Source: Anaerolineae bacterium
GTDB lineage: Bacteria; Chloroflexota; Anaerolineae; Fen-1058
Reading direction: 5' to 3'
Length of the DNA: 64,000 bases
Assembly: GCA_035283185.1 (NCBI GenBank)
Contig: DATEUJ010000144.1
Location: 17,185-81,184, forward strand
In this document: piece after piece, positions 1-64,000 of the stretch
Position numbering within the stretch: position 1 is the first letter of the stretch
How the letters are laid out: every line of letters begins with the position of its first letter
Made by a program: the position numbers and the translations under genes
Notes under the pieces: model-generated
What the model was told of the DNA's origin: nothing
Databases searched by the model: none
The model's input: the letters and a program-made list of their open reading frames with translations, nothing else

Positions 1-1024
1 GCAATTCGTCTCCGAGATGCGTGCTTTCGCCAGGAAATACGACTGCACAAGCCCGTTGTATGCGTGCCTCGATCACGGCGGGCCGTGGCTGAAAGATCGG
101 CACACGCTCGACGGCCTGTCGTACGAAGCGACGATGTTGGAAGTGAAGCGCAGCCTGACGGCCTGCCTCGAAGCAGGCTACCAACTGCTGCACATCGACC
201 CGACGGTCGATCGCCGCTTGCCGCCCGGTCGGCCCGTGCCGGTGCAAGACGTCGTCGATCGAACGATCGAGTTGATCGCGCACGCGGAAGCAGAGCGGCG
301 GCGTCTCGGCCTGCCGCCGGTCGCCTTCGAGGTCGGCACGGAGGAAGTGCACGGCGGTCTCGTCGATTTCGGCGCGTTCGAGTCCTTTATCAAGAGCCTG
401 CACGCTGGGCTGGAAGCGCAGGGTTTGTCGCACGCGTGGCCATGCTTCGTCGTCGCGCAAGTCGGCACCGACCTGCACACGGCGTTCTTCGACGCGACCA
501 CCGCTCGGAGGCTCACGTCGATCGTCGCGCCGATGGGGACGCTGCTCAAGGGGCATTACACGGATTGGGTGGAGAATCCAGCCGAATATGCGGCCAGCGG
601 CATGGGTGGCGCGAACGTCGGGCCGGAGTTCACCTCGGAGGAGTACCTGGCGCTGCGCGATCTGGAAGCGAAGGAACAGGCGCTGTGCCGCAACCGGCGC
701 CTCGGGCCGTCGCGTTTCACGCGCGCGCTCGAGAAGGCCGTCGTCGATTCGGGCCGCTGGAAGAAGTGGCTTCAACCCGAGGAGCGCGGGCTCGATTTCG
801 ACGCGCTCTCCGGCGAGCGCCGCTCGTGGCTGGCGCAGACCGGCGCACGCTACGTCTGGACGCATCCCGATGTCGTCGAGGCGCGGCGCAGGCTGTACTC
901 GAATCTAGAGGTAGTCATGCCTGATCCGCACGCGCAGGTCGTCGAGCGCATTGCGCGAGCGATCGACAAGTACGTCCTCGCCTTCAACCTGTTCGATTCG
1001 CTGACACTGCTCGAAGCGGTTTAA
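1..1024 (+). CDS. GatZ/KbaZ-family (class II tagatose-bisphosphate aldolase family) protein, 5' end probably outside window
   Basis: ORF 17..1024 stays open to the window edge. Blocks [32 protein letters not shown] and GANVGPEFT match by eye the GatZ blocks GGDHLGPN, IHLDCS, IGTEVPxPGG, VVQPGVEF and LKVGPALT. Confidence 0.6.
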
Positions 1025-1134
1025 GGTAAGTGAGGGACCTCGCCGCCTTCGAACCGCACGTTGCGCCGAATCCGATCGTCGAGAAGAGCCGACAGCTGCT
1101 CGGCGCTGGTGACGTTTAGACGCTCGACCTCGCG

Positions 1135-1260
1135 CTAATTCGCGATGATTTTTGGACGCAGATTTCGCAGATGAACGCAGATAAGATCAAAATCAGCGAA
1201 ATCTGCGCGCTTCGCGTCTGCGTCCGAAAACCTTTGGCTGCGGCGCGCTTCGCAGAGCCG
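1135..1260. repeat. REP-like palindromic intergenic element
   Basis: Nested inverted repeats: GGACGCAGA/TCTGCGTCC and GCAGATTTCGC/GCGAAATCTGC. Lower GC than the flanks. The 171-aa ORF across it looks spurious. Confidence 0.45.
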
Positions 1261-1274
1261 CGCTATGCAAGCCT

Positions 1275-2231
1275 TTACGATCTCGGTGCGCTCAGGCGCT
1301 GAAACCAGCTCAGGAAGAGCGTGAGACATCCTCTGTTTCGAACGGTGTTCGGGTCGACGACGTACGTCCACCAGTTGTTGCGGATGCCGTCCGTCTCGCC
1401 CCCGGCGTGTGGCAGGCGCTCGAGCCACCATAGATGGTGCAGGCGCGTGTCGCCGTTCCCCCAGTCGCGGCAGTCGACCATGCGCCGCGCGCCGGTCAGG
1501 TTGGGAAAGTTCAGCCAGTCGTCGCAGTCGCTCGACACCGGGCGCAGGTTGCCCCAATCGTAGTCGCGCTCGCTGTTCGGAGCGAAGTGCACGTTGCCAG
1601 CCGCGGCGCGCCCGGGCGCGATCTTGTCGTAGCGCGAGAAGCGCTCCCACAGGTTACGCTCGCCCGTCACGCCTTCGTACACCTTCGCCATGATGGCCTC
1701 GGCGCGATGACCGAGGTCTTCCAGCATTTCGCCCACCTCGCGCTCGTAGCTGAAGCCCATGATGACGAACCGCCGCTCGCTGTGCTCCGTGCCCTTCACC
1801 GGCGGCGAGTTGCACCAGAACGCATCGCGCCCGCACATGGTCGACTCGTAGTAGCCGGCGTACGGAAAGCCGATCAGCCACACCTCGTCGATCTGGTTGG
1901 CCGCGATCTTCTCGATCATGCGGAATTCGCGGATGAGCGCAAGGTAATCGATGGCGTCAGGCTCGTGAAAGCCACGCTGCTCGCGTATACAGCGCAGGTA
2001 CGACGCGGCGTCGTAGCGGAAGCCGTCGATTTTCGCCGGAAAGTCGTCGACTTCGATGCGCTCGACGATGCGGTACTCCACATGGCCGTGACTGGCCCGT
2101 CGCACGTCGCGGATGTACTGGTCGGCCAGCGCGTCCGGGTCGTTCCAGCCCAGCGCCTGGGAGAGCTTGGCGCCCTGCTGCGGATCGACGACCGGATTGT
2201 GGATGATGAGCAGCGCTCGCGGAGCGACCAC
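1275..2231 (-). CDS. conserved hypothetical protein (no domain recognised)
   Basis: 318-aa ORF with non-repetitive, coding-like composition. The opposite-strand ORFs are Arg/Ala-rich shadow frames. Confidence 0.5.
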   Translation of the reverse strand: MVAPRALLIIHNPVVDPQQGAKLSQALGWNDPDALADQYIRDVRRASHGHVEYRIVERIEVDDFPAKIDGFRYDAASYLRCIREQRGFHEPDAIDYLALIREFRMIEKIAANQIDEVWLIGFPYAGYYESTMCGRDAFWCNSPPVKGTEHSERRFVIMGFSYEREVGEMLEDLGHRAEAIMAKVYEGVTGERNLWERFSRYDKIAPGRAAAGNVHFAPNSERDYDWGNLRPVSSDCDDWLNFPNLTGARRMVDCRDWGNGDTRLHHLWWLERLPHAGGETDGIRNNWWTYVVDPNTVRNRGCLTLFLSWFQRLSAPRS

Positions 2232-2383
2232 GGCACACCTCGGTCATCAAGGATAATGGACGCCGCAAGTATAGCGCGTGCTGCGCTGAATCTCAAGCAT
2301 CTGCCTGGTTCTTGCGCAGCCTGTGAGCGATGGTAGAATGTTCATACACTAGGAGAGCATCCCCTCACCGGAAAGAAGGTTCC

Positions 2384-4264
2384 ATGCCGATCCGGATTCT
2401 GCTCGCCGACGACCATAGCGTGGTGCGTCAAGGGCTGCATATGTTTTTGAGCCTCGACCCGGAGCTAGAAGTCGTCGGCGAAGCCGCCAACGGGGCCGAA
2501 GCCGTGCATCTGGCCGAGGAGCTGAAGCCGGACGTCGTGCTCATGGACTTGATGATGCCGGTGATGAGCGGGCTGGAGGCCACGGCCGCCATTCGCGACA
2601 AGGGGCTGCCGACCCGGGTCATCGTGTTGACCAGCGTCTTAGAGAATTCGGCCGTGACGGCGGTCATCCGCGCCGGGGCCATCGGTTACCTTCTGAAAGA
2701 CACCGAGGCCGACGACCTGCGCCGGGCCATCAAGGCGGCCACGGCGGGACGGGCGCAGTTGTCGCCTCAGATTGCCGCTCGCCTGCTGGCCGAGACGCGC
2801 GCCCAGGACAGCTTCGAAACGCTCACCGATCGCGAAAGCGAGGTGCTGCGCCTGGCGGCGCAGGGCCTGTCCGATCAGGAGATTGCCGCCAGGCTGGTCG
2901 TGAGCGAGCCGGTCGTGCACTCCTATATCGGCGATATTCTGGACAAGTTGCGCCTGGCCAACCAGGCGCAGGCAGCGCTGCTCGACTTCTCCAACCAGTT
3001 GCTCGACCGCCCTGATCCGGTGGCGCTCACGAACTACCTGGTGCAGGAGATACCGCGCCTGCTGCACGTCGACGCCTGCGCTCTGTTGCTCCCTGGGAGT
3101 GAACCCGGTTATCTCAACTTCAGGGCCGCCAGCGGTTGGCATCGAGACCCTGTGGCCGAGTGCACCCGTCTGCCCTTCGACGAAGGCAACGGCCCTGGCT
3201 GGGTCATGCGGTCCCGGCAGCCCTGGCAGGCAGAAGACCTCACCCGCGTAGATTCGGCGTCCTGGGCGTCGGATTGCTGGCGGGCGGAAGGTTTTCGCGG
3301 ACATGCGCTGATCCCTCTCCTGACGGAAGGCCGGGCCATCGGCGTGCTGGCGCTCAGCAGTCGCCAGCCGAGATTGTTGGACGACGACGAGGTGCGCTTC
3401 CTGCGTCTGCTGGCTAATCAGGCAGCTCTGATCATCGAACAGACGCGGCTGCACCAGGTCGAGCTTCACCAGCAGGATCTGGAAGGTGATCTGGCCGCAG
3501 CCCGGCAGATCCAGCTCGGCTTGTTGCCGGAGTCCTGCCCTCGCGTGACGGGCTGGGAGTTCGCGGCCGCCTACCAGGCGGCCCGCCTGATCGGCGGTGA
3601 CCTGTACGACTTCATCGAATTTCCCGGCGCGCCTGCGCCGACTGGGGGGACGCCGACCGGAGGGACGCCGACCGGAGGGAGGCGGATCGGCGTGCTCATC
3701 GCCGATGTCTCCGGCAAGAGCACGCCGGCGGCTCTGTTCATGGCCCACAGCCGCGCCGTCATTCGCGCTACTGCGCTCGGCCAGCCCAGCCCGGCGCTGA
3801 CCTTCAGCCAGGCGAATGACTTGATTCAGAAAGACAATCAGACCAGCCATTTTGTCAGCGCCTTCTATGCCATCCTGGATACCGGCAGCGGTCGTTTGAC
3901 TTACGCCAACGCAGGCCACCCGCGGCCGCTGCATTGGCAGGCTACGACAGGTCACTTTCAAGAGCTGGCGGGCCGAGGCATGGTGTTGGGCGTGTCCGAC
4001 CGAAGGGTCGAGTACGAGGAGCGCCAGATCGACCTCGCCCCGGGCGACTTGCTGATTCTGTACACCGACGGCATCAGCGAGGCGGTGAACATCGATCTGG
4101 AGCTGTTTGGGCAGGCGCGGCTGCTGGAGACGGTGGCAGCCGCTTCGTCGGGCAGCCCTCAGGAGGTCATTGAGGCCATCCTGGCCGCCGTCCAGAGATT
4201 CACCGGCGAGGCGCCGCAAGCGGACGATTTCACACTGGTCGTCGTGAAGCGATTCGCCATTTGA
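2384..4264 (+). CDS. response regulator fusion: REC + LuxR-type HTH + GAF + PP2C/SpoIIE phosphatase
   Basis: ATG at 2384 preceded by GAAAGAAGG. N-terminus MPIRILLADDH...DVVLMDLMMP (REC). TDRESEVLRLAAQGLSDQEIA (LuxR HTH). GAF-like middle. C-terminus GGDLYDF...IADVSGKSTPAALFM...LYTDGISEA...DDFTLVVV (PP2C/SpoIIE motifs). Confidence 0.8.
   Translation: MPIRILLADDHSVVRQGLHMFLSLDPELEVVGEAANGAEAVHLAEELKPDVVLMDLMMPVMSGLEATAAIRDKGLPTRVIVLTSVLENSAVTAVIRAGAIGYLLKDTEADDLRRAIKAATAGRAQLSPQIAARLLAETRAQDSFETLTDRESEVLRLAAQGLSDQEIAARLVVSEPVVHSYIGDILDKLRLANQAQAALLDFSNQLLDRPDPVALTNYLVQEIPRLLHVDACALLLPGSEPGYLNFRAASGWHRDPVAECTRLPFDEGNGPGWVMRSRQPWQAEDLTRVDSASWASDCWRAEGFRGHALIPLLTEGRAIGVLALSSRQPRLLDDDEVRFLRLLANQAALIIEQTRLHQVELHQQDLEGDLAAARQIQLGLLPESCPRVTGWEFAAAYQAARLIGGDLYDFIEFPGAPAPTGGTPTGGTPTGGRRIGVLIADVSGKSTPAALFMAHSRAVIRATALGQPSPALTFSQANDLIQKDNQTSHFVSAFYAILDTGSGRLTYANAGHPRPLHWQATTGHFQELAGRGMVLGVSDRRVEYEERQIDLAPGDLLILYTDGISEAVNIDLELFGQARLLETVAAASSGSPQEVIEAILAAVQRFTGEAPQADDFTLVVVKRFAI
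3638..3682 (+). repeat. in-frame 15-bp tandem repeat (about 3 units) encoding PTGGT-PTGGT-PTGG inside the PP2C domain
   Basis: ccgactgggggga-cg / ccgaccggaggga-cg / ccgaccggaggga-gg read directly. It lies between the DLYDF and IADVSGK motifs. Confidence 0.8.
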
Positions 4265-4293
4265 AATTTGGAGTTTGAAAGGCAGGTACCCTG

Positions 4294-4935
4294 ATGCCCA
4301 TTCGCATTCTGCTGGTTGACGATCATAGTGTCGTGCGCCAGGGGCTGCGCATGTTCCTGGCGCTCGATCCGGAGCTGGAGGTGATCGGCGAGGCGGCGGA
4401 CGGCGCCGAGGCCGTGCGCGTGGCGCGCGAGTTGAAACCCGACGTCGTCCTGATGGACATGCTGATGCCGGTCATGGACGGCGTCGCCGCGACGGCGGCC
4501 ATTCGACGCGAGCTTCCCGACACAGAGGTCATCGCGCTGACCAGCGTGCTGGAGGACGAGAAGGTCATCGGCGCCGTGCGCGCCGGAGCGATTGGCTATC
4601 TGCTGAAGGACACCGAGGCCGACGATCTGCGCCGGGCTATCAAAGCTGCCGCCAATGGTCAGGTGCAACTTTCGCCGAAAGCTGCCGCGCGCTTAATGCG
4701 CGAGGTGCGCGCTCCCGATAGCCCGGAGGCGCTGACCGAGCGTGAGACCGACGTGCTCCGCCTGCTGGCGCAAGGGAAATCGAACAAGGAGATCGCCCAC
4801 CAACTGAGTCTCAGCGAGAAGACGGTCAAGACCCACGTCAGCAACATTCTCGCCAAGCTCGGCGTGCCCAGCCGGACACAAGCCGCTCTGTACGCCGTGC
4901 GCATTGGGTTGGTCTCGATTGACTCGGCATCGTAA
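4294..4935 (+). CDS. NarL/FixJ-family response regulator (REC + LuxR HTH)
   Basis: 213 aa. Close paralog of the first ~200 aa of the upstream fusion gene. [39 protein letters not shown] is a canonical LuxR HTH. Confidence 0.9.
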
Positions 4936-4960
4936 CTGCTCACCCGCGCTTCGGAGTTGT

Positions 4961-5026
4961 CCACGAAGCCACACGAAGCGACACGAAGTTGAAGATTCTT
5001 TCGTGAAGATTCGTGTGAATTCGTGG
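4961..5026. terminator. long imperfect hairpin between convergent genes (3x CACGAAG, then 3x TTCGTG, 10-bp phased)
   Basis: CACGAAG at 4962, 4972 and 4982. TTCGTG at 5000, 5010 and 5020. The arms pair as CCACGAA/TTCGTGG and so on. Lies between the stop at 4935 (+) and the stop at 5044 (-). Confidence 0.5.
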
Positions 5027-5043
5027 AAGAAAGAGGATACGTA

Positions 5044-5412
5044 TTACACTGTGCGCGCGACACCCCGAATAGCCGCGAGCAGCGCTTCTTCGCCGGCGTG
5101 CTTGCTGACGAAGGCGGCCGCGCCGGCGTCCTTTGCGCGCGCGTGTGTGGCGGAGCTCTCGTGCACCGTCAGGATGACGACGCAGCAGCCTGGCTCGATC
5201 GTGCGCAGCGCTTCGGTGGCGGCGATCCCGTCCAGGCGGGGCATCTCGATGTCCATCACCACCACGTCCGGGTGCAGCTCGTGCACTTGCCTGAGCGCTT
5301 CCACCCCGTCCTTCGCTTCCCCGATGACCTCCAGGTCCGGCTCCAGCGCCAATCGCATGTTGAGTCCCTGACGAACAGCCGGCTGGTCATCCACCAGTAA
5401 GATTGTGATCAT
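5044..5412 (-). CDS. single-domain CheY-like response regulator
   Basis: Internal ATG at 5412 gives MITILLVDDQPAVRQGL...DVVVMDIEMPRLDG. The upstream part of the 181-aa ORF is Pro/Gly-rich and non-homologous. Confidence 0.8.
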   Translation of the reverse strand: MITILLVDDQPAVRQGLNMRLALEPDLEVIGEAKDGVEALRQVHELHPDVVVMDIEMPRLDGIAATEALRTIEPGCCVVILTVHESSATHARAKDAGAAAFVSKHAGEEALLAAIRGVARTV

Positions 5413-5890
5413 GTCCTTTTCCGATCTGGTAGAGAGTTGGCTTCCCGGAACTCGCCGTCCGACGGTCTCGTGGTCGGCCACTCTCCCCTCTCCTGCTGCT
5501 TGCGCCCCGCCCAGCGGGGTCGTCTGCGACGGCCTGCCCTCGCCTGCCGTGTGCGGGGGGAGGGGGGCCGGGGGTGAGGGCCACGGCAAGCGGCGAGGCT
5601 CAACCCTGAATTTCTCGCATTCTATGCCGTCTCAGCCTGGCCGTCATGGCGGAAACGTTGGAAAAGGCGTTCGGCACTTGGGGGGAAGAGGTGGGTCGGC
5701 CAAAAGATGTAGGAGGAAGGGTGTGGCCTTGCAGATTCTGGCGAGTGAATCTGGCCGATGGGAATGGTCGCGGTCCAGCCGTGCTTGGCGGCGAATTTGC
5801 GCGAGAGGCGGACGAGGCTGTCGATATGACGGGGCCGCGGGAGAATGAGGCGCACCGCCGGCGTGCCCTCGCCTCGCTGGAAGGCCGCGG

Positions 5891-6928
5891 CTAGTTACTG
5901 CCGTCGGCTTCGATGCGCCGGCGCAGCGCGCGGCCCTCGATCGGTGTGACGATCCGGCGTAATTCGGACTCGCGATCTCCGATTGGAGTCGCCTCGCCTG
6001 TCGGCCGGGGTGTCGTCCTGGCCTGGTTGGCGACGATCAGCACGACGGCCGTGACGATGACCGCTGCCGCAACGAGCGTGCGCGGCGTCAGCGATTCGCC
6101 TGCTAACGTCCAGCCGAGGAAGACGGCGACCACCGGGTTGACGAAGGCATACGTGGAGACGCGCGCCGGCGTGCTGACGCGCAGCAGCCAGACGTAAGCC
6201 GAGAACCCCACGAGCGATCCGAAGACGATCAGGTATCCCAATGCCAGAAGCGAGCGCGGCGATACCTGATCCAATCGAAGCTGGCCCGCTTCTCCGGTCA
6301 GCAGCCCGGCGACGAGCAGCAGCGCCCCGCCCGCCAGCATCTCCATCGCCGTCGCCAGGAGCGGCTCCGGCGGCAGTTGAGCCTTGCGCGAGTACAGCGA
6401 TCCGATAGACCATGACAGCGCGGCCAGCACGAGCACCAGCACGCCGAGCGAGTTCACATTGTCGCCGCCCGCCGATTCCCCCGGACTCACCATGAACACG
6501 ATACCGAGCAGGCCCAGAACCAGGCCGAGCGTCACGCCGAGATTCGGGCGAACCTTGTCGCCTCTCAGCCAGTTGAGCAGCGCCATCCACAGGGGCACCG
6601 TCGCAATGATCAGCGCCGCCAGGCCGGACGGTATCACCTGCTCGGCCCAAATGACGCCGCCGTTGCCGCCGAGCAGCAGCAGACCGCCGACGACGAAGGC
6701 CGACCGCCAGTGGACGCGCAATATCGGCGTCGCGCGCTGCCGCCGCGTCAAGGCGTACAGGATGGCGCCGGCGATCAGATAGCGCGCTCCCCCCATCAGG
6801 AATGGAGGCGTCGTCTCGATGGCGAAGCGAATCGCAAGGTAAGTCGATCCCCAGATCGTGTAAATGGCCGCGAAGGCCACCAGCACGCGCCAGCGTGATG
6901 GGATACTCGATAAACTAAGCTTGGTCAT
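5891..6928 (-). CDS. EamA/DMT-family transporter
   Basis: About 10 predicted TM segments. IWGSTYLAIRF motif. Two EamA-like halves. Confidence 0.8.
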   Translation of the reverse strand: MTKLSLSSIPSRWRVLVAFAAIYTIWGSTYLAIRFAIETTPPFLMGGARYLIAGAILYALTRRQRATPILRVHWRSAFVVGGLLLLGGNGGVIWAEQVIPSGLAALIIATVPLWMALLNWLRGDKVRPNLGVTLGLVLGLLGIVFMVSPGESAGGDNVNSLGVLVLVLAALSWSIGSLYSRKAQLPPEPLLATAMEMLAGGALLLVAGLLTGEAGQLRLDQVSPRSLLALGYLIVFGSLVGFSAYVWLLRVSTPARVSTYAFVNPVVAVFLGWTLAGESLTPRTLVAAAVIVTAVVLIVANQARTTPRPTGEATPIGDRESELRRIVTPIEGRALRRRIEADGSN

Positions 6929-6944
6929 TCCATCTCCCTTGTAG

Positions 6945-7931
6945 TCATGTGAACTTAATTACGCGCATCGGCCACTTGCCTCGGTTGCGGCGCAGGTAGT
7001 CGTCGCGGTGTCGGGCGAACTCCGCGTCTAGCGCCGACAACGGTTGCGAACGGCCGTCCAGCACGACGCCCGGGTCGATCGTTCGCAGTTTGGTGCTCAC
7101 TCGGAACGTGGGCGCAGTCTCGTCCCACACGAACTGCGTGTCCGGCGAGATGAGGCTCAGCTCGCTCTGAAGTTTCGGATGGCTTGCGGCGTGCAGCTTC
7201 GCCCACAACTGCCCATCCGTGCCCCAGATGTCCGCTTCGGCGATCGCGCCGGTTTCCAATCCCGTTCTGACGGCGCGGGCGGTCAGCTCGTACAGGCCGA
7301 CCTCGCGGAAGTTGGCCCAACTGGCCCGATCGGCGGCGATGTAGGTATAGCCCATCCAACGCGCGACGTCGATATCGTCGGCGGCGATGCGGTCGTCATG
7401 TACGACCAAATGCTTCAGGACACGCCGCACATCCTCGTCAGTGGACAAGCCCAGGTCGCGGCTGTCGCGCAGGAAGTAGTCCAGCCGGTCCGCGCACAGC
7501 GCCGGCGCAGGCTGTTCCAGCAGCGGGAAGTCCGCTTCGTGCAGAAAGTCGCGCCAGTCGAAGCCGTGCCGCGCAAGGATTGCGGGGACGTCTGTCCCGG
7601 CGAGGTATTCCTCCTGCACCCCCTCGTGATAACTCTGGCTGTCGTGCCCGCCGAACACGTAGTCGATGACGTGGCTGAATGCCGTGTGGCTGACGTCGTG
7701 CAGAAGCGCGGCGATTTGCTCCTCGAGCGACGCGCCTAGACGCCTCACCAACAGCATCACTCCGGCGGAGTGCTCGAAGCGGGTCGTGGGACGCGTGATC
7801 CCGATCAGCCCGCTGATGCCGTGCTGCAAAACGCCGTGCAGTCTCTGCACGGCAGCCGAATGCACCAATTCGACCAGGATCGGCTCACCGATCTCGGCCG
7901 GGCCATATACCACATCGTGATGCAGGATCAA
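6945..7931 (-). CDS. HD-domain metal-dependent phosphohydrolase
   Basis: RFEHSAGV...LLHDVSHTAFSH (H...HD...H pattern). Confidence 0.75.
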   Translation of the reverse strand: MILHHDVVYGPAEIGEPILVELVHSAAVQRLHGVLQHGISGLIGITRPTTRFEHSAGVMLLVRRLGASLEEQIAALLHDVSHTAFSHVIDYVFGGHDSQSYHEGVQEEYLAGTDVPAILARHGFDWRDFLHEADFPLLEQPAPALCADRLDYFLRDSRDLGLSTDEDVRRVLKHLVVHDDRIAADDIDVARWMGYTYIAADRASWANFREVGLYELTARAVRTGLETGAIAEADIWGTDGQLWAKLHAASHPKLQSELSLISPDTQFVWDETAPTFRVSTKLRTIDPGVVLDGRSQPLSALDAEFARHRDDYLRRNRGKWPMRVIKFT

Positions 7932-7937
7932 TGGGCC

Positions 7938-8246
7938 TCACATGTCACGAACGGGCACTTCATAGTGGATCACCGTGGGTTCGAATTCTAACAGAAACTC
8001 GCGATCCTCGGGATAGTATCGGGCCTTGTCGACTTCAGCTCCGGCGAAGCGTTTCACCGCGTCCATGGAGTCCCAGAGCGAGATCAAGAGGAAATGAGCC
8101 ACATCTTCCTCCGTTCGCCTGAGGACGTACACGCCGCGATTGCCCGGTGTCGCGCGGAGGTCGCGGACTCCAGTCTGGTTCAGAGTGTCCAGGTAAGCGT
8201 CCGCCTTCGACGCCGGAGTGACGCCGTGCCACAATCTCGCGATCAT
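7938..8246 (-). CDS. ABM-like (dimeric alpha/beta-barrel) monooxygenase-family protein
   Basis: 102 aa. The size and pattern (...FLLISLWDSMDAVKRFAG...) are typical of ABM domains. Confidence 0.55.
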   Translation of the reverse strand: MIARLWHGVTPASKADAYLDTLNQTGVRDLRATPGNRGVYVLRRTEEDVAHFLLISLWDSMDAVKRFAGAEVDKARYYPEDREFLLEFEPTVIHYEVPVRDM

Positions 8247-8528
8247 GTGATGCTCCTTGTGCTGCGCCGTCTGATGACGAGCGCCGCCGTGACCATCATT
8301 TGCCTGTATGGCGCCGTCTCCTGCTTCGCTCGTGCGCAGCGCGTCCGCGCTGTTGGACGAGTGTCCCAGGGCATAACTGATTGTATGTCAGGGCTAGGTG
8401 CCTGTCCTGATGAATGAGTCGGAATCTTGCGCGACGTTCGATGGATGGGAAAGCTCAGCCGAAAGATGTAGTCGGGCTGAAGGTGTACCCGATCGCGCGG
8501 GCGACAGGCAGTAGCTGTTCAATCACCA

Positions 8529-10236
<1,708 letters not shown>

Positions 10237-10250
10237 AGGGGAGTCTCCTC

Positions 10251-10313
10251 TGGCTGATAGCAGATAGCGGATGGCTGATAGCGCATGGCCGACAGCTATT
10301 GGCTATCAGCCAT
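10251..10313. repeat. GGCTGATAGC motif cluster (two direct copies plus one inverted copy) upstream of the flavoprotein gene
   Basis: tggctgatagc at 10251-10261. atggctgatagc at 10271-10282. gctatcagccat at 10302-10313 is the perfect reverse complement of the second copy. Confidence 0.7.
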
Positions 10314-10330
10314 TTGCCATCGGCCGTCTG

Positions 10331-10579
10331 CTACTGCGCCGGCTCGGTGAGTTTGATTAGCTCGAGACAGACGTGCCCCACGCCGGTCTCAAAGGAATTG
10401 TCACAATACGGGCACACTGCTCCGAATGATTCTTTACCGGCTGCCACGTAGCAGCATCCAACGGGGCAGATGTGAATCGTCCTTGGACCAAGCAGTTCAG
10501 TGCAATAGGGACATGTCTTCTGAAGCGGAGTCTTGCGATTGGTCGCCATGCCTCGCTTTGGGGATGATGCGCGTTTCAT
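10331..10579 (-). CDS. small Cys-rich zinc-ribbon-like protein
   Basis: ATG at 10579 with GGAAGGAG RBS. 82 aa with 9 Cys, including two CPYC motifs. Lower GC than the surroundings. Confidence 0.5.
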   Translation of the reverse strand: MKRASSPKRGMATNRKTPLQKTCPYCTELLGPRTIHICPVGCCYVAAGKESFGAVCPYCDNSFETGVGHVCLELIKLTEPAQ

Positions 10580-10681
10580 GTGATGCTCCTTCCACAAGCC
10601 AACAAAGACTTCCTCAGCCGATTTCGCTTTGGAAGCCTTTGCTGGCCGTGGTGTGAACGCAGAAGATGTGTGCCGCTCGAA

Positions 10682-11815
10682 TTACTTGACGACCTGAGCA
10701 TAGGCGTGATAGCGGGCACGCCCGGCCTGCTCGTCGAACTGGCCCTCCCAGACGCCAAGCGCGGTGTTTAGCCAGATATAGCGCTCGTCCTGGGTACTAA
10801 ACTGAAGCGCCATCGTCAGACGCCAAAGATGCGGATAATCCTTATCGTATCCCCGCAGGCCGTACCCCTTCGCATCGAACCAGATCTGCGCCCCATCCTC
10901 TGTCTCGATGACGCCACCTGGATGGGTCGTGCATAGATGCTGACCGGGCGCAGGCTGGATACCGGCTTTCACCAGCAGGTAGGCGCAGTCAGCAGAGTAC
11001 ATCGACCAGCGGATGGTCCCTCGGATCTTCGCGCCCGTGACCGTTCCCTCGCCGCTGCCGATCAGATCGCCCTCCCGGTTCTCGTCTGGCACGACGACAT
11101 CCATGTCCGACTTGTACGCCAATTCTGCGTCGAACAGGTGCTCAAGATGCCGCTGGGCCTGCTCTGCGTAGAGGAGGACCCTGGCCCACACCTGCCGTCC
11201 CAGTTCGAAGCCATCGTCCACCGAGAGGATGACGATGCCGTCCCGACCAGCAGCCCAGCGCTCGGCTTCCGCCTGCGAGGCGAAGAAGTGGATGTGCTCG
11301 CAGAAGGTGTTCCAGATCGCCTCGACGGAGGCCATATCCTCTCGTGTCGGATCGACGATAACCATTGAGACTACTGCGCTGGTCGGGCTTACATTCTCCA
11401 CTCGCTCCGGGCTTACCGTCAGCCGCACCTTCTGTTTGGAAAGCGGCGAATACGACTCGACAGTGGCCGTCTGCTGCAGCAGGGAGGGCAGGAACAGCGT
11501 GTCCTCTGCGCACCAGGCTGACAGTGACACACCGTTGACGTACAGTCGATGCGGGTGATCGTTCAGCGACAGCCCCATGATGCCGACGATGTTGTCAGCG
11601 CCGTCCCGTTCGGTAATCTCCCGCAAGAACGGGTGTGCCTCATCTCGACTGATCCCAATGTCGGCGGTCATCCGATCCACCTGCGCTCCGGTGACCGGGC
11701 GACCGGATGCCAGACTGCGCAAGACCCGGACCAACAGGCGCGAGTGATGTGGCCCGTAATCCAGCAGACTGGCCGCCATCTTCTGCGCCATTTCGTTGAC
11801 GCGTGCGTTGTTCAT
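10682..11815 (-). CDS. merB: organomercurial lyase MerB fused to a C-terminal ~170-aa beta-rich domain (DUF3237-like)
   Basis: LSAWCAEDTLFLP (catalytic Cys and Asp) and NTFCEHIHFFAS (second catalytic Cys) match MerB. The extra C-terminal domain (...GTIRWSMYSADCAYL...GVIETEDGAQIWFDAKG...) is not part of canonical MerB. Confidence 0.8.
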   Translation of the reverse strand: MNNARVNEMAQKMAASLLDYGPHHSRLLVRVLRSLASGRPVTGAQVDRMTADIGISRDEAHPFLREITERDGADNIVGIMGLSLNDHPHRLYVNGVSLSAWCAEDTLFLPSLLQQTATVESYSPLSKQKVRLTVSPERVENVSPTSAVVSMVIVDPTREDMASVEAIWNTFCEHIHFFASQAEAERWAAGRDGIVILSVDDGFELGRQVWARVLLYAEQAQRHLEHLFDAELAYKSDMDVVVPDENREGDLIGSGEGTVTGAKIRGTIRWSMYSADCAYLLVKAGIQPAPGQHLCTTHPGGVIETEDGAQIWFDAKGYGLRGYDKDYPHLWRLTMALQFSTQDERYIWLNTALGVWEGQFDEQAGRARYHAYAQVVK

Positions 11816-12401
11816 CGTACACCCTCCTCACATCAGTTGGTTTGAGAAGAGCATACACCCTGCCCCCGGGGGGAGAGTCAAGAGGCAATTTCGTTTTAGC
11901 CGACCTGCGGCGCGGGTCTGATGCGTACAGCTCCAGGTCGGCTTGCCCTGTCAGCGCCGGAGCGTGAGCAACCTGGAAGTCGAGGATGCGGTGACGCAGC
12001 ACCTGCAAGTCCGATATGCGCTCCTCGACGCGGGCCAGCACCTGGTTCAGCTTGTCGGCCAGGTGTGGGCCGATCGCTTCGCCGGGGTGCTCGCAGTAGA
12101 TCGCGGAGACCTCCTGGATCTCCTTTAGCGTCAGCCCCAGCGAGCGCAGGCTGCCGATCACCTGCACGCACCACAAGGCCGATTCGTCGAACAGGCGATA
12201 GTTACTCTCGCTTCGGCCCAGCGTATACAGCAATCCGAGCCGCTCGTATTCGCGCAGCGCTTTGATCGACACGCCGCTGTGCCGGGCGAGTTGCCCGATG
12301 GTCATTGGTTTCGACGGCAACCTGTCAATTGTGCCCCGGTTCTCCGCAAGTTCGCGGCCGAGATAAGGTTCATTCGCAGGATTAGTCTTGGATGTGGGCA
12401 T
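11640..12401 (-). CDS. MerR-family HTH transcriptional regulator (3' end uncertain)
   Basis: MTIGQLARHSGVSIKALREYERLGLL is a MerR-type HTH. The ORF tail overlaps merB by ~175 nt in another frame, so either the stop was lost or the tail is non-functional. An alternative start is ATG 12305. Confidence 0.65.
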   Translation of the reverse strand: MPTSKTNPANEPYLGRELAENRGTIDRLPSKPMTIGQLARHSGVSIKALREYERLGLLYTLGRSESNYRLFDESALWCVQVIGSLRSLGLTLKEIQEVSAIYCEHPGEAIGPHLADKLNQVLARVEERISDLQVLRHRILDFQVAHAPALTGQADLELYASDPRRRSAKTKLPLDSPPGGRVYALLKPTDVRRVYDEQRTRQRNGAEDGGQSAGLRATSLAPVGPGLAQSGIRSPGHRSAGGSDDRRHWDQSR

Positions 12402-12624
12402 GAGTGGCTCTCCGATCGTGGGTATCACCTTCTTGGCGGGCCTACTAACCCATTGTCATGGTGATAGGCCGGGAACTCAGAATAACAAACACAAGCATCA
12501 ATCTGGCTGAGAGCCACACAGTCCGGCGCTGACGGCGCAGGACTTGCGTCGATAAGTCCCCGGTGACTTCACGGATACCCGGCAACTGCCGGACGCTCGC
12601 AAGCGTGACCGCGAGTCAACCAGG

Positions 12625-12822
12625 TCAAGTCCAGCCGCGGACGTTGAAGCCCAGCCTCGTCTCAGTTCTAGATGGGGCCATAGATGTTGAGACGATGACG
12701 GGCGTGGGTGCAGGGACAGATGTGGGTGCCAGCACTGTTGGCGTGGAAGCGGTCGACCGGACAGTGCAAGCCGAAGCGATGATCGCGAGTGCGGACAGAA
12801 GCGTTGGCCGTTTCATGACCAA
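12625..12822 (-). CDS. possible small lipoprotein
   Basis: The N-terminus MVMKRPTLLSALAIIASAC looks like a lipobox signal. The rest is Pro/Thr/Ser-rich. Weak call. Confidence 0.3.
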   Translation of the reverse strand: MVMKRPTLLSALAIIASACTVRSTASTPTVLAPTSVPAPTPVIVSTSMAPSRTETRLGFNVRGWT

Positions 12823-12899
12823 TCATCCCGCTCTTGGACGGCTTGCGCTCGCCCCGCCCGAGAAGAAGAACATATTCGGGTAACTCGCCACTCGCTCCC

Positions 12900-13784
12900 C
12901 TACGGAAACAGCAGGCGCACGAACTGCTCCACGTTGAGCGCCGAATACAGGTTAAACGATCCGACCAAGATGAGCACGATGCTGGACACCAGTTTGATCT
13001 TGGGCGCGACGGCTTTCAGTTGTCCGATCAATGTCTGATGCGAGGCAGCGACCAGCCCGGAGACGACGAGCATCGCCGTGCCCATCGTGAGCGAGAACAC
13101 CACAAAGGCGCTCAGGGTCGAGGCAAACCCACCCGACGAGAGAGCGCCAAGCATCAGCCCGGCCAGGATGGGACCGGTGCAGCCCATGCCGGCGGTGTTG
13201 TAGCCCAGACCGTACAGGTACAGGCTGGCCGCCGGACTCGACCTGCCCTCGCGGCGCGGCCGCGTGCGATAAGCCATCGCATCCAGGAAGGCGGGTTTCA
13301 AGTTCCAGCCGGCGATTTGTCCGATGCCCAATAGCACGAACACCAAGCCGACCCCACCTCGGAAAACGCGCACGAACAGGCTCGGCTGCGGGCCGGACAC
13401 GGACAGTCCCTGGGCGATCCCAACCCCTAACGTCGCGATGATTACGCCCAGGATCAGGTCGAAGGTGACCACTCCCAGCGCAGCGGCCAGCCCCAGTTTC
13501 AACGCCCGGCCCCTGCCGGATTGTGCAGCATCCGGCTCCGGCCGAGCCAGGTAGTAAAACGAAAGATAGCCTGGCAGCAGCGGAAAGGCGCACGGGGAAA
13601 AGAAACTGGCAACGCCGGCAACGACAGCCAATGCGTAAAGGTTCAGCACGCTTAGGTCTGATGTGGTGGCAAAGGCGCGGAAGCCAAAGTAGCCGGCGAC
13701 GATAAGCACCGCAAGAACGACCAGCAGTCCGACGTATTGCAACCGGGCCCATCGCGGATGGAAACCGGCTGTTGGGGTGCTCAT
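12900..13784 (-). CDS. DsbD/CcdA-family membrane protein (canonical order) within the mer island
   Basis: FFSPCAFPLLPGY (TM1 Cys) and GMGCTGPILAG (TM4 Cys). Multi-TM. Confidence 0.75.
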   Translation of the reverse strand: MSTPTAGFHPRWARLQYVGLLVVLAVLIVAGYFGFRAFATTSDLSVLNLYALAVVAGVASFFSPCAFPLLPGYLSFYYLARPEPDAAQSGRGRALKLGLAAALGVVTFDLILGVIIATLGVGIAQGLSVSGPQPSLFVRVFRGGVGLVFVLLGIGQIAGWNLKPAFLDAMAYRTRPRREGRSSPAASLYLYGLGYNTAGMGCTGPILAGLMLGALSSGGFASTLSAFVVFSLTMGTAMLVVSGLVAASHQTLIGQLKAVAPKIKLVSSIVLILVGSFNLYSALNVEQFVRLLFP

Positions 13785-14005
13785 GCGACCTCCACATGAT
13801 AGCCGATCCAGTCCAGTTCAGCCTTGACCTTTTCGAGATCGACTTCGCTGGATGCTGGACTGATCTCGATCGTCTGGGCCTTCTGGTCGGCCTTGACCGA
13901 TCGCACGCCGGGCAAGCGTGCGAGGGTGAATTCGATGGTGCGCTCGCATCCAGCGCAGTGCAGTGTTTGCTCACCGATAATTTTGAGCTTGAGGTGTTGA
14001 GTCAT
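13781..14005 (-). CDS. heavy-metal-associated (HMA) domain protein, MerP/CopZ-like
   Basis: MTQHLKLKIIGEQTLHCAGCERTIE contains the CxxC HMA motif. 74 aa. Confidence 0.8.
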   Translation of the reverse strand: MTQHLKLKIIGEQTLHCAGCERTIEFTLARLPGVRSVKADQKAQTIEISPASSEVDLEKVKAELDWIGYHVEVA

Positions 14006-14049
14006 GGATGTTCTCTCCCTCGGGCAACGTTGCGCATTCTTCAAATCCA

Positions 14050-14631
14050 TTACCGGTGGCCACCGGGCCAGGTCAGGATGGGCATATTTACAACAATGCC
14101 GGGGCGCGCGATCATAAGCTCGCCTCTAGACTCCGTCGCTCTCACTTCTTCTACGGAACGCAACTCTACCACTGTCACACCCTCTTTCCAGGTGACCAGG
14201 TTGATTGCCCGCAGCGGGCTATACCCCTCATCGCCCGGCACCGAATCGAATACATCGGGTTGAAAGCCAAAGGGACCATCGCCTTTGACGCCGTTGGTGA
14301 AGACGTAGACATTGGCCAGGAGCGATTCTGGCGTCTGAGCCAAACGAGGAACCAGCACAACCTGTGGCCCCATCATGCGGGTTAGCATATCCGCCACCTG
14401 CTGATCCGAAGCCTCGGTGTGGATGAAGAAAATCTCCTCTCCGGCAGAAAATCCCTTCACCGGTGGCACCAAATCCGTGGACTGGACTGAACTTGCCATG
14501 TCACCCATGCTGGCGACAGTGGCTTGAGGCGTAGCAGTTGGACTCAGCGTAGGTGATGCGGCTGACGAGCAGGCGGCGCTTAAGAGCGCCAGCACCATCG
14601 CTCCTATTACCAACTGTGTTTTCGAAATCAT
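14050..14631 (-). CDS. lipoprotein of unknown function
   Basis: Signal and lipobox LALLSAACSS. 193 aa. Placed between merA and the HMA gene. Confidence 0.6.
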   Translation of the reverse strand: MISKTQLVIGAMVLALLSAACSSAASPTLSPTATPQATVASMGDMASSVQSTDLVPPVKGFSAGEEIFFIHTEASDQQVADMLTRMMGPQVVLVPRLAQTPESLLANVYVFTNGVKGDGPFGFQPDVFDSVPGDEGYSPLRAINLVTWKEGVTVVELRSVEEVRATESRGELMIARPGIVVNMPILTWPGGHR

Positions 14632-14643
14632 CTTCCATTCCCT

Positions 14644-16326
14644 TCACCCCGCGCAGCAGGAGAGCTTCGCCACGTCCTTCTCGAAGGCGAGCGCTGCCAA
14701 TTTCAGCCCTTCGGCGTTGGTCAGGTAGGGGAACATCGTCTCGCGCAACTCGCGCACGCTGATGCCGAAGCGAATCGCCAGAACCGCCGTTTGGATCATC
14801 TCGCCCGCTTCCGGCGCCAGGATGTGCGCGCCGAGCAGGTGATCGGTCGCTGCGTTGCTCACCAACTTGATCAGGCCGCGCGTGTCACGTGCTGCGAGCG
14901 CACGCGGTACATGCACCATCGGCAGTGAACTGACCTTGACCTCGTAACCCTGCTCCCGCGCCTGATCTTCGGTGAGACCGGCCGAGGCGATCTGCGGATC
15001 GGTGAAGGTGATGCGCGGGATGTACGACACATCGTACGTCCGCCCGGCATTCGTCAGCGCGTTCTCGGTGGCCAGCTGGCCGGAATACGCCGCGACATAC
15101 ACGAACATGTCGCGTCCGGTCACGTCGCCTGCTGCATAGACGAACGGATTGTGCGTGAGCAGCAGGTCGTTAACCAGTATCTCGCCGCGTTTGCCGAGTT
15201 TCACACCCGCCTCTTCCAGACCCAGGCCGGCGGTGTTCGGGCGGCGGCCAGTGGCGACCAGCAGTTGCTCGGCCTCGAAGGTGACTTCGGCATCGTTCTT
15301 GATGCCGGTGAGAATGTAGCGGCCGTCGCGCCGTTCCACTCTGGTCGTCTTGAAGTGGGGCACGATGCGCAGACCTTCTTCTTCCAGATATTCGGCCAGT
15401 GCGGCGCTGATATCCGAGTCCTCAAACGGGGCGATGCGCGGCAGCACTTCGAGCACCGTCACGTACGTCCCGGCGCGTGCGTAAGCCTGCGCCAGTTCGA
15501 GGCCGACAGCGTTCGCGCCGAGGACGATCATCGACTTAGGCAATTCCTTCAGATCGAGTGCGGAGGTGCTGTCGAGGTAGAGGGCTTCGTTCAGGCCGGG
15601 GATGGACGGCGCCCACGGCTTTGCACCGGTGGCAATGATGATCTTTCCGGGCGCGTAACGTTTACCATCGATCTCCACGTCGTTCTTGCCGGTCAGCCGG
15701 GCGCGCCCCTGGATGTACGTGATTTCGGGATAAGCCGCCAGCACATCGGTATACTTGGCCTGCCGCATTTCGCTGACCAGTTCATCTTTGTGCGCGATGA
15801 CCTCGGGCCAGTAAATGCTACCTGGCACAGTATGCACACCCTGGAAGCGATGTTGCCCCGCCAGGTGATGCAACTCGACCGAGCGAATGAGCGTCTTCGA
15901 CGGCACGCAGCCGACGTTGACGCAGGTGCCGCCGATCGTGCCCGCCTCGACCAGCGCGACCTTGAAGCCGAGTTCCGCGCCTTTGATAGCCGCCGCGAAA
16001 CCTGATGACCCGCCGCCGATGACCATCAGGTAAAAGGAATTCCCTGAGTTCCCATCGACTCCTGGCAAGCTCACGGGAACGAAGGAACTGAGGGAACTCC
16101 GGCGCGAGCGGACAGTGGCCGAGTAGCCGGCCTCGCGCACGGCAGAGGTCAGCGCTTCGGGTGTCACGTCTACTTCGGCAGTGACGCTCGCCCGCGCGGC
16201 CTGCCAGCCGGGCACATCGACATCCTGCACACCCGGCACGCTTTTCAAGGCTTTCGTCACGTGCAGCGCGCATGAGTCGCAGGTCATGCCGCGCACGCTC
16301 AATTCCAGTTTCTCAAGTTCAGCCAT
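14644..16326 (-). CDS. merA: mercuric reductase MerA with N-terminal HMA domain
   Basis: ATG 16326 with AGGAGAG RBS. GMTCDSC (NmerA). GGTCVNVGCVPSK redox centre. C-terminal KLSCCAG. Confidence 0.92.
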   Translation of the reverse strand: MAELEKLELSVRGMTCDSCALHVTKALKSVPGVQDVDVPGWQAARASVTAEVDVTPEALTSAVREAGYSATVRSRRSSLSSFVPVSLPGVDGNSGNSFYLMVIGGGSSGFAAAIKGAELGFKVALVEAGTIGGTCVNVGCVPSKTLIRSVELHHLAGQHRFQGVHTVPGSIYWPEVIAHKDELVSEMRQAKYTDVLAAYPEITYIQGRARLTGKNDVEIDGKRYAPGKIIIATGAKPWAPSIPGLNEALYLDSTSALDLKELPKSMIVLGANAVGLELAQAYARAGTYVTVLEVLPRIAPFEDSDISAALAEYLEEEGLRIVPHFKTTRVERRDGRYILTGIKNDAEVTFEAEQLLVATGRRPNTAGLGLEEAGVKLGKRGEILVNDLLLTHNPFVYAAGDVTGRDMFVYVAAYSGQLATENALTNAGRTYDVSYIPRITFTDPQIASAGLTEDQAREQGYEVKVSSLPMVHVPRALAARDTRGLIKLVSNAATDHLLGAHILAPEAGEMIQTAVLAIRFGISVRELRETMFPYLTNAEGLKLAALAFEKDVAKLSCCAG

Positions 16327-16429
16327 GTCTTGCTCTCCTATTGCGCCGAAGTGCGCGCATGCTAACCAGGTGGCACACACAGTTCCCACCGTCCACGTCG
16401 TCGGTGGGGAAAGTCAGTCCCGTAACAAT

Positions 16430-16460
16430 AGAATACACCTTCCAGCCGCTGGAATGTCAA
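16430..16460 (-). promoter_or_regulatory. MerR-type promoter/operator: TTGACA, 19-bp spacer with a 7-1-7 dyad, TATTCT
   Basis: The minus strand reads TTGACA-TTCCAGCgGCTGGAAGGTG-TATTCT. The 19-bp spacer and the dyad between -35 and -10 are the MerR-family hallmark. About 100 nt upstream of merA. Confidence 0.65.
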
Positions 16461-16524
16461 GAGCGAGGTAATTTCGTCAGATTCGCTGCAGAGACCGGTG
16501 GCTACGTGTGGAAAACCTTATCGG

Positions 16525-17748
16525 CTACCCCACCTTTTTGAGATACTCCCGAATCATGAGCGCCGCCGTCGCGCCTTCGCCGACTGCCGAGGCAGCCTGC
16601 TTAGTCGAACCGGTGCGCACGTCACCCGCCGCGAACACGCCCGGCAGCGTCGTCATCAACCGATCATCAGTCATGACGAAACCGTACTTATCGATCTCGG
16701 CTTTGCCCTTCAGCAAGTCGCTATTGGGCGACAGACCGATGAACACGAACACGCCGTCGTAGCGCCATTCTTTGATCTCGTCGGTCGCCCGGTCTTCGAC
16801 GACGACGGCGCCGAGGCGATGATCTTTGCGCTTAAACTCTTTCACCGCGTGATTCGTCGTCACCGACATGTTGGGCTACTTGGCGACCTTATCTTGCAGA
16901 ATCTGGCTGGCTTTCACCTGCGGCATGAACTCGACGATGTCTACCTGAGAAGCAAACTTCGTGAGGAACAGCCCTTCTTCAAAGCCGCTATTGCCTCCAC
17001 CGACGACGAGCACCTTCTTGCCTTTGTAGAACGCGCCGTCGCACGTCGCGCAGAAATGGATGTTGGTGCCGATCAGGTCGTCTTCGCCCGGCACACCCAG
17101 CCGCCGGTAGCGCGCGCCGGTCGCCAGCAGCACCGCTTTTGTTTCATATTCCTGGCCGCTCGCCGTCGTGACACACACATACGGTCCATCAGGAGAAATG
17201 TCTGCGACTTCCTGCGCCTGCAAGATTTCAACACCGAAGCGGCGCGCCTGTCGAGCCAGCCGATCGGCAAACTCCGCGCCGGCAATGCCCTGGTCGAAGC
17301 CGGGGAAGTTGTCGAGCGTCTCGGTGATGCCGGCTTGCCCGCCCATGCCGGCTTTCTCGATGACGAGCGTGTCCATACCCTCGCGGGCCATGTACAGTGC
17401 GGCGGTCAACCCGGCCGGCCCGCTGCCGACGACAACGGAATCGTAGAAAGTGCGTTTGGCTTTCGTCTGCAGGCCGAGTTTCTCGGCAAGTTGTGCGTTC
17501 GAGGGTTCGACCAGGATCGAGCCGTCCGGGAACACGATGGTGGGAATGACCCGCATGCCGTTGTTCACCTTCTCGACGAAGGCCATCGCTTCGGCATCCT
17601 GCTCGATGTCGATGTTGACGTACGGCACGCGCTGCTCGCCGAAGAAGCGCTTGGCGCGCTTGCAGTCGGGGCACCATACGGTGCTGTAGACGATGATGGT
17701 GTTGGAGGTTGGAAGTTGGAGATTAGAGATTGGAGTGCTGTCGGTCAT
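16525..17748 (-). pseudogene. trxB: glutaredoxin-thioredoxin reductase fusion interrupted by one in-frame TAG (16878..16876)
   Basis: N-terminal Grx (VYSTVWCPDCKRAK), then TrxR (VVVGSGPAGLTAA, HFCATCDGAFY, VVGGGNSGFEEG). ...QDKVAK-TAG-PNMSVTTNHAVKEF... continues in the same frame to GVFAAGDV...REYLKKVG. Confidence 0.7.
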
Positions 17749-18473
17749 ACGGGAACCTCAGGTGGACGGAGTGGAATGATGAAATCATCGGCAAACAGTC
17801 GATCGACTTCGATGCCGAGTTGTCGATACAGTTCCGGCGGCACACTGATGTCGGCCAGATACAGATCGCCGACGAACGGTCGAGCCTGCGGCGTCAGCAG
17901 TCCCGTCTTCGGCAGGGCCAGCGTCAGCGTCGCAGTCGCGCGAATGCACGGCGATCCCGGCTGCCCGGTGGTCGTATCAAGTCCGGATGGCGTGTCGAGC
18001 GCCAGAATCGGGCGGCCAGAGGCATTCGCTCGCTCGATCCACGCGGCGACCGCGCCTCGCGGGTTCCCGCTGAGGCCGTACCCGATCAAGGCATCGACGA
18101 TCAGATCGGCCTGCGCCAAATCGGGATCGGCCTTCATCGCAAGTCCCATGACCTTCAGGATGCGCCATTGATGCGCGGGGACATCCGTGAGCCGCGCTGC
18201 GTCGCCGACCAGCTTCGCCTGCACGATCGCGCCGCGATTGTGCAGATGGCGCGCCGCGACCATGCCGCCGCCGCCGTTGTTGCCCGCGCCGCACAGCACG
18301 ACGATGCGCCGCCCCACCAGCCCACCGCCCAGCATGCGACGTGCCTGCTCGGCCAGATCGCGCCCGGCATTCTCCATCATCTGTATGAGCAGGATGCCGT
18401 ACGTCTCAATCATCAATCGATCGACATCGGTCATTTGCGTCGTGGTGAGCGCCGGCAAGAGGGCATGGCTCAT
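17745..18473 (-). CDS. NAD(P)H-hydrate epimerase (YjeF N-terminal domain)
   Basis: RIVVLCGAGNNGGGGMVAARHL and ADLIVDALIGYGL are typical YjeF_N motifs. Confidence 0.8.
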   Translation of the reverse strand: MSHALLPALTTTQMTDVDRLMIETYGILLIQMMENAGRDLAEQARRMLGGGLVGRRIVVLCGAGNNGGGGMVAARHLHNRGAIVQAKLVGDAARLTDVPAHQWRILKVMGLAMKADPDLAQADLIVDALIGYGLSGNPRGAVAAWIERANASGRPILALDTPSGLDTTTGQPGSPCIRATATLTLALPKTGLLTPQARPFVGDLYLADISVPPELYRQLGIEVDRLFADDFIIPLRPPEVPV

Positions 18474-18480
18474 CAGTGTC

Positions 18481-18828
18481 TCACCCGGCTACTGGCGCAA
18501 TCTTCGCCAGCGAGAGGTCGAGACCGTGCGCCAATCGGTCTTTAGGTATATAACCGACGAAGCGATCCACTTCTTGTCCACCCGCAAACAGTATAAGCGT
18601 CGGGATGCCGTGAACGCCGTACGCTTGCGATACGTCGGGGTTCGCGTCCACGTCCAACTTGGCGAACTGAATCTGCCCGTCGTATTCGTCGGCCAGCGTG
18701 TCGACCACCGGAGCCAGCATCCGGCACGGTCCGCACCACGCCGCCCAGAAATCGACGACGGTGGGAGTCGAAGACTTCAGTACCTTCTCCTCAAAATCCT
18801 GACTTGTGACCTTGAGCGGCTTGGACAT
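18481..18828 (-). CDS. trxA: thioredoxin
   Basis: ATG 18828 with GGAG RBS. VVDFWAAWCGPCRMLAP...GIPTLILF. Confidence 0.9.
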   Translation of the reverse strand: MSKPLKVTSQDFEEKVLKSSTPTVVDFWAAWCGPCRMLAPVVDTLADEYDGQIQFAKLDVDANPDVSQAYGVHGIPTLILFAGGQEVDRFVGYIPKDRLAHGLDLSLAKIAPVAG

Positions 18829-18841
18829 GATAATCACTCCT

Positions 18842-19411
18842 TCAGCGCACCGGCAGAATCTGCGCGAGATATTGCTCGATGGCCTCGCCTGTGAGCGGCC
18901 CGGCGTTGACGGCACGTACGCTGCCGTCTGCGTCGACGAATACTGAAGTCGGCAGGCCGAACAACGCGTACGCCTTGCTCACGCTGCCGTCTTCGTCGAG
19001 CAGCACTGGGAAGGGCATCCGAAATTCGTCCACGAACGCCCGCGCGTCGGTAACGGCATCTTGAAAGGTCGAATTGATCGCCAGCACTTCCAGGCCGGCG
19101 CCCTGGTGCGCCTGATATGCCTGAACGATTTCTGGCATCTCGGCGCGGCACGGCCCGCACCACGACGCCCAGAAATTGATGAATACCGGGCGGCCCTTGT
19201 AATCCGACAGGCTCACTTCGCCGCCCTCCAGCGTCTTGAGCGTGAAGTCCGGCGCGGATGTGCCCGGTCGCAGACCGAACCCCGCGACCGGCGCATTGGT
19301 CGGGGCCGGGTTCGGGTCGGGCGGTGAAGTGGGTATCGAAATTGCTGCTGGCGCGCAGGCCGCCAGCAACACAGCCAGCCCGACGAAAGCCATCCACACT
19401 CGCCGTTTCAT
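18842..19411 (-). CDS. TlpA/ResA-like extracytoplasmic thiol:disulfide oxidoreductase (lipoprotein)
   Basis: Lipobox LLAACAP. FINFWASWCGPCRAEMP. Confidence 0.85.
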   Translation of the reverse strand: MKRRVWMAFVGLAVLLAACAPAAISIPTSPPDPNPAPTNAPVAGFGLRPGTSAPDFTLKTLEGGEVSLSDYKGRPVFINFWASWCGPCRAEMPEIVQAYQAHQGAGLEVLAINSTFQDAVTDARAFVDEFRMPFPVLLDEDGSVSKAYALFGLPTSVFVDADGSVRAVNAGPLTGEAIEQYLAQILPVR

Positions 19412-20226
19412 TCAGTCCTCCTCGATTCGACGGCAGCCTGCCCGACGGCGTGGCCGCTCAGGTAGCCGATGTACGCCGGCACCAGCGGCAGCACGCACGG
19501 CGACAGGAACGACAGCAGCCCGCCCAGCACCGCGATGAAGAAGGTCGGGCTTGCCGCGCCGGCCAGTCCCTCGTCGAAGGTGGTGAGTTGCCCGCTCAAC
19601 CGCGCGATGAGCGACGTGAGCGCGCCGGAAATCAGCAGCACGCCCAGCGCGATCAGAAACAGGCCGGTGATGATTTCGATCGCGTGTAGGTGGCGCGTTA
19701 TCTTCCGCACGTGGACGCCAAGCCGGTCGACGAGTAGGCCCATGATCAGGAACGGCACGCCGAGGCCAATGGCGTAGCCAATCGCCAGCAGTAGCGACGC
19801 GCCGGTCTCACCCTGGAAACCCAGTTGCAGGATCGAACCGAGCACCAGCCCGATGCACGGTGTCCAGCCGGCGGCGAAGAACGTGCCCATCGCGAACGAC
19901 GAGACGTAACCCAGTTCGGGCCGGCCCGCGAACTGGCGGCGCGTGTCGTAGTACAGGAAGGGAATCTTGAGCACGCGCATCGTCACCAGCCCGAACACGA
20001 TGATGACGGCGCCACTGATTCGGGCGATTTCGAATTTGTACTGGATGATAAGCGCGCTCAGCAGCGTGAACGCGCCGCCGAACAGCACGACGAAGATGAC
20101 CGAGAACCCCAGCACGAACGAGGTCGCATGTAGAAACGTGCCCAAGCGCTGGGCAGGCGAAACAGGCCGTGCCGTCGCCGAAAGCGTCGCGTGAGACATA
20201 ACCGCGTTCCTCATAGCCCTGGCCAT
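19408..20226 (-). CDS. ccdA: CcdA/DsbD-family thiol-disulfide transporter with an apparently circularly permuted TM order
   Basis: The order read in the ORF is TM2-like (FVLGFSVIFVVLFGG), TM3-like, TM4 (FAAGWTPCIGLVLG), TM5 (YAIGLGVPFLIMG), TM6, and then a canonical TM1 motif (LLSFLSPCVLPLVPAYIGYLSG) at the extreme C-terminus. The start codon is uncertain (20226, 20214 or 20199). Confidence 0.7.
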   Translation of the reverse strand: MARAMRNAVMSHATLSATARPVSPAQRLGTFLHATSFVLGFSVIFVVLFGGAFTLLSALIIQYKFEIARISGAVIIVFGLVTMRVLKIPFLYYDTRRQFAGRPELGYVSSFAMGTFFAAGWTPCIGLVLGSILQLGFQGETGASLLLAIGYAIGLGVPFLIMGLLVDRLGVHVRKITRHLHAIEIITGLFLIALGVLLISGALTSLIARLSGQLTTFDEGLAGAASPTFFIAVLGGLLSFLSPCVLPLVPAYIGYLSGHAVGQAAVESRRTE

Positions 20227-20264
20227 CAGGTCTCCTCTCCGTTCGCGTCGCGTGTATGCTTCCG

Positions 20265-20561
20265 TCAGCGCCCGAACAATTGCCGCAGAAAGCCGGGGCG
20301 TGACCGGTTCAGCCTCTTCAGCACCTCGCCGGGCCACGGCTCGACCATGACCGACGCGTCGGGAAAGATCACCGTCGGCACGGACAGATGCCCACGTGCC
20401 AGCGCGCGCAGCTCGCCTTGGTAGCGCGGATCGCCGTCGATCACGTCGCGCCACTCATGCGGGATGCGGTATTCGTGCAGCGTGTCCGCCAGCAGGCTGG
20501 CCTGCGGACAATAGACGTGACCGTACACGATCAGTCGCTCGCCGGCGCGAGGGTCATCCAT
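20265..20561 (-). CDS. glutaredoxin/NrdH-like small redox protein (single Cys, CPQA)
   Basis: RLIVYGHVYCPQASLL...VPTVIFPDASVMVEP resembles the Grx domain of the Grx-TrxR fusion. Confidence 0.6.
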   Translation of the reverse strand: MDDPRAGERLIVYGHVYCPQASLLADTLHEYRIPHEWRDVIDGDPRYQGELRALARGHLSVPTVIFPDASVMVEPWPGEVLKRLNRSRPGFLRQLFGR

Positions 20562-20657
20562 ACCGTCACCACTCCGATCAAAGTTTACCATTAATGGGCC
20601 GGGCCGGGCCGGGCGTGTGCTGCCCGACCCGACCCTCACACTGATCGGGTCGCGCCT

Positions 20658-21113
20658 TCAGCCGATAAACAATCCATACACCAGCGCGACGACCACGCCG
20701 TAGATCACGTGGCCGATCAGCCCACCCATGAAGGCCATCACACCGCCGTTGCTCAGCATGTACACGCCGGGCGCCTGAACCGTGCCCGCCTTGATGCCCT
20801 CGTGCAGCATCGGCATGCCGCCCATCACCAGTCCGGCGGCCAGCCAGTGAACGGCGCCGAACAGCGCGCCGCTGCCCACGCTGACCGATCCGACGCCTGC
20901 GCTCCACAGCGCGGCGTAGATGATGGCGAAGATCGCGCCCATCATGAAGTGGAGCACCCAGCCGAGCGTGTTGTTGCCATCCTTGCTGAACATGGAGCCG
21001 AGCATCTCCCAGATCGCCATCTTGGGCATGCCCATCCTGGGAGCCATCGCCATCACTATGCTGATGACGGCGGTTCCAACTATACCTGCCACGACTGCGC
21101 CTACGATGTTCAT
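20658..21113 (-). CDS. small integral membrane protein (4 TM), unknown function
   Basis: ATG 21113. MNIVGAVVAGIVGTAVISIVMAMAP... is Gly/Ala/Val-rich with TM segments. Confidence 0.55.
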   Translation of the reverse strand: MNIVGAVVAGIVGTAVISIVMAMAPRMGMPKMAIWEMLGSMFSKDGNNTLGWVLHFMMGAIFAIIYAALWSAGVGSVSVGSGALFGAVHWLAAGLVMGGMPMLHEGIKAGTVQAPGVYMLSNGGVMAFMGGLIGHVIYGVVVALVYGLFIG

Positions 21114-21348
21114 GTCTGCCCCCTGTGATATGAAAACAGATCTTTCATACCCTCTAGACGCCTTGAAGCGGGAGTTTCTTACACAAGTATTGAGGCATGC
21201 ATTTTCTTTCGTGAGTGCGTAAGACTCCAGAAGCCGAACGCGTCTATATGGCAGACGGCGACCCACTACTTTCTTCTTCTCCTCCTGTGAGCGAGCCCCG
21301 GAGGGCGACCTTCGGGGCTCGGCGCATCTGGCACGAAAGGATTTGTAC

Positions 21349-21786
21349 TCACTGCTGACTGAGCAGAAAGGCCACCAGGTCCGCGATCTGCTGCTCGGAT
21401 AAACTCTTTCCAAAGTCCTGAGGCATGATATCCTTGAAGCACGTGCCAGTCGGGCAGTTGGAAGCGATAAACGCGTTCGGGGTCAGGATGGATTCGCGGA
21501 TATAACCTTCGGCGTCTTGGGCCGAACCGGTGTACGTGGGATCACTGACTCGCGCAGCCGCTTCTGTTCCGATGTGCGTCAAGTTCGGGCCGATCTGCCC
21601 GTTAGACACGCCCTCGATCGTATGGCAAGTGGCGCAGGGCGGTTTCGCCTCGCTTGTGAACAGCGCTTTGCCCCGCTCGGGATCCCCCCTCGGTGTCGGG
21701 TTACCACCGCACGTAGCCAGCAGCACAGCCAGAACGACGAAGGCAGGCCCAAGTGTGTTCAGATGATACCGTCGATACGCTCTCAT
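21349..21786 (-). CDS. class I c-type cytochrome (lipoprotein)
   Basis: Lipobox LLATCGG. Haem motif CATCH. Distal IMPQDF (Met ligand region). Confidence 0.8.
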   Translation of the reverse strand: MRAYRRYHLNTLGPAFVVLAVLLATCGGNPTPRGDPERGKALFTSEAKPPCATCHTIEGVSNGQIGPNLTHIGTEAAARVSDPTYTGSAQDAEGYIRESILTPNAFIASNCPTGTCFKDIMPQDFGKSLSEQQIADLVAFLLSQQ

Positions 21787-21878
21787 GTAACTCCTTGTGT
21801 GGAACGAGGAGGCACGGAGCGCTTCGCTCTGCCCTCCGTGCCTCCTGGCCTAAACTGACGTGTTTGTTGACGGCTGCA

Positions 21879-22412
21879 TTAGCAGTCGGGAGCCGGCGTG
21901 ACCATGAAGTTCTGATCGACTCCGGGTGCAACGGCCCCCCAGGGCGCCTCGAAGTTGCGCACCGCCACGTGCACGAACCACACGCCCTCCGCTCCCGGCT
22001 CGCCGCCGTGCGTGTCGTTCTGCAGATCGTGAAAGTGAGTGAAGCCCTTGCCGTATGCCTGCTCGACCCGTTCCTGGTCCGATTTGCAGAACTTGCCCGG
22101 AATGCCGAGCGCCACCCAGTTCAGATTCTCAGCCTGCGAGAGATCCATGTTGTCGAAGTGCGTCGCCAGGACCACCCCGCTGGGCAGCATGACCGCCCGA
22201 TGGTCGGACATCGACGGCATCTCGACCGGTGTCATCAACGCTGTGAGTTGCTGCCAGAACTTCGCTGATTTCTCCAGCTCGGCCACCTGCGCCTTGAGGC
22301 TGGCGATCTCCTGATCTTTGGCCGCCACCTCCGACGCGGAGACTCCCGGTGAACAGGCGCTGGCCACGAGGGCCACAAGCGCGAATCCGGCGAACCACTT
22401 TCTGGCTTTCAT
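21879..22412 (-). CDS. lipoprotein of unknown function
   Basis: ATG 22412 with GGAGGAGG RBS. Lipobox LVASACSP. Coiled-coil-like N-terminal part. Confidence 0.6.
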   Translation of the reverse strand: MKARKWFAGFALVALVASACSPGVSASEVAAKDQEIASLKAQVAELEKSAKFWQQLTALMTPVEMPSMSDHRAVMLPSGVVLATHFDNMDLSQAENLNWVALGIPGKFCKSDQERVEQAYGKGFTHFHDLQNDTHGGEPGAEGVWFVHVAVRNFEAPWGAVAPGVDQNFMVTPAPDC

Positions 22413-22593
22413 CGTTGTTCCTCCTCCGTGGGATGGGTTATCGAGGCTGTGCCTCTGTTGATGCTGCGAGAGCGTGTCATGTTGCGAGCGTTGACCACCC
22501 CCTTTCAGATCGAATGTGCGATGGCGTGCCAGGCTGGCACAGTGTCTCCAGGCCGCGTGATCGGTGCCGCTCAAGGCTGAGATCTCACCTGTA

Positions 22594-23094
22594 TCAATCT
22601 GCTTCGAGGTCTTCCATTTCGAGTGTAGTCGTGATGGCTACACAGCCGCCGATACTGCGCGCCACCGGGCAATAATCGGCGTGAAAGCCCAGCACGCGCT
22701 GGGCAGTCTCGCGTTCGGCCGGATCGATTTTCAGGTGGTAACGCACATGAATGCGCCTGAGAATCAGCACCTTGCCGTCCAACTCAACTTCGCCCGTCGC
22801 TTCCGACGTGAGCCGACCTTCGCCAGCAGGAATCCTGCGCGCTTCCAGCGCGCCGCCGAATGTCCCGGTGAGTCAACCGGCGGCGGCAGCTACGACATAA
22901 TCGAGCGTGGCGGCATGCGGCTCGGAGACATCGGGGCTGATGCCATAGTGTTGGGCGATTTCGGAATGGACGCCGAAGCGAATTGGCTCTGTCTCCACGG
23001 GCAGATACGCGCGACGCAGCGGCCCTTTGACTCGCTCAATGCGCACATTGGACTTGTACACCACTTGACCCGGCATATTCGTTGCCTCCAACAA
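22594..23094 (-). CDS. OsmC/Ohr-family peroxiredoxin-like protein with in-frame TGA (putative Sec74) at the first conserved Cys
   Basis: ...LDYVVAAAAG-TGA(22875..22873)-LTGTFGGALEAR...FHADYCPVARS. The OsmC family has ...A(G/A)C... and CP(V/I) motifs. The Cys paragraph counterpart at 33128..33550 has LGACTV and RCPVHR. Confidence 0.7.
22837..22853 (-). promoter_or_regulatory. candidate SECIS hairpin GCGCGC-TGGAA-GCGCGC
   Basis: Perfect 6-bp stem with a 5-nt loop, starting 19 nt after TGA 22875..22873. Confidence 0.45.
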
Positions 23095-23239
23095 GTGGCC
23101 CGCCTCGCGCCCAAAATGATGTGGGACACGTGCATCGAGAGCGAGGCGGGTTGATTCAGGCTGAGTTGGGATAGTGTGCCTTTTTATAGACGCGCTTCAG
23201 GCGCGACATCTTACCTGTGAACTTGTGTTCTGCAGATAC

Positions 23240-23911
23240 ATGCTACAATTGCCACTGATGAAGGTATCGCCCGCCGCCCGCACGAATACGGATTGGCTGA
23301 CCGACTTGCGCGCGCCCGGCCCGGCTCGCGAGGCCGCGCTCGCAGACTTGCGCGCGATCATCCTGGCCGGCCTGCCGTATGCCCTCGCCAACTGGCTGTC
23401 TGCCACCGATCCCCAATTCGACGCCCTGGCCGAAGACGTGACGCAGGAAACGCTGATGCGCGTGCTGGATCGTCTCGACACCTTCGAGGGTCGCAGCCAG
23501 TTCGCCACCTGGGTGCACAAGATCGCCGTGCGCGTCGCACTCACCGAACTGCGCCGCCGCCGTTGGAAGGATGTTTCGCTGGACGCCGTTCTCGCGTCTG
23601 ACGAGGGATCCGCTGAGTCGCAGTCGATGGCGGTAGACGCATCGCCCAGCCCGGAGGCTATCCTCGAGCGAGCCGATATGCTGGCGCGTGTACAGCATAT
23701 AATCCTGGCAGAACTAACCGACAAGCAGCGGCAGGCGATGATGGCGGTCGGTGTGAAGGGCTTACCGCTTGAGGAAGTCGCCCGCCGCATGCATATGGAG
23801 CGCAACGCGCTGTACAAGCTCATGCATGATGCGCGGCTTCGGCTGAAACGGCGACTGCTCCGTGAGGGGTTGACGCCGGAGGATGTGCTCGCAGTATTCG
23901 AGCGGCAGTAA
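23240..23911 (+). CDS. ECF (sigma-70 family) RNA polymerase sigma factor
   Basis: Region 2 (TQETLMRVLDRLDTFEGRSQFATWVHKIAVRVALTELRRRR) and region 4 (LTDKQRQAMMAV...LPLEEVARRMHMERNALYKLMHDARLRLKR). The start could be 23240 or 23258. Confidence 0.8.
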   Translation: MLQLPLMKVSPAARTNTDWLTDLRAPGPAREAALADLRAIILAGLPYALANWLSATDPQFDALAEDVTQETLMRVLDRLDTFEGRSQFATWVHKIAVRVALTELRRRRWKDVSLDAVLASDEGSAESQSMAVDASPSPEAILERADMLARVQHIILAELTDKQRQAMMAVGVKGLPLEEVARRMHMERNALYKLMHDARLRLKRRLLREGLTPEDVLAVFERQ

Positions 23912-23955
23912 GGAACTCGGTGTTAATCGCGTCTATGGGAGGAGAAAGGCGGCAT

Positions 23956-24255
23956 ATGAAGCAGATCATCCGCACACTTCGACGGTGGCTCAGACAGGCA
24001 AGCATGGTGTCAAGCAGACCTATGTCACCGGACGCCGTTCAGAAACTCGTTCGCGAACTGGAGCACACGCGGGACACTGAATACACGTGTGACGACGTGT
24101 TGCGCCTGCTCGACCAGTTCGCCGAGGCTGCCCTGCGCGGCCAAGACGCCGCCCGGCTGATGCCGCTCGTGCAGCACCATCTGGACAACTGCGTAGACTG
24201 CCGCGAGGAGTTCGAGGCGCTGATGCGCATCTTGCGTGCGTCGCCGGCGTTATGA
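23956..24255 (+). CDS. zinc-binding anti-sigma factor (ZAS, zf-HC2)
   Basis: HHLDNCVDCREEF matches H-x3-C-x2-C. Immediately downstream of the ECF sigma gene. RBS GGGAGGAG. Confidence 0.7.
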   Translation: MKQIIRTLRRWLRQASMVSSRPMSPDAVQKLVRELEHTRDTEYTCDDVLRLLDQFAEAALRGQDAARLMPLVQHHLDNCVDCREEFEALMRILRASPAL

Positions 24256-24664
24256 TGCCCGGGTAACTTCCATTGACGGATGCCATTGCGCGTTCCGGAA
24301 CGGAGAGCGGCACAGGCAGCTTGCACCCGCACTCGGCGAAGATCGCCTGTACTTCCTCGAAACCGATCTCCTCTCTCTCCATCAGCACAGCCACAATCCG
24401 GTCGAGTACTTCGCGGTTAAGCCGCAGGGCCTCCCGCGTCAGCGTGTGCCGCTCCTCCAGCGGCTTGTGATCCACGTGCCCCAGTGCTTCACCGTAGCGC
24501 ACAATGGACACCCGGCTGATGCGGTGTTCCGGCTGAAACACGCACGCCGCCAGCGCATGTCCGGCCTCGTGGTAGGCCACGCGCCGCCGATCTTCCGGGC
24601 GCATGTTGGCGATCGGCTGGCGCAGGCCGAGTGTCTGTTCGGGCATGGCCGTGCGAAAAGCCAT
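24020..24664 (-). pseudogene. FtsH-type M41 peptidase remnant (no AAA domain, internally shortened)
   Basis: RRVAYHEAGHALAA (HExxH zinc site) plus a short C-terminal helical part. No ATPase domain is present. The distal 230 nt of the ORF overlaps the convergent anti-sigma gene. Confidence 0.5.
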
Positions 24665-24970
24665 GCGGGTTCACGCGCCGTGAGTAAGATGGGCACGCGA
24701 GAACGCATCTACAAGGCAAGAAGGGAGAGGAATAGATCATGTTTAGTGAGCCACTGGTCGTTTCAGCGCGCATAGCTTATTCGGAGCTATAAGCCAGGGC
24801 AGCACAGTGTTATCGTGTGCCGGCCGAACAGCCAGGCGCTCGCTGCCCTTTTTGTTTGCGGGTAAGACATGAGAACTCATCAGGCACCTATACGGCAAGG
24901 GATGTGAACCAGGAGAGCCACATGCAAGAGGTTGTCGGATTTACGACAGACAAAGTGAGAGAGGTTCGCT

Positions 24971-25723
24971 ATGATGCACACACTTACTAATCGTTTTCAT
25001 CCGACACACGTTCGCCCAGAGAGTTCGCTTGTGGCTGATGTGTGGAACCTGCAGCGGCTCAATCTGTTTGCGGGCCTCAAGCCGGAGACGATGGAGCAAG
25101 TCTTGCGCATCGTCAAGGTCAAACAAATCGCGCGGGGAGAGTTTCTCTTCCGCCCCGGCGATCCCGAGGATCGGCTGTATCTGCTTCATCATGGTCGAGT
25201 CAAGACCTACGTGCTCTCGGGACGAGGACAGGAAAAGATCATGCACCTCTTCTACCCTGGCGATGCTTTTGGCGGTCTATTGCTCGGCACGACCCACGGG
25301 GAATTGCCCTGGGCGCAGGCGCTGGATGACGTGATCGTCAGTTCCATAGATGAGGCGGCTTTCAAGCGCTTCATGCAGACGTTGCCCGATTTATGCATGA
25401 GCCTCTTTCGCTACATGGCCGTCCACCACGCCAACGACATGCGCCGCCTCGAAACGTTCATCCACACCGATGCCAGCCAGCGGCTGGTGCTCACCTTGCT
25501 CGAGCTGGGCGACCGGCTGGGATGCGCCGAGACCGAGTCTTTTGAACTCGGCTCGCGCTTTTCGCACGAAGATCTGGCGAACATGATCGGCGTGGTGCGC
25601 AGCACCGTCTCAGAGACGATCGGTCAACTGCGACAGGCCGGCGTGCTGAGCGGGCAGGGTCGCTGCATGATCGTTCATCGCCTGGCAGCCGAGCGATTCC
25701 TGAGAGAGGGCGTCCATGCCTGA
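24971..25723 (+). CDS. Crp/FNR-family transcriptional regulator
   Basis: cNMP-binding-like N-terminal part and a C-terminal HTH (HEDLANMIGVVRSTVSETIGQLRQAG). Confidence 0.8.
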   Translation: MMHTLTNRFHPTHVRPESSLVADVWNLQRLNLFAGLKPETMEQVLRIVKVKQIARGEFLFRPGDPEDRLYLLHHGRVKTYVLSGRGQEKIMHLFYPGDAFGGLLLGTTHGELPWAQALDDVIVSSIDEAAFKRFMQTLPDLCMSLFRYMAVHHANDMRRLETFIHTDASQRLVLTLLELGDRLGCAETESFELGSRFSHEDLANMIGVVRSTVSETIGQLRQAGVLSGQGRCMIVHRLAAERFLREGVHA

Positions 25724-26012
25724 CAATGACCCGGGTACCGAATGCGCAGACCGCGTAACGCTCTACGTCTGCTCTGGCTGCGAAGCCTGCTATCAGGCCG
25801 CAACCTTCTTGCGAGAATGGGCGAAGGGTTGCCCGAATGTCACGCTGGAGATCGCCCCGGTCTTACAGCAGCCGGAGCAAATCGTCCGGCTGGGTATCAG
25901 TCATACACCGGCGCTGGTCGTGGATGGCGAGTTACTGGCGCAGAACCTATCGGTAGATATGCTGGTCGATCGACTGACGATCCGCCTGAACGGGCCCGCA
26001 GCGGGTTCGTAG
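25716..26012 (+). CDS. small thioredoxin-fold protein (CxxC)
   Basis: VTLYVCSGCEACYQA...TPALVVDGEL. 98 aa. Overlaps the stop of the Crp gene. Confidence 0.6.
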   Translation: MPDNDPGTECADRVTLYVCSGCEACYQAATFLREWAKGCPNVTLEIAPVLQQPEQIVRLGISHTPALVVDGELLAQNLSVDMLVDRLTIRLNGPAAGS

Positions 26013-26086
26013 TCGACCGGCCAAACACGGCGCAGTTTTGCGCCGGGAACGATTCTCATCGCGCCGCACGGCGGCAAGGAGGCTAC

Positions 26087-26374
26087 ATGCTTGAGAAACA
26101 GTACAACGAGGCACGCCAGACGTGCACAGTCACATTCACGTTGCCGGAGGCCATTCAGGCCGAACGCGCCTGTCTGGTAGGCGAGTTCAACGATTGGGAT
26201 GCCGCCGCCACGCCCATGACGCGCGGCGAGGATGGCATCTATCGGGCGACGCTCGATCTGGAGCCGGGGCGCGAGTACCAGTTCCGCTACCTGGTCGACG
26301 GCGAACGCTGGCACAACGGCTTCGGCGAGGACAACGGTGTCGTCGTAACGCCAGGTGGGGAGAGCGTCGCCTGA
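26087..26374 (+). CDS. stand-alone CBM48/AMPK-beta-like glycogen-binding domain protein
   Basis: ATG 26087 with AAGGAGG RBS. VTFTLPE...LVGEFNDWD...YQFRYLVDGERW. Confidence 0.65.
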   Translation: MLEKQYNEARQTCTVTFTLPEAIQAERACLVGEFNDWDAAATPMTRGEDGIYRATLDLEPGREYQFRYLVDGERWHNGFGEDNGVVVTPGGESVA

Positions 26375-26491
26375 CCAGAAACATGGCCCGGCGCGGATTC
26401 GCAGGGTGAGCCTCGCGGGATCACACTCTGCTGACAGGGTTTATCTTACGAATCCGTCACGGGCCGCCACGACTCGCTAAGGAGATTTCCC

Positions 26492-27226
26492 ATGCAAGCA
26501 ATGATTGGCAAGATGGCTCGAATGTATCCCCTGCTGATCGCGATGGGCTTCATGATGCTCATGATCGCCGTCATCGTCGGATACTTCAACTCGCAGACTG
26601 CGGCGGCTTACTTCGCGCAGCCCAAGGAGCTGCGTGAGACGACGCTGATGGCCCAGCGCGCCTCGATCGAAAGCACCGATCTGTGGCTGCCCTACTTCAA
26701 GTTCCTGGGCATCGGCCTGATCCTGGGCGGCATCGTCATGGCGCTGCGCGTGATCATCGACGACCTGAAGGCCGTCGGCGTAGAGGTACTCTCCAACTTA
26801 CCGGCGGAGAAGCGCCCGCCGATGCCCGCCCCGCCGTGGTTCGCGCCGCTGATGCCAATGGTGATGATGGTGGGCGAGGTGATCTTGATCGTCGCGCTGA
26901 TCGTCTCGCTGGGCCTGGCAGCAACCGCCACACAGGTCTTTGCCCACCCCGTGCCGGAGATCGACGCGGCGGGGGCCGGCTCCGCGCTGCTGGCTCAGGT
27001 GCAAACGATTCAGAGCGTGTCGGCCTGGCTGGTGCCGCTCAAGTTCCTGGGCGTCGCGACCGAATTCCTGGCGATCGTCATGGGCCTGGCGACGATCATC
27101 TTCATCCTGGGCGCCCAGACCGAGCTGCTCGACAAAGGCATTCGGATCGGCCGCGGCGAGCAAGGCGTGGTGAGACGCTCAGACGAACAGGTACCGGCCA
27201 GTCGTGCCGGCACAGTCCCGGCCTAG
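26492..27226 (+). CDS. membrane protein, two copies of a 2-TM module (unknown family)
   Basis: Each module is TM, then a ~40-aa loop, then W-x-P-x-x-K/A-F-LG, then TM. The motifs are WLPYFKFLGIGL and WLVPLKFLGVAT. Confidence 0.65.
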   Translation: MQAMIGKMARMYPLLIAMGFMMLMIAVIVGYFNSQTAAAYFAQPKELRETTLMAQRASIESTDLWLPYFKFLGIGLILGGIVMALRVIIDDLKAVGVEVLSNLPAEKRPPMPAPPWFAPLMPMVMMVGEVILIVALIVSLGLAATATQVFAHPVPEIDAAGAGSALLAQVQTIQSVSAWLVPLKFLGVATEFLAIVMGLATIIFILGAQTELLDKGIRIGRGEQGVVRRSDEQVPASRAGTVPA

Positions 27227-27258
27227 ACGCACCCACACAACACCCAAGGAGTCGTATC

Positions 27259-27630
27259 ATGACAAACGTAACACCTCCCGCACACGCCTGGCAGATGAAA
27301 GCCTTCCCGCTCTTCACGCTGCTGGGTTGGGTCCTGATCCTCATATCGTTTCTGATCGGCCTGGTCGTGCTGTCGGCAACCGCGGCCAGTTACTGGGGCG
27401 GCAACGCCAAAGCGGTCCGGGACGCGGCTGAGGCCGGATCGGCGCTGCTCGGTCAACTGCAAACGCTGACCGTCACGCCTCGCTGGCTGGAGCCGCTCGC
27501 CTTCCTGGGCGTGGCTGCGTTCATGACGGGCATCGCGCTGGAGTTCTCGACCATCCCCGCCATCTTGAAGAATCGCGGCCAGGTGATGAGCGTCTCCTTC
27601 CCGCTGATCGTCAAGCTCGGCGGCAAGTAG
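27259..27630 (+). CDS. membrane protein, one copy of the same 2-TM module
   Basis: ATG 27259 with AAGGAG RBS. GSALLGQLQTL...PRWLEPLAFLGVAAFMTG. Confidence 0.65.
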   Translation: MTNVTPPAHAWQMKAFPLFTLLGWVLILISFLIGLVVLSATAASYWGGNAKAVRDAAEAGSALLGQLQTLTVTPRWLEPLAFLGVAAFMTGIALEFSTIPAILKNRGQVMSVSFPLIVKLGGK

Positions 27631-27651
27631 GCCGGAGATAAGGAGACTATC

Positions 27652-28374
27652 ATGGTTGAAGAAAGATCCCCCTTCCCCTTTAATATGATTGAAGGCATGA
27701 TGCCCATGTTCCCGCTGATCGCCGTCATGGGCTGGATGATCGTCCTGATCGCGTTCGCGAACGGGGTCACTGCGCTGGCCTCCTCGCAAGCGACGTTCTT
27801 CTCGGACGCCAAGGCGGTTCGAGAAGGCGCGGCCGCCGGCAGCGCGTTCGTGCAGGCGAACGTCGATTCGCACGTCATTGAGACCTGGGTGCCGCAGTTC
27901 AAGTTCCTCGGCCTGGGCCTGGGTTTGATGGCGATCACTATGGCGCTGGGCACCATCGCCAAGCGGCTGCGCCGCATGGGCCAGGTGATCAGCAGCCACC
28001 TGCCGGCCGACCTGCGCCCACCCATGCCGCCCATCCCCCTGCGTGTGCGCGTGTTCCAGCTCAGCACGCTGATGGGTGTGATGATCCTGCTGGCAGCGTT
28101 GATCATCGGCATCGTGCTGGCGACCGGCGTCGTGCCGTCCTACTGGAACCACTCGATCGCGAACGAGCTGGATCCCGCCGAGCCTGGCTCGGCCCTGCTG
28201 GCCCAGCTCGGCGTCGTCAGTTCGTTCGCCGACTGGCTCAACCCGCTGCGCCTGGTAGGCATGGCCTTCCTGTTCACGGCGATCACCCTCGCTCTGACGG
28301 TGATCATCGGCACATTGCGAATGCAAGCCGGTGTGCTGGTGAACTTCTACCAGCGGGCGAGCAGCCGACAGTAG
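27652..28374 (+). CDS. membrane protein, two copies of the same 2-TM module
   Basis: ETWVPQFKFLGLGLGL and GSALLAQLGVV...DWLNPLRLVGMAF. Confidence 0.65.
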   Translation: MVEERSPFPFNMIEGMMPMFPLIAVMGWMIVLIAFANGVTALASSQATFFSDAKAVREGAAAGSAFVQANVDSHVIETWVPQFKFLGLGLGLMAITMALGTIAKRLRRMGQVISSHLPADLRPPMPPIPLRVRVFQLSTLMGVMILLAALIIGIVLATGVVPSYWNHSIANELDPAEPGSALLAQLGVVSSFADWLNPLRLVGMAFLFTAITLALTVIIGTLRMQAGVLVNFYQRASSRQ

Positions 28375-28573
28375 CCGCCCCGTCCACGACGTAAGACGTT
28401 GGCAGCCGCTCGCGTCAATAGAGTGGTTGACGACGGGCGGCCTTCTTCTCCTCTGTGGACAGCCCCGGAGACTCCCAGCTCCGGGGCTTCCACGCTCCGA
28501 TGCAAACGCCGCCTCAGCGAGGTGTTTGATGGCTGTGCCAATCCTGACGCACATGCGAGACGAGGTGTAGACC

Positions 28574-30601
28574 ATGCCGCGTGATCTGCCGCTTGGAAAT
28601 GGCAGTCTGCTGGTTGCCTTTGATGGGAGTTATCAAATCCGTGATCTCTACTGGCCGCACGTCGGTCAAGAGAATCACGCGATGGGCCATCCATTTCGAA
28701 CGGGTGTCTGGGTGGACGGCGAATTCCGCTGGCTGGATGACAGTCACTGGGAGCACGCCTTACGCTACTCGCATGAGACGCTTGTCACCGAAGTCAGGCT
28801 CAGGCACTCCGACTTGAATCTGTCCATCGCCGCTTCGGACGCCGTAGACTTTCACGAGAACTTGCTCGTGCGCCGCTTCGACGTCGTCAACCTCTCGGAT
28901 CGGGATCGAGAAGTGCGCCTGTTCTTTCACCACGATTTTCACATCGCCGGCAACGAAGTGGGCGACACGGCCTACTATGAACCCGACCGGCGAGCAGTCT
29001 TGCATTACAAAGGCTCGCGCTGGTTCCTCGCCAATGGCGCAGTCGTTCAGGTGGAAGATGACCCCGGCCCTGGCTGGATGCCATCGCCCGACACGGCTCA
29101 TGGCCTGATTGCCGGCGTGCATCAGTGGGCATGCGGCCTCAAAGAAGTTCATGGCCTTCAAGGCACCTGGCGCGACGCTGAAGATGGGCAACTCGCGGGT
29201 GGCGCTGTGGCGCACGGCTCGGTGGACTCGTGCATCGGCTTTACGCTCAGAATCCCCGGGCGACAAACCCGCACGCTGTACTATTGGCTGGCGGTCGGCG
29301 CGGATTTTGAAACGGTCGTCCGCCTCAACCGGATGGTGCGGCAGCGCGGGCCGCAGAGTTTTCTGGATCGCACCGCCGCCTACTGGCGCTTATGGCTGCA
29401 AAGGCACCAGCCCGATTTCAAGGATCTGCCGCACGCAGTCTGCCATCAATACCTGACCGGCCTGCTGATCATCCGCACCCAGATTGACAACGGCGGGGCG
29501 ATTATCGCCGCCAACGATTCCGACATTTCCTCGGCAGTACGCGACACCTACAGTTACATGTGGCCGCGCGATGGCGCGCTGGTGGCGCACGCCCTAAACC
29601 AGGCCGGCTACATCGATCTGCCCCGCGCGTTCTTCCGATTCTGCTCAGAAGCGCTCACGCGAGAGGGCTACCTGCTGCACAAATACAATCCCGACGGCAC
29701 GCTGGCTTCCAGTTGGCATCCGTGGTATCGCGACGGCCACAAGGACTTGCCGATTCAGGAAGACGAAACCGCGCTCGTGCTGTGGGCGCTGTGGGGGCAC
29801 TTCGAGCGCTTCGGCGATGTCGAGTTCATCAAGCCATTCTACCGGAGCCTGATTTGCCCGATGGCGGATTTCCTGCTCAACTACCGCGACTCGGAAACGG
29901 ATCTGCCATTGTCCAGTTACGACCTGTGGGAGGAGCGGCGCGGCGTGCTGGCTTGGACGGTGGCAGCCGTGTGGGGCGGACTCATGGCAGCGGCGAACTT
30001 CGCAGCGGCATTCGGGGAAACGGATCGAGCGCAGCGCTATCGGCAAGCGGCGGAAGAAATCCAGGCTGGCGTTGAGGCCCACTTGTGGCGACCGGAGTTG
30101 AATCACTTTGCGCGAATGGTCAATCGCGCGCCTGATGGTGCCTGGCACGTCGACAACGTGCTGGACGCCTCGCTGGCCGGCTTGTGGCTGTTGGGCATGT
30201 ACTCACCCGATCATCCGAAGATCGTCGCGACGATGGAAGCCATCCACGATCGGTTATGGGTCAAGACGGACGTAGGTGGCGTAGCGCGCTATGAGGACGA
30301 CCGCTATCACCAGGTGAGCCAGGACATTGCCAGCGTCCCGGGCAACCCATGGTTCATCTGCACACTCTGGCTCTCACGCTGGTACGCCGTCACCGCGCGC
30401 ACGGCGGACGATCTCAAGCGCTCGCTGGATCTTTTAGAATGGGTCGCCGAACACGCACTGCCCAGTGGCGTGCTGGCCGAGCAGGTGCATCCACAGTCGG
30501 GCGCGCCGCTGTCTGTCAGTCCGCTCACGTGGAGCCACGCAGCATTGGTCGCCAGCGTGCAGGATTACCTCGAGGCCCAACGTGGTCTGGCCCGAACATG
30601 A
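28574..30601 (+). CDS. glycoside hydrolase family 15 (glucoamylase/trehalase-like)
   Basis: 675 aa. N-terminal beta-sandwich plus (alpha/alpha)6 region with YMWPRDGA and DLWEERRG motifs typical of GH15. Confidence 0.8.
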   Translation: MPRDLPLGNGSLLVAFDGSYQIRDLYWPHVGQENHAMGHPFRTGVWVDGEFRWLDDSHWEHALRYSHETLVTEVRLRHSDLNLSIAASDAVDFHENLLVRRFDVVNLSDRDREVRLFFHHDFHIAGNEVGDTAYYEPDRRAVLHYKGSRWFLANGAVVQVEDDPGPGWMPSPDTAHGLIAGVHQWACGLKEVHGLQGTWRDAEDGQLAGGAVAHGSVDSCIGFTLRIPGRQTRTLYYWLAVGADFETVVRLNRMVRQRGPQSFLDRTAAYWRLWLQRHQPDFKDLPHAVCHQYLTGLLIIRTQIDNGGAIIAANDSDISSAVRDTYSYMWPRDGALVAHALNQAGYIDLPRAFFRFCSEALTREGYLLHKYNPDGTLASSWHPWYRDGHKDLPIQEDETALVLWALWGHFERFGDVEFIKPFYRSLICPMADFLLNYRDSETDLPLSSYDLWEERRGVLAWTVAAVWGGLMAAANFAAAFGETDRAQRYRQAAEEIQAGVEAHLWRPELNHFARMVNRAPDGAWHVDNVLDASLAGLWLLGMYSPDHPKIVATMEAIHDRLWVKTDVGGVARYEDDRYHQVSQDIASVPGNPWFICTLWLSRWYAVTARTADDLKRSLDLLEWVAEHALPSGVLAEQVHPQSGAPLSVSPLTWSHAALVASVQDYLEAQRGLART

Positions 30602-30610
30602 GGAAATGAC

Positions 30611-31060
30611 ATGAGCAACGGCAACCGATTGCTGCTGGCGGGTGACATTGGCGGAACCAAGACCACATTGGCGCTCTTTACACCCGAGGCCGGCCCGCGC
30701 CATCCACTGGCGCAAGCTACCTTTCCGAGCGGAGAGCATGGCTCACTGGAAAACATTGTCGCGCAATTCCTGACCGGGAAGAACGTGCGCGTCACCGAGG
30801 CCAGCTTCGGCGTAGCCGGGCCTGTCGTCCAGGGCCGCGCTCAGGTGACGAATCTGCCCTGGGGGGCTGACGAGCATTCTCTCAGTCGGGCGTTGGACGG
30901 CGCGCCCGTCCGTCTGCTCAACGATCTGGACGCGATTGCTCATAAGGGGCGATTTGCGGGTATGCTCGCGCGCGTACCGCTGCACGTGATTCTCAATCCG
31001 CAGGTGGCGTTGCTGGGAGCGGCATGTCATGGGCTGGAGCCGGAGATGGCGCACGACTGA
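30611..31060 (+). pseudogene. glk: glucokinase with a large internal in-frame deletion
   Basis: LLLAGDIGGTKTTLALF...LLNDLDAIAH is joined directly to the Glk C-terminal tail KGRFAGML...VALLGAA. 149 aa against ~320 aa expected. Confidence 0.55.
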
Positions 31061-31105
31061 GTCAGAGGTACCGTATTCCAATGGGTCAAACAGGAGTTCA
31101 CTGAT

Positions 31106-33118
31106 ATGATAACGGATAAAGAGCTCGAACAACGCATGGTCAACACACTCCGTTTTCTCGCAGCCGACACCGTGCAGAAGGCGCAATCAGGGCATCCCGG
31201 CACGCCGATGGGCGCGGCGACGATCGCCTACGTGCTGTGGGATCGCATTCTCAAGCACAACCCGGCCAATCCCAACTGGATCGACCGCGATCGCTTCATC
31301 TTGTCGCCCGGTCACGCTTCGGCCTTGTTGTACGCGCTGTTGCATCTCACCGGCTACGATTTGTGGCTGGATGATCTCAAGAACTTTCGGCAGTGGGGCA
31401 GCAAAACGCCAGGACACCCGGAGCATGGCCTGACGCCGGGCGTGGAAGTCACCACCGGCCCGCTGGGACAAGGCTTCGCGCACGGCGTGGGCATGGCCAT
31501 GGCCGAACGCTGGCTGGCCGAGCATTACAACTCACCCGACTTCGAGATCATCAATCACTACACGTATGCCATCGTATCAGATGGCGACCTGCAGGAAGGC
31601 GTCGCTTCCGAAGCGGCCTCGCTGGCCGGAACATTGAAGCTCGGCAAATTGATCTATCTATACGACGACAACGGCATTCAGATCGAAGGCAGCACCGACA
31701 TCGCTTTCGACGAAGATGTCAGTCGGCGCTTCGAGGCGTACGGCTGGCACGTCGTCGGCCCGATCGATGGTCACGACCCCGCAGCCATCGATGTGGCGAT
31801 TCGCACCGGTCAAGCTGAGATGCAGCGGCCCACGTTGATCGTGTGCCGCACGCACATCGGCTTTGGCGCGCCGAAGAAGCAGGACACCGCCAGCGCGCAC
31901 GGCGAGCCGCTCGGCGAAGACGAACTGCGCGCGGCGAAAGCAGCGTTGGGCTGGCCGGCCGACTCGACCTTCTACATCCCCGACGACGTTTCGGCTTACA
32001 TGCGTAAAGCCCTCGATCGAGGGCGTGAATGGGAACAGGCCTGGCAGCATCGCGCCCACGCGTGGTGGCACGCGCAACCCGATCGAGCGGAGGACTTCGA
32101 TCGCGATACGCGCGGTGAGTTGCCGGATGGTTGGGATGCAGGTTTGACCGATCTCTTCAAGCCGGGCGACAAACCCATCGCGACGCGCGAGGCTTCGGGC
32201 CGCGTGCTCAATGTGTTGGCTTCGCGTCTGCATGCGCTCACCGGCGGTTCAGCCGATCTTGCGCCGTCCACTAAAACGATCTTGAAAGGCTATGGCGATT
32301 TCGGCTTCAGCGAATACTGCGGCCACAATCTGCACTTCGGCGTGCGCGAGCATGCCATGGGCGGCATCGTCAACGGCATGGCCCTGCACGGCGGCGTGAT
32401 TCCGTATGCCGCGACGTTCCTGGTTTTCTGCGATTACATGCGCCCGCCGATTCGTCTGGCGGCTTTGATGGAGCAGCGCGTGATCTATGTCTTTACGCAC
32501 GATTCGATCGGGCTGGGCGAAGACGGCCCGACGCATCAACCGATCGAGCATTTGTTGGCCTTACGCGCGATCCCGAATCTGACGGTGATTCGACCGGCCG
32601 ATGCGATCGAAACGGCCGAGGCGTGGCGCGCCGCGTTGCTCAATCGTCACGGGCCAACTACCCTGGTTCTCTCGCGACAGAATCTGCCGCTGCTCGATCG
32701 GGCGCAAGTGGCCCCTTCGGCTGGCGTGCAACGCGGCGGCTACGTGCTGTGGCAATCGAGCGAGACACCTGAAGTGATTCTGATCGCGACTGGCTCCGAA
32801 GTGCACATTGCGCTGGAGGCGGGTAAGAAATTGGCGGCTGAGTCCATCCAAGTCAGTGTGGTTTCGCTGCCCAGTTGGGAACTGTTCGATCAGCAGCCGG
32901 CCGAGTATCGCGAGAGCGTCTTGCTGAAGTCCGTGCGCGCGAGAGTGGCAGTCGAAGCCGCGCAAACGCTGGGCTGGGAGCATTACGTGGGCCTCGACGG
33001 CCTGATCATCGGACTCGATCACTTCGGAGCGTCGGCGCCCGCGCCAGTGCTCTATGAGAAATTCGGCCTCACTGGCGAGCACATTGCGGCTCAAGTTCGG
33101 CAGTGGTTGAATCGCTAA
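31106..33118 (+). CDS. tkt: transketolase
   Basis: 670 aa. [24 protein letters not shown] and [20 protein letters not shown]. Confidence 0.95.
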
Positions 33119-33127
33119 GGAGTCGCC

Positions 33128-33550
33128 ATGCCGGTTACGGCGCGTAGTTCCTCGAATGTTCAAGTTGAAATCACAGCCGGTCGTCATCGCTTTGTCGCCG
33201 ATGAACCGCTCGGCGTAGGCGACGACGCCGGTCCGAATCCCTACGATCTGCTATTGAGCGCGTTGGGAGCCTGCACCGTGATGACGATCCGCATGTACGC
33301 GCAGCGCAAGAATTGGCCGCTCACCGGCGTCGAAGTGAACCTGAACACGTGTAAGGTTCACGCCCGCGATTGCGAGGATTGTGAGAGCAGTCCCGATGCG
33401 CGCATCGACATTATCGAGCGGCAGATCACGCTGCGCGGCGATTTGACCGCCGAGCAAGTGGCGCGTTTAACCGAGATCGCCGATCGATGTCCAGTACATC
33501 GGACGCTCACCGGCGAAATCAAAATCCTCACGACGGTGAACGGATCATGA
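33128..33550 (+). CDS. OsmC-family protein (Cys form)
   Basis: [12 protein letters not shown] and [11 protein letters not shown]. Confidence 0.8.
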
Positions 33551-34872
33551 GGACTGCCGCTCTCCAGACCTTGTTCGACCAGGCCAAAGACGTGCTGCAG
33601 GGCAACTGGCTGGGTTATGCGACAAAGCCTGCGCCGCGCCTGTATCCGCACCAATGGAGTTGGGACGCGGCCTTCATCGCGATCGGCTACGCCCACTACG
33701 ATCAAGCGCGCGCCCAGCAAGAACTGCGTTCGCTGTTTCGGGGGCAATGGGCGAATGGGCTATTGCCGCACATTGTCTTCAATCCGCAAGCCGCGGCTTA
33801 CCAACCCGGCCCGGAGTTCTGGCAAACGGCACGCTCGCCGCATGCGCCGCGCGAGCCGCAAACGTCGGGTATCGTGCAGCCACCACTACATGCCACTGCC
33901 GCGTGGCACGTCTATCAACATAGCGCCGACCCAGCCGAGGCGATTGCCTTTCTGCGCGAGATGTTTCCAAAGTTGTGTGCGTGGCATGCTTATCTGTACC
34001 GCGAGCGCGACTTGCGTGGTGATGGGCTGGTGTATATCCGACATCCCTGGGAATCGGGGCAGGACAATTCACCGATCTGGGATCGCGCTTTGGCGAGGAT
34101 TCAACTCATGCCCGATCAGGTACCGGCCTATCGGCGGGTGGACACCGCGATTGTCGCCGTGGCCGATCGACCGACCCAGGCTGAATATGATCGTTATGCT
34201 TACCTCGTGCAACTCGCTTATGCGAATGGCTACGACGAGACCCGCATCCGGCAGGTCAGTCCTTTCCTGATCGAAGACGTGCTATTCAATGCACTGCTGG
34301 TCCAGGCAGGTCACGATCTGGCTCAGATCGCGCTGGTGTTGGACGAGAACCCGGCGCCGTTCGCGGCCCAAGCGGCTTGCACGGCGGCGGCCCTCAACGC
34401 CCGGTTGTGGGATGAAGAGCATGCCATTTACTTCGATTACGATCTGGTCCAGAAGGCGCCGATTCATGCGCACGTTGCCGCCGGCTTCTCGCCGCTGTTT
34501 GCAAATGTGCCGACGATCAAACAGGCGACGCGGATGCTGGACAAACTCAATCAGTGCGGCTTCTGCCCGCTGGATGAACAGTGCTACGCGGTGCCGAGCT
34601 ACGATAAGCTGGAGCCGGGCTTTGCCGGTCATCGCTACTGGCGCGGACCGATCTGGCTGAATGTGAACTGGCTGCTCTACTGGGGCCTGCGGCGCTACGG
34701 CTTTGACGACTATGCAGCCCGCGTCAAAGAGGCAATAATTCGGCTGCCACAACGCTATGGTTTCTATGAATACTTCGATCCCAACACTGGGCGAGGTCAC
34801 GGCTCCGATCGCTTCTCATGGTCTGCGGCTCTGTTGATCGATCTACTTTCCGAGGGGGACGAATTGGTATGA
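33547..34872 (+). CDS. GH63-like glucosylglycerate/mannosylglycerate hydrolase family protein
   Basis: ATG 33547 overlaps the previous stop (ATGA). [17 protein letters not shown]...[13 protein letters not shown] resembles the GgH/MgH N-terminal signature as I recall it. Confidence 0.65.
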
Positions 34873-37619
34873 CACGTTTACACGATGCCCAACGCTTTGG
34901 GCAATCGATTTGGTACGACAACATTCGCCGGGCGCTGCTCACGTCTGGCGAGTTGCAGAGGTTGCTGGACGAGGGTGTGCTCGGGGTGACCTCCAACCCG
35001 GCTATCTTTGAGAAAGCCATCGTCGGCAGCACCGATTACGATGCGGCACTTCAACAACTCTCGACCGCCGGGCACGATACGGATCAGATCTACGAAGCCC
35101 TCGTGCTGGACGACATCGCCACCACGGCCGATCTGTTGCGCCCGGTCTACGATCGCACGAACGCGCGCGACGGCTACGTCAGCGTCGAAGTGCGGCCGAC
35201 GCTGGCGCACGATACCGAAGGCACCGTCGCCGAAGCCCGCCGCCTGTTCGCGGCGCTAGCCCGCCCGAACGTGATGATCAAGGTCCCGGCTACGCCGGAA
35301 GGCATTCCGGCGATCGAGACGTTGATCGGCGAAGGCATCAACGTCAACGTCACTTTGATCTTTTCTTTGGAGTCGTATCAGGCAGTCGCGCAGGCTTATT
35401 TGGCCGGGTTGGAAAGACGCGCAGCGGCAGGCGGCGATCTCAGCCGTGTGGCGTCGGTGGCGTCGTTCTTCGTCAGCCGCGTCGATTCGGCCGTAGATCG
35501 CCAGTTGGAAGCGCTGATTCGCGCCGGTCGCGCCGATCTCAAACCCCTTCTGGGCCAGGCCGCGATTGCGAATACCAGGTTGGCCTACGCGCGCTACAAA
35601 GAAATCTTCGGCGGTGAACGCTTCGCGGCGCTGCGCGCCAAAGGCGCACAGTTGCAGCGGCCGCTGTGGGCCAGTACTGGCACGAAGAATCCGTTGTATA
35701 GAGACGTGCTGTACGTTGAAACCTTGATCGGTCCCGATACGGTCAACACGGTGCCGCCGGCGACTTTGGCAGCTTTCAAGGATCATGGTCGGGTTGCGGC
35801 TACGCTCGATACGCATGTCGATGAGGCCCATGCGACGCTGGCGCGCCTGGCCGAGGCCGGGATCGACCTGGGGGCAGTCACGCACGATCTACAAATCGAG
35901 GGCGTGAAGGCCTTCATCGAATCATTTGACAAGCTGCTGGCGAACCTCGACGACAAGCGCGTTCGGCTGTTGGCACAATCGCACACGCACGCCGCGTCGC
36001 TCGGCGCGGCGCACGCCGACTTGGATGCGACGCTGGCCGATCTGCAACGGCGCAACGTCGTCGCCCGCATCTGGGCTAAAGATCACACAGTTTGGAAACC
36101 CGATCCGCGCGAGATCACCAATCGGCTGGGCTGGCTTACCGTAGCCGATGCGCTGCACGAGCGCGCCGATGATCTCGTCGCTTTCGCGGATGAGATTCGA
36201 ACGGCGGGCTTCAAAGACGTCGTATTGCTGGGCATGGGCGGCAGCAGCCTCGCGCCCGAAGTGCTGCGCGCGACCTTTGGGCCGCAGCCCAACTATCCGC
36301 GTTTGCACGTCCTTGACTCGACCGTACCGGCCTGGGTGCAACGCGTGACCGAAGCGATCGATCCGGCGCACACATTGTTCATCGTGTCCAGCAAGTCGGG
36401 CGGCACGCTCGAAGTCATGTCGTTCTTCAAGTATTTCCACGCGCTCGTCGTTGATCAAAAAGGCGATCGGGCGGGCGAGAACTTCATCGCCATCACCGAT
36501 CCCGATACCAGCCTGCAGAAGCTGGGTGAGGCGCGGCACTTCCGCCGCATCGTTATCAATCCGCCTGACATCGGCGGTCGCTATTCGGCCTTGTCGTACT
36601 TTGGAATCGTGCCGGCTGCGCTGGCCGGCATCGATGTCCACGAGCTGCTCCATCGAGGCGAGTGCCTGGCCGAAGGCTGCGCGTCGTGCGTGCCTGCACA
36701 CGAAAATCCCGGCGCGTGGTTGGGTGCAACCCTCGGCACGCTGGCAAAGGGTGGTCGAGACAAGGCCACGTTCATCGCATCGCCGGGTATCGCGACGTTT
36801 GGTTTGTGGGCCGAGCAACTGATTGCCGAAAGCACCGGCAAAGAAGGCCGCGGCATCTTACCGATCGCGCTGGAACCGCTGATGTGGCCGACGGATTACG
36901 GCGCCGATCGCATTTTCGTTTACCTGCGTTTGGACGAAGATGATAACCGCGCGTCCGACGATCACGTGGCAGCCTTAGAGAAAGCCGGGCAGCCGGTAAT
37001 TCGATTGGCGCTGCGCGATCGCTATGATCTGGGCGCGGAGTTCTTCCGCTGGGAATTCGCGACGGCGCTGGCCGGGGCGTTGATCGATATTCAGCCGTTC
37101 GATCAGCCGAATGTGCAGGAGAGCAAGGACAATACCTCGGCGGCGCTGCGTGAAGCGCAAGCCACCGGCCAACTGCCGGCGATCGACACGACGGGCCAAT
37201 TGACGGACCTGATCGCGCAGGCAAAACCTGGCGACTACCTGGCGTTAATGGCTTACCTCGACGGCCCATCGGATGTCGATGCCGCGCTCGACGATCTCCG
37301 TTCAGCCATCTTGGGTTACTATCATCTGCCGAACACACTCGGCTACGGCCCACGCTTCTTGCACTCGACCGGCCAACTGCACAAGGGTGGAATGAACAAC
37401 GGGTTGTTCGTGCAACTGGTCGCCGACTGGGGTGAAGACCTGGCGGTGCCGGGCGAGACGTATTCCTTTGCCCAGCTTGCCGCGGCGCAAGTGGTGGGTG
37501 ATTACCACTCGCTGGTCAGTCATGGACGGCGGGTCATTCGTGTCCATCTGGGGTCGGATGCGGTCGCCGGTATCCGTCGCTTGACGGACGAGATCAGAGA
37601 GGAGCGAGGTCAACGATGA
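34869..37619 (+). CDS. bifunctional transaldolase / glucose-6-phosphate isomerase
   Basis: N-terminus GQSIWYDNIRR...GVTSNPAIFEKAI (Tal). C-terminal half has PGI-like SKSGGTLE and GGRYS motifs. Confidence 0.88.
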   Translation: MTRLHDAQRFGQSIWYDNIRRALLTSGELQRLLDEGVLGVTSNPAIFEKAIVGSTDYDAALQQLSTAGHDTDQIYEALVLDDIATTADLLRPVYDRTNARDGYVSVEVRPTLAHDTEGTVAEARRLFAALARPNVMIKVPATPEGIPAIETLIGEGINVNVTLIFSLESYQAVAQAYLAGLERRAAAGGDLSRVASVASFFVSRVDSAVDRQLEALIRAGRADLKPLLGQAAIANTRLAYARYKEIFGGERFAALRAKGAQLQRPLWASTGTKNPLYRDVLYVETLIGPDTVNTVPPATLAAFKDHGRVAATLDTHVDEAHATLARLAEAGIDLGAVTHDLQIEGVKAFIESFDKLLANLDDKRVRLLAQSHTHAASLGAAHADLDATLADLQRRNVVARIWAKDHTVWKPDPREITNRLGWLTVADALHERADDLVAFADEIRTAGFKDVVLLGMGGSSLAPEVLRATFGPQPNYPRLHVLDSTVPAWVQRVTEAIDPAHTLFIVSSKSGGTLEVMSFFKYFHALVVDQKGDRAGENFIAITDPDTSLQKLGEARHFRRIVINPPDIGGRYSALSYFGIVPAALAGIDVHELLHRGECLAEGCASCVPAHENPGAWLGATLGTLAKGGRDKATFIASPGIATFGLWAEQLIAESTGKEGRGILPIALEPLMWPTDYGADRIFVYLRLDEDDNRASDDHVAALEKAGQPVIRLALRDRYDLGAEFFRWEFATALAGALIDIQPFDQPNVQESKDNTSAALREAQATGQLPAIDTTGQLTDLIAQAKPGDYLALMAYLDGPSDVDAALDDLRSAILGYYHLPNTLGYGPRFLHSTGQLHKGGMNNGLFVQLVADWGEDLAVPGETYSFAQLAAAQVVGDYHSLVSHGRRVIRVHLGSDAVAGIRRLTDEIREERGQR

Positions 37620-38356
37620 TCCGCGCCGCGATTTTCGATCTGGATGGTACGCTGGTCAAGACGGAATGGTTGAAGAGCATCTCGTATGCGCAAGTGGTGC
37701 AGCAGCTCAGTCCAACCCACGTGCCGATTGAAGCCGTGCAAGCGGTCTTTGGGGAAGTCGTGGGCCGCGCGCGCGAAGAAGTCTCGTCCACACTGCTCGA
37801 ACGATTCCACCTGGCAGACGCGGCGCAGGCCCGGCTGGCTGAATTCGATGCCAGGTATCCGTGGCAAGTCTTGGCGCGCCTGCGCCTGAAAATCTACGAA
37901 GAGATGTTGGCCGATCCTGAAGTGCTGCGCGCCAACCAGTGGCCGCACAACGTCGATCTGCTGCGCGCCGTGTATCGCGGCGGCTGCCGCACGGCACTGG
38001 CCAGCATGTCGCACTGCGAGCAAGTCATGCGCGTTCTCCGGGCTATCAACCTGGACGATCAGTTCGAAGTGATCTTGACGCGCGAAGATGTCGAGCAGCC
38101 CAAGCCGCATCCCGAGATTTATCTGTGCGCGGCGCGCCTGCTCGACGAACAACCGCGTGACTGTCTGGTGATCGAAGATTCGCCGGTCGGCGTGCAAGCC
38201 GCCGTAGCTGCGGGGATGAATTGCATCGCCGTCGCCACACCCTTCACGCGCGCGGCGTTACACGCCCAGAATTTGCTCGCGCCCGAATGGATCGTGGATG
38301 ATCCAGGCACACTGCCGGCCGTCGTCGAACGGTTACTGACAAGACGCAGCGCCTGA
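37616..38356 (+). CDS. HAD-superfamily hydrolase (beta-phosphoglucomutase-like)
   Basis: AAIFDLDGTLV motif I. C-terminal CLVIEDSPVGVQAA. Confidence 0.8.
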   Translation: MIRAAIFDLDGTLVKTEWLKSISYAQVVQQLSPTHVPIEAVQAVFGEVVGRAREEVSSTLLERFHLADAAQARLAEFDARYPWQVLARLRLKIYEEMLADPEVLRANQWPHNVDLLRAVYRGGCRTALASMSHCEQVMRVLRAINLDDQFEVILTREDVEQPKPHPEIYLCAARLLDEQPRDCLVIEDSPVGVQAAVAAGMNCIAVATPFTRAALHAQNLLAPEWIVDDPGTLPAVVERLLTRRSA

Positions 38357-38434
38357 ATCCCGATCGACCGTACGCGGCGCAGCGCGCTGATCTGGAAGCC
38401 ATTCAAACGGACTGCCAAACACAGGAGAACACAC

Positions 38435-39220
38435 ATGTCACTCACTCATCTGCAAATCAAGGAATTGCTGGACGAAAACCGTTATCACGAATGTGAAGGA
38501 TATGGCAAAGATAGCATCTGTGTCCGCATCGCGGCCATCGGCGATTTGCCGTCGCGCTTTGGCCAGTTCCACGTCGTGGCGTTTTGGAACAACAAGGACG
38601 GCAAGGAGCACGCCGCGTTCGTCCACGGCGACGTGTGCAATGTCGAACATGTCCCGGTGCGGCTGCATTCCGAGTGCCTGACCGGCGACGCGATCGGTTC
38701 GCTGCGCTGTGACTGCCGCGATCAACTCGAAACGGCGCTGAAGACCATCGGCCAGATGGACAAGGGCATCCTGCTTTACTTGCGGCAAGAAGGTCGCGGC
38801 ATAGGTTTCCTCAATAAGATTCGCGCGTATGGCCTGCAGGATCACGGTTACGACACGGTCGAAGCGAATCTCGCGCTCGGCTTCCGTGACGACGAGCGCG
38901 ACTACGCCGTGGCCGCGCACATGCTGGAGTCGCTGAAAGTCAAATCAATTCGGTTGATGACCAACAACCCGCGCAAGATCAACGATCTCATGACGCACGG
39001 CGTCAAGGTCACTGAGCGCATCTCGTTGATCATCCCCCCGAATCCGTACAACCGGTTCTACCTGGAAACGAAGGCCGTCAAGTCCGGCCACCTGATCGAC
39101 TTCAACGGCAAAGAACACCTCTTGGAGCAGATCGATCGCCCGATCGTGGAAGGCATGACGCCCGATCAAATCGCTGGGTTGGATAGCCTGCACGATGACG
39201 GAAATGGAGCGCAGCTATGA
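38435..39220 (+). CDS. ribA: GTP cyclohydrolase II
   Basis: VRLHSECLTGDAIGSLRCDCRDQL, LYLRQEGRGIGFLNKIRAY and DTVEANLALGF. Confidence 0.85.
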   Translation: MSLTHLQIKELLDENRYHECEGYGKDSICVRIAAIGDLPSRFGQFHVVAFWNNKDGKEHAAFVHGDVCNVEHVPVRLHSECLTGDAIGSLRCDCRDQLETALKTIGQMDKGILLYLRQEGRGIGFLNKIRAYGLQDHGYDTVEANLALGFRDDERDYAVAAHMLESLKVKSIRLMTNNPRKINDLMTHGVKVTERISLIIPPNPYNRFYLETKAVKSGHLIDFNGKEHLLEQIDRPIVEGMTPDQIAGLDSLHDDGNGAQL

Positions 39221-39369
39221 GCCTCGAAAATCGGGTCGTGGTGATTACAGGCGCAGCGGGCGGCCTGGGCCGCGTCGTGACGAAGGTTCTGGCCGCGCAG
39301 GGAACACGGCTGGCCCTGTTGGGCACTCATGTTGATCGATTGGAGAGACACTCATGGAACTCGCAATGA
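39217..39369 (+). pseudogene. short-chain dehydrogenase (SDR) 5' remnant, 50 codons
   Basis: MSLENRVVVITGAAGGLGRVVTKVLAAQGTRLALLG has the Rossmann TGxxxGxG motif and then terminates. Overlaps the ribA stop and the gnd start. Confidence 0.5.
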
Positions 39370-40264
39370 TCGGATTGGGCAAGATGGGCGCGAACATGAC
39401 GCGCCGATTGTTGAAAGGCGGCCATCGCGTCGTGGTGTTCGATCCGCGCGCCGTAGCCGTGCAGGAGTTGGCCGGCGAGGGCGCGGTCGGCGCGGCCTCA
39501 CTCGCCGAGTTGGTCAGCCGCTTGAGCACGCCGCGCAGCGTGTGGGTCATGGTGCCATCGGGCCAGATCACGGAAGACACGGTTCAATCGCTCGCCGGAT
39601 TGTTATCGGCCGGCGACACTATCCTCGACGGCGGCAACTCCAACTACAAGGACTCACAGCGGCGTGCAGCCGCCTTGGCATCACAGGGTCTGCACTTCGT
39701 TGACGTCGGTACGAGCGGCGGCATCTGGGGATTGGCCGAAGGTTACAGCTTGATGATCGGCGGCGAAGAAGACGTCGTCGAGCATCATCGACCGATCTTC
39801 GAGACCCTCGCTCCGGCGCGCGATCGCGGTTGGGGCTACGTCGGGCCGAGCGGCGCCGGCCACTTCGTCAAGATGATCCACAACGGCATCGAATACGGTC
39901 TGATGCAGGCCTACGCCGAAGGCTTTGCGATCATGAAAGCCAAGAAGGACTTCGGTCTCAAGCTGGGCCATATTGCCGAAATCTGGCGCTATGGCAGCGT
40001 GGTGCCTCGTGGCTGCTCGACCTGACGGCCCTCGCCCTGAGCGAAGACGAAGAGTTGAGCGGCATCAGAGCCTGGGTGCCCGATTCGGGTGAAGGCCGGT
40101 GGACGGTCTTCGAGGCGGTCGATCTGGATGTCGCCGCGCCGGTTATCACTACCGCGCTGCAGCGGCGCTTGCGATCGCGCGAGACGGAGCCGTATTCCGA
40201 TAAACTCCTGGCGGCGTTGCGCAATCAGTTCGGCGGACACGCCGTCAAGCGCGCGGAGGGCTGA
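39354..40264 (+). pseudogene. gnd: 6-phosphogluconate dehydrogenase (short YqeC/Gnd-like type) with a 1-nt frameshift near 40005
   Basis: Frame 1 reads MELAMIGLGKMGANM...IAEIWRYGSVV, then PRGCST-stop. The homologous continuation SWLLDLTALAL...FGGHAVK is in the next frame (ORF 39830..40264). gtggtgCCtcgtgg looks like an Arg codon that lost one base. Confidence 0.75.
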
Positions 40265-41727
40265 TGGCTGATTCGACGACGATCGTGATCTTCGGTGCGT
40301 CGGGCGATCTGACGCAGCGCAAGCTCATCCCGGCACTCTTCAATCTATTCCGCAAGCAACGCCTGCCCGCCAACTTTCGCATCGTGGGATTTGCCACCAC
40401 CCCCTGGCAGGATGCGGACTTTCGCGCGGCGATGCGAGCAGGTGTTGAGCAACACGCCGCGCACCAGTTTACCGCTGAACAATGGGCGGCCTTTGAAGCG
40501 CGCCTGTTCTATCGAGCGGGCGGCTTCACGGAAGCGGCCGACTTCGCTCGATTGGCAACCACCTTGACTGAGCTGGAGGGCAGCCCGGCCGATCGGTTGT
40601 ATTACCTCGCCGCGCCGCCGCGCTTCTACGCCGACATCGTGAATCGGTTGGGCGCAGCCGATATCGTGCATGAAGATGAAGGCTGGCGACGTGTGATCGT
40701 CGAGAAGCCGTTCGGCGCCGATCTGGCTTCGGCGCAGGCGCTCAATCAATCCATTCACCGCGTGCTCAACGAAAAGCAGATCTATCGGATCGATCATTAT
40801 CTGGGTAAAGAAACGGTGCAGAACATCCTGACCCTGCGCTTCGCCAACGCGATCTTCGAGCCGCTCTGGAATCGGAACTACACCGATCACGTGCAAATCA
40901 CAGTCGCGGAAACGGTCGGCGTAGGGCATCGCGCGGGTTACTACGATCGGGCGGGCGTGCTGCGCGACATGTTCCAGAATCATCTGCTGCAGCTTCTCGC
41001 CCTGACGGCGATGGAGCCGCCGGCCGCGTTCGACGCCGATTCACTGCGCAACGAAAAGGTCAAGGTACTCAAGGCGATTCGACCGATTCGGCCCGATCAG
41101 GTCGGGGGGCATACGGTGCGCGGACAGTATCGGGGATATTGCGAGGAAGAGGGCGTCGCCCCCGACTCGCACACGGCGACCTATGCCGCGCTGCGGCTCT
41201 TCATCGACAACTGGCGCTGGCAGGGCGTGCCCTTCTACCTGCGCTCCGGGAAAAGGCTGGCCGAGAAGACAACCGAGATTGTCATTCAGTTCAAGTGCCC
41301 GCCTCACCTGATGTTCCCGCTGCCGCCGGATCGCGAGATCACCGCCAACATCCTGGCGCTGTGCCTGCAGCCCGATGAAGGCATGCACCTGCGCTTTGAA
41401 GCAAAGGTGCCCGACACCGTGGCCGAGATGCGATCAGTCAACATGGAATTTCACTACGCCGATTCGTTTAGGCCGCGCGCGGTTCCGGAGGCTTATGAGC
41501 GACTCTTGCTCGACGCCTTGCATGGCGACGCCTCGCTATTCACGCGCAGTGATGGTATCGAGTTGGCCTGGAAATTCATTGATCCGATCTTGAAGGGTTG
41601 GGCGTCGCCTGCGACGCCACCGGCAGAATATGAGCCCGGCAGATGGGGGCCTGCTGAAGCCGATGAGTTGCTGACGAGGGATGGCCGAGCGTGGCTGCGG
41701 GGTTGTGGGCAACATCCAACCGCTTGA
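40264..41727 (+). CDS. zwf: glucose-6-phosphate 1-dehydrogenase
   Basis: IFGASGDLTQRKL, RIDHYLGKE and the overall length of 487 aa. Confidence 0.95.
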   Translation: MADSTTIVIFGASGDLTQRKLIPALFNLFRKQRLPANFRIVGFATTPWQDADFRAAMRAGVEQHAAHQFTAEQWAAFEARLFYRAGGFTEAADFARLATTLTELEGSPADRLYYLAAPPRFYADIVNRLGAADIVHEDEGWRRVIVEKPFGADLASAQALNQSIHRVLNEKQIYRIDHYLGKETVQNILTLRFANAIFEPLWNRNYTDHVQITVAETVGVGHRAGYYDRAGVLRDMFQNHLLQLLALTAMEPPAAFDADSLRNEKVKVLKAIRPIRPDQVGGHTVRGQYRGYCEEEGVAPDSHTATYAALRLFIDNWRWQGVPFYLRSGKRLAEKTTEIVIQFKCPPHLMFPLPPDREITANILALCLQPDEGMHLRFEAKVPDTVAEMRSVNMEFHYADSFRPRAVPEAYERLLLDALHGDASLFTRSDGIELAWKFIDPILKGWASPATPPAEYEPGRWGPAEADELLTRDGRAWLRGCGQHPTA

Positions 41728-41760
41728 TTTCCTGATTCACGGCAGTTGCAGTTTGTCGCC

Positions 41761-43368
41761 ATGAAGACTGATGAGCGAACACGAGCCTGCCCGTTGTGCG
41801 GAACGTCAACTTCGGCCAGCGAAATGGCCGAGGTTGATTGGCTCACACCAGACGTCTTAGATCGACTGGCCAGTGACAATCCCAGCTGGCGGAGTGAAGA
41901 CGGTGCGTGTCCGGCGTGCGTACAGCACGCGCTATTGTGCACACTGCTCGATCGGGGTGAGGCCGCTTTACACGACGGTCTCCAATCCATCTGGCCGATC
42001 GATCCGGGAGCCGCTTTTGGCGCTATGCCCACACCACTGCGCTTGCACGCCGATCCACGTTTTACCGGACGCGGCGTCACCCTGGCCGTGGTGGATGTGG
42101 GATTCTATCCACATCCCGATCTCACACAGCCGCATAACCGGATTCGCGCCTGGGTCGACGCTGGCCGCGATCCCGTTGTCGAGCGGCGCCTTGCGCCGTC
42201 CGATGTGCCGCACTGGCCAGGCTGGAACGAGCGGCAGCCTGCGCAGTGGCATGGCCTGATGACCAGCGCGGTGGCCGCCGGCAATGGTTGGCTGAGCCAT
42301 GGCCTCTATCGCGGTTTGGCAAGTGAAGCGGATCTCGTGCTGGTTCAGGTGCGCGATCGGGCAGGACACATCACCAATCACACGATCACTCGTGCGCTTA
42401 ACTGGTTGAGCCAACAGGCGGACGCGTTGGGCATCCGCGTGATCAATCTATCGGTTGCGGGCGAGCCTGTTTCGCCATTGAAGGGAAATCTTGTCGATGA
42501 AGCCGTCACGCGGCTGGTCGATCAAGGTATCACCGTGATCGCGGCCGCGGGCAACGACGGCAGACGTCGCTTGATTCCACCGGCAACCGCGCCGGCCGCG
42601 CTAACGATCGGCGGACTGGATGATAAGAACACGTTCGATCACAAAGAGGTCGAACTGTGGCACAGCAACTACGACGAGGCCGTTAACGGTGCATTGAAGC
42701 CGGAACTGGTTGCGCCGAGCCTGTGGGTCATCGCGCCCGTCTTGCCGGGATCGGATGTCGCGCTTGAGGCCGAGCAATTATTCGCTCAGCGGGGCCACGG
42801 TCGTATTCACGTCGAAGAACGGCTGGCCGAGCTGAAGATGGTCACGCCCCATTATCGGCACGTGGATGGTACGAGCTTTGCCGCGCCGATCGTGGCCAGC
42901 GTGGTCGCCTGTATGTTGCAGGCCATGCCGTCACTCACGCCCGATCAAATTCGTCATCTGCTCATCAAGACTGCGCAGTTCATTCCTGGCGCGTCACTGG
43001 AACGACAAGGCGCCGGCGCGGTCAATGCAGGTCCAGCGGTGACACAAGCCTTGGCGGCTCCGCATCATCAACGCTTCACGCAGACGCGTTGGCCGCAAGT
43101 CACATCCACCGAGGTGACATTTCAGCTGTATGACAATGAGGCGCATTCGGTGCAGATCATTGGCAGTTGGAACGGTTGGCAAGTCCCCGGCTTGGCTGCT
43201 GTTGAAATCAAGCGCGGCCTATGGCAGGCTCATCTGCCAGGATTAGAAGCGGGCACGTATGCCTACAAGTTCTTGCTCGACGGTGAGCGGTGGTTGACCG
43301 ATCCCGCCAACCCGACGCGTATTCCCGATCATTTCGGTGGCTGGAACAGTGTTCTGCAGTGCCTTTGA
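41761..43368 (+). CDS. subtilisin-like S8 serine protease with N-terminal Cys4 ribbon and C-terminal CBM48-like domain
   Basis: CPLCG...CPAC at the N-terminus. VAVVDVG (Asp), HG (His) and GTSFAAPIVAS (Ser). C-terminal IIGSWNGW...YAYKFLLDGERW. Confidence 0.75.
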   Translation: MKTDERTRACPLCGTSTSASEMAEVDWLTPDVLDRLASDNPSWRSEDGACPACVQHALLCTLLDRGEAALHDGLQSIWPIDPGAAFGAMPTPLRLHADPRFTGRGVTLAVVDVGFYPHPDLTQPHNRIRAWVDAGRDPVVERRLAPSDVPHWPGWNERQPAQWHGLMTSAVAAGNGWLSHGLYRGLASEADLVLVQVRDRAGHITNHTITRALNWLSQQADALGIRVINLSVAGEPVSPLKGNLVDEAVTRLVDQGITVIAAAGNDGRRRLIPPATAPAALTIGGLDDKNTFDHKEVELWHSNYDEAVNGALKPELVAPSLWVIAPVLPGSDVALEAEQLFAQRGHGRIHVEERLAELKMVTPHYRHVDGTSFAAPIVASVVACMLQAMPSLTPDQIRHLLIKTAQFIPGASLERQGAGAVNAGPAVTQALAAPHHQRFTQTRWPQVTSTEVTFQLYDNEAHSVQIIGSWNGWQVPGLAAVEIKRGLWQAHLPGLEAGTYAYKFLLDGERWLTDPANPTRIPDHFGGWNSVLQCL

Positions 43369-43409
43369 AACCGGCCCACGCCCCTAGCTGGGTTGACTCC
43401 GGCGACGAA

Positions 43410-44282
43410 TTACTGGTTGAGCGACCAGTCGTAGCGGAGGAACAGGACTTTGGGGCGGCTGCGTAACACGAACTCACGGCAGCCTTCATCGTCGAGGTAA
43501 TCGGCGATGTATTCCAACAGCGGTGTCTTGTCGCCCATGCCCAGGGGACGCCCGCCGAAGTCCGGCGCATACCAGCGAAAGATCTGTGACAACCGTATTT
43601 CACCGGCACTCCGGTTAACTTCGACGCCGCCATTATTGATGAAAGCGCGCGCTGCCAAATCGAGTTGCGCGTCGATGCGCTCGGCATCGTACACGCCGAT
43701 CGGCGGACACGATCGCGCCGCGCACACCAGCGCGAAGTGGATGCGTGGATCGAGCCGTTCCAGGCTGTAGGCCAGGCGCGGATCGCGCGGCCCGAAGTGC
43801 GGGCCGGGTATCGCCGGGTGTCCCCGGTTGCCGCGCAGAATGCCGTATTCGATGTCGAACGAGCAGTACCGCCGCCCGCCGATGTCGTAGGCCGCCCGCC
43901 AGAAGAAGCCTGGCGCCTCGTTGACCGAGCGCCGCACGCCCAAGCGGATCACGGCATCGACGATCAGCGCATTGTACAGGTTGATCCAGAAGGCCAGTCG
44001 CTCCTCTCGGCGAGAAAGCATCGCCGGATCGAAGCTTCTCAGGCGAGCAGCACACTGCCGGTACTCGGCATAAACCGGGCTGGAGCGAAGCCGGGCATAA
44101 TCCACACGGCCATGCTCCACATCGAACCCTTCAGCCTTCGGCGCATTGATGATCCGTCGCAGGTCGGCTGCAACCGGTTCAGACGCCGCCGCGTCCGGTG
44201 GCTCCAGGTCGCGATTGAGAGCGAAATCAGGCGGGACGCCGTAACGCAGCAGAATGAGACGGTGAATCAGGCGCATATACAA
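43410..44282 (-). CDS. DUF547 domain protein
   Basis: FWINLYNALIVDAV and HFALVCAARSCPPI are DUF547 hallmarks as I recall them. Confidence 0.65.
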   Translation of the reverse strand: MYMRLIHRLILLRYGVPPDFALNRDLEPPDAAASEPVAADLRRIINAPKAEGFDVEHGRVDYARLRSSPVYAEYRQCAARLRSFDPAMLSRREERLAFWINLYNALIVDAVIRLGVRRSVNEAPGFFWRAAYDIGGRRYCSFDIEYGILRGNRGHPAIPGPHFGPRDPRLAYSLERLDPRIHFALVCAARSCPPIGVYDAERIDAQLDLAARAFINNGGVEVNRSAGEIRLSQIFRWYAPDFGGRPLGMGDKTPLLEYIADYLDDEGCREFVLRSRPKVLFLRYDWSLNQ

Positions 44283-44357
44283 GAGACGCTCTTCGGCATG
44301 GATTCCTTACCCGCCGGGTAAGACCGCGCCGCTTCATCGCGTCTGTATGGCAAGACT

Positions 44358-45293
44358 ATGCCCCTGTCCAAGATCGTCGCGCTCGCGCGGCTGGCACGCC
44401 CGCACTTCCTGATCGGCACCAGTATCGCGTACCTCGTCGGTGCGCTGATGGCCCGGCGCGAAACCGGCACGTGGAACTGGACGGCGTTTGGCATCGGCCT
44501 GCTCGTCGTCTGGTCTGCCCAACTGGCCGCGCAGTTTTTCAACGAGTATTACGACCAGCCAACCGATCGGGCCACTCACCATCGCACTCCGTTCAACGGC
44601 GGCAGCGGCATGTTGATAGGTGGGAGAATGAAGCCCGAAGCCGCGCGATGGGCCGGGCGCGCGATGCTATTGCTTTCGACGGCGCTCTTTGTCGGCTCCA
44701 GCATATTGCCGTCGTTCAGTGTGGTGACGGCGATCATCTTCGGACTAGCGCTGATCGGCGCAGTCGGCTATTCAGCTCCGCCGTTATCGCTGGTCAACCG
44801 TGGCATGGGAGAGTCAGGCACTGCCATCATCGGCGCGCTGCTTGTGCCGCTGTTCGGCTACAACTTGCAGACCGGACAGGTCAGCTTGAAGTTACTTCTC
44901 ACCTGTCTGCCGTTCGCTGCGCTGATCTTCGCCAACATGCTCAACGTGGCCTTCCCAGACTACGACGCCGATCGCGTAACCGGCAAGCGCACGCTGGTGG
45001 TGATTCTCGGCCCGGATCGCGCGGCCCGGGTGTACGGTCTGCTGCTCATCGTAGGCTACGTCGCGCCGTGGCTTACGCTAGGCTGGGGATTGCCGCTCAT
45101 CGTGTTGCTGGCCGAGGCCGCGACGCTGCCGCTGGGGCTGCTCAGCCTCCGCGAAGTGCGGCGCGGCGGTTATCGGACGCCGGAGCGCTTCTGGCGAAAT
45201 ACACGGCTTGGTGTCAGCGCGGTCATGGCAGTAGGTGTGGCGGAAGCGATCGGTTTCTTGATCGCCGGTAGCGCTGCCCCAGCGGGTATATGA
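44358..45293 (+). CDS. UbiA-family prenyltransferase
   Basis: About 8-9 TM segments. NEYYDQPTDR and FPDYDADRVTGKRT are Asp-rich motifs. Confidence 0.75.
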   Translation: MPLSKIVALARLARPHFLIGTSIAYLVGALMARRETGTWNWTAFGIGLLVVWSAQLAAQFFNEYYDQPTDRATHHRTPFNGGSGMLIGGRMKPEAARWAGRAMLLLSTALFVGSSILPSFSVVTAIIFGLALIGAVGYSAPPLSLVNRGMGESGTAIIGALLVPLFGYNLQTGQVSLKLLLTCLPFAALIFANMLNVAFPDYDADRVTGKRTLVVILGPDRAARVYGLLLIVGYVAPWLTLGWGLPLIVLLAEAATLPLGLLSLREVRRGGYRTPERFWRNTRLGVSAVMAVGVAEAIGFLIAGSAAPAGI

Positions 45294-45311
45294 CCGGCGA
45301 GGAAGACGCAC

Positions 45312-46385
45312 ATGCGAAGGCTCTTTCTTCTGTCAATAGCTGTTCTCACCGCGTGCGCACCGGCGACGCCTGCGCCGGCTACATCGATGCCGCGCGTCAC
45401 GGATGCGGAGACGCCTCTGCCTCCCGCATCCCTCGCGCCCAACGATTCCATTGCGCCGGCTGACCAACCCTCTGTTGCTCCCACTACTCCGCCGGTAAAG
45501 AAGAACGTCCGCCTGCCGGACACGAACGAATACTACTTCTCCCAGTTGCTCGCCTTCGATGGCATCCCGCCCGTGTACGATCCGAAGTTCATGGCGGCGA
45601 ATGAAGCGCCGCTGATCGACGACGAACTCGTCATCGGCATCACGCTTGACGGCCAGGCCAAAGCCTATCCCGTCACCGTCCTGAGCTATCGCGAGATGGT
45701 CGACGACGAGCTGGCCGGCATTCCTATCCTCGTCACCTGGTGACCGCTGTGCTACACCGGTCTCGTGCACGACCGGAGGATTGATGGAACGCCCCATACG
45801 TTCGGGAACGCGGGCGCGCTGTTCATGAACGCAATGACGTGGTACGACCACGAGACGCGATCGATCTGGTCGCAGCCGTGGGGGCGGGCGATCCAGGGGC
45901 CGCTCAAGGGCGTCGAGCTATTCCTGCTGCCGTCACAGGTCACCACCTGGGCGAACTGGAAGAACGAGTACCCCGAAACCCTGGTCATGGTCAACGACGC
46001 CGAGTTGTTTGGGCTGCGTCAGGGGTTCAGTCCGAATTTCGTCATCGGCCTCCTGCTGGATGGACGTGCGAAGGCGTACAGATACGCCGACGTGACCGCT
46101 GCCGGTGTCGTGAATGACACCCTGGGCGACGTCCCGATCGTCGTGTGGGCCGCCGATGAGAACTTCCAGGCTTACATCCGGCAGGCCGATGGGCGCACGC
46201 TGACATTCAACGCCGAGGGTGATAGACTGATCGACGTCGAGACAGGCTCGACTTGGGATGTCGGGCGAGGGCTGGCGACGGCGGGATCTCTGCGAGGGCA
46301 GGCGCTTCAACCGGTGCCTGGGTCGACCGCCTACGACTGGGCCTGGCTCGATTTCTATCCCGATTCGGAGTTCTATGCCCCATAA
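45312..46385 (+). CDS. DUF3179-family lipoprotein with in-frame TGA (putative Sec144) replacing the first Cys of the CPLC motif
   Basis: Lipobox VLTACAP. ...GIPILVTW-TGA(45741..45743)-PLCYTGLVHDRRIDG... continues in the same frame. The Cys paralog at 57488..58732 reads ...GVPLTVTFCPLCNTAIAFERTVDG... and aligns on both sides of the TGA. Confidence 0.75.
45757..45776 (+). promoter_or_regulatory. candidate SECIS hairpin CCGGTC-TCGTGCAC-GACCGG
   Basis: Perfect 6-bp stem starting 13 nt after TGA 45741..45743. Confidence 0.45.
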
Positions 46386-46414
46386 CGTGGCCTGCCTTCA
46401 TTCCTGCGCGTTCA

Positions 46415-46501
46415 GTAGATCACGATTTCGTAGTGACGACTTCAGTCGTCCCAGCAAAGAGGCGACTAAAGTCGCTACTACGAGTCAAAGCCGTGATCTA
46501 C
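46415..46501. other. 87-nt multi-stem structured intergenic element (possible ncRNA or REP/MITE-like element)
   Basis: P1 is GTAGATCACG/CGTGATCTAC (10 bp). P2 is TCGTAGT/ACTACGA (7 bp). P3 is the hairpin GACGAC-ttca-GTCGTC. P4 is the hairpin GCGAC-taaa-GTCGC. All stems are perfect. Confidence 0.5.
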
Positions 46502-46572
46502 TGAGATTCGTGAAGATTCGCGTCTTTCGCGGATAAAGATAGGCACGATCACCGGCGACGCCCGAGGTGGTG

Positions 46573-47274
46573 ATGATGGATCCCGAACTGCTCGCGCGCT
46601 ACAATTACGACGAGTTTGTCACTGTCAAATTTGAGCCGTGGCTCAACTTCGAGGCCAGCCCGCCGCTCGGCCATCCGGCGCCCGACTTTCCACTGTGGCG
46701 CCTGGATGGTAGCGAGACGCCCTTTAGCGAAGTCTGGTCGCACCACACATATACCATCGTCGAGTTCGGCAGTTTCACCTGACCATACTGTGGGATGGCG
46801 GCGCCATCCATGAACGCGATCGCCGAACGTCACAAGGAGCGCGGCGTCGGTTCGATCTTTCTCTACACACATGAGGCGCATCCAGGCGAGTATTACCCGC
46901 ACCACACGTCGATGGAACAGAAACTGCGGCACGCCCGCGACCTGCGCGACAAACTCGGCGTGACGCGCCCGATCCTGGTCGATGCACTCGACGGCGCATG
47001 CCACCGCGCTTATGGATCGATGCCGAATATGAGTTGGATTCTCACTCGATCGGGCGTGCCGATTTACAAATCGGACTGGACGGACGCGCGAAGTGTCGAG
47101 AACGCGATCGATTACTTTCTGGATGTGAACGAGCGGCGGCGTTCCGGTGAACGGCAGGCCCCATTTCGCGTCGAACGCCTCGATTTCCGAACGCAAGACC
47201 GTGAAGCCTTCTACAAGGGCCTGGAGCGCAACGGTCCGAAGGCCGTGCGGGAGTATCGAGAAGCGTTCGGCTAG
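46573..47274 (+). CDS. iodothyronine-deiodinase-like thioredoxin-fold protein with in-frame TGA (putative Sec70)
   Basis: ...YTIVEFGSFT-TGA(46780..46782)-PYCGMAAP...IFLYTHEAHPGE. The deiodinase family signature is FGSxT(U/C)Pxx ... Y(I/V)xEAHP. Confidence 0.72.
46793..46809 (+). promoter_or_regulatory. candidate SECIS hairpin GGATGGC-GGC-GCCATCC
   Basis: Perfect 7-bp stem (or 6 bp with a 5-nt G-rich loop), starting 10 nt after TGA 46780..46782. Confidence 0.5.
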
Positions 47275-47427
47275 GCCCTGTCGATTTCCTGCGAACTGTG
47301 CTATCCTTAGCGCTTATCCGAAAACGCAGACGGGCCGCTTCGCGCCATGCCCGTTCAGAGCAGCACATGGGGATGCGCGGCTACGAGGTTTTCGGATAGG
47401 CTCTTAATCCCGATCCAGGCCCCGCAG

Positions 47428-49797
47428 ATGCTCCGTTTCCGCAATCTCCGAACCAAACTCGTCCTGGCCTTCCTCGTCACCGTGCTCGTGCCGCTGATCG
47501 GCACCGGGCTTTACGGCAACTGGACGACCAGCCGCACGTTGCAGGCGCAGGCGCTCGACGCCGCCCGCGCCGACTTGCGATTGCGCGTCGAGCAGATCGG
47601 AGGCTATCTGGCCGGTGTGCGCGAAGACCTGCTCTTCCTCAGCCGCCTCGATTCGCTGGCCACACTGCTCGCCGCCGATCAACCCGCTCCCCCTCTCCTG
47701 GTCGACCTGCAGGCCGACTTCGTCGCCTTCGCCGCTACGCATCCCGGCGCCTTCCAGACTCGATACATCGACGCTAGCGGCATGGAAATCGTGCGCGTCG
47801 ATTCCACGCCGAACGGCATCGAGGTCGTCGCCGCCAACCGTCTGCAAAACAAAGCCGACCGCTACTACTTCGCAGCGGCGATGGCGTTGCCTGCAGGTGG
47901 CGTGCATGTCTCGCCCGTCGACCTGAACCGCGAATTCGGCGTGATCCAGGTTCCGCACACGCCCACCATCCGCTACGCCACGCCCGTCTTTCATCCCGAT
48001 GGCTCGCGCGCCGGTCTGGTGATCCTGAACCTGTACGCAGAACCGTTCCTGCGTTTCGCCCGTTCGGCTGCGGGCGGCGACGCCTTTCTCGTGCTGGTGG
48101 ACGAATCGGGCCACTACCTGGCACACCCCGACCGGTCGCGCGAGTGGGGTGGCCCCAACGACCTGAACACCGGTGCGGGCGCGTTCGTCGATTACCCGCA
48201 CGTCTGGCCGGAGATCGCCCGCGAGTCATCCGGCGTCTATTCGCCAGCGCCCGACAACTGGTTGAGCGCACTGATCGAGGACGTGTTGCCGATCAGCCTG
48301 GTGGGCGGGGATGATCAGACCGGCAACAGAGTGTTGGTCTACGACGCGGTGCAACTTGATCCGGAGCGTGGTCCGCGCTGGAGGTTGCTCTATGACGAGC
48401 CACGTGTCAATCTGTTCGCCTCGGTGTCCGCCTTTCGCATCACAGCGATCACCATTCTCGCCGCCGCCGCCCTCGCCGCGCTACTGATGGCCATCGGCCT
48501 GGCGCGCAGCCTGACTGCGCCCATTCTCGCGCTCACCGAAGACGTGCGGCGCTTTGGGCGAACGAAGTTGCTTCGCCGCCTGGCGGATAGCCCGCCAGGC
48601 ACGGCCCGCGTGCGCGACGAGATCGACGAACTCGAGGCGACCTTCAACGACATGTCGGCGGCGCTCGAGCAACACCTCGAACGACTGTCACTGCTCAATC
48701 GGGCCGGCCATCACATCGCCGCGCGCCTGGAGCGACCGACCGTTCTGGAAGCGGCGGCGCGCGCGGCGGAGACACTCTTTCCAGCCGAATACAGCGTGAT
48801 CTGGTTCACAACGGAACGCGGCGACACGATCACTCACACGCATGGCCATGCGCCATGGGAGGCTTACCGCGCCGATCCCGGCCTGAATGCGCTCTTCGCC
48901 GCCGCGATTGCCGACGGCGAGTGGCGCACGACGCGCCTGCCCGATGCTCAAACGCCGTCCGGATTCCTGTGCTGCGTGCCGCTGTGTGTGAGCAGGCGGC
49001 CTGGCCTGATCGAACTTTATGGTTCGAGTCCGGCGCTGGCCGATCCGGCGACCGGCAACCTGCTCGCCGCGCTCAGCGTGCAAATCTCCATCGCGCTGGA
49101 GAATGCCGAGTTGGTCGAGCGGCTGGCCGAGCGCCGTGCCGAACTGCAGGCACTGGTCGAGCAACTCATTACCGCGCAGGAAGAAGAACGGCGCGTCGTC
49201 GCCTACGATATTCACGACGGCTTGATCCAGATGCTCGTCGGCGCGCGCCTGCAGCTCAGCAACTTCCAGGCCGATCGCGCCCGCGACCCGAATCGGGCCG
49301 AGGTGGCGCTGCGGAAAGGCCTCGACGAACTGGCTGCCGCCATTGCCGAAGCCCGCCGCGTCATCGAGGGCCTGCGCCCGGCCGCGCTGGACGATCTCGG
49401 TCTCGTCACCACGCTTCGGCAATACGCTGAGGAAACCGCTTCGGCGTGCGGCTGCCGGCTGGAATTCGCCGCCATCCCGCCCAACCTGCGCGTGCCCCCG
49501 CCGGTTGAGACGACGGCGTTTCGCATCGCACAGGAAGCCATCACCAACGCGCGCAAGTACGCCGGCGCGCAGCGGCTGCAGGTCGCGCTCACGCTCGGCG
49601 ACGGCGCGCTCGTCGTCGAAGTTCGGGACGACGGCGGCGGCTTCGATCCGAGCGCCGTCGCTGGAGGGCGCGAGGTGGGCCTGACCGGCATGCGCGAGCG
49701 AGCGCGTTTGCTCGGCGGAGAATGCACCATCGAAAGCGCGCCGGGAACGGGCACTGTCGTGCGCGCCACACTGCCACTACTGGCCACTGACCACTGA
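47428..49797 (+). CDS. sensor histidine kinase (extracytoplasmic sensor, HAMP, GAF-like, HisKA_3 + HATPase; NarX/LiaS class)
   Basis: ATG 47428. N-terminal TM, a large periplasmic domain and a second TM. RVVAYDIHDGLIQ (HisKA_3 H-box). C-terminal NARKYA...GGFD...GLTGMRERA. Confidence 0.85.
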   Translation: MLRFRNLRTKLVLAFLVTVLVPLIGTGLYGNWTTSRTLQAQALDAARADLRLRVEQIGGYLAGVREDLLFLSRLDSLATLLAADQPAPPLLVDLQADFVAFAATHPGAFQTRYIDASGMEIVRVDSTPNGIEVVAANRLQNKADRYYFAAAMALPAGGVHVSPVDLNREFGVIQVPHTPTIRYATPVFHPDGSRAGLVILNLYAEPFLRFARSAAGGDAFLVLVDESGHYLAHPDRSREWGGPNDLNTGAGAFVDYPHVWPEIARESSGVYSPAPDNWLSALIEDVLPISLVGGDDQTGNRVLVYDAVQLDPERGPRWRLLYDEPRVNLFASVSAFRITAITILAAAALAALLMAIGLARSLTAPILALTEDVRRFGRTKLLRRLADSPPGTARVRDEIDELEATFNDMSAALEQHLERLSLLNRAGHHIAARLERPTVLEAAARAAETLFPAEYSVIWFTTERGDTITHTHGHAPWEAYRADPGLNALFAAAIADGEWRTTRLPDAQTPSGFLCCVPLCVSRRPGLIELYGSSPALADPATGNLLAALSVQISIALENAELVERLAERRAELQALVEQLITAQEEERRVVAYDIHDGLIQMLVGARLQLSNFQADRARDPNRAEVALRKGLDELAAAIAEARRVIEGLRPAALDDLGLVTTLRQYAEETASACGCRLEFAAIPPNLRVPPPVETTAFRIAQEAITNARKYAGAQRLQVALTLGDGALVVEVRDDGGGFDPSAVAGGREVGLTGMRERARLLGGECTIESAPGTGTVVRATLPLLATDH

Positions 49798-49826
49798 CCA
49801 CTGTTCACTGTTCACTGTTCACTGCC
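49785..49826. repeat. six in-phase tandem heptamers CACTGNN spanning the kinase stop codon up to the regulator start codon
   Basis: cactgac x2, cactgtt x3 and cactgcc x1 at 49785-49826. ATG of the response regulator is at 49827. Confidence 0.9.
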
Positions 49827-50480
49827 ATGACTGAACCGATCACCGTCCTCATCGCCGACGATCACGGCGTGGTGCGCGAAGGACTGCGCGCCATGCTGGA
49901 ACGCGAAGGGTTGCGCGTAGTGGGCGAAGCCCGCACCGGGCGTGAAGCCATTGCCCTCGCTGGCTCCCTCGCGCCCAAAGTCGTCCTCCTCGACATCCGC
50001 ATGCCCGACCTCGACGGCCTACAAGCCCTCGCCGCCATCAAAGCCGCTCGCCCTGAGACCAGCGTCATCATGCTCACCTCGCATGCCAACCCCGGCTACT
50101 TGGCCCGCGCTGTAGCGCACGGGGCCGCCGGATTCCTCTCAAAGGAAATTGACCCCGACCGCATCCCTGCCGCCGTGCGCGCCGCCGCCACCGGCGACCA
50201 TCTCCTCGACCCGGCGCTCCTGCGTGCTGCACTGGCCTCGGCCGCTGTCGAAGCGCCGCTCACCCCGGAATCCGACATCCCACCCGCCGACCTCCTCACC
50301 GAGGCCGAAACGCGCGTCCTCCGCCTGCTGGCCGAGGGGCTGGACAATGAGACGATCGCCGCCTCACTCAGCCTGAGCGTCAACACAGTCAAAACCCATG
50401 TCCGGCATATTTTCGAGAAACTGAACGTTTCCGACCGGACGCAGGCGGCGCTATGGGCGGTGCGGCATGGGATAAAGTAA
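49827..50480 (+). CDS. NarL/FixJ-family response regulator
   Basis: VLIADDHGVVREGL...VVLLDIRMPDLDG. C-terminal LTEAETRVLRLLAEGLDNETIAASLSLSVNTVKTHV. Confidence 0.9.
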   Translation: MTEPITVLIADDHGVVREGLRAMLEREGLRVVGEARTGREAIALAGSLAPKVVLLDIRMPDLDGLQALAAIKAARPETSVIMLTSHANPGYLARAVAHGAAGFLSKEIDPDRIPAAVRAAATGDHLLDPALLRAALASAAVEAPLTPESDIPPADLLTEAETRVLRLLAEGLDNETIAASLSLSVNTVKTHVRHIFEKLNVSDRTQAALWAVRHGIK

Positions 50481-50594
50481 ATCATCCTCTGGTATGACCC
50501 TTTTCACCCCTCAGCATGATGTCCGGCGCGGGTGCTTGCTGCAATATACAGTTGCAGGTTAACCACCCATATCCATTCTCCGGAGCCCCGCGCC

Positions 50595-51788
50595 ATGAGT
50601 CTGAGACACGCCCTGTTACTTCTGGTCACCCCATTGGCAGTCGGCGCTCTTGTCTTGGCGGCCTGCGCCTCATCCACTCCCGCCGGGCCGGCACCGGCCT
50701 TCACGCTGCCCGAAGCGCCGGCCATCAGAATCACGCCGCTACCTCCGCTGCCGGCGGAGCTGCCACCCGAAGCGGCCTTCCCTTCTGTGGCGGACCCGGC
50801 GTGGGAAAAGCTACCGGCTGCCCAAGTCGCGTTGGGCAAATACCTCTTCTTCGACGATGCCCTCTCCGGCGACCAGAAGTTGAACTGCGCAACCTGCCAC
50901 CAGCCGGACCGGGCCTGGATCGATGGCCTGCCTCTCTCCGTCGGCTACCCCGGCAGCCTCTACTTTCGTAACACCCCGACCCTGCTGAACGTCGGTGACA
51001 AGCCGCTCCTCTACTGGGACGGGCGTCTCGATGGGAATGACCTGCCGACCGTGATACGCGACCACATCGCTGAGGCCCACTTTATGAACGCCGACGGTCT
51101 GCTGGTCGTCGAGCGGCTGAATCAGAAGCCGCAATACGCGGAACTCTTTAGGGCAGCCTACGGCGGCGGGCCGAGTTATGGGCGCATGCTTAACGCCGTT
51201 GCCGCCTACGTTGGATCGCTGTACTCCCCGCCCAGCGCGTACGACCGCTACCGAGCCGGTGAGGCAGAAGCGCTCTCTGCCCAGGCGCAAGCAGGCCTGG
51301 CCCTCTTCGAAGGGAAAGCTCGCTGCGCCACCTGCCACAGCGGCACGCTTTTCAGCGACGGCCAATACCACAATCTGGGACTGCCTCAAAATCCGGATAT
51401 CTTCGACGAACCGCTGCGGCACATCACCTTCCGTCGATTCTTCCGGACGCTGGGCGTGCCTGACTATTCCAAACTGGAGGTAGACGTTGGGCGGTATGCT
51501 CTGACCCAGGATAATTCGGACAGCGGCTACTTCCTCACACCCGCGCTGCGGGAGGTCGGCCGGACCGCGCCATACATGCACAACGGCATTTTCGTCACGT
51601 TGGAAGAGGTCGTCGCCTTCTACAACGCCGGAGGCGGAGAGAGTTCGGAACTGTCGCCACTCAATCTCACACCGGCCGAGCAGGCGGCGCTGGTAGCCTT
51701 CCTTGAAAACCTGAGCGGTGAGCTGGTGTCGGTCGAACCGCCCGAAGCGCCTGCCTATCAGCTCACGATTCTGGGAGGCGACCAATGA
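50595..51788 (+). CDS. di-haem cytochrome c peroxidase (CCP/MauG family), lipoprotein
   Basis: Lipobox LVLAACAS. Haem motifs CATCH and CATCHSG. PYMHNG. Confidence 0.85.
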   Translation: MSLRHALLLLVTPLAVGALVLAACASSTPAGPAPAFTLPEAPAIRITPLPPLPAELPPEAAFPSVADPAWEKLPAAQVALGKYLFFDDALSGDQKLNCATCHQPDRAWIDGLPLSVGYPGSLYFRNTPTLLNVGDKPLLYWDGRLDGNDLPTVIRDHIAEAHFMNADGLLVVERLNQKPQYAELFRAAYGGGPSYGRMLNAVAAYVGSLYSPPSAYDRYRAGEAEALSAQAQAGLALFEGKARCATCHSGTLFSDGQYHNLGLPQNPDIFDEPLRHITFRRFFRTLGVPDYSKLEVDVGRYALTQDNSDSGYFLTPALREVGRTAPYMHNGIFVTLEEVVAFYNAGGGESSELSPLNLTPAEQAALVAFLENLSGELVSVEPPEAPAYQLTILGGDQ

Positions 51789-52918
51789 CCCGCCGGAATC
51801 TAATTGTGCTCGGACTGGTCGCCTTCGTCATTGTAGCGGGCATTGTCTACATGGTCGTGCAGCAGAGTCGGCTGCCAGTTGAGCTCACGGGCGGGCTGGA
51901 ACCGTTGCCTGACGTTCCCATCCCGCCTGACAACCCGATGAGCGAGGCCAGGATCGAGTTGGGTCGATACCTCTTCTTCGATCAGCGCATGTCCGGCGAC
52001 GGCAGCACCTCGTGCGCTATCTGCCACGTACCGGAGCTCGGCTGGGGGAGTGGCTCGGCGATTTCACCAGGCTATCCTGGCACATCGCACTGGCGCAACT
52101 CGCAGACTGTGATCAATAGTGCCTATCTGCCCAAGTTGTTTTGGGCCGGCGAATCTCTCAGCCTGGAGAAGCAGGCAGAATCCGCCTGGACCGGAAACTT
52201 GGCTGGCAATCTGGACCCGGCGATGGCCGAGGAACGGATGCGACAGATACCGGAGTACGTCGGCGTGTTCGAGGAAGTCTTCGGCGCTCCGCCGAATTGG
52301 GGTGACGCGCTGAAGGCGGTTGCGGCCTTTGAGCGCACGCTCGTCACGCAGAAAGTTCCTTTCGACGCCTATGCCCAAGGCGACCGGGGCGCCCTCTCGG
52401 CGGAGGCATTGCGCGGACTGGCGCTGTTCCAGGGCAAGGCGAACTGCATTGCGTGCCACAACGGCCCCTTGTTCACCGACAACAGCTTCCATAATCTCGG
52501 CGTTCCCCGCAACCCGCTATACGACTCGAACATCAATGTCCAGGTTGCGCTGCGTTACCAGCATCTCTCGCGGGGCGTGCCCGAAGAAGCGTATCAGGCC
52601 GCAGACCGCGACCTGGGACTGTATTACACGACCAAGCGCGAAGAGGACATGGGCGAGTTTCGCACGCCACCGTTGCGTTACGTGTGCTACACCGCCCCCT
52701 ACATGCACAACGGCGTGCTGAGCACCGTGGAGGAGGTCGTCGCCTTCTACAGTGCCGGCGGGGGCGATGACCCCGGCAAAGACCCGCTGATGCAGCCCCT
52801 CGATCTCACTGCGCCTGAGCAAGCCGACCTGGTCGCCTTCTTGCACAGCCTGTGCGGCGACGAAATCATCATCGAAGCCCCGGAACTGCCGCCCTATGCC
52901 GTGATCAGTAATCGGTAG
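51785..52918 (+). CDS. di-haem cytochrome c peroxidase (CCP/MauG family), second copy
   Basis: N-terminal TM anchor. CAICH and CIACHNG. PYMHNG. The start overlaps the previous stop. Confidence 0.85.
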   Translation: MTRRNLIVLGLVAFVIVAGIVYMVVQQSRLPVELTGGLEPLPDVPIPPDNPMSEARIELGRYLFFDQRMSGDGSTSCAICHVPELGWGSGSAISPGYPGTSHWRNSQTVINSAYLPKLFWAGESLSLEKQAESAWTGNLAGNLDPAMAEERMRQIPEYVGVFEEVFGAPPNWGDALKAVAAFERTLVTQKVPFDAYAQGDRGALSAEALRGLALFQGKANCIACHNGPLFTDNSFHNLGVPRNPLYDSNINVQVALRYQHLSRGVPEEAYQAADRDLGLYYTTKREEDMGEFRTPPLRYVCYTAPYMHNGVLSTVEEVVAFYSAGGGDDPGKDPLMQPLDLTAPEQADLVAFLHSLCGDEIIIEAPELPPYAVISNR

Positions 52919-52988
52919 CCAGTCATCAGTGCCACTGATCACGATTCATGGCTTACTGATCACTGACCACCGGCTACTGACCACTCAC
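52901..52988. repeat. cluster of (T/C)ACTGA(T/C)CAC motifs and their inverted copy upstream of aioB
   Basis: gtgatcagta at 52901-10 (inverted). cactgatcac at 52933-42. tactgatcactgaccac at 52954-70. tactgaccactcac at 52975-88. Related to the CACTGAC heptamers at 49785. Confidence 0.6.
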
Positions 52989-53002
52989 TTCGGAGGTTCT
53001 CG

Positions 53003-53557
53003 ATGACCGATCAGACCTGCGATCTGAACGCAGCCCTCACCCGCCGGCACTTTCTGTTCATGAGCGGCGCGGCGCTCGTCACACTGGCGATACCCAGGTT
53101 CCTGTGGGGCGTGCCCGGGGCCGAAGCGATGCGCCTGCAATTGGCCGAGTACCCGCGCCAGAAGGTCGGGAAACTGAGCGCACTGAAGGTCGGCCGGCCG
53201 GTTCCGTTCCAGTATCCCTTCGAGCATCCCAACTGTGCCAACTTCATCTTCAAGCTGGGTGTTCCGGCGGGCGGCGGCATCGGCCCGCAGAAGGACGTGG
53301 TCGCCTTTAACAGCCTGTGCCCGCATCAGGGCGGCCCGCTGGCTGGGCGGCTCAACGCGCAGCATCAAGTCCTCGGCCCGTGCCCGCTGCATCTGAGCAC
53401 GTTCGACCTCACCCGGCACGGCATGGTCGTCAGCGGCCACGCGACCGAAGGCCTGCCCCAGATCGTGCTGGAACTAAGCGGCGACGACATCTATGCCGTC
53501 GGGGCGATGGGCCTGGTGTATGGCTTTCACAGTAATCTGGTTGATCCAAAGGCGTAA
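53003..53557 (+). CDS. aioB: arsenite oxidase small (Rieske) subunit with Tat signal
   Basis: TRRHFLFMSGAAL (twin-Arg). Rieske CPHQGG ... CPLHLS. Directly precedes the Mo-pterin subunit. Confidence 0.8.
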   Translation: MTDQTCDLNAALTRRHFLFMSGAALVTLAIPRFLWGVPGAEAMRLQLAEYPRQKVGKLSALKVGRPVPFQYPFEHPNCANFIFKLGVPAGGGIGPQKDVVAFNSLCPHQGGPLAGRLNAQHQVLGPCPLHLSTFDLTRHGMVVSGHATEGLPQIVLELSGDDIYAVGAMGLVYGFHSNLVDPKA

Positions 53558-53605
53558 TTGGTAAGTGGTAATTACCAATTACGTATTCCCAACTGGGAGT
53601 GCGCT

Positions 53606-56248
53606 ATGACCAACTACACCCCTCAAGACAAAGTTCCCCTCCCGCCTTCGGGCGCAAAGGTGTACACGACGGCGTGTGATTACTGCATCGTGGCCTGCGG
53701 TTACAAGACTTACGTTTGGCCTGAAGGCCAAGAGGGCGGCCCCAAGGCAAGTGAAAACGCGCTCGGCCTCGACTTCCCCACCGGCGTTCTCAGCGGCTGG
53801 ATCAGCCCTAACCAGCACAACCTCGTCAGCGTGGACGGCAAGCTGCATCACATCGTCGTCGTGCCGGACTTTCAAACCACAGTCGTCAACAGGGGCGGCA
53901 ACCACTCGATCCGGGGAGGAACATTGGCGCTCAAGTGCTATAACCCGAACGCGCCAACGCGCGACCGACTGCTGTACCCGCAGGCTCGCGTCAACGGCAA
54001 ACTGACTCGCGTGGACTGGGACACGGCCCTCGACGTGATGGCCGCCGTGAGCAAGCACGTGCTAAAGAACTACGGCGAGTCGGGCTGGGCCATGAAGACC
54101 TACTCCTACGAGTTCTTTGAGAACACCTACGCTATCTCCAAACTGGCCTTCGGCGCGATCGGCACTCCGGCCTTTGCCGTACACGACAAACCCAGCATGG
54201 GCTCGGACACCGGCGGGGTGGATGACGCCGGCATCATCACCTTCAGCGCCTCGTATCAGGATTGGGCCGACGCCGACGTGATCTACATCTCAGGCACCGA
54301 CCCCTTCGAGACTAAGACCATCGTCTTCACCTCGTGGATGATGGGCAAGCCGAAACTGATTTTCGCCCTGCCGCGCCGCACCACGGGTGTGGCTTACGCG
54401 GAAGCCAACGACGGCCTCTTCCTGCAAGTCATCCCTGGCACCGACACTCTCCTACACCTTGCCATCAACCGCATCATCCTGGAGAACGGCTGGGAAGACG
54501 CCGAGTTCGCGGAGGACTGGATCGCCAGCACGTGGGAAATTGACGCCGGCATGGGCCGCGGCCCGCGCAACACGCCCTGGCAGTGGCGCACCACCTGGAG
54601 CCAATTTGGGACCGACTTCGCCGGATACAAGGACTGGCTGCTGAACTACGATCTCGCCCGACTGGAAAACGCTGCCCGTGTCACCGGCGTCTCGGCAGAA
54701 AAGATCGTTCAGGCCACAGAAATGCTCACCGGCGCGGGCGGTCCGCGCCCCAAGGCCTCGTTCGCCTTCGAGAAGGGCAATTACTGGAGCAACAACTACC
54801 TCAACACGGCGTCGTTCGCGGCGATGGGCCTACTGTGCGGCGCGGGCAACCGGCCCGGTCGTGTCATCAGCCGCTTGGGCGGCCATCAGCGCGGCTGGAT
54901 GGGCGCGGCCGGCTATCCGATGGACAAGTCGCCGGAGAAATTGCCGGGCCGCCGCAAAGTGGAACTCGACCTCGACCGTTGGGTGGCAGCGGGCAACGTC
55001 CGTTTCGCCTGGGTAATCGGCACGACGTGGACGGCGGCAATGGCCGCCAGCCAGGAACTGGCCGACTCCTTCCGTAAGCTCACGGTCGAGAATCCGAACC
55101 AAATCAAGTCCGCCAACAAGCAGGCGATCGTGGACGCACTGATCCGGCGCGTCGACAGCCGCGGCATGGTGCTGGTGGACTCCGACATATATCCGGTGGA
55201 ACCCATCAACACCGAGTTCGCCGACATCGTCCTGCCCGCCGCCGCGTGGGGCGAGCACGACGCGACCCGCGCCAACGGCGAGCGCCGCCTGCGCCTCTAC
55301 AGCAAGTTCTACGATCCACCGGGTGAGGCCAAGCCCGATTGGTGGGCCATCAGCCGCTTCGCGCAGAAGATGGGCTTCAGTGGCTGGGACTGGGAAACGG
55401 ACAACGACGTGTTCGAGGAGGCCGCGCGCTTCAGCCGGGGCGGCGTGCTGGATTACTACGTGCTGGCGTGGCACGCGAAACAGATCGGCCAGAAGGGCCA
55501 CGAGGTTCTGCGCGAACTCGGCACGCAGGGCATCCAGACGCCCATTCGCTGGGTGAACGGCCAGATGGTCGGCACCGTCCGCTTGCACGACTCGACGCTC
55601 GAGCCCGGCACGCCGGAAGGTCCCACCGTCCACGCCAAATGGCTGACGCACTTCAGTTCGCACTCCGGTAAGGCGCTGTTGCTCAAAAGCCCGTGGGAGC
55701 TGTTCAGCGACTTCTACGAACGCGTCACGCCCGACCCGGCCAGCGGCGAATTCTGGCTGACGAACGGGCGCATCAACGAACTCTGGCAGTCAGGGTTTGA
55801 CGACCACCGCAAGCCGTATATGCATAACCGCTGGCCGGATACGTGGGTGGAGATTCACCCGACGGACGCGGCAAAGTACGGCATCGAGAGCGGCGACGAA
55901 GTGCGTCTGTTCAGCGACGATATTCTGATCCAGACCGGCGGCTGGATTCGGGTGAAGGGCTACAAGTTTACCGATTTGGTGAAGGAGGGATTGATCACCA
56001 CCGGCAAAGGCGATGTGCGCGCCGTCGCCATCGTCTCGGAAGACGTGCGGCCTGGCGTGCTGTTCACCAATTTCCTGCATCCGGCCAGCCCGGCCAACTC
56101 GCTCGTCCACCGCGTGCCCGACCCTTTCGCCAACGTCCACCGATTTAAACTGGGCAAGGCGCAGATCGAGAAGATCGGCGAGTCGCCGTACAAGAAATCT
56201 CTGGAGGAGATGACCTTCAAGCCGCGCACGATCACCTTCACGGGTTGA
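53606..56248 (+). CDS. aioA: arsenite oxidase large (molybdopterin, 3Fe-4S) subunit
   Basis: ATG 53606 with GGGAG RBS. TTACDYCIVACGYKTYVWPEGQEGGP aligns by eye with the AioA N-terminus (C-x2-C-x3-C, ...KWPELQEGG). About 880 aa. Confidence 0.8.
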   Translation: MTNYTPQDKVPLPPSGAKVYTTACDYCIVACGYKTYVWPEGQEGGPKASENALGLDFPTGVLSGWISPNQHNLVSVDGKLHHIVVVPDFQTTVVNRGGNHSIRGGTLALKCYNPNAPTRDRLLYPQARVNGKLTRVDWDTALDVMAAVSKHVLKNYGESGWAMKTYSYEFFENTYAISKLAFGAIGTPAFAVHDKPSMGSDTGGVDDAGIITFSASYQDWADADVIYISGTDPFETKTIVFTSWMMGKPKLIFALPRRTTGVAYAEANDGLFLQVIPGTDTLLHLAINRIILENGWEDAEFAEDWIASTWEIDAGMGRGPRNTPWQWRTTWSQFGTDFAGYKDWLLNYDLARLENAARVTGVSAEKIVQATEMLTGAGGPRPKASFAFEKGNYWSNNYLNTASFAAMGLLCGAGNRPGRVISRLGGHQRGWMGAAGYPMDKSPEKLPGRRKVELDLDRWVAAGNVRFAWVIGTTWTAAMAASQELADSFRKLTVENPNQIKSANKQAIVDALIRRVDSRGMVLVDSDIYPVEPINTEFADIVLPAAAWGEHDATRANGERRLRLYSKFYDPPGEAKPDWWAISRFAQKMGFSGWDWETDNDVFEEAARFSRGGVLDYYVLAWHAKQIGQKGHEVLRELGTQGIQTPIRWVNGQMVGTVRLHDSTLEPGTPEGPTVHAKWLTHFSSHSGKALLLKSPWELFSDFYERVTPDPASGEFWLTNGRINELWQSGFDDHRKPYMHNRWPDTWVEIHPTDAAKYGIESGDEVRLFSDDILIQTGGWIRVKGYKFTDLVKEGLITTGKGDVRAVAIVSEDVRPGVLFTNFLHPASPANSLVHRVPDPFANVHRFKLGKAQIEKIGESPYKKSLEEMTFKPRTITFTG

Positions 56249-56271
56249 GTCGTCACCCCTATGGATAGACC

Positions 56272-56572
56272 ATGAAACGGCTTGCCGACTTGCTCGAAGC
56301 CTCTGCCGCACTCCACCGCCATCTCTGCCCGCGTCAGGTGCTCGGCGTGCGTATCGGGCTGGCGGGCGCAGCCGCATTACAACTCGACGTCTCACGCAAG
56401 GACAAGCGGCTGCTGGTCATTAGAGATCATCAACGAGCGCGAGGTCCGGCGCGATGGCGCGACCCTGTGCCGCGCTTGCGCGGGCGAGGGCTATTATGAC
56501 CTGTTGGCGAGTTCGTTCCCGTGCCTGTCGTTGCGAGAACCGAACTGGCCCGAGAGGCTGTCAGTCGGGTGA
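56272..56572 (+). pseudogene. FmdE-domain protein remnant (internal deletion plus frameshift)
   Basis: The N-terminus LHRHLCPRQVLGVRIGLAGA...DKRLLVI is FmdE-like. The C-terminal Zn-ribbon-like part EIINEREVRRDGATLCRACAGEGYY is in a different frame. The central domain is missing. Confidence 0.45.
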
Positions 56573-56611
56573 AAAGACTTCCGAAGTCTCTGGGATTTCG
56601 GAAGTCTTTTC
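56571..56611 (+). terminator. perfect 15-bp hairpin GAAAAGACTTCCGAA / TTCGGAAGTCTTTTC
   Basis: Read directly, with an 11-nt loop. The 3' arm ends in a T-rich run. Lies at the end of the aio block. Confidence 0.5.
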
Positions 56612-56660
56612 GTCAGGGTAAGATTTGACCCGGAACGCGCGTCTACAAGATAGCGGGCCA

Positions 56661-56954
56661 ATGCTCCAGATATATCCTGTCGGGGCACACAACCCGCACA
56701 AGAGAAGGACTCACACTGTGCGTCCGATCTGGCAGATCCTCACCCGCACAACGCATTCTCCAAACAGTGTGCTGACCTGTGAGGAATGCTTTGCGGCGCT
56801 GGAGTATCTGGCCGAGTTGATGGATGCAGATGTTGATCCGAAAGACCTGTGGCAGACCGCCCAACGCCATCTGGCGCGCTGTCCCGACTGCCGGGAGCAT
56901 CACGCAAAGCGTATCCGCGAACTGGAGTCGCGGCTGGCCGGAGGTCGAGGCTGA
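56661..56954 (+). CDS. orphan ZAS-type (zf-HC2) anti-sigma-like protein
   Basis: RHLARCPDCREHH matches H-x3-C-x2-C. An additional CEEC lies upstream. The stop overlaps the start of the next gene (TGATG). Confidence 0.55.
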   Translation: MLQIYPVGAHNPHKRRTHTVRPIWQILTRTTHSPNSVLTCEECFAALEYLAELMDADVDPKDLWQTAQRHLARCPDCREHHAKRIRELESRLAGGRG

Positions 56955-57484
56955 TGCTTCGCGTCGGTCAACCGGCACCCGACTTGCGCCTGCCAGGTCT
57001 GGACGGATCACCGATCGCACTGTCGGATTATCGAGGCCGACCGGTCGTGCTCGTCTTTCTGCGCCATCTCGGCTGACTGCCCTGCCGCGAGCACGCGATG
57101 CAGTTGCATCGCCGACGAGACGCAGTGCTGATGCTGAATGGCGAGGTATTGCTGATCACCTTTTCCAGCGCGGAGCAGGCGCGTCGCTGGCGGGACGAGA
57201 CTGGGATCGACTTTCCGTTGTTGCTCGATGCGAATCGGGCTGTCTATCGCGCTTATGGTCTACGGTCCTCGATCTGGCGCGTGTGGCAGCCTAAGGTGCT
57301 GGCGTATTACGCGCGAGCCTTGTTGCAAGGGCAGCGCTGGCGCGGCATCCGCGACGATCCGCACCAGTTGGGCGGCGATTTCGTTGTCGATGCCGCCGGG
57401 ATGTTGCGCTTCGCGCACCGGAGCGAAGACCCGACTGATCGCCCGGCAGTTGATTCGCTCTTGTCGGTACTTCGACAGATGTGA
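56954..57484 (+). CDS. peroxiredoxin-like 2 / AhpC-TSA_2 family protein with in-frame TGA (putative Sec41)
   Basis: MLRVGQPAPDLRL...GRPVVLVFLRHLG-TGA(57074..57076)-LPCREHAMQL... in the same frame. The family motif is F(L/V)RxxGCxxCR. Confidence 0.72.
57095..57112 (+). promoter_or_regulatory. candidate SECIS hairpin GCGATG-CAGTTG-CATCGC
   Basis: The palindrome gcgatgcagttgcatcgc starts 18 nt after TGA 57074..57076. Confidence 0.45.
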
Positions 57485-57487
57485 GGT

Positions 57488-58732
57488 GTGGATATGGGAC
57501 AAGTCGCAGTCAATCTACCTCGAATCACCTGGCTGATGATCTTCGGCGTGCTACTCACGGCCTGCGCGGGAGCAGCCACTGGCCCAACGCCGGCCGAGCC
57601 CCCGCTGCCCGCCCTGGCCCCGACCCAGACTTCCCAATCGACGAAAGCCCCTACGATGACTCCCTCGCCCTCTCTGGACGAGCCGCCGCCTGCGGGCGCG
57701 CAGTTCGAGTTCACCACCGACTTCAGCAAGCACGCGGTCTCGTACCGCGAAATCCTCTCGGGCGGACCGCCCAAGGATGGCATTCCCGCAATCGACGATC
57801 CCAAGTTCATCAGCGTCGAAGAGGCCAAACAGTGGCTGTTACCGGTCGAGCCGGTCATTCTCGTTCAAGTTGGCGACGACGCCCGCGCCTATCCACTGCA
57901 GATCCTGACCTGGCACGAGATCGTCAACGACGCCGTCGACGGTGTGCCGCTCACGGTGACGTTCTGTCCGTTGTGCAACACCGCCATCGCCTTCGAGCGG
58001 ACGGTCGACGGGCGCGTGCTCGACTTCGGCACGACCGGCCGGCTGCGCTACAGCAACCTGATCATGTATGACCGCCAGACCGAGACGTGGTGGCAGCAGG
58101 CCACCGGCGAGGCGATCGCCGGTGAGCTAACGGGGACGCGGCTGAAGTTCTATCCGGCCTCCATCATCGCCTGGGCCGATTTCAATACCCACCATCCCGA
58201 TGGCAAAGTGCTCTCGCGCGATACGGGCTTTGGTCGGGATTACGGGCGCAATCCGTATACTGGCTACGACGACGTGAACAGCTCGCCGTTCCTGTATCGC
58301 GGGCCGGAGACACCCGGCGCGCTGCCGGCTGTGGCGCGCGTGCTGACAATCGCCTTGAACGGCGAGGCAGTGGCTTACCCTTACGACGTGCTGCAGGACG
58401 TGCGCATGGTCAACGACACGGTCGGCGGGACAGAGGTCGTCGTGGTGTGGAAGGGAGGCACGGCTTCCGCGCTCGACACCAGCCGCATCGCCGACGGGCG
58501 TGATGTCGGCGCGGCGAGTGCGTACTCGCGTGTTCTCGACGGCGAGACACTGACTTTCTCCCTCGACGGCGGGCGAATCGTCGATGACCAGACCGGCAGC
58601 GAGTGGAATGTGCTCGGGCAGGCGGTCGGCGGAAAACTGGCGGGCAAATCGCTGACGCCTGTCGTCGCCATCAACCACTTCTGGTTCTCGTGGGCAGCCT
58701 TCAAGCCGGAGACGCGCATCTACCAACCGTAG
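57488..58732 (+). CDS. DUF3179-family lipoprotein (Cys form, CPLC)
   Basis: Lipobox LLTACAG. DGIPAIDDPKF, YPLQILTWHEIVND, VTFCPLCNTAI and MYDRQTETWWQQ. Confidence 0.8.
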   Translation: MDMGQVAVNLPRITWLMIFGVLLTACAGAATGPTPAEPPLPALAPTQTSQSTKAPTMTPSPSLDEPPPAGAQFEFTTDFSKHAVSYREILSGGPPKDGIPAIDDPKFISVEEAKQWLLPVEPVILVQVGDDARAYPLQILTWHEIVNDAVDGVPLTVTFCPLCNTAIAFERTVDGRVLDFGTTGRLRYSNLIMYDRQTETWWQQATGEAIAGELTGTRLKFYPASIIAWADFNTHHPDGKVLSRDTGFGRDYGRNPYTGYDDVNSSPFLYRGPETPGALPAVARVLTIALNGEAVAYPYDVLQDVRMVNDTVGGTEVVVVWKGGTASALDTSRIADGRDVGAASAYSRVLDGETLTFSLDGGRIVDDQTGSEWNVLGQAVGGKLAGKSLTPVVAINHFWFSWAAFKPETRIYQP

Positions 58733-58935
58733 CAAAGAGCTGACGCTGCTCGAAATACAGAATGAACATTCCGTACATCCTCCAATACATCCTCGAAGCT
58801 AAAAAAGTCGTCCTGGTTGCTCTGTCCGAACTCTTCCTCGTCCCATTCCGCCTCTTCGTCACTCGCCTGGGCGGCTTGCTGCGCAAACCAGTGTTTCGCA
58901 GTCTCGCTGCGCTCGAGGTCGCGCAGGTCAAACAT
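58720..58935 (-). CDS. possible small acidic protein
   Basis: 71-aa ORF, Asp/Glu-rich, start abutting the upstream gene's stop. Weak call. Confidence 0.3.
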   Translation of the reverse strand: MFDLRDLERSETAKHWFAQQAAQASDEEAEWDEEEFGQSNQDDFFSFEDVLEDVRNVHSVFRAASALCYGW

Positions 58936-60131
58936 CAGCGGTTTGCCGGTTTGCCGCTGCGATCCGGCGCCAGGGGCAAGTCACCCAACTCGTCGCGTGT
59001 GGAATCTGCTGCAAGAGCCGCCGCCGTTGGATGCAGCACCCAGCGCTCAACCAGATGACGCACCTCGTTGAACTCTTGAGGCAGCAGAATGTTGTACTTT
59101 CGATTGGCTTCGACCGCGGCCGCGATACTTGCCTGGGCACGCGCGAGGCCGATGCGATACAACCGCTCGCCCATCATGCGTCCAGCCTTGTCCACCAGCT
59201 CGCGCTGGAACTTTTGAGGCGTCATGCCCTGCGTAGGAAACATATCCTTGAGCGCGCCACGCCACGGCACGCCAAAATCGAGCAAAAAGACCAGCGCCTG
59301 AATCGCGCCGCCCACGCGCTCCCAGGCCACAGTCACGCTCTGTTGCCAGGGATGATTCGGATCGGTCGCATACGCGGCATAGAAGCGATCTTGCGCGAGG
59401 TCGAGGATGGCGCGGGTAACTGGCTTGACGCCGCGCGCGGCCAGGCGCTCCAGCGCGCGCTCGGCCTTCTGCTGTACCTCCGGAAAAGGAGTGGTGTGCG
59501 CCAGCGCGTAAAGAAAATCCGCCTCCAGGTCGGTGGCCCCTTCCTCGCCGCTCTTGATATACTCCATCAAAATCCCCGTGCCGTCAATCGCCTCTTCCGG
59601 CATCCGGTTAATGTGGTGCATAAAGGCTTCCACTTCGGCCGGATCGCGCGATTCACGCAAGGAGCGTGCCAGGCCGCGCATGCCTGTGCGGAATAGATCC
59701 TCTGCCGCTTTGATGTCGCCGGGCTTGATATCACGCGGCGAGAAATAGCGGCTCGGATCGCTCAGGTCTACCTCTTCGCCCATCTCCGTGAGGATGACCA
59801 GCGCCGTCATCTTGGCGTCGAGCGAAAGCGCACCGCGCTTTTTCACTTGCTGCCAGAGATAGTCAATCACCTCGCGGCTTTTCAGGCGCGGCAGCAGCGA
59901 CATGAGCGTTTCGCGCTCGTCGTCGGGCGTCCCCTCCATCCGCTTGACGAGCGCGTCGAGCGCAGCCGGCTGACCGACCTCTGCCATTAACACGCGCACA
60001 CCCGCTTCCAGCCCATCGAGATCGAGTTCACCTCGCGCCTGCCGCTCGAACAGTGCGTCGAGGCGGGGGCGGGTCATCACGCGCGGATCAATCTTGGGCG
60101 CTTTGGTTTTCTTCGATTTACTCATCTCCAT
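58935..60131 (-). CDS. hypothetical protein (alpha-helical, no domain recognised)
   Basis: 398-aa ORF with normal composition. The opposite-strand ORFs look like shadows. Confidence 0.55.
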   Translation of the reverse strand: MEMSKSKKTKAPKIDPRVMTRPRLDALFERQARGELDLDGLEAGVRVLMAEVGQPAALDALVKRMEGTPDDERETLMSLLPRLKSREVIDYLWQQVKKRGALSLDAKMTALVILTEMGEEVDLSDPSRYFSPRDIKPGDIKAAEDLFRTGMRGLARSLRESRDPAEVEAFMHHINRMPEEAIDGTGILMEYIKSGEEGATDLEADFLYALAHTTPFPEVQQKAERALERLAARGVKPVTRAILDLAQDRFYAAYATDPNHPWQQSVTVAWERVGGAIQALVFLLDFGVPWRGALKDMFPTQGMTPQKFQRELVDKAGRMMGERLYRIGLARAQASIAAAVEANRKYNILLPQEFNEVRHLVERWVLHPTAAALAADSTRDELGDLPLAPDRSGKPANR

Positions 60132-60340
60132 TCCCTCTCGATGTATGATTTGAAAAGTTGCAGCGCCCCATTCACTCCTCGTAAATCAAAGGCGTCGGGA
60201 TCAAATTCGCCACCGATCCATTGTACCATGTCATCGTGTTCAGGACGGTGGGAATCGCGCATCGCTTCTAAAAAGGTGTCAGAGCCCCACACCCCGCCGA
60301 CACGCTTCGCGTCAGGCGGGCACGCACGCTTGCCATCCAC
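60122..60340 (-). pseudogene. C-terminal fragment of a pRiA4b ORF-3-like family protein
   Basis: KRACPPDAKRVGGVWG..FLEAMRDSHRPEHDDMVQWIGGEFDPDAFD resembles the family's ACPPEDxGG...HPEH...FDPExF tail as I recall it. The upstream part is in another frame and abuts an IS remnant. Confidence 0.4.
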
Positions 60341-60479
60341 ACAGTGGGAATTTTGACCAAGTGTTCCAGCGTCAACTCGGCGACCGTGCCATTCGGCAAT
60401 CGGAGACGGACAGGCGAACGGTCAGCGCGTTTCTGAATCTCTAAAGCCGAAAAAGAGCGGCCATCTGACAATGGACAAG

Positions 60480-60766
60480 CGGCGGCGTTGGCGCTTCGCT
60501 GTGAGGAAGCCCGACACGCCGTAACCTACTTCACCAACAATGCCCAGCGCATGCGATACGACCAGTTCCGCGCCGCGGGCTATGTGATTGGGAGTGGCAC
60601 GGTGGAGAGTGGCTGCAAGCAGATCGTGACCCAACGCCTCAAACGGCCCGGCGCGCAATGGACGGTGGACGGTGCAGTGCGCACAGCCAAAGCGCGGGCC
60701 GCTTGGCTCAGTGGCCAATGGGAGACCTTATGCACTCAGCGGGCGGCCCTGCCCTTAGCCGTCTGA
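60480..60766 (+). mobile_element. ISKra4-like transposase 3' remnant
   Basis: YFTNNAQRMRYDQFRAAGYVIGSGTVESGCKQIVTQRLKRPGAQW matches the conserved C-terminal block of ISKra4-type transposases as I recall it. No N-terminal part and no inverted repeats were seen. Confidence 0.55.
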
Positions 60767-60851
60767 CACCTTTCGCGTGCACCCAATCGTGCAAGCCGAT
60801 TGATCTTTGGGCCGATTGCCGGTAGAATAGATCGCGATCTCTCACAAGCCT

Positions 60852-62843
60852 ATGTCCAAAAAGAAGTCTCGATCGGGCAAGAAGCCCGGCCCTTCAGCCG
60901 CTCGTCCCCTCTCCGCGAAGCTCGTCGACGCGCTGGAAGAAGCAGACTCGCTTATGCAGCGAGGACGGCTCGACGAGGCGATCGACATCCTCGAATCGGC
61001 TGACCGGCGATATCCCAATCGGCCAGAAGTGTTGACCCAACTGATGAACGCCTATCACGACGTTGAAGAAATGGTCGGCTACATGTCCGTCGCCGAACGC
61101 CTGAGCCGGCTTAGGCCCAACGATCCCGACCTCACGCTTGCCCTCGCCGGGGCATACGCAGCCAACCTGCTTCCGGCGCTGGCCCTGCACACATGCCGCC
61201 GCATTCTCAACCGCTGGCCCGATCACGCACACGCCGATGAAGTGCGCAAGATGGCAGCCGATCTGGAGTCGTTATTACGCGCAGAGCAAGGTAAATTGGA
61301 CGTGCCAGGCGAAGAAGGGCTTGAATTGCTGACGATGCATGACACGGTGCGGTTGTACCTGGCGCAGGGCAGGTATCGAGAAGCCCGCCAGGCCGCCGAA
61401 GGCCTGCTGCGCCGCCACCCCAATTTCGCGCCTGCACTGAACAACATGAGCCAGGCTTACTATGCCGAAGGCAGGCTCGATCAGGCGATCTCCACGACGC
61501 AGCGCGTGCTCGCCTTCGAACCGGAGAACGTCCACGCCCTGTCTAATCTCACGCGTTACCTGTGCCTGAGCGGCCATCCGGACGAGGCCAGGCAGTGGGC
61601 AGAACGCCTCAAGGTCAGCGCGGCCCAAGCGGCGGACGTGTGGCTAAAGAAGATGGAAGCGCTCACTATCCTCGGCGACGACCAGGGCGTGCTGGATGTC
61701 TTCCATCGCGCCGAGCAAGCCGGCGCGCTGCAATCGCCCAATGCCGATCCGACGCTCTATCACCTGGCCGCCGTCGCCGCCTTGCGTCTGGCGCGCGAAG
61801 GGGATGCACGCGAATACTGGAAACGCGCGCTGAAGCTATCTACGGATTTCGAGCTGGCGCGTGACAACCTGAACGACCTGCGCAAGGCCACTCGCGAGCG
61901 GCACGCGCCGTGGGCTTTCGGAACAGGCAACTGGCTCACACAGCAGGCCATCCAGGATCTCATCGTGCACATCGAGCCGGCATCCCGCCGGGCCGACGAC
62001 GACGCCGTCACGCAGGCCGCACGGCGCTACCTGCGCAAGCATCCAGAGATGAACGGGTTGGCACCTGTCCTGCTCGATCGAGGTGACCCGGACGCGCGCG
62101 GCTTCGCGCTGCGGCTGGCGCTGATGGCAGAAACGCCCGAGATGCTGGCCGTGCTGCAAGACTTCGCACTCGGCCAGCGCGGGCCGGACGAGATGCGCTT
62201 CCAGGCGGCGCAGGCCGCCGCCAAGGCCGGATTGTTGCCCCCCGGGCCGACACGCTTGTGGCTGGATGGCGAGTGGCGCGAGTTATTGCTGTTGGGCTTC
62301 GAAATACATGGCGAGCCGCTCACACAGCACCGGCCGCCGGTGGAGCAATGGGCTCTCGACGCCATGCAGGCGCTGCGCGACGGCGATTTTATCGAGGCTG
62401 AGCGCCTGCTCAAGCAGGCGCTGGAGATCGAGCCGGACCAGCCCGACCTGCTCAATAACCTGGCCGCAGCGTACGATCGGCAGGGGCGCACGGTCGAATC
62501 TCGAGCGCTGCTCCGGCAAATCCACGAGCAGCATCCCGACTATCTATTCGCCCGCATGGGGCTTGCCCGGCTGCACGTGCAGAATGGGCAGCTTGCCGAA
62601 GCCAGAGCGCTGCTCGAGCCACTGTGGACGAAAAAGCGCTGGCACTTCAGCGAATATGCGTCGTTCTGCGGCGCGCAGATCGAGCTGTTGCTTGCAGAAG
62701 GCAATCGAGAAGCCGCTCTGTCCTGGCTAGATATGTGGGCGGATGTCAATCCGGATCATCCGGATCTGCACAGGTATCGTGACCTTTTGGGCCGGACAGG
62801 CCGATTGAGGAACCTCTTCAGGCGGCCCGCGCGACCCAAGTGA
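60852..62843 (+). CDS. TPR-repeat protein
   Basis: 663 aa with many 34-aa Ala/Leu/Tyr-patterned repeats (for example LNNLAAAYDRQGRTVESRALLRQI). Confidence 0.7.
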   Translation: MSKKKSRSGKKPGPSAARPLSAKLVDALEEADSLMQRGRLDEAIDILESADRRYPNRPEVLTQLMNAYHDVEEMVGYMSVAERLSRLRPNDPDLTLALAGAYAANLLPALALHTCRRILNRWPDHAHADEVRKMAADLESLLRAEQGKLDVPGEEGLELLTMHDTVRLYLAQGRYREARQAAEGLLRRHPNFAPALNNMSQAYYAEGRLDQAISTTQRVLAFEPENVHALSNLTRYLCLSGHPDEARQWAERLKVSAAQAADVWLKKMEALTILGDDQGVLDVFHRAEQAGALQSPNADPTLYHLAAVAALRLAREGDAREYWKRALKLSTDFELARDNLNDLRKATRERHAPWAFGTGNWLTQQAIQDLIVHIEPASRRADDDAVTQAARRYLRKHPEMNGLAPVLLDRGDPDARGFALRLALMAETPEMLAVLQDFALGQRGPDEMRFQAAQAAAKAGLLPPGPTRLWLDGEWRELLLLGFEIHGEPLTQHRPPVEQWALDAMQALRDGDFIEAERLLKQALEIEPDQPDLLNNLAAAYDRQGRTVESRALLRQIHEQHPDYLFARMGLARLHVQNGQLAEARALLEPLWTKKRWHFSEYASFCGAQIELLLAEGNREAALSWLDMWADVNPDHPDLHRYRDLLGRTGRLRNLFRRPARPK

Positions 62844-62900
62844 GGACCACGTCCCGCACACCCCCGCCCTGCTCACTCGGGCGGGGGTGTTGCCATGTGT

Positions 62901-63422
62901 CTACAGGCGGATATACTGCCGCCACTCCGGCCGGATGTCCGAAGTCATCACCAGGTAACTCGCGCGCGGCGTCTTCGGCTCGAAGCCCGGATCGTGGAAG
63001 CGCATGCCTGCCTCGTGCATCGAGCGGCCCGCCTTGCGTTGCTGGCAGCGCCAGCAGCTCGCCACCGTGTTGCCCCAGGTATTCGACGGGATGCTCTGGC
63101 GCCGGCACTTCCACTGCGGGATGACGTGATCGATCGTCGCCTGGCGCGCGTGCAGCTTCCGGCCGCAGTACCGGCAGGTGTAGCGATCGCGGATCAGCAC
63201 GCCGCGCCGCGACCAGGCAGCGCCGCGCTGCGGGACGTTGACGTAGTATCGCAGGCGCAGGACGCTGGGCATCGGCTGGCGGCGGCTCGGCGAACGCACC
63301 TCGCGACCCGGCGCCGCCTCGACCATCTCCGCCTTGCCTGCCAGTAGCAAGTTCACCGCGCGCGGGAGGCCGATGATGTGCAGCGGCTCATAACTGGCGT
63401 TCAGCAGCAATACGTTGACCAT
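62901..63422 (-). CDS. HNH endonuclease
   Basis: RDRYTCRYCGRKL...ATIDHVIPQ...NTVASCWRCQQRK (HNH with a Cys4 zinc site). ATG 63422 with an AAGGA RBS that touches the 3' end of the neighbouring tRNA. Confidence 0.8.
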   Translation of the reverse strand: MVNVLLLNASYEPLHIIGLPRAVNLLLAGKAEMVEAAPGREVRSPSRRQPMPSVLRLRYYVNVPQRGAAWSRRGVLIRDRYTCRYCGRKLHARQATIDHVIPQWKCRRQSIPSNTWGNTVASCWRCQQRKAGRSMHEAGMRFHDPGFEPKTPRASYLVMTSDIRPEWRQYIRL

Positions 63423-63434
63423 GTCCAATCCTTA

Positions 63435-63508
63435 TGGGCCTGCAGGGAGTCGAACCCTCTCTGACTGCCTTATAAGAGCAGCGCCCTCAACCGGAGAGCA
63501 CCAGGCCC
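63435..63508 (-). tRNA. tRNA with anticodon UAU (Ile-like), non-canonical G8 and a G-G mismatch in the T stem
   Basis: Manual fold: acceptor GGGCCTG/CAGGCCC, anticodon loop CTTATAA, T loop TTCGACT. No encoded CCA. Confidence 0.6.
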
Positions 63509-63514
63509 ACACTG

Positions 63515-63588
63515 TGCCGCCCGTCGGACTCGAACCGACCCTTTCCCGGCGCTTCAGACCGGAGCCCTACCGGCTAGGCCAGAGCGGC
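63515..63588 (-). tRNA. tRNA-Phe (GAA)
   Basis: Acceptor GCCGCTC/GGGCGGC, anticodon loop CTGAAGC, T arm GTCGG-TTCGAGT-CCGAC. The variable region seems to be 6 nt. Confidence 0.7.
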
Positions 63589-63613
63589 AGCGACTGTGGA
63601 TCGTTTCGGCCAG

Positions 63614-63687
63614 TACCAGCCCTCGGACTCGAACCGAGATGAACCGCGGTCTGAGCGCGGTGCGTCTGCCATTTGCGCCAGGCTGGC
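63614..63687 (-). tRNA. 74-nt class-I cloverleaf with anticodon CAG (a Leu codon reader without a long variable arm)
   Basis: Acceptor GCCAGCC/GGCTGGT (G1-U72). Anticodon arm CCGCG-CTCAGAC-CGCGG. Variable region TTCAT only. T arm CTCGG-TTCGAGT-CCGAG. Confidence 0.55.
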
Positions 63688-63719
63688 ACGGTAGCGGGTA
63701 CGGGAACGGATCAATGCAG

Positions 63720-63792
63720 AACCCTCGGTCGGATTTGAACCGACTGTCTCCGCGTTCGAAGCGCGGCATGCGTCCCATCGCACCGCGAGGGC
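63720..63792 (-). tRNA. tRNA-Arg-like (UCG)
   Basis: Acceptor GCCCTCG/CGAGGGT (G1-U72). Anticodon arm CCGCG-CTTCGAA-CGCGG. T arm GTCGG-TTCAAAT-CCGAC. C8 instead of U8. Confidence 0.6.
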
Positions 63793-63794
63793 AG

Positions 63795-63867
63795 TCGGGA
63801 AGGCGGGGCTCGAACCCGCGACCTCTGCAGTCCAAGTGCAGTACGCTGCCAACTGCGCCACTTCCCG
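63795..63867 (-). tRNA. tRNA-Pro (UGG)
   Basis: Fully canonical fold. C1-G72 acceptor CGGGAAG/CTTCCCG. Anticodon loop CTTGGAC. T arm GCGGG-TTCGAGC-CCCGC. Only 2 nt from the next tRNA. Confidence 0.85.
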
Positions 63868-63871
63868 ATGC

Positions 63872-63901
63872 ACCCCTCACCGGTTGCAAAGCCGGTGAGG
63901 G
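63872..63901. other. perfect 11-bp hairpin between two tRNA genes
   Basis: CCCCTCACCGG-ttgcaaa-CCGGTGAGGGG. Confidence 0.6.
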
Positions 63902-63938
63902 GTCGTCTTGCGCCAACACCCGTGGCCATCAGACGAGG

Positions 63939-64000
63939 AGGAGACGGCGCGAGTCGAACGCGCAGCCCTCGTCGGGCGCCCGTTTTCGAGACGGGGTGGC
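63939..64000 (-). tRNA. tRNA-Ser (CGA), 5' part outside the window
   Basis: Anticodon arm CCCGT-CTCGAAA-ACGGG. Long variable arm GCCC-GACGA-GGGC. T arm GCGCG-TTCGACT-CGCGC. Confidence 0.6.

Follow-up and report, generated by a model that had tools for sequence, protein, structure and literature searches.

We analysed a stretch of 64,000 nucleotides from an Anaerolineae bacterium (the window), the plus strand of which carries, at 45312..46385, a complete coding sequence for a Sec-containing DUF3179 lipoprotein of 357 residues, assigned from the sequence, Pfam and BLASTP. The ATG at 45312 and the TAA at 46383-46385 belong to a single frame, in which the sequence and its translation place only one TGA, at 45741-45743. 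This TGA is followed by seven sense codons (PLCYTGL) and then by a GTG at 45765, which gene callers use as a start, and in public data the locus is split into ORFs of 143 and 206 amino acids. An earlier sequence-only reading had described two ORFs lying in one frame with nothing but TGA and seven sense codons between them, and both the sequence and the translation confirm this arrangement. The context of the codon is ...ILVTW-[TGA]-PLCYTGLVHDRR... or, over a longer peptide, ...GIPILVTW-[UGA]-PLCYTGLVHDRRIDG. The putative Sec residue, U144, forms the first position of a UxxC motif and aligns with Cys in the paralog and in homologs, while the second position is Cys147 (TGC, 45750..45752), which is invariant in all 75 Sec-form sequences that we compared. 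U144 and C147 are the only Cys or Sec residues of the mature protein.

The gene begins with a predicted signal peptide (45312..45356, plus strand) carrying an L-T-A-C lipobox, whose Cys15 is encoded at 45354-45356. The assignment was made by pattern matching: the lipobox pattern [LVI][ASTVI][GAS]C is fitted by MRRLFLLSIAVLTAC and by the homologs as well. By the same pattern, a lipobox is found at the N-terminus of the Cys-containing paralog at 57488..58732 (...VLLTACAG), and lipobox-like signals are seen in 61 of 80 upstream halves of relatives. The lipoprotein signals previously claimed for both copies are thus present as an LTAC lipobox in each, on pattern only, and the signal-peptide pattern supports the view that the protein is probably an extracytoplasmic lipoprotein.

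The joined protein, with U written as C, matches PF11376 (DUF3179) with 222.4 bits (E=1.1e-65), and the part 3' of the TGA alone still reaches 140.4 bits (E=1.1e-40); both exceed the gathering cut-off of 27 bits. Homology of the downstream ORF to DUF3179, for which a profile search had been proposed as a check, is therefore present. NCBIfam contains no model that matches either of the two DUF3179 proteins of the window. The second of these, the Cys-form paralog (57488..58732, plus strand, PF11376 E=3.9e-110), carries the motif FCPLC and aligns with the Sec protein from end to end (BLASTP, E=2e-51, 31% identity), as had been noticed from the letters, and the matching blocks quoted at that time were all found in both proteins. 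In this alignment, the TGA falls on the first Cys of FCPLC. It also falls on the first Cys of CPLC or CSIC in P0002-P0005, P0008, L044, L045, L062 and L075.

To see how widely the TGA occurs, we scanned one genome per species and obtained 77 related loci, nearly all from Chloroflexota metagenome-assembled genomes (Anaerolineae, Dehalococcoidia, Caldilineaceae, Promineifilaceae and relatives). The homologous codon is TGA in 73 of them, at 40-70% protein identity, within the conserved surroundings W-U-P-[IL]-C-[YF]-T-G. Cys is found instead in L062, L075 and additional paralogs of L044 and L045. Replacement of the first Cys of CPLC by Sec, and the TGA/Cys alternation that had been proposed as a check on this column among relatives, are hence both borne out, and since the same codon is TGA in so many related genomes, chance cannot account for the arrangement. 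Among 5.8 billion proteins, a search picked out over 100 distinct clusters whose members, 206-208 residues long, start with MHDRRIDG just 3' of the TGA, together with only five full-length matches (P0002-P0005 and P0008), each of them a Cys form (FCPLC or WCSIC). At least four JGI metagenome assemblies, independent of one another, contain the identical split gene.

A simpler explanation would be that the TGA is a true stop, leaving either a split gene or pseudogene, or two separate products, namely a lipoprotein fragment of 143 residues and a protein of 206 residues that uses GTG 45765 as its start. Every public gene call that we found splits the locus in this way, no Sec machinery is encoded in the 64-kb window, and TGA serves as an ordinary stop elsewhere in it. 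However, 73 of 77 species keep the TGA at one and the same codon although its flanks diverge to 40% identity, and homologs carry Cys at this position. Moreover, both halves are equally constrained: over the domain part, mean identity is 0.59 upstream and 0.60 downstream of the TGA, and the two values are correlated across loci (r=0.84). As the N-terminal half is as conserved as the C-terminal half, the gene is not a dead fragment. We consider a true stop very improbable. The two ORFs are best described as one genuine selenoprotein gene, in which UGA would be read as Sec, and Sec, as predicted from the codon, is the dominant form within one DUF3179 clade across Chloroflexota.

Three further genes of the window have a TGA at the Cys of a redox motif, with a hairpin downstream of each TGA, and two of them belong to catalogued Sec families. 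They came from a scan for in-frame TGAs flanked on both sides by coding-like third-position GC. The first, a deiodinase-like/redoxin gene (46573..47274, plus strand; T4_deiodinase 31.3 bits, Redoxin 35.3 bits in Pfam), lies directly 3' of the Sec-DUF3179 gene; its TGA is at 46780-46782 (EFGSFT-U-PYCG), a candidate hairpin is found at 46793-46809, and 10 further loci have this gene pair, its TGA included. The second, an AhpC/TSA peroxiredoxin-like gene (56954..57484, plus strand; AhpC-TSA 79.5 bits), lies directly 5' of the Cys paralog; its TGA at 57074-57076 (LRHLG-U-LPC), which precedes a hairpin at 57095-57112, was also found in L001 and L055. The third encodes a class-I flavoprotein disulfide reductase on the minus strand (8836..10236, TGA 10114-10116, GGT-U-VNEGC), and this TGA likewise supports a putative Sec decoding in the source genome.

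The Sec decoding machinery itself was looked for at three levels. ARAGORN detected no tRNA-Sec in the 64-kb window or in the 77 related loci, Pfam scans of about 40 ORFs of the window gave no SelA, SelB or SelD, and 1.17 Mb of related loci contained no tRNA-Sec, selA, selB or selD. The decoding capacity of the source genome is putative, with indirect support from the other three candidate Sec genes that the window encodes, and the use of Sec by Chloroflexi is documented (PMC1794560). As to ordinary stops, TGA is the commonest, ending 16 of the 28 Pfam-supported genes of the window, and for this reason the recoding must be site-specific. A genome-wide reassignment of UGA (to Trp or Gly, for example), or a TGA created by sequencing or assembly error, has nothing in its favour beyond the bare in-frame TGA. 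Reassignment is at odds with the stop usage just mentioned and with the position of the in-frame TGAs at Cys residues of redox motifs, whereas an error would have to recur identically in 73 genomes as well as in assemblies made independently of each other; we regard the chance of either as negligible. Conservation, independent assemblies, equal constraint on both halves and stop usage led us to reject pseudogene, sequencing error and codon reassignment alike.

Downstream of the UGA, a SECIS-like hairpin can be drawn at 45757..45776 (plus strand), on the evidence of its fold, of codon bias and of recodings. It begins 13 nt 3' of the UGA, has the stem CCGGUC/GACCGG and presents a GU in its loop (UCGUGCAC), and it can be formed in every Sec-form sequence. 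Codon choice in this region is biased. The stem Gly codon is GGT in 59 of 75 sequences and GGC in the other 16, whereas GGT accounts for 16% in the background of the same genes, and the stem Arg codon is CGG in 62 of 75 (background 27%). Thr in the hairpin region is encoded by ACC in 61 of 75 and Leu by CTC in 49 of 58. For a Gly nine codons further downstream, GGA, GGC, GGG and GGT are used 22, 22, 22 and 6 times, respectively. The real 30-nt segments fold with a mean of -10.65 kcal/mol, versus -6.0 for synonymous recodings of the same peptides, and the empirical p value is ≤0.05 in 64% of the sequences (p=0.03 for that of the window).

Amino acid conservation could by itself mimic a hairpin, since TGLVHDRR is conserved in Cys-form genes too. 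Six Cys-form genes, five encoding TGLVHDRR and the sixth (L075) TALVHRRE, were used as controls: four fold no better than their own recodings, and two fold better (L045, p=0.013; L075, p=0.057). A second form of the hairpin, (C)GGGCAUG-GUN-CAUGxCC(G), occurs in 17 sequences. Its inner helix is 94% paired and shows compensation at two pairs in which both bases have changed (A-U to G-C, G-C to A-U), a result that 0 of 500 shuffles reached. The main form is nearly invariant, so that its support comes mostly from codon bias among related sequences. Several more general searches were negative. No SECIS family of Rfam was matched, at gathering thresholds on the whole window or at E≤10 on 45600-45950; RNAalifold returned no consensus structure for the 75 sequences; and folds of 60- and 73-nt segments of the window were no better than those of dinucleotide shuffles. 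When one fixed 13-pair structure was imposed, 79% of cells were paired, with covariation not clearly above controls. This weak covariation in a fixed register is due to the two hairpin forms pairing in different registers, and the fixed-structure test was superseded by the synonymous-recoding test and by the form-specific pair count. Synonymous sites 3' of the TGA are evidently constrained to keep the predicted hairpin, which also speaks against a true stop.

In comparison with the fdhF-type bacterial SECIS, the DUF3179 element is likewise a small intragenic hairpin, which begins 13 nt 3' of the UGA, and the GU of its apical loop lies about 22-23 nt after the UGA. This distance is within the spacing of bacterial SECIS search models. 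The element differs from the fdhF type in having a stem of only 6 bp with an 8-nt loop and no Rfam match, and in a variant form of 8 bp with a 3-nt loop. In our judgement, the locus is probably a genuine DUF3179 gene decoded with Sec, and its UxxC centre is probably important for function.

The locus had been put forward as a candidate for a new selenoprotein family. This part of the proposal fails, as a 'DUF3179 domain-containing protein, pfam11376, UxxC/T' is already listed in tables of predicted prokaryotic selenoproteins (PMC9312934, 2022; PMC13188914, 2026), with MBW1804167.1 and MDJ0986319.1 as example accessions. Both catalogues credit it to Zhang & Gladyshev 2007 (PMC1976440). The families in that paper bear older names (OS_HP1-3, for example), and since the name DUF3179 is absent from its text and tables, the attribution to 2007 rests on the reviews. 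The locus is a mis-annotated member of a known selenoprotein family, not a new family, and the claim of novelty as it was made carries little weight. The window protein shares with the catalogued DUF3179 selenoproteins the Pfam family, Sec at the first residue of UxxC and the existence of Cys homologs. However, the catalogues give one example accession, with no organism breadth, structure or context, and the Chloroflexota clade is Sec-dominant (73 of 77). A Sec-dominant Chloroflexota clade, truncated public gene calls, and structural and context data appear to go beyond the catalogue entries.

A structural view of the motif was obtained from an AlphaFold model of P0004, which at 52% identity is the full-length Cys homolog closest to the window protein, built with a 49-sequence alignment. 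The predicted fold, modelled with confidence (pLDDT 87, pTM 0.82), is all-beta with two similar halves, and the CPLC of P0004 (132-135) is modelled as a turn between strands 125-132 and 137-142 with no helix following it. The expectation of a thioredoxin-like CxxC at a helix N-terminus is not upheld by this model. A PDB sequence search with DUF3179 gave no significant match, and no thioredoxin-family Pfam match was obtained on the DUF3179 part; a thioredoxin-fold thiol-disulfide oxidoreductase is ruled out by the all-beta model and by this result. The model also bears on the reading of the TGA as a true stop, as a split at this codon would be predicted to halve the first beta domain and to leave a C-terminal part that has no signal peptide.

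The best PDB neighbours of the P0004 model in Foldseek are Rieske ferredoxins and NirD-type small subunits, with target TM-scores of 0.5-0.6, probabilities up to 1.0 and E-values of 0.012 or above. The predicted DUF3179 domain would thus resemble the Rieske/NirD beta fold weakly, over about 100 residues, and its C-P-x-[C/H] turn, set between two strands, is reminiscent of Rieske box II, residue equivalence being putative. Unlike Rieske proteins, it has neither the CxH/CxxH ligand set nor a profile-level relation. A Rieske [2Fe-2S] domain was rejected as CxH...CxxH is absent, Pfam Rieske is not matched at E≤10 and hhalign gives a probability of 0.09. A structural Cys4 zinc site was ruled out as well, because the CxxC is the sole Cys pair conserved in the family alignment besides the lipobox Cys. 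Comparative and structural evidence together make it very likely that the locus is one gene for a lipid-anchored extracytoplasmic DUF3179 protein, in which UGA is read as Sec through the hairpin at 45757-45776 and U144-P-L-C147 sits in a beta turn.

The function of this turn is a more tentative matter. The UxxC had been interpreted as the redox centre of an extracytoplasmic thiol oxidoreductase; a redox role remains plausible in view of fusions to TlpA-like domains, while the thioredoxin geometry attached to it does not hold. We tentatively favour, at somewhat below even confidence, a redox centre that faces outward, in which Sec144 acts as the nucleophile and which a TlpA-type thioredoxin would recycle. 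After attacking and reducing an oxidised substrate outside the cytoplasmic membrane, Sec144 would pair with Cys147 in a selenenylsulfide; the thioredoxin, with electrons supplied by a membrane carrier of the CcdA/DsbD type, could then reduce this bond again. We prefer the redox role to other readings on account of natural fusions among Cys-clade relatives: in P0199, P0213 and P0214, a lipoprotein signal and DUF3179 are joined to a TlpA-like thioredoxin domain that carries WAGLCPICR. The fusions lie outside the Sec clade, in that of the Cys paralog (about 31% identity). At about 18.8-20.5 kb of the window there is a TlpA-like gene and an adjoining gene whose match to DsbD_TM is weak and partial (29 bits); the CcdA/DsbD-type carrier is putative. 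The second Cys may be dispensable, as the catalogue motif is UxxC/T.

The genomic surroundings provide a redox context, with the Sec peroxiredoxin-like gene directly 5' of the Cys paralog and the Sec deiodinase-like gene 3' of the Sec gene. Since these adjacent redoxin genes have no signal peptides, their products are probably cytoplasmic. Among 75 loci, the deiodinase-like gene recurs in 11, and the other repeated neighbours read as housekeeping genes (leuB/C/D-like and others), which were named by eye from the sequences and not by a Pfam scan; they reflect synteny, not function. No conserved operon partner that would define a substrate was found in the 75 loci, and the same neighbour analysis led us to reject the upstream UbiA gene as a conserved partner. 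With respect to the TlpA/ResA/CcmG-type thioredoxins and their clients, DUF3179 would be similarly membrane-anchored and outward-facing, and the fusions in P0199, P0213 and P0214 suggest a pair of reductant and client. It differs from these thioredoxins in not having their fold, in that the fusions are of the Cys paralog clade, and in that electron transfer is putative.

In the main rival reading, the UxxC might be a metal or metalloid site (for Cu(I), Hg(II), As(III) or Zn, for example) on a Rieske-like beta domain and not a redox pair, the thioredoxin partner serving only to keep the ligands reduced for metal loading. In ScoI and CoxB, the cysteines that bind copper are reduced by TlpA-type thioredoxins. 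The predicted geometry fits such a site, as CPLC lies in a strand-turn-strand knuckle, CPxC turns are typical of metal-binding knuckles, and the closest structural neighbours are the Rieske ferredoxins and NirD-like domains described above. Two His (in VHDRR and YDH) are conserved in the Sec clade and in the Cys relatives close to it, but this pair is absent from the paralog clade, and only two Cys are conserved family-wide. Other catalogued UxxC selenoproteins have metal-binding roles; the motif UxxC/T, however, permits loss of the second ligand. The window is rich in metal and metalloid genes, with merB, a MerA-like reductase and an arsenite-oxidase-like Rieske and Mo pair beside the paralog operon, whereas no metal-transport neighbour is conserved among the 75 loci. 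Finally, the Rieske-like similarity is itself limited by Foldseek E-values of 0.012 or worse and by the low hhalign probability against a Rieske protein. We think a metal site rather unlikely, the role assigned in it to the thioredoxin included.

The preferred redox reading offers a first working hypothesis for DUF3179 function, with an outward-facing, non-thioredoxin-fold UxxC centre and relatives fused to thioredoxin. Extended to the whole family, it would make DUF3179 an uncharacterised class of extracytoplasmic (seleno)thiol reductases that do not adopt the thioredoxin fold, with a beta-turn UxxC on a Rieske-like domain, recycling by TlpA and Sec as the normal form in a Chloroflexota-wide clade; we offer this wider view as a possibility of which we are doubtful. 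The finding also has a bearing on annotation. The public annotations that we found split the clade into two truncated ORFs, NCBI records of about 206 aa named 'DUF3179 domain-containing protein' being among them, and for this reason counts of the Chloroflexota selenoproteome are likely to be underestimates. Four Sec-candidate genes within 64 kb point to a selenoprotein-rich source organism, and the flavoprotein disulfide reductase with GGT-U-VNEGC may be absent from the selenoprotein catalogues.

The Sec-DUF3179 gene is followed directly by a deiodinase-like/redoxin gene (46573-47274, +), in which the TGA at 46780-46782 lies within EFGSFT-U-PYCG and which gene callers break into two ORFs of 69 and 154 aa. 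The same Sec-DUF3179 and deiodinase-like pair, with an identical TGA, was found in 10 further related loci (L001, L002, L003, L008, L010, L011, L012, L020, L022 and L026). The deiodinase-like proteins are a Sec family that is already catalogued, with the motif UxxC.

The Cys-form DUF3179 paralog begins 3 nt past the stop of another TGA-containing gene, an AhpC/TSA peroxiredoxin-like gene (56954-57484, +) with the TGA at 57074-57076 in LRHLG-U-LPC and a 7-bp hairpin at 57095-57112. A small Cys-rich ORF is located upstream, and its stop overlaps the start of the peroxiredoxin-like gene (TGATG, 56952-56956). This TGA is kept in the homologs of L001 (U..C) and L055 (U..U, two TGAs). The catalogue motif of the peroxiredoxin-like family is UxxS, whereas the gene of the window has UxxC.

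A further in-frame TGA (10114-10116) lies within GGT-U-VNEGC, at the first Cys of the redox-active CxxxxC of a class-I pyridine-nucleotide disulfide oxidoreductase of the Lpd/GR/MerA-like type (8836-10236, -; Pyr_redox_2, 202.8 bits; Pyr_redox_dim, 124.3 bits). Among the best 120 clusters of homologs, an intact N-terminal GGxCxxxxC is absent from 119, and the sole full-length one among them, P0271, has Cys. The 14 fragments inspected come from Chloroflexi and Marinimicrobia and start at 'VNEGC' or beyond it; their annotations read dihydrolipoamide dehydrogenase or FAD-containing oxidoreductase. Since a term search of the 2026 selenoproteome catalogue did not find this reductase family, the gene may encode an uncatalogued Sec form. 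It adjoins merB (10682-11815), and a Cys paralog with the motif GGTCVNVGC is encoded nearby (14644-16389, -).

Three proteins of 589-603 aa from Anaerolineae MAGs (P0199, P0213 and P0214), which are relatives of the paralog at 57488-58732, are naturally fused proteins in which a lipoprotein signal and DUF3179 precede a TlpA-like thioredoxin/AhpC-TSA domain at the C-terminus. Two related loci, L044 (7962-10460) and L045 (7879-10361), each carry three tandem DUF3179 genes, one of the Sec form beside two of the Cys form, and these arrays offer a natural comparison of Cys and Sec paralogs within the same genome. Two Sec-form copies are present in each of L003 and L052.

Elsewhere in the window, a TlpA-like thioredoxin (FWASWCGPCRAE) and a membrane protein that weakly matches DsbD_TM (CcdA-like) are encoded side by side (18842-20454, -). 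This pair could constitute an extracytoplasmic reducing pathway serving the DUF3179 proteins.

The end of the window holds a cluster of five tRNAs (Ile-TAT, Phe, Leu-CAG, Arg-TCG and Pro-TGG; 63435-63867, -), tRNA-Sec not being among them. A Rieske subunit gene is followed by that of a large subunit combining Rieske_3 (3Fe-4S) with molybdopterin domains (53003-56248, +), a domain set equal to that of arsenite oxidase AioB/AioA. Upstream of these, the segment 50532-52918 holds two genes of the di-haem cytochrome c peroxidase/MauG type, and a histidine kinase/LuxR pair occupies 47347-50480.

Follow-up and report, generated by a model that had tools for sequence, protein, structure and literature searches.

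Two DUF3179 genes adjoin genes for leaderless selenoproteins

A 64,000-nt stretch of DNA from an Anaerolineae bacterium (GCA_035283185.1, contig DATEUJ010000144.1, positions 17,185 to 81,184 of the forward strand; hereafter the window, to which all coordinates refer) carries two DUF3179 genes, each next to a gene for a thioredoxin-fold selenoprotein, and this raises the question of whether DUF3179 belongs to a redox module and what part it would play there. DUF3179 (UxxC/T), deiodinase-like (UxxC) and Prx-like/SelL-related (UxxC, UxxU) proteins have all been catalogued as prokaryotic selenoprotein families (PMC9312934, PMC13188914), so only their pairing could be new. Both reviews credit the DUF3179 selenoprotein family to a 2007 Olavius symbiont study (PMC1976440). 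The NCBI name in use is "DUF3179 domain-containing (seleno)protein", and the literature searched that mentions DUF3179 gives no function, partner or regulon for it.

At locus 1, a UbiA-family prenyltransferase gene (44358..45293, + strand; PF01040, E=8e-23) is the first gene of a putative transcription unit and is followed after 18 nt by the gene for a Sec-type DUF3179 lipoprotein (45312..46385, +; PF11376, E=1.1e-65) and then by that for a deiodinase-like thioredoxin-fold selenoprotein (46573..47274, +; Redoxin, 1.2e-8; T4_deiodinase, 31.3 bits against a cut-off of 27; AhpC-TSA). A DUF547 gene (43410..44282, -; PF04784, E=7e-37) lies upstream on the opposite strand. Locus 2 consists of genes for a small protein resembling zinc-binding anti-sigma (ZAS) factors (56625..56954, +), with an H-x3-C-x2-C motif (HLARCPDC), a SelL-related (Prx-like2) selenoprotein (56954..57484, +; AhpC-TSA, 2.5e-22; AhpC-TSA_2/PF13911, 4.5e-14; NCBIfam NF040769, 166 bits against a cut-off of 120) and a Cys-type DUF3179 lipoprotein (57488..58732, +; E=3.9e-110). 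The reading frames that a sequence-only reading had assigned to the four paired genes were all confirmed, with Pfam matches in agreement.

The two DUF3179 paralogs share 31% identity, and both carry an LTAC lipobox and a Pro/Thr-rich linker that are kept in homologs. No signal peptide was found in the deiodinase-like or SelL-related proteins of the window, which therefore cannot directly reduce an exported lipoprotein. The earlier suggestion of a cytoplasmic reductase working with an exported lipoprotein consequently fails as direct reduction and would need a relay in the membrane, such as CcdA, to work.

Co-transcription of the locus-2 genes is likely, since they overlap or nearly abut: the SelL-related start codon overlaps the ZAS-like stop (TGATG), and the Cys-type DUF3179 gene begins either 3 nt (GTG 57488) or 9 nt (ATG 57494) further on, the ATG, immediately preceded by GAGGTG, being the likely start. 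At locus 1, co-transcription of the pair is uncertain because the 187-nt gap holds a very stable, imperfect hairpin of 105 nt (46407..46511, +; -53.8 kcal/mol, z=-8.4). This hairpin had no Rfam match and no counterpart in the same gap of three related loci (L005, L010 and L012), appears specific to this genome, and may be a terminator, attenuator or RNA-stability element.

The selenoprotein genes carry recoding signals

In three of the four paired genes, an in-frame TGA stands for the first residue of an xxC motif, with a SECIS-like hairpin downstream of it in every case. Cys occupies the TGA column in full-length homologs, and database orthologs are mostly ~207-aa fragments that end at the identical TGA. 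In the Sec-type DUF3179 gene, the TGA (45741-45743) lies within W-U-PLC (F-C-PLC in the Cys-type paralog), and the hairpin (45757..45776, +; CCGGUC, loop UCGUGCAC, GACCGG) begins 16 nt past the UGA. A hairpin starting 14-19 nt past the UGA, with at least 6 bp and GU in the loop, was present in 24 of 29 Sec-type DUF3179 genes compared with 1 of 73 Cys-type genes (Fisher p=2e-17).

The deiodinase-like TGA (46780-46782, within FGSFT-U-PYC) is followed 13 nt on by a hairpin (46793..46809, +; GGAUGG, loop CGGCG, CCAUCC) whose loop lacks GU and whose stem shows compensatory changes in L056 (GUCUG/CAGAC); Sec was kept in 80 of 80 metagenomic orthologs. For the SelL-related gene (TGA at 57074-57076, within G-U-LPC), the hairpin begins 21 nt past the UGA (57095..57112, +; GCGAUGC, loop AGUU, GCAUCGC), and covariation of its stem is seen in L047 (GUGGCGC/GCGCCAC) as well as in L044 and L058 (GGCAC/GUGCC). 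No tRNA-Sec was detected within the window.

A shared promoter motif joins the window loci to a CcdA operon

CGTC in the -10 element is a hallmark of ECF promoters. A motif of this type, GTAAG-N16-18-CGTCTA, occurred in 35 copies against ~1.3 expected, and 26 of these lay just 5' of ZAS, DUF3179, TlpA-DUF3179, deiodinase-like, CcdA or DUF547 genes. The window holds nine copies with at most one mismatch, compared with 1.8 expected, and its separate units share them. One unit would comprise UbiA, the Sec-type DUF3179 and possibly the deiodinase-like gene, behind a one-mismatch copy 13 nt 5' of UbiA (GTAAG-N17-CGTCTG; 44318..44345, +). The DUF547 gene would form a second, abutted by a divergent one-mismatch copy (CGTCTC; 44283..44310, -); the same geometry is found at L085, where a strict motif lies 1 nt from the DUF547 match. 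The ZAS-like, SelL-related and Cys-type DUF3179 genes would form a third, behind a strict copy (GTAAGA-N16-CGTCTA; 56618..56645, +) that is identical in motif and position in L002 and L003. The true start of the ZAS-like gene is probably 3' of this promoter, since the product annotated in relatives is 78 aa long.

The fourth unit would be a probable electron-supply operon (18481..21182, -) headed by a strict motif (21155-21182, -) and encoding, in order, a DUF6789-like membrane protein (20658..21413), CcdA (19408..20454), a ResA/TlpA-like protein (18842..19411) and a thioredoxin (18481..18915); CcdA was assigned by its match (E=3.2e-53) to a profile made for the purpose from DsbD_TM members that Pfam had confirmed. 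No membrane relay adjoins the selenoprotein pairs themselves, and this CcdA gene stands behind the same promoter motif as they do.

Candidate regulators are an ECF sigma factor (23174..23911, +) and its ZAS anti-sigma partner (23920..24255, +; HLDNCVDC), with strict motif copies at the pair (23908-23935, +; 23187-23214, -). We infer that this pair controls the motif-bearing units, and the regulon would respond to a stress signal. The arrangement resembles SigR-RsrA in that a small soluble H-x3-C-x2-C protein adjoins an ECF sigma factor and the target genes encode thiol-redox proteins; it differs in that the locus-2 ZAS-like protein matches the RsrA model weakly, far under the cut-off (19.7 against 62.5 bits), and no sigma gene adjoins the ZAS-like gene.

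DUF3179 genes often cluster with exported thioredoxins and CcdA

We surveyed 160 other loci, 80 seeded at species level with DUF3179 and 80 with deiodinase-like genes, mostly from Chloroflexota and only roughly corrected for relatedness. Around the 80 DUF3179 seeds, 22 thioredoxin-fold domains lay within 1 kb compared with 7 at 1-6 kb, an 11.5-fold difference in density (p=6e-10). CcdA genes were similarly distributed (11 near, 1 far; p=2.5e-5), DsbA-like proteins occurred at 5 loci, and a neutral Pfam scan of the neighbours gave the same thiol-redox picture. Some thiol-redox partner was present at 27 of the 80 loci and was retained in 7 of 22 DUF3179 clades (at least 55% identity), while an ECF sigma or ZAS gene lay within 2.5 kb at 17. 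Since 40 of the 80 loci had no thiol-redox, ECF sigma or ZAS partner, the link is frequent, not obligatory; missing partners may be encoded elsewhere, as in the window. Pyr_redox_2 flavoproteins showed no specific enrichment near DUF3179 (5 near, 6 far).

Two loci illustrate the clustering. L061, whose DUF3179 is orthologous to the locus-2 protein and 71% identical to it, has the order ZAS, CcdA, membrane-anchored thioredoxin, DUF3179, DsbA-like. L058 encodes on a single strand an ECF sigma factor, ZAS, a DUF3179-thioredoxin fusion, CcdA, an unassigned ORF, a SelL-related protein (U-x-x-U) and, from a start that overlaps the gene before it, a Pyr_redox_2 disulfide reductase.

The usual partner of DUF3179 is an exported or fused CxxC thioredoxin of the ResA/TlpA/Etrx type, fed by CcdA, and not a leaderless selenoprotein. 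The thioredoxin-fold neighbourhood proposed from the window was thus borne out, whereas the PF00837 and PF13911 members named as partners are not the usual ones, even though DUF3179 was found at 26 of the 80 deiodinase-like loci in the reciprocal survey. The adjacent DUF547 gene also recurred (8 of the 80 deiodinase-seeded loci and 2 DUF3179-seeded loci, L033 and L047), while UbiA, likewise singled out as a neighbour, was found at none of the fetched loci.

The leaderless selenoproteins might nonetheless be dedicated cytoplasmic donors that feed CcdA and thence the exported DUF3179, each pair forming a transmembrane redox couple. Sec thioredoxin-fold genes do concentrate near DUF3179 (7 near, 2 far; p=5e-4), a co-directional DUF3179 gene lies directly 5' of the deiodinase-like gene at 13 of 57 metagenomic loci, locus 2 appears translationally coupled, and L058 gathers fusion, CcdA, SelL-related protein and reductase on one strand; the 26 reciprocal loci point the same way. 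We consider such a donor role unlikely, however: no DUF3179 gene lies near roughly two thirds of the deiodinase-like genes, many of which follow a ZAS gene instead, the leaderless pairing occurs in only 2 of the 22 DUF3179 clades, both from Chloroflexota, and the lack of Pyr_redox_2 enrichment also counts against it. Moreover, the window's CcdA operon already contains an ordinary thioredoxin, so no special donor is needed, and proteins with Prx-like2 and deiodinase-type folds are usually enzymes akin to peroxidases or reductases, not donors of the thioredoxin type.

Thioredoxin fusions, predicted export and conserved residues of DUF3179

DUF3179 is fused to thioredoxin in two independent forms: fusions in Chloroflexota carry the thioredoxin domain at the C terminus, and in 104 of 120 archaeal clusters, reaching down to ~40% identity, it stands at the N terminus. 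The fused domain superposes best on ResA (TM 0.88-0.93) and also on pneumococcal Etrx1/2 (TM 0.84-0.88). Whole-chain pTM of the fusion model is just 0.66, too low for an interface of the thioredoxin and DUF3179 domains to be predicted with confidence. From its targeting signals, DUF3179 is predicted to be an extracytoplasmic redox protein, a lipoprotein in Chloroflexota and membrane-anchored in the archaeal forms examined (L031, L050 and L082), which carry an N-terminal membrane helix.

These fusions also bear on whether the window juxtapositions are incidental, the product of synteny passed down by descent or of a general tendency of selenoprotein genes to cluster in Chloroflexota that use Sec, without any functional tie. 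The specific Sec-Sec pairs are confined to related Chloroflexota lineages, the identical locus-2 arrangement is found solely in near-identical relatives (L002-L004), and half of the DUF3179 loci have no partner at all. This explanation is already disfavoured, and we regard it as very improbable: the enrichment is distance-resolved with the flanks as an internal control, it holds in the neutral Pfam scan and the reciprocal deiodinase-seeded survey, the fusions span two architectures and two domains of life, and the units have a promoter motif in common.

The single invariant motif of DUF3179 is (Sec/Cys)-P-x-Cys, with Sec at its first position in ~29 genes. About 40 residues are invariant across both subfamilies, and many of these are polar (E, N, D, R, Y, Q), a pattern that would suit an active site better than a simple relay. 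The Cys-type protein gave an AF2 model with pLDDT 86.4, and DUF3179 showed a weak structural resemblance to metal-cluster-binding Rieske domains.

Such a resemblance would suit a chaperone or scavenger of metals or metalloids (Cu, As or Se, for example) whose U/CxxC ligands are kept reduced by a TlpA-like thioredoxin, rather than a reductase. A protein of this kind would explain the link with TlpA-like thioredoxins and CcdA just as well, soft metals are readily bound by Sec, aioBA lies between the two window loci, and several prokaryotic selenoproteins have been implicated in metal or metalloid resistance (PMC13188914). Against it, the arsenite oxidase link put forward for the window was seen in near-identical relatives only, the conserved Cys of DUF3179 number just two and are not accompanied by a conserved set of His or Met ligands, its recurrent neighbours included no genes for metal transport or resistance, and its profile gave no match to the window's own Rieske protein. 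A metal-binding role thus seems improbable, somewhat more so than the cytoplasmic-donor arrangement.

A proposed role for DUF3179

The thiol-redox linkage gives an uncharacterised exported protein a first testable role. We favor, at a probability of roughly 60%, the reading that DUF3179 is an outer-face redox client of a CcdA-to-thioredoxin pathway within an ECF sigma/ZAS-controlled regulon. We infer that electrons would pass from a cytoplasmic thioredoxin-type donor to CcdA, then to an exported ResA/TlpA/Etrx-like thioredoxin, and finally to DUF3179, most likely the terminal client or enzyme of this membrane-crossing reducing pathway, whose U/CxxC would be oxidised while acting on its substrate and then re-reduced by the thioredoxin. 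The leaderless deiodinase-like and SelL-related proteins would be cytoplasmic members of a thiol/selenol-stress set, not direct reductants of DUF3179.

The closest parallel is the extracellular reducing system of pneumococcus, CcdA1-Etrx1-MsrAB2 together with CcdA2-Etrx2 (PMC3914529). There too, a membrane CcdA, a surface thioredoxin-fold lipoprotein and a surface terminal redox enzyme are encoded together in an organism with a monoderm-type envelope, and the order CcdA, TlpA-like, DUF3179 at L061, L067 and L058 is alike. However, the terminal DUF3179 is unrelated to MsrA and MsrB in both sequence and fold, one window paralog uses Sec, and the parts in the window lie in separate transcription units joined by the promoter motif only.

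CcdA-ResA serves cytochrome c maturation in Bacillus, and TlpA-ScoI/CoxB copper-site assembly in Bradyrhizobium, where TlpA keeps ScoI and CoxB reduced. The donor side is the same in both, with CcdA or DsbD and a thioredoxin of the ResA/TlpA type that reduces a CxxC-type client, but their clients are apocytochrome c or Sco/CuA proteins, and no cytochrome-maturation or cox genes were recurrent around DUF3179 at the surveyed loci. Neisseria PilB is a Trx-MsrA-MsrB fusion reduced by DsbD, and its N-terminal TlpA-like thioredoxin, fused to an enzyme regenerated outside the cytoplasm, suggests the same logic for the archaeal membrane-helix/thioredoxin/DUF3179 proteins. The catalytic module is a different one, and in Chloroflexota DUF3179 also has the form with a C-terminal thioredoxin.

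Genes of the two DUF3179 loci

All four plus-strand reading frames from which the sequence-only reading had built two DUF3179-selenoprotein pairs are present with exactly the boundaries proposed. At locus 1, a DUF3179 gene (45312..46385, +; PF11376, 1.1e-65) encodes a W-U-PLC motif at an in-frame TGA (45741-45743) and is followed by a thioredoxin-fold gene (46573..47274, +) with a T-U-PYC motif (TGA 46780-46782) and matches to Redoxin (1.2e-8), AhpC-TSA and T4_deiodinase. At locus 2, a gene matching AhpC-TSA (2.5e-22) and AhpC-TSA_2/PF13911 (4.5e-14) encodes G-U-LPC (56954..57484, +; TGA 57074-57076) and precedes a second DUF3179 gene (57488..58732, +; 3.9e-110), which has CPLC and no TGA. Both DUF3179 proteins belong to PF11376 (222.4 and 368.3 bits, cut-off 27), and both begin with a lipoprotein signal (…LTAC) and a Pro/Thr/Ala-rich linker. 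The two paralogs share 31% identity, and their genes lie 11 kb apart.

The locus-1 partner narrowly passes PF00837 (31.3 bits, cut-off 27), while its orthologs score 25-31 bits, with similar Redoxin or AhpC-TSA scores, and it falls below the NCBIfam model NF038285 (53.9 bits, cut-off 250). "Deiodinase-like thioredoxin fold" is a fair description of this protein, the deiodinase label itself being borderline. The locus-2 partner is a member of NCBIfam NF040769, "SelL-related redox protein" (166.3 bits versus 120), as well as of PF13911 (Prx-like2; 53.2 bits, cut-off 27), and carries the U/CxxC/U motif. UxxU variants of this protein occur in L044 and L058, two of the loci compared from other genomes, where G-U-LH-U, a diselenide-type motif, provides two selenocysteines (L044:2115-2513, L058:9680-10246); in L058, the start of a Pyr_redox_2 disulfide oxidoreductase gene overlaps the end of the SelL-related gene.

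Locus 2 is tightly organized. The stop codon of a gene for a protein resembling zinc-binding anti-sigma factors (ZAS; 56625..56954) overlaps the SelL-related start (TGATG) downstream of GGAGG, GAGGTG precedes the DUF3179 ATG, and no terminator-like sites lie between the genes. The SelL-related and DUF3179 reading frames are in the same frame, parted by a TGA stop and one codon (57482-57494), as they also are in L002; read-through here would give a thioredoxin-fold-DUF3179 fusion like the archaeal architecture, and we found no SECIS downstream of this TGA. The operon structure of locus 1 is less clear. There, UbiA and DUF3179 are 18 nt apart, and the 187-nt gap between DUF3179 and the deiodinase-like gene holds a 105-nt imperfect hairpin (46407-46511; -53.8 kcal/mol, z = -8.4). 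This element occurs once in the window, and the corresponding gaps of L005, L010 and L012 lack it. Rfam searches of the window and of the locus-1 gap returned only tRNAs, leaving this hairpin without a match.

Selenocysteine recoding

Comparison with homologs argues that the in-frame TGAs of three window genes encode selenocysteine (Sec). Full-length DUF3179 homologs have Cys in the column of the locus-1 TGA (FCPLC or WCSIC), and most database orthologs of this protein are ~207-aa fragments that gene callers cut at the same TGA. W-U-P[I/L]-C was found in ~29 non-identical genes (Anaerolineales, Dehalococcoidia, Promineifilaceae, Ardenticatenaceae and others). We scored a hairpin as positioned when it began 14-19 nt past the UGA, paired 6 bp or more and had GU in its loop; 24 of 29 Sec-type DUF3179 genes have one, against 1 of 73 of the Cys-type (Fisher p = 2e-17). 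The stem of this hairpin varies in a compensatory manner across lineages (CCGGUC/GACCGG, GGGCAU/AUGCCC, GGCUAU/AUAGCC, GGCGAU/AUCGCC), and its position differs by one base between lineages. The hairpin of the SelL-related gene has AGUU as its loop and a stem that covaries between species, and the deiodinase-like gene has GGAUGG-CGGCG-CCAUCC, with a loop lacking GU and a compensatory variant in L056; Sec is kept in all 80 of 80 metagenomic orthologs of the deiodinase-like protein. Folding energy by itself distinguished Sec-type from Cys-type DUF3179 genes only marginally (p = 0.037) because both sets are GC-rich, and z-scores of single-sequence SECIS folds were weak. No tRNA-Sec was detected in the 64-kb window; a cluster at 63435-63867 (-) comprises five other tRNAs (Ile-TAT, Phe, Leu-CAG, Arg-TCG and Pro-TGG).

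Reviews already list DUF3179 (UxxC/T), deiodinase-like (UxxC) and Prx-like (UxxC/UxxU) proteins among the selenoprotein families (PMC9312934, PMC13188914) and attribute the DUF3179 family to a 2007 study of Olavius symbionts (PMC1976440); at NCBI, some members bear the name "DUF3179 domain-containing (seleno)protein". In the literature searched, the papers that mention DUF3179 give neither a function nor a partner for it, and therefore only the pairing could be new.

Neighbourhood survey

We scanned one genome per GTDB species with DUF3179 as seed, obtained 543 relatives and kept the best 80 of the 543 loci, which are mostly from Chloroflexota but include Halobacteriales, Nitrososphaerota, Woesearchaeota, Actinomycetota, Latescibacterota, Spirochaetota and Gracilibacteria. 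Iterated profiles were run against six-frame translations of the loci in which TGA was not treated as a stop. In this survey, which is biased to Chloroflexota, used profiles and ORF calls made for this analysis and controlled roughly for relatedness, 22 thioredoxin-fold domains lay within 1 kb of DUF3179 versus 7 at 1-6 kb, an 11.5-fold difference in density (p = 6e-10). The excess was observed for Cys-type thioredoxins (15 near versus 5 far, p = 5e-7) and for Sec-type thioredoxin-fold genes (7 versus 2, p = 5e-4). A neutral Pfam scan of called ORFs agreed, with Thioredoxin, Thioredoxin_4/DSBA, AhpC-TSA/Redoxin, DsbD_TM and ECF sigma among the commonest families near DUF3179, and none of these thiol-redox and ECF sigma families in the top list for the far regions. 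The suggestion that DUF3179 recurs next to thioredoxin-fold genes is thus borne out beyond chance, and it is very improbable that the window juxtapositions are a coincidence.

Inspection of gaps identified CcdA and DsbA-like proteins, which the profiles had overlooked, with Pfam confirming DsbD_TM (L061) and Thioredoxin_4/DSBA; CcdA was found 11 times near versus once far (p = 2.5e-5) and lies within 1.5 kb of DUF3179 in 11 of the 80 loci. Unbiased clustering of flanking ORFs yielded two further recurrent neighbours, an ECF sigma factor in 11 loci and, in 10, a small protein with H-x3-C-x2-C. Thioredoxin-fold neighbours occur in 20 of the 80 loci and some thiol-redox partner in 27; 40 have none of these partners. 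After dereplication at ≥55% identity, a thioredoxin or DsbA-like neighbour was kept in 7 of 22 DUF3179 clades. A Pyr_redox_2 flavoprotein was rejected as a specific partner, being equally frequent near and far (5 versus 6).

The arsenite oxidase genes between the two loci and the UbiA gene beside locus 1, which the sequence-only reading had noted, did not prove to be conserved neighbours, nor did cytochrome c peroxidase. That DUF3179 is a metal or metalloid chaperone is a reading we consider improbable. In the window, the arsenite oxidase genes aioB/aioA stand immediately downstream of two genes for di-haem cytochrome c peroxidases (CCP_MauG; 50532-56248). The relative L002 shares this arrangement, which follows genes for a histidine kinase and a response regulator (47347-50480 in the window); in L061, the orthologous kinase and regulator instead adjoin ZAS, CcdA, thioredoxin and DUF3179 genes.

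We also seeded a reciprocal survey of 80 metagenomic loci from the deiodinase-like protein. A DUF3179 gene was present in 26 of the 80, including 12 of 41 loci of at least 5 kb. Of the 57 loci that extend 700 bp or more upstream of the deiodinase-like gene, 13 have a co-directional DUF3179 as the next gene upstream. Elsewhere, the deiodinase-like gene comes after a ZAS-like gene (19 loci) and an ECF sigma gene (10 loci), or is divergent to DUF547 (8 loci). DUF547 genes lie near DUF3179 or deiodinase-like genes in the window (43410-44282, -), in L085, L117 and six more deiodinase-seeded loci, and in L033 and L047; DUF547 has its own copy of the ECF-type motif described below and a conserved C-x-x-R-S-C-P stretch, and a literature search for it returned nothing functional.

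A shared promoter motif

The window ORF at 56625..56954 is a member of the ZAS-like family, whose H-x3-C-x2-C zinc/redox motif reads HLARCPDC in this protein and HLDNCVDC in that of 23920..24255; the RsrA model scored the ZAS-like protein at 19.7 bits, below its cut-off of 62.5. At locus 2, the ZAS-like gene lacks a neighbouring sigma gene, its upstream neighbour being aioA, and the sigma-ZAS pair is present at orthologous loci and at 23174..24255 in the window. Upstream of sigma genes, we found enrichment of a bipartite motif, GTAAG-N16-18-CGTCTA, which we take to be an ECF-type promoter with CGTC in its -10 element. It occurs 35 times in 1.37 Mb versus ~1.3 expected. Of these copies, 26 immediately precede one of the following genes and share its orientation: ZAS (12), DUF3179 (6), thioredoxin-fold (3, among them TlpA-DUF3179 of L047 and the deiodinase-like gene of L088), DUF6789-like membrane protein (2), CcdA (1), DUF547 (1) and a Pyr_redox/DedA gene (1).

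Allowing up to one mismatch, the window has 9 copies versus 1.8 expected. One copy precedes locus 2 (56618-56645, +), and one with a single mismatch stands 13 nt before UbiA, followed by Sec-DUF3179 (44318-44345, +); another single-mismatch copy abuts DUF547 (44283-44310, -). A further copy (21155-21182, -) precedes a probable operon that begins with the DUF6789-like gene and continues with genes for CcdA, a ResA-like protein (18842..19411) and thioredoxin (18481..18915), and another (23908-23935, +) precedes the ZAS partner of the ECF sigma gene at 23174..23911. Further strict copies at 21219-21246 (+) and 23187-23214 (-) flank ORFs without a Pfam match (21753-23154), and single-mismatch copies lie upstream of a Crp-type regulator (24684-24711, +; gene 24971..25723) and a GH15 glycosidase (28391-28418, +; gene 28574..30601); these may be chance matches.

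Topology, structure and fusions

The partners fall into two classes. Class A partners (14 of the 80 loci, plus 5 with DsbA-like proteins) are membrane-anchored, lipoproteins or fused, which puts them on DUF3179's side of the membrane. Class B partners (9 loci, and both window cases) are leaderless Sec proteins: a stop codon lies only ~ten codons upstream of the deiodinase-like start, and no hydrophobic segment precedes the SelL-related domain. As judged from these predicted topologies, class B proteins cannot reduce DUF3179 directly. Electrons could instead cross the membrane from the Sec proteins through CcdA to DUF3179, a relay that we consider unlikely. CcdA adjoins neither window locus; its window copy (19408..20454) lies behind the same promoter motif. 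In the window, no exported thioredoxin-fold reductant is adjacent to DUF3179, the neighbours being leaderless.

Fusions place the two domains in one polypeptide. DUF3179 lipoproteins of Chloroflexota proteins and loci (P0079, P0093, P0094, L001, L044, L051 and L058) carry a C-terminal thioredoxin domain (WAGLCPIC), whereas the order is reversed in archaea, with a membrane helix, thioredoxin (CPFC) and then DUF3179. Both domains are present in 104 of the 120 archaeal clusters listed, at 40-96% identity; the clusters come from Nitrososphaerales, Woese-, Aenigm-, Micr- and Nanoarchaeota, and Euryarchaeota. In structural superposition, the fused thioredoxin domain matches Bacillus subtilis ResA (TM 0.88-0.93, E ~1e-13) and also pneumococcal Etrx1/2, CcmG, StoA and DsbF. 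An AF2 model of a natural fusion, our stand-in for multimer prediction, gave confident domains without a confident interface (pTM 0.66).

The AF2 model of DUF3179 itself (57695-58729; pLDDT 86.4, pTM 0.88) predicts two beta-rich lobes, with the CxxC after a strand in the first. Approximately 40 residues, many of them polar, are invariant across two DUF3179 subfamilies. A PDB sequence search with the DUF3179 profile gave no match, and Foldseek against the PDB returned only weak matches, to Rieske [2Fe-2S] domains, including an arsenite oxidase small subunit (E 0.013-0.1, target TM ~0.5). We do not claim a Rieske relationship, as hhalign against the window AioB was null (probability 0.1) and there is no conserved His pair.

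Proposed role of DUF3179

We favour, at a probability of roughly 60%, a reading in which DUF3179 is an outer-face client or enzyme of a CcdA-to-ResA-like pathway within an ECF sigma/ZAS regulon, with the leaderless selenoproteins of the window as cytoplasmic members of the same gene set. Reducing power would pass from CcdA to a ResA-like thioredoxin and on to DUF3179 at the outer face, and an ECF sigma factor with its ZAS would control DUF3179 and the leaderless selenoproteins together; the substrate, the electron flow and the regulation are all what we infer for DUF3179. Among known systems, the pneumococcal ccdA1-etrx1-msrAB2 operon (PMC3914529) comes closest, with DUF3179 standing where MsrAB2 does; Neisseria PilB is an analogue of the thioredoxin-DUF3179 fusion.

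A bolder version is more doubtful, and we advance it only tentatively. DUF3179 could be a previously unrecognised class of extracytoplasmic thiol/selenol enzyme with a two-lobed beta fold unrelated to known reductases, with an oxidised envelope substrate for which it serves as terminal reductase. Its electrons would come along a dedicated chain from NAD(P)H through a flavoprotein, thioredoxin or Sec thioredoxin-fold donor, CcdA and a ResA-like thioredoxin. The system would be switched on by a redox-sensing ECF sigma factor and ZAS and conserved from Chloroflexota to DPANN and Nitrososphaerota archaea.

The favoured reading would provide a first functional context for a large family that spans Bacteria and Archaea, with at least 7,700 homologous clusters among the matches listed. 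Known clients of extracytoplasmic reducing systems are cytochrome c, Sco/CuA, MsrAB and the substrates of DsbG/DsbC, a short list that DUF3179 would extend. Its placement in a CcdA-to-ResA/Etrx pathway under an ECF sigma/ZAS switch suggests redox partners, a promoter and stresses for DUF3179, and offers a lead on why deiodinase-like and SelL-related bacterial selenoproteins travel with it.

Two further features of the loci were observed. Adjacent DUF3179 paralogs, typically Sec-type beside Cys-type or two Sec-types together, occur in 14 of the 80 loci (L005, L014, L015, L019, L022, L024-L028, L037, L055, L067 and L081), which suggests a heteromer or a relay between paralogs. OsmC-family peroxidase-like genes (CEDC motif) lie 0.9-2 kb from DUF3179 in L007, L011, L064 and L084, and one is also found in the window (33128-33541); the OsmC-family gene of L064 has a copy of the motif pointing toward it whose -35 element is more relaxed (TAAGA for GTAAG).

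Follow-up and report, generated by a model that had tools for sequence, protein, structure and literature searches.

The deiodinase-like gene described here probably encodes a cytoplasmic, thioredoxin-fold selenoprotein of the PF00837 family acting as a selenol/thiol reductase in the defence against thiol-oxidative stress, which is the best explanation of the evidence taken as a whole. The gene lies in the window, the whole stretch of 64,000 nucleotides of Anaerolineae DNA that was analysed, directly after a second selenoprotein gene coding for a DUF3179 lipoprotein, and this arrangement recurs in related genomes.

Gene, reading frame and encoded protein

Features of the gene and of its surroundings are collected in Table 1. 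On translation, the frame contained exactly one in-frame TGA, at codon 70 (U70), and both signatures that the sequence-only reading had claimed for the joined ORF were found in it, FGSFT-U-PYC and LYTHEAHPGE. Relatives were sought in one genome per species; 214 genomes encode one, and 80 loci were fetched and compared. These come mostly from Chloroflexota (Anaerolineae, Ardenticatenaceae, Caldilineaceae and Chloroflexia), and some of the rest were assigned to Armatimonadota, Planctomycetota, Deinococcus and Rubrobacter. Within the phylum the gene is patchy, with a match in 11 of 300 sampled genomes. The full-length frame is conserved in the 80 other genomes.

The AF2 model of the protein showed a thioredoxin fold (mean pLDDT 78.9, pTM 0.73). 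Its N-terminus, MMDPELLARYNYDEF, is not hydrophobic and there is no N-terminal transmembrane anchor. Since the frame is closed just 5′ of the start, a signal peptide cannot be added, which shows the predicted location of the protein to be cytoplasmic.

Table 1. Positions of the deiodinase-like gene, its elements and neighbouring genes in the window.
Feature	Position	Strand	Remarks
Sec-DUF3179 lipoprotein gene, upstream partner	45312–46385	+	PF11376, 222 bits; TGA 45741–45743, motif W-U-PLC
Putative ribosome-binding site	46564–46569	+	GAGGTG; 3–6 nt 5′ of the ATG codons; inferred from sequence
Deiodinase-like selenoprotein CDS	46573–47274	+	233 aa plus stop; alternative start ATG 46576
TGA, predicted selenocysteine U70	46780–46782	+	aligns with catalytic Sec170 of Dio3; TGA in 81/81 orthologs
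Cys73 codon	46789–46791	+	pairs with Sec at +3 (UxxC); no variation among the 49 aligned subfamily sequences
SECIS hairpin	46793–46809	+	7-bp stem GGAUGGC/GCCAUCC, apical loop GGC; begins 10 nt 3′ of the UGA
C143-H144-R145 codons	46999–47007	+	no variation in the subfamily; H144 almost always kept in the wider family
aioB	53003–53557		arsenite oxidase
aioA	53558–56248		arsenite oxidase; Rieske_3 and Molybdopterin domains listed for aioBA
AhpC/TSA-type Sec protein gene	56954–57484		in-frame TGA (G-U-LPC); 4 nt before the Cys-form DUF3179 gene
Cys-form DUF3179 lipoprotein gene	57488–58732		directly after the AhpC/TSA-type Sec gene

Family assignment and comparison with known proteins

As a single sequence, the protein matched PF00837 (T4_deiodinase) in Pfam with 31.3 bits against a cut-off of 27, with Redoxin scoring slightly higher (35.3 bits) and AhpC-TSA reaching 29.4 bits. 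A six-frame PF00837 scan of the whole genome did not detect the gene at E ≤ 0.001, and control genomes were also without matches. The ambiguity between Redoxin and deiodinase was resolved at the family level. PF00837 was matched by 45 of 46 divergent full-length relatives (28–45% identity), and when a profile of these divergent relatives was compared with solved structures over about 145 residues, mouse Dio3 (4tr3) was found with an E-value of 7.5e-25 and Dio2 (9h48) with 3.6e-19, followed by ResA/TlpA types at only 1e-13 and in the N-terminal half only. With PF00837 above its cut-off and Dio3 and Dio2 as the closest solved structures by profile, the assignment to the deiodinase family that had been proposed from the letters alone was borne out.

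In Foldseek searches with the AlphaFold model, Dio3 4tr3 was the top match, and Dio3 and Dio2 had the highest query coverage (TMq 0.58), but ResA-type folds were statistically tied with Dio3. Fold comparison alone was therefore rejected as a discriminator between Dio3 and ResA-type oxidoreductases.

The proteins ResA, TlpA and DsbE (Foldseek E-values of about 3e-9, target-normalised TM-scores of 0.7–0.8) share with the window protein the thioredoxin fold, a two-residue-spaced pair at the start of helix 1 (C-x-x-C, here U-P-Y-C) and a conserved Pro before the following strand. They are exported or membrane-anchored and carry WCxxC, whereas the window protein has T-U-P-Y-C and neither signal peptide nor anchor, and the EAHP and AYG deiodinase motifs are absent from them. 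NCBIfam NF038285 ("deiodinase family protein", deiodinase_rel) gave a partial match of 53.9 bits (E 2e-14, residues 28–167), well below its cut-off of 250, with only the C-terminal half of the 347-position model aligned, which points to a different branch of the family.

The Redoxin and AhpC-TSA scores, with AhpC-TSA also matched by 41 of the same 46 divergent relatives, speak for a peroxidase of the peroxiredoxin kind, in which Sec70 would reduce H2O2 or organic hydroperoxides via a selenenic acid resolved by Cys73. Peroxiredoxin and BCP structures also appear among the Foldseek matches, and deiodinases have been described with a peroxiredoxin-like mechanism (PMC11592359). Such a peroxidase is nonetheless unlikely. 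The peroxiredoxin signature PxxxTxxC is absent, the segment VEFGSFT-U having its Thr at −1 instead of −3 and no Pro at −7; the position of the peroxiredoxin catalytic Arg would correspond, in a manual alignment, to Asn152 in a conserved PNM motif; and peroxiredoxin structures fall far below Dio3 and Dio2 at the profile level.

FGSFT-U-P aligns with FGSCT-U-P of Dio3, and the residues of the conserved deiodinase proton relay, S167, T169, Y197, E200, H202 and H219 in Dio3 numbering (PMC11592359), align with S67, T69, Y98, E101, H103 and H111, position 111 being Leu in many close orthologs that have a His at 110 instead. The relay and the EAHP and AYG motifs are thus common to the window protein and Dio1–3 (4tr3, 9h48) at an identity of about 20%. 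In contrast, the omega-loop of loop-D, which recognises the thyronine in the deiodinases, is 8–9 residues shorter here, with a deletion after HPGE and without the DGW segment; the N-terminal membrane anchor of the deiodinases is missing; and the resolving Cys, which is proximal at −2 or distal in the deiodinases, is found at +3. Since the hormone-specific parts (the full loop-D and the membrane anchor) are absent, the gene is, as judged by profile and alignment, a member of the PF00837 deiodinase family in the Pfam sense that shares the catalytic core, but not an iodothyronine deiodinase.

The conserved core and relay (S67, T69, U70, Y98, E101, H103, H111), and the fact that the nearest solved relatives are deiodinases, would also suit a true reductive dehalogenase whose selenolate strips an aromatic compound of its halogen (formally as I+ or Br+), with Cys73 resolving the selenenyl halide. 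This is rather improbable given the shortened thyronine-recognising loop, the thiol-redox nature of the recurrent neighbours, among which no recurrent halogen-metabolism genes were found, and the different, general redox function expected by the authors who defined the family (PMC1088965).

Subfamily features and proposed mechanism

In the 49-sequence subfamily alignment, C73 and C143-H144-R145 are invariant among close orthologs and the Sec column is occupied by Sec in at least 90%. Upstream of U70, the invariant residues are Y10, N11, Y12, W23, E64–S67 and T69. The subfamily is further marked by an N-terminal YNY motif and a helical C-terminal extension of about 60 residues. In most members of the wider family the motif reads FGSxT-C-P, and both the +3 Cys and C143 are missing. 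Across the family, only E101 and D137 are kept throughout, and Y98, H103, P104, H144, G148, P151 and W169 nearly always.

In the best-supported reading, a selenol/thiol reductase, the selenolate of Sec70 would attack an oxidised or electrophilic substrate (disulfide, sulfenic acid or peroxide, for example). The adduct would next be resolved by Cys73, at +3, to give an intramolecular selenenylsulfide, and a system of the thioredoxin or glutaredoxin/thioredoxin-reductase type would re-reduce it. The enzyme would thereby contribute to thiol-oxidative stress defence. It would often be co-expressed with a DUF3179 lipoprotein of the Sec or Cys form, and an ECF sigma factor would control it in some lineages. 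We infer this redox cycle from the invariant U-x-x-C, the established chemistry of the thioredoxin fold and the thiol-redox neighbours. Since the +3 Cys is mostly absent in the wider family, the enzyme could also work by a 1-Sec mechanism, with Sec as the only redox residue and the thiol supplied from outside.

Pairing with DUF3179 and recurrent neighbours

The Sec-DUF3179 gene, with its own TGA, was confirmed directly upstream of the deiodinase-like gene, where the sequence-only reading had placed it. Of the 80 loci, 28 have a DUF3179 gene no more than 4 kb away. In 15 of these 28 it is the TGA form, located upstream and in the same orientation, within about 150 nt in 14, and the gap between the Sec-DUF3179 and deiodinase-like genes in relatives is 4–150 nt. 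Orthologs of the second, Cys-form DUF3179 of the window occur in about 13 loci, and several loci have both forms. The genome holds only two DUF3179 genes; both are in the window, and each adjoins a thioredoxin-fold selenoprotein gene.

Other neighbours recur as well. In about 12 of the 80 loci, an ECF sigma factor and a small HxxxCxxC protein are encoded directly upstream; the latter had no Pfam match and is presumably an anti-sigma factor. YjeF_N was found in 11 of the 80 loci, a glutaredoxin-thioredoxin-reductase (Grx-TrxR) fusion in 10, a small Trx-like protein in 9, a VTT/DedA membrane protein in 8 and a pyridine-nucleotide disulfide oxidoreductase in 6.

The association was also considered from the side of DUF3179. 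At 29 DUF3179 loci sampled across the phylum, thioredoxin-fold families were not among the 25 most frequent neighbour families (of 71) in a scan that left out TGA-split ORFs shorter than 85 aa, and the commonest neighbours were Crp-type regulators (8 of 29 loci). A general rule joining DUF3179 to a thioredoxin-fold gene was therefore rejected; following this negative reverse test, the pairing is taken as a property of the deiodinase-like subfamily and not of DUF3179 generally. Separately, in a genome where the deiodinase-like gene is absent (G065, locus L124, 312–1683), a DsbD_TM/CcdA-type membrane electron-transfer gene was observed directly 5′ of a TGA-containing DUF3179 gene. This neighbour hints that DUF3179 might be an extracytoplasmic thiol-redox protein.

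One proposal is that Sec-DUF3179 and the deiodinase-like selenoprotein work together as a dedicated redox module of two selenoproteins, not described before. Its UxxC reductase in the cytoplasm and its UxxC lipoprotein outside it would deal with one specific oxidative or electrophilic stress across the membrane, joined in some lineages by the Cys-DUF3179 paralog and by the ECF sigma/HxxxCxxC pair. It is put forward tentatively, as a possibility that is more doubtful than probable. Since the DUF3179 partner is an exported lipoprotein and the deiodinase-like protein is predicted to be cytoplasmic, a direct exchange of electrons between them is not obvious.

Arsenite oxidase neighbourhood

The genes downstream of the deiodinase-like gene had been described as arsenite-oxidase regulatory genes. 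This description is unproven. Encoded next to the gene are a HisKA_3 kinase and a LuxR-type regulator, in a neighbourhood that is not conserved with the gene. The region 5′ of aioBA (within 47428–56248) contains a dCache/GAF/HisKA_3 kinase, the LuxR-type regulator and two CCP_MauG dihaem peroxidase genes, and a sigma-54-type AioSR pair is not what precedes aioBA here. The aioBA genes lie 6 kb further downstream, behind the two peroxidase genes. Among the 80 loci, the kinase had weak matches in 7 and the aio genes formed no recurrent cluster. A link of the gene to arsenite oxidase was therefore rejected, since its surroundings here, with kinase, regulator, peroxidases and aio genes, are not conserved with it.

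The same observations bear on a metal or metalloid protein tied to the arsenite oxidase cluster, which would bind As(III) or a soft metal via Sec70, Cys73 and Cys143. The invariance of C73 and C143 in the subfamily, together with H144 and a Sec column of at least 90%, and the presence of aioBA 6 kb downstream in the window are consistent with such binding, but the lack of a conserved aio, kinase and peroxidase neighbourhood and the absence of C143 from the wider family make it very improbable.

Selenocysteine insertion at UGA70

TGA occupies the U70 column in 81 of 81 sequences (the window and 80 orthologs, all from species-level genomes), and codons 1–69, 5′ of the TGA, are kept in frame across the 80 other genomes. 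Elsewhere in the window TGA is an ordinary stop, closing zwf at 41727 and the kinase gene at 49797, which indicates a genome without reassigned TGA.

The region after the UGA was compared in the 81-sequence alignment. The two arms of the hairpin (46793–46799 and 46803–46809) are paired in 98.9% of cells, and sliding the 3′ arm by 1–3 columns, as a control, gave pairing in only 29–60% of cells. Three pairs were changed on both sides (AU to CG six times, GC to CG twice and GC to AU once), and G-U wobbles occur at other pairs. None of 500 column shuffles attained the observed pairing and covariation values. The compensatory A-U to C-G change costs two residues (Met to Leu and Ser to Ala) and preserves the pair. 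In addition, the four-fold degenerate codons at +4 to +9, in the hairpin, have an entropy of 0–0.74 bits versus 1.6–1.8 bits for Gly, Ala and Pro codons elsewhere in the gene, with nearly frozen codons (GGG 73/75, GCG 81/81, GCG 62/62, CCA 72/78 and TCC 62/74). The synonymous-site constraint is confined to the hairpin.

When the sequence 3′ of the UGA was folded singly (MFE), the hairpin did not stand out (z −0.42), so that its support comes from the comparison across genomes, and an Rfam search of 45000–48000 found no matching family. The SECIS candidate that had been picked out at this position was upheld by the covariation and by the synonymous-site constraint.

The hairpin is degraded in relatives that have Cys (TGT) or Phe (TTC) instead of Sec; one contig with TGG at the Sec column retains it. 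A Cys (TGT) homolog (P0002) is 80% identical to the window protein. Among database relatives, Cys, Trp, Leu or Phe at the Sec column is rare. Trp and Phe were considered as possible misreadings of a recoded TGA, which was rejected because real TGG and TTC codons are present in the DNA. As a separate observation, some full-length relatives with Phe (TTC, confirmed in the DNA) or Leu (L094/L095, 5001–5735; P0004 and P0005) combine a retained +3 Cys with a decayed hairpin; they are apparently variants without the catalytic residue.

The Sec machinery, whose absence the sequence-only reading had named as refuting it, is fully encoded in the genome. A tRNA-Sec was found with 71.7 bits and anticodon tca, and selA, selB and selD are also present. 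The selA gene is split over two contig ends (C47:4–1044 and C185:1–264) of the 6.1-Mb assembly, which consists of 244 contigs and has an estimated contamination of 7.6%. The selD gene (C130:29374–30309) has an in-frame TGA, so that SelD is itself a predicted selenoprotein in this genome. Taken with the conserved frame and hairpin, the comparison shows UGA70 as a codon predicted to be recoded as selenocysteine, followed by a hairpin built like a bacterial SECIS element.

In 113 of the 120 best database entries, public gene callers annotate only the C-terminal part, as fragments of 154–161 aa starting at M75 or M80, just 3′ of the UGA; these calls are cut at the UGA and the active site is therefore absent from the records. 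The corresponding explanation, that there is no selenoprotein and that the TGA is a true stop or a sequencing error in a broken gene or between two small genes, can practically be dismissed in view of the same-column TGA in 81 independent assemblies, the 69 upstream codons in frame, the covarying hairpin, the 80% identical Cys homolog and the full Sec machinery.

Repeats and other observations in the window

The 187-nt spacer between the two selenoprotein genes (46386–46572) contains a near-perfect palindrome of about 95 nt (46412–46506), and the MFE of the spacer is −82 kcal/mol (z −6.8). In BLAST, the palindromic element matched the genome about 50 times, at 75–94% identity and spread over roughly 40 contigs. 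Being dispersed in the genome, it is a REP/MITE-like repeat inserted in the gene pair and not a dedicated regulatory RNA. Just 3′ of the deiodinase-like gene, an inverted repeat, cttatccgaaaac ... ggttttcggatagg, was observed at 47290–47410. The genome contains about six related copies of it (73–87% identity), and in folding stability it does not exceed shuffled sequences. In another part of the window, a gnd-like ORF (39354–40025) contains the NAD_binding_2 domain, but its match to the 6PGD C-terminal domain stops after the first 28 positions, which would fit a truncated or frameshifted gnd.

Relation to previous work and significance

The family is not new. In the 2005 selenoproteome of the Sargasso Sea, a "deiodinase-like protein, PF00837" was listed among the selenoprotein families of bacteria; Cys homologs and bacterial SECIS elements were described for it, and a redox function unrelated to thyroid hormones was proposed (PMC1088965). 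In reviews of 2022 and 2026, the motif of the deiodinase-like protein is given as UxxC and that of DUF3179 as UxxC/T (PMC9312934, PMC13188914). The Cys at +3, at first sight unusual, is thus part of the catalogued motif of the bacterial family; it does set the protein apart from the animal deiodinases and from most Cys-containing wider relatives. The PF00837 match, the UxxC motif and a SECIS element with a small G-containing apical loop are all shared with the catalogued family, and the subfamily of the window differs in being centred on Chloroflexota, in the invariant C143-H144-R145 and in the helical C-terminal extension. The literature searched yielded no biochemical study of a bacterial deiodinase-like member, the matches being to the unrelated flavoprotein iodotyrosine deiodinase. 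With family and motif catalogued for two decades, the gene is largely ordinary and current knowledge is not overturned.

The pairing with Sec-DUF3179 is not mentioned in PMC1088965, PMC9312934 or PMC13188914. Operons with two selenoproteins are listed in the last of these, namely Prx with a SelW-like protein, a Prx-like with an AhpD-like protein, grdAB, SAO and Tso. They consist of two adjacent selenoprotein genes on the same strand, as here, where both members carry U-x-x-C, but the list is without a pair of Sec-DUF3179 and deiodinase-like genes. The recurrent arrangement of a Sec-DUF3179 gene followed by a Sec-deiodinase-like gene may therefore be new.

These results have three modest consequences for the family. 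Its members are systematically truncated in public annotation. The retention of Sec in all 81 genomes, in a protein with the deiodinase relay and no hormone-binding loop, would make it a compact soluble model for ancestral deiodinase chemistry. Finally, the pairing with DUF3179 offers a shared and testable context for the function of both proteins.
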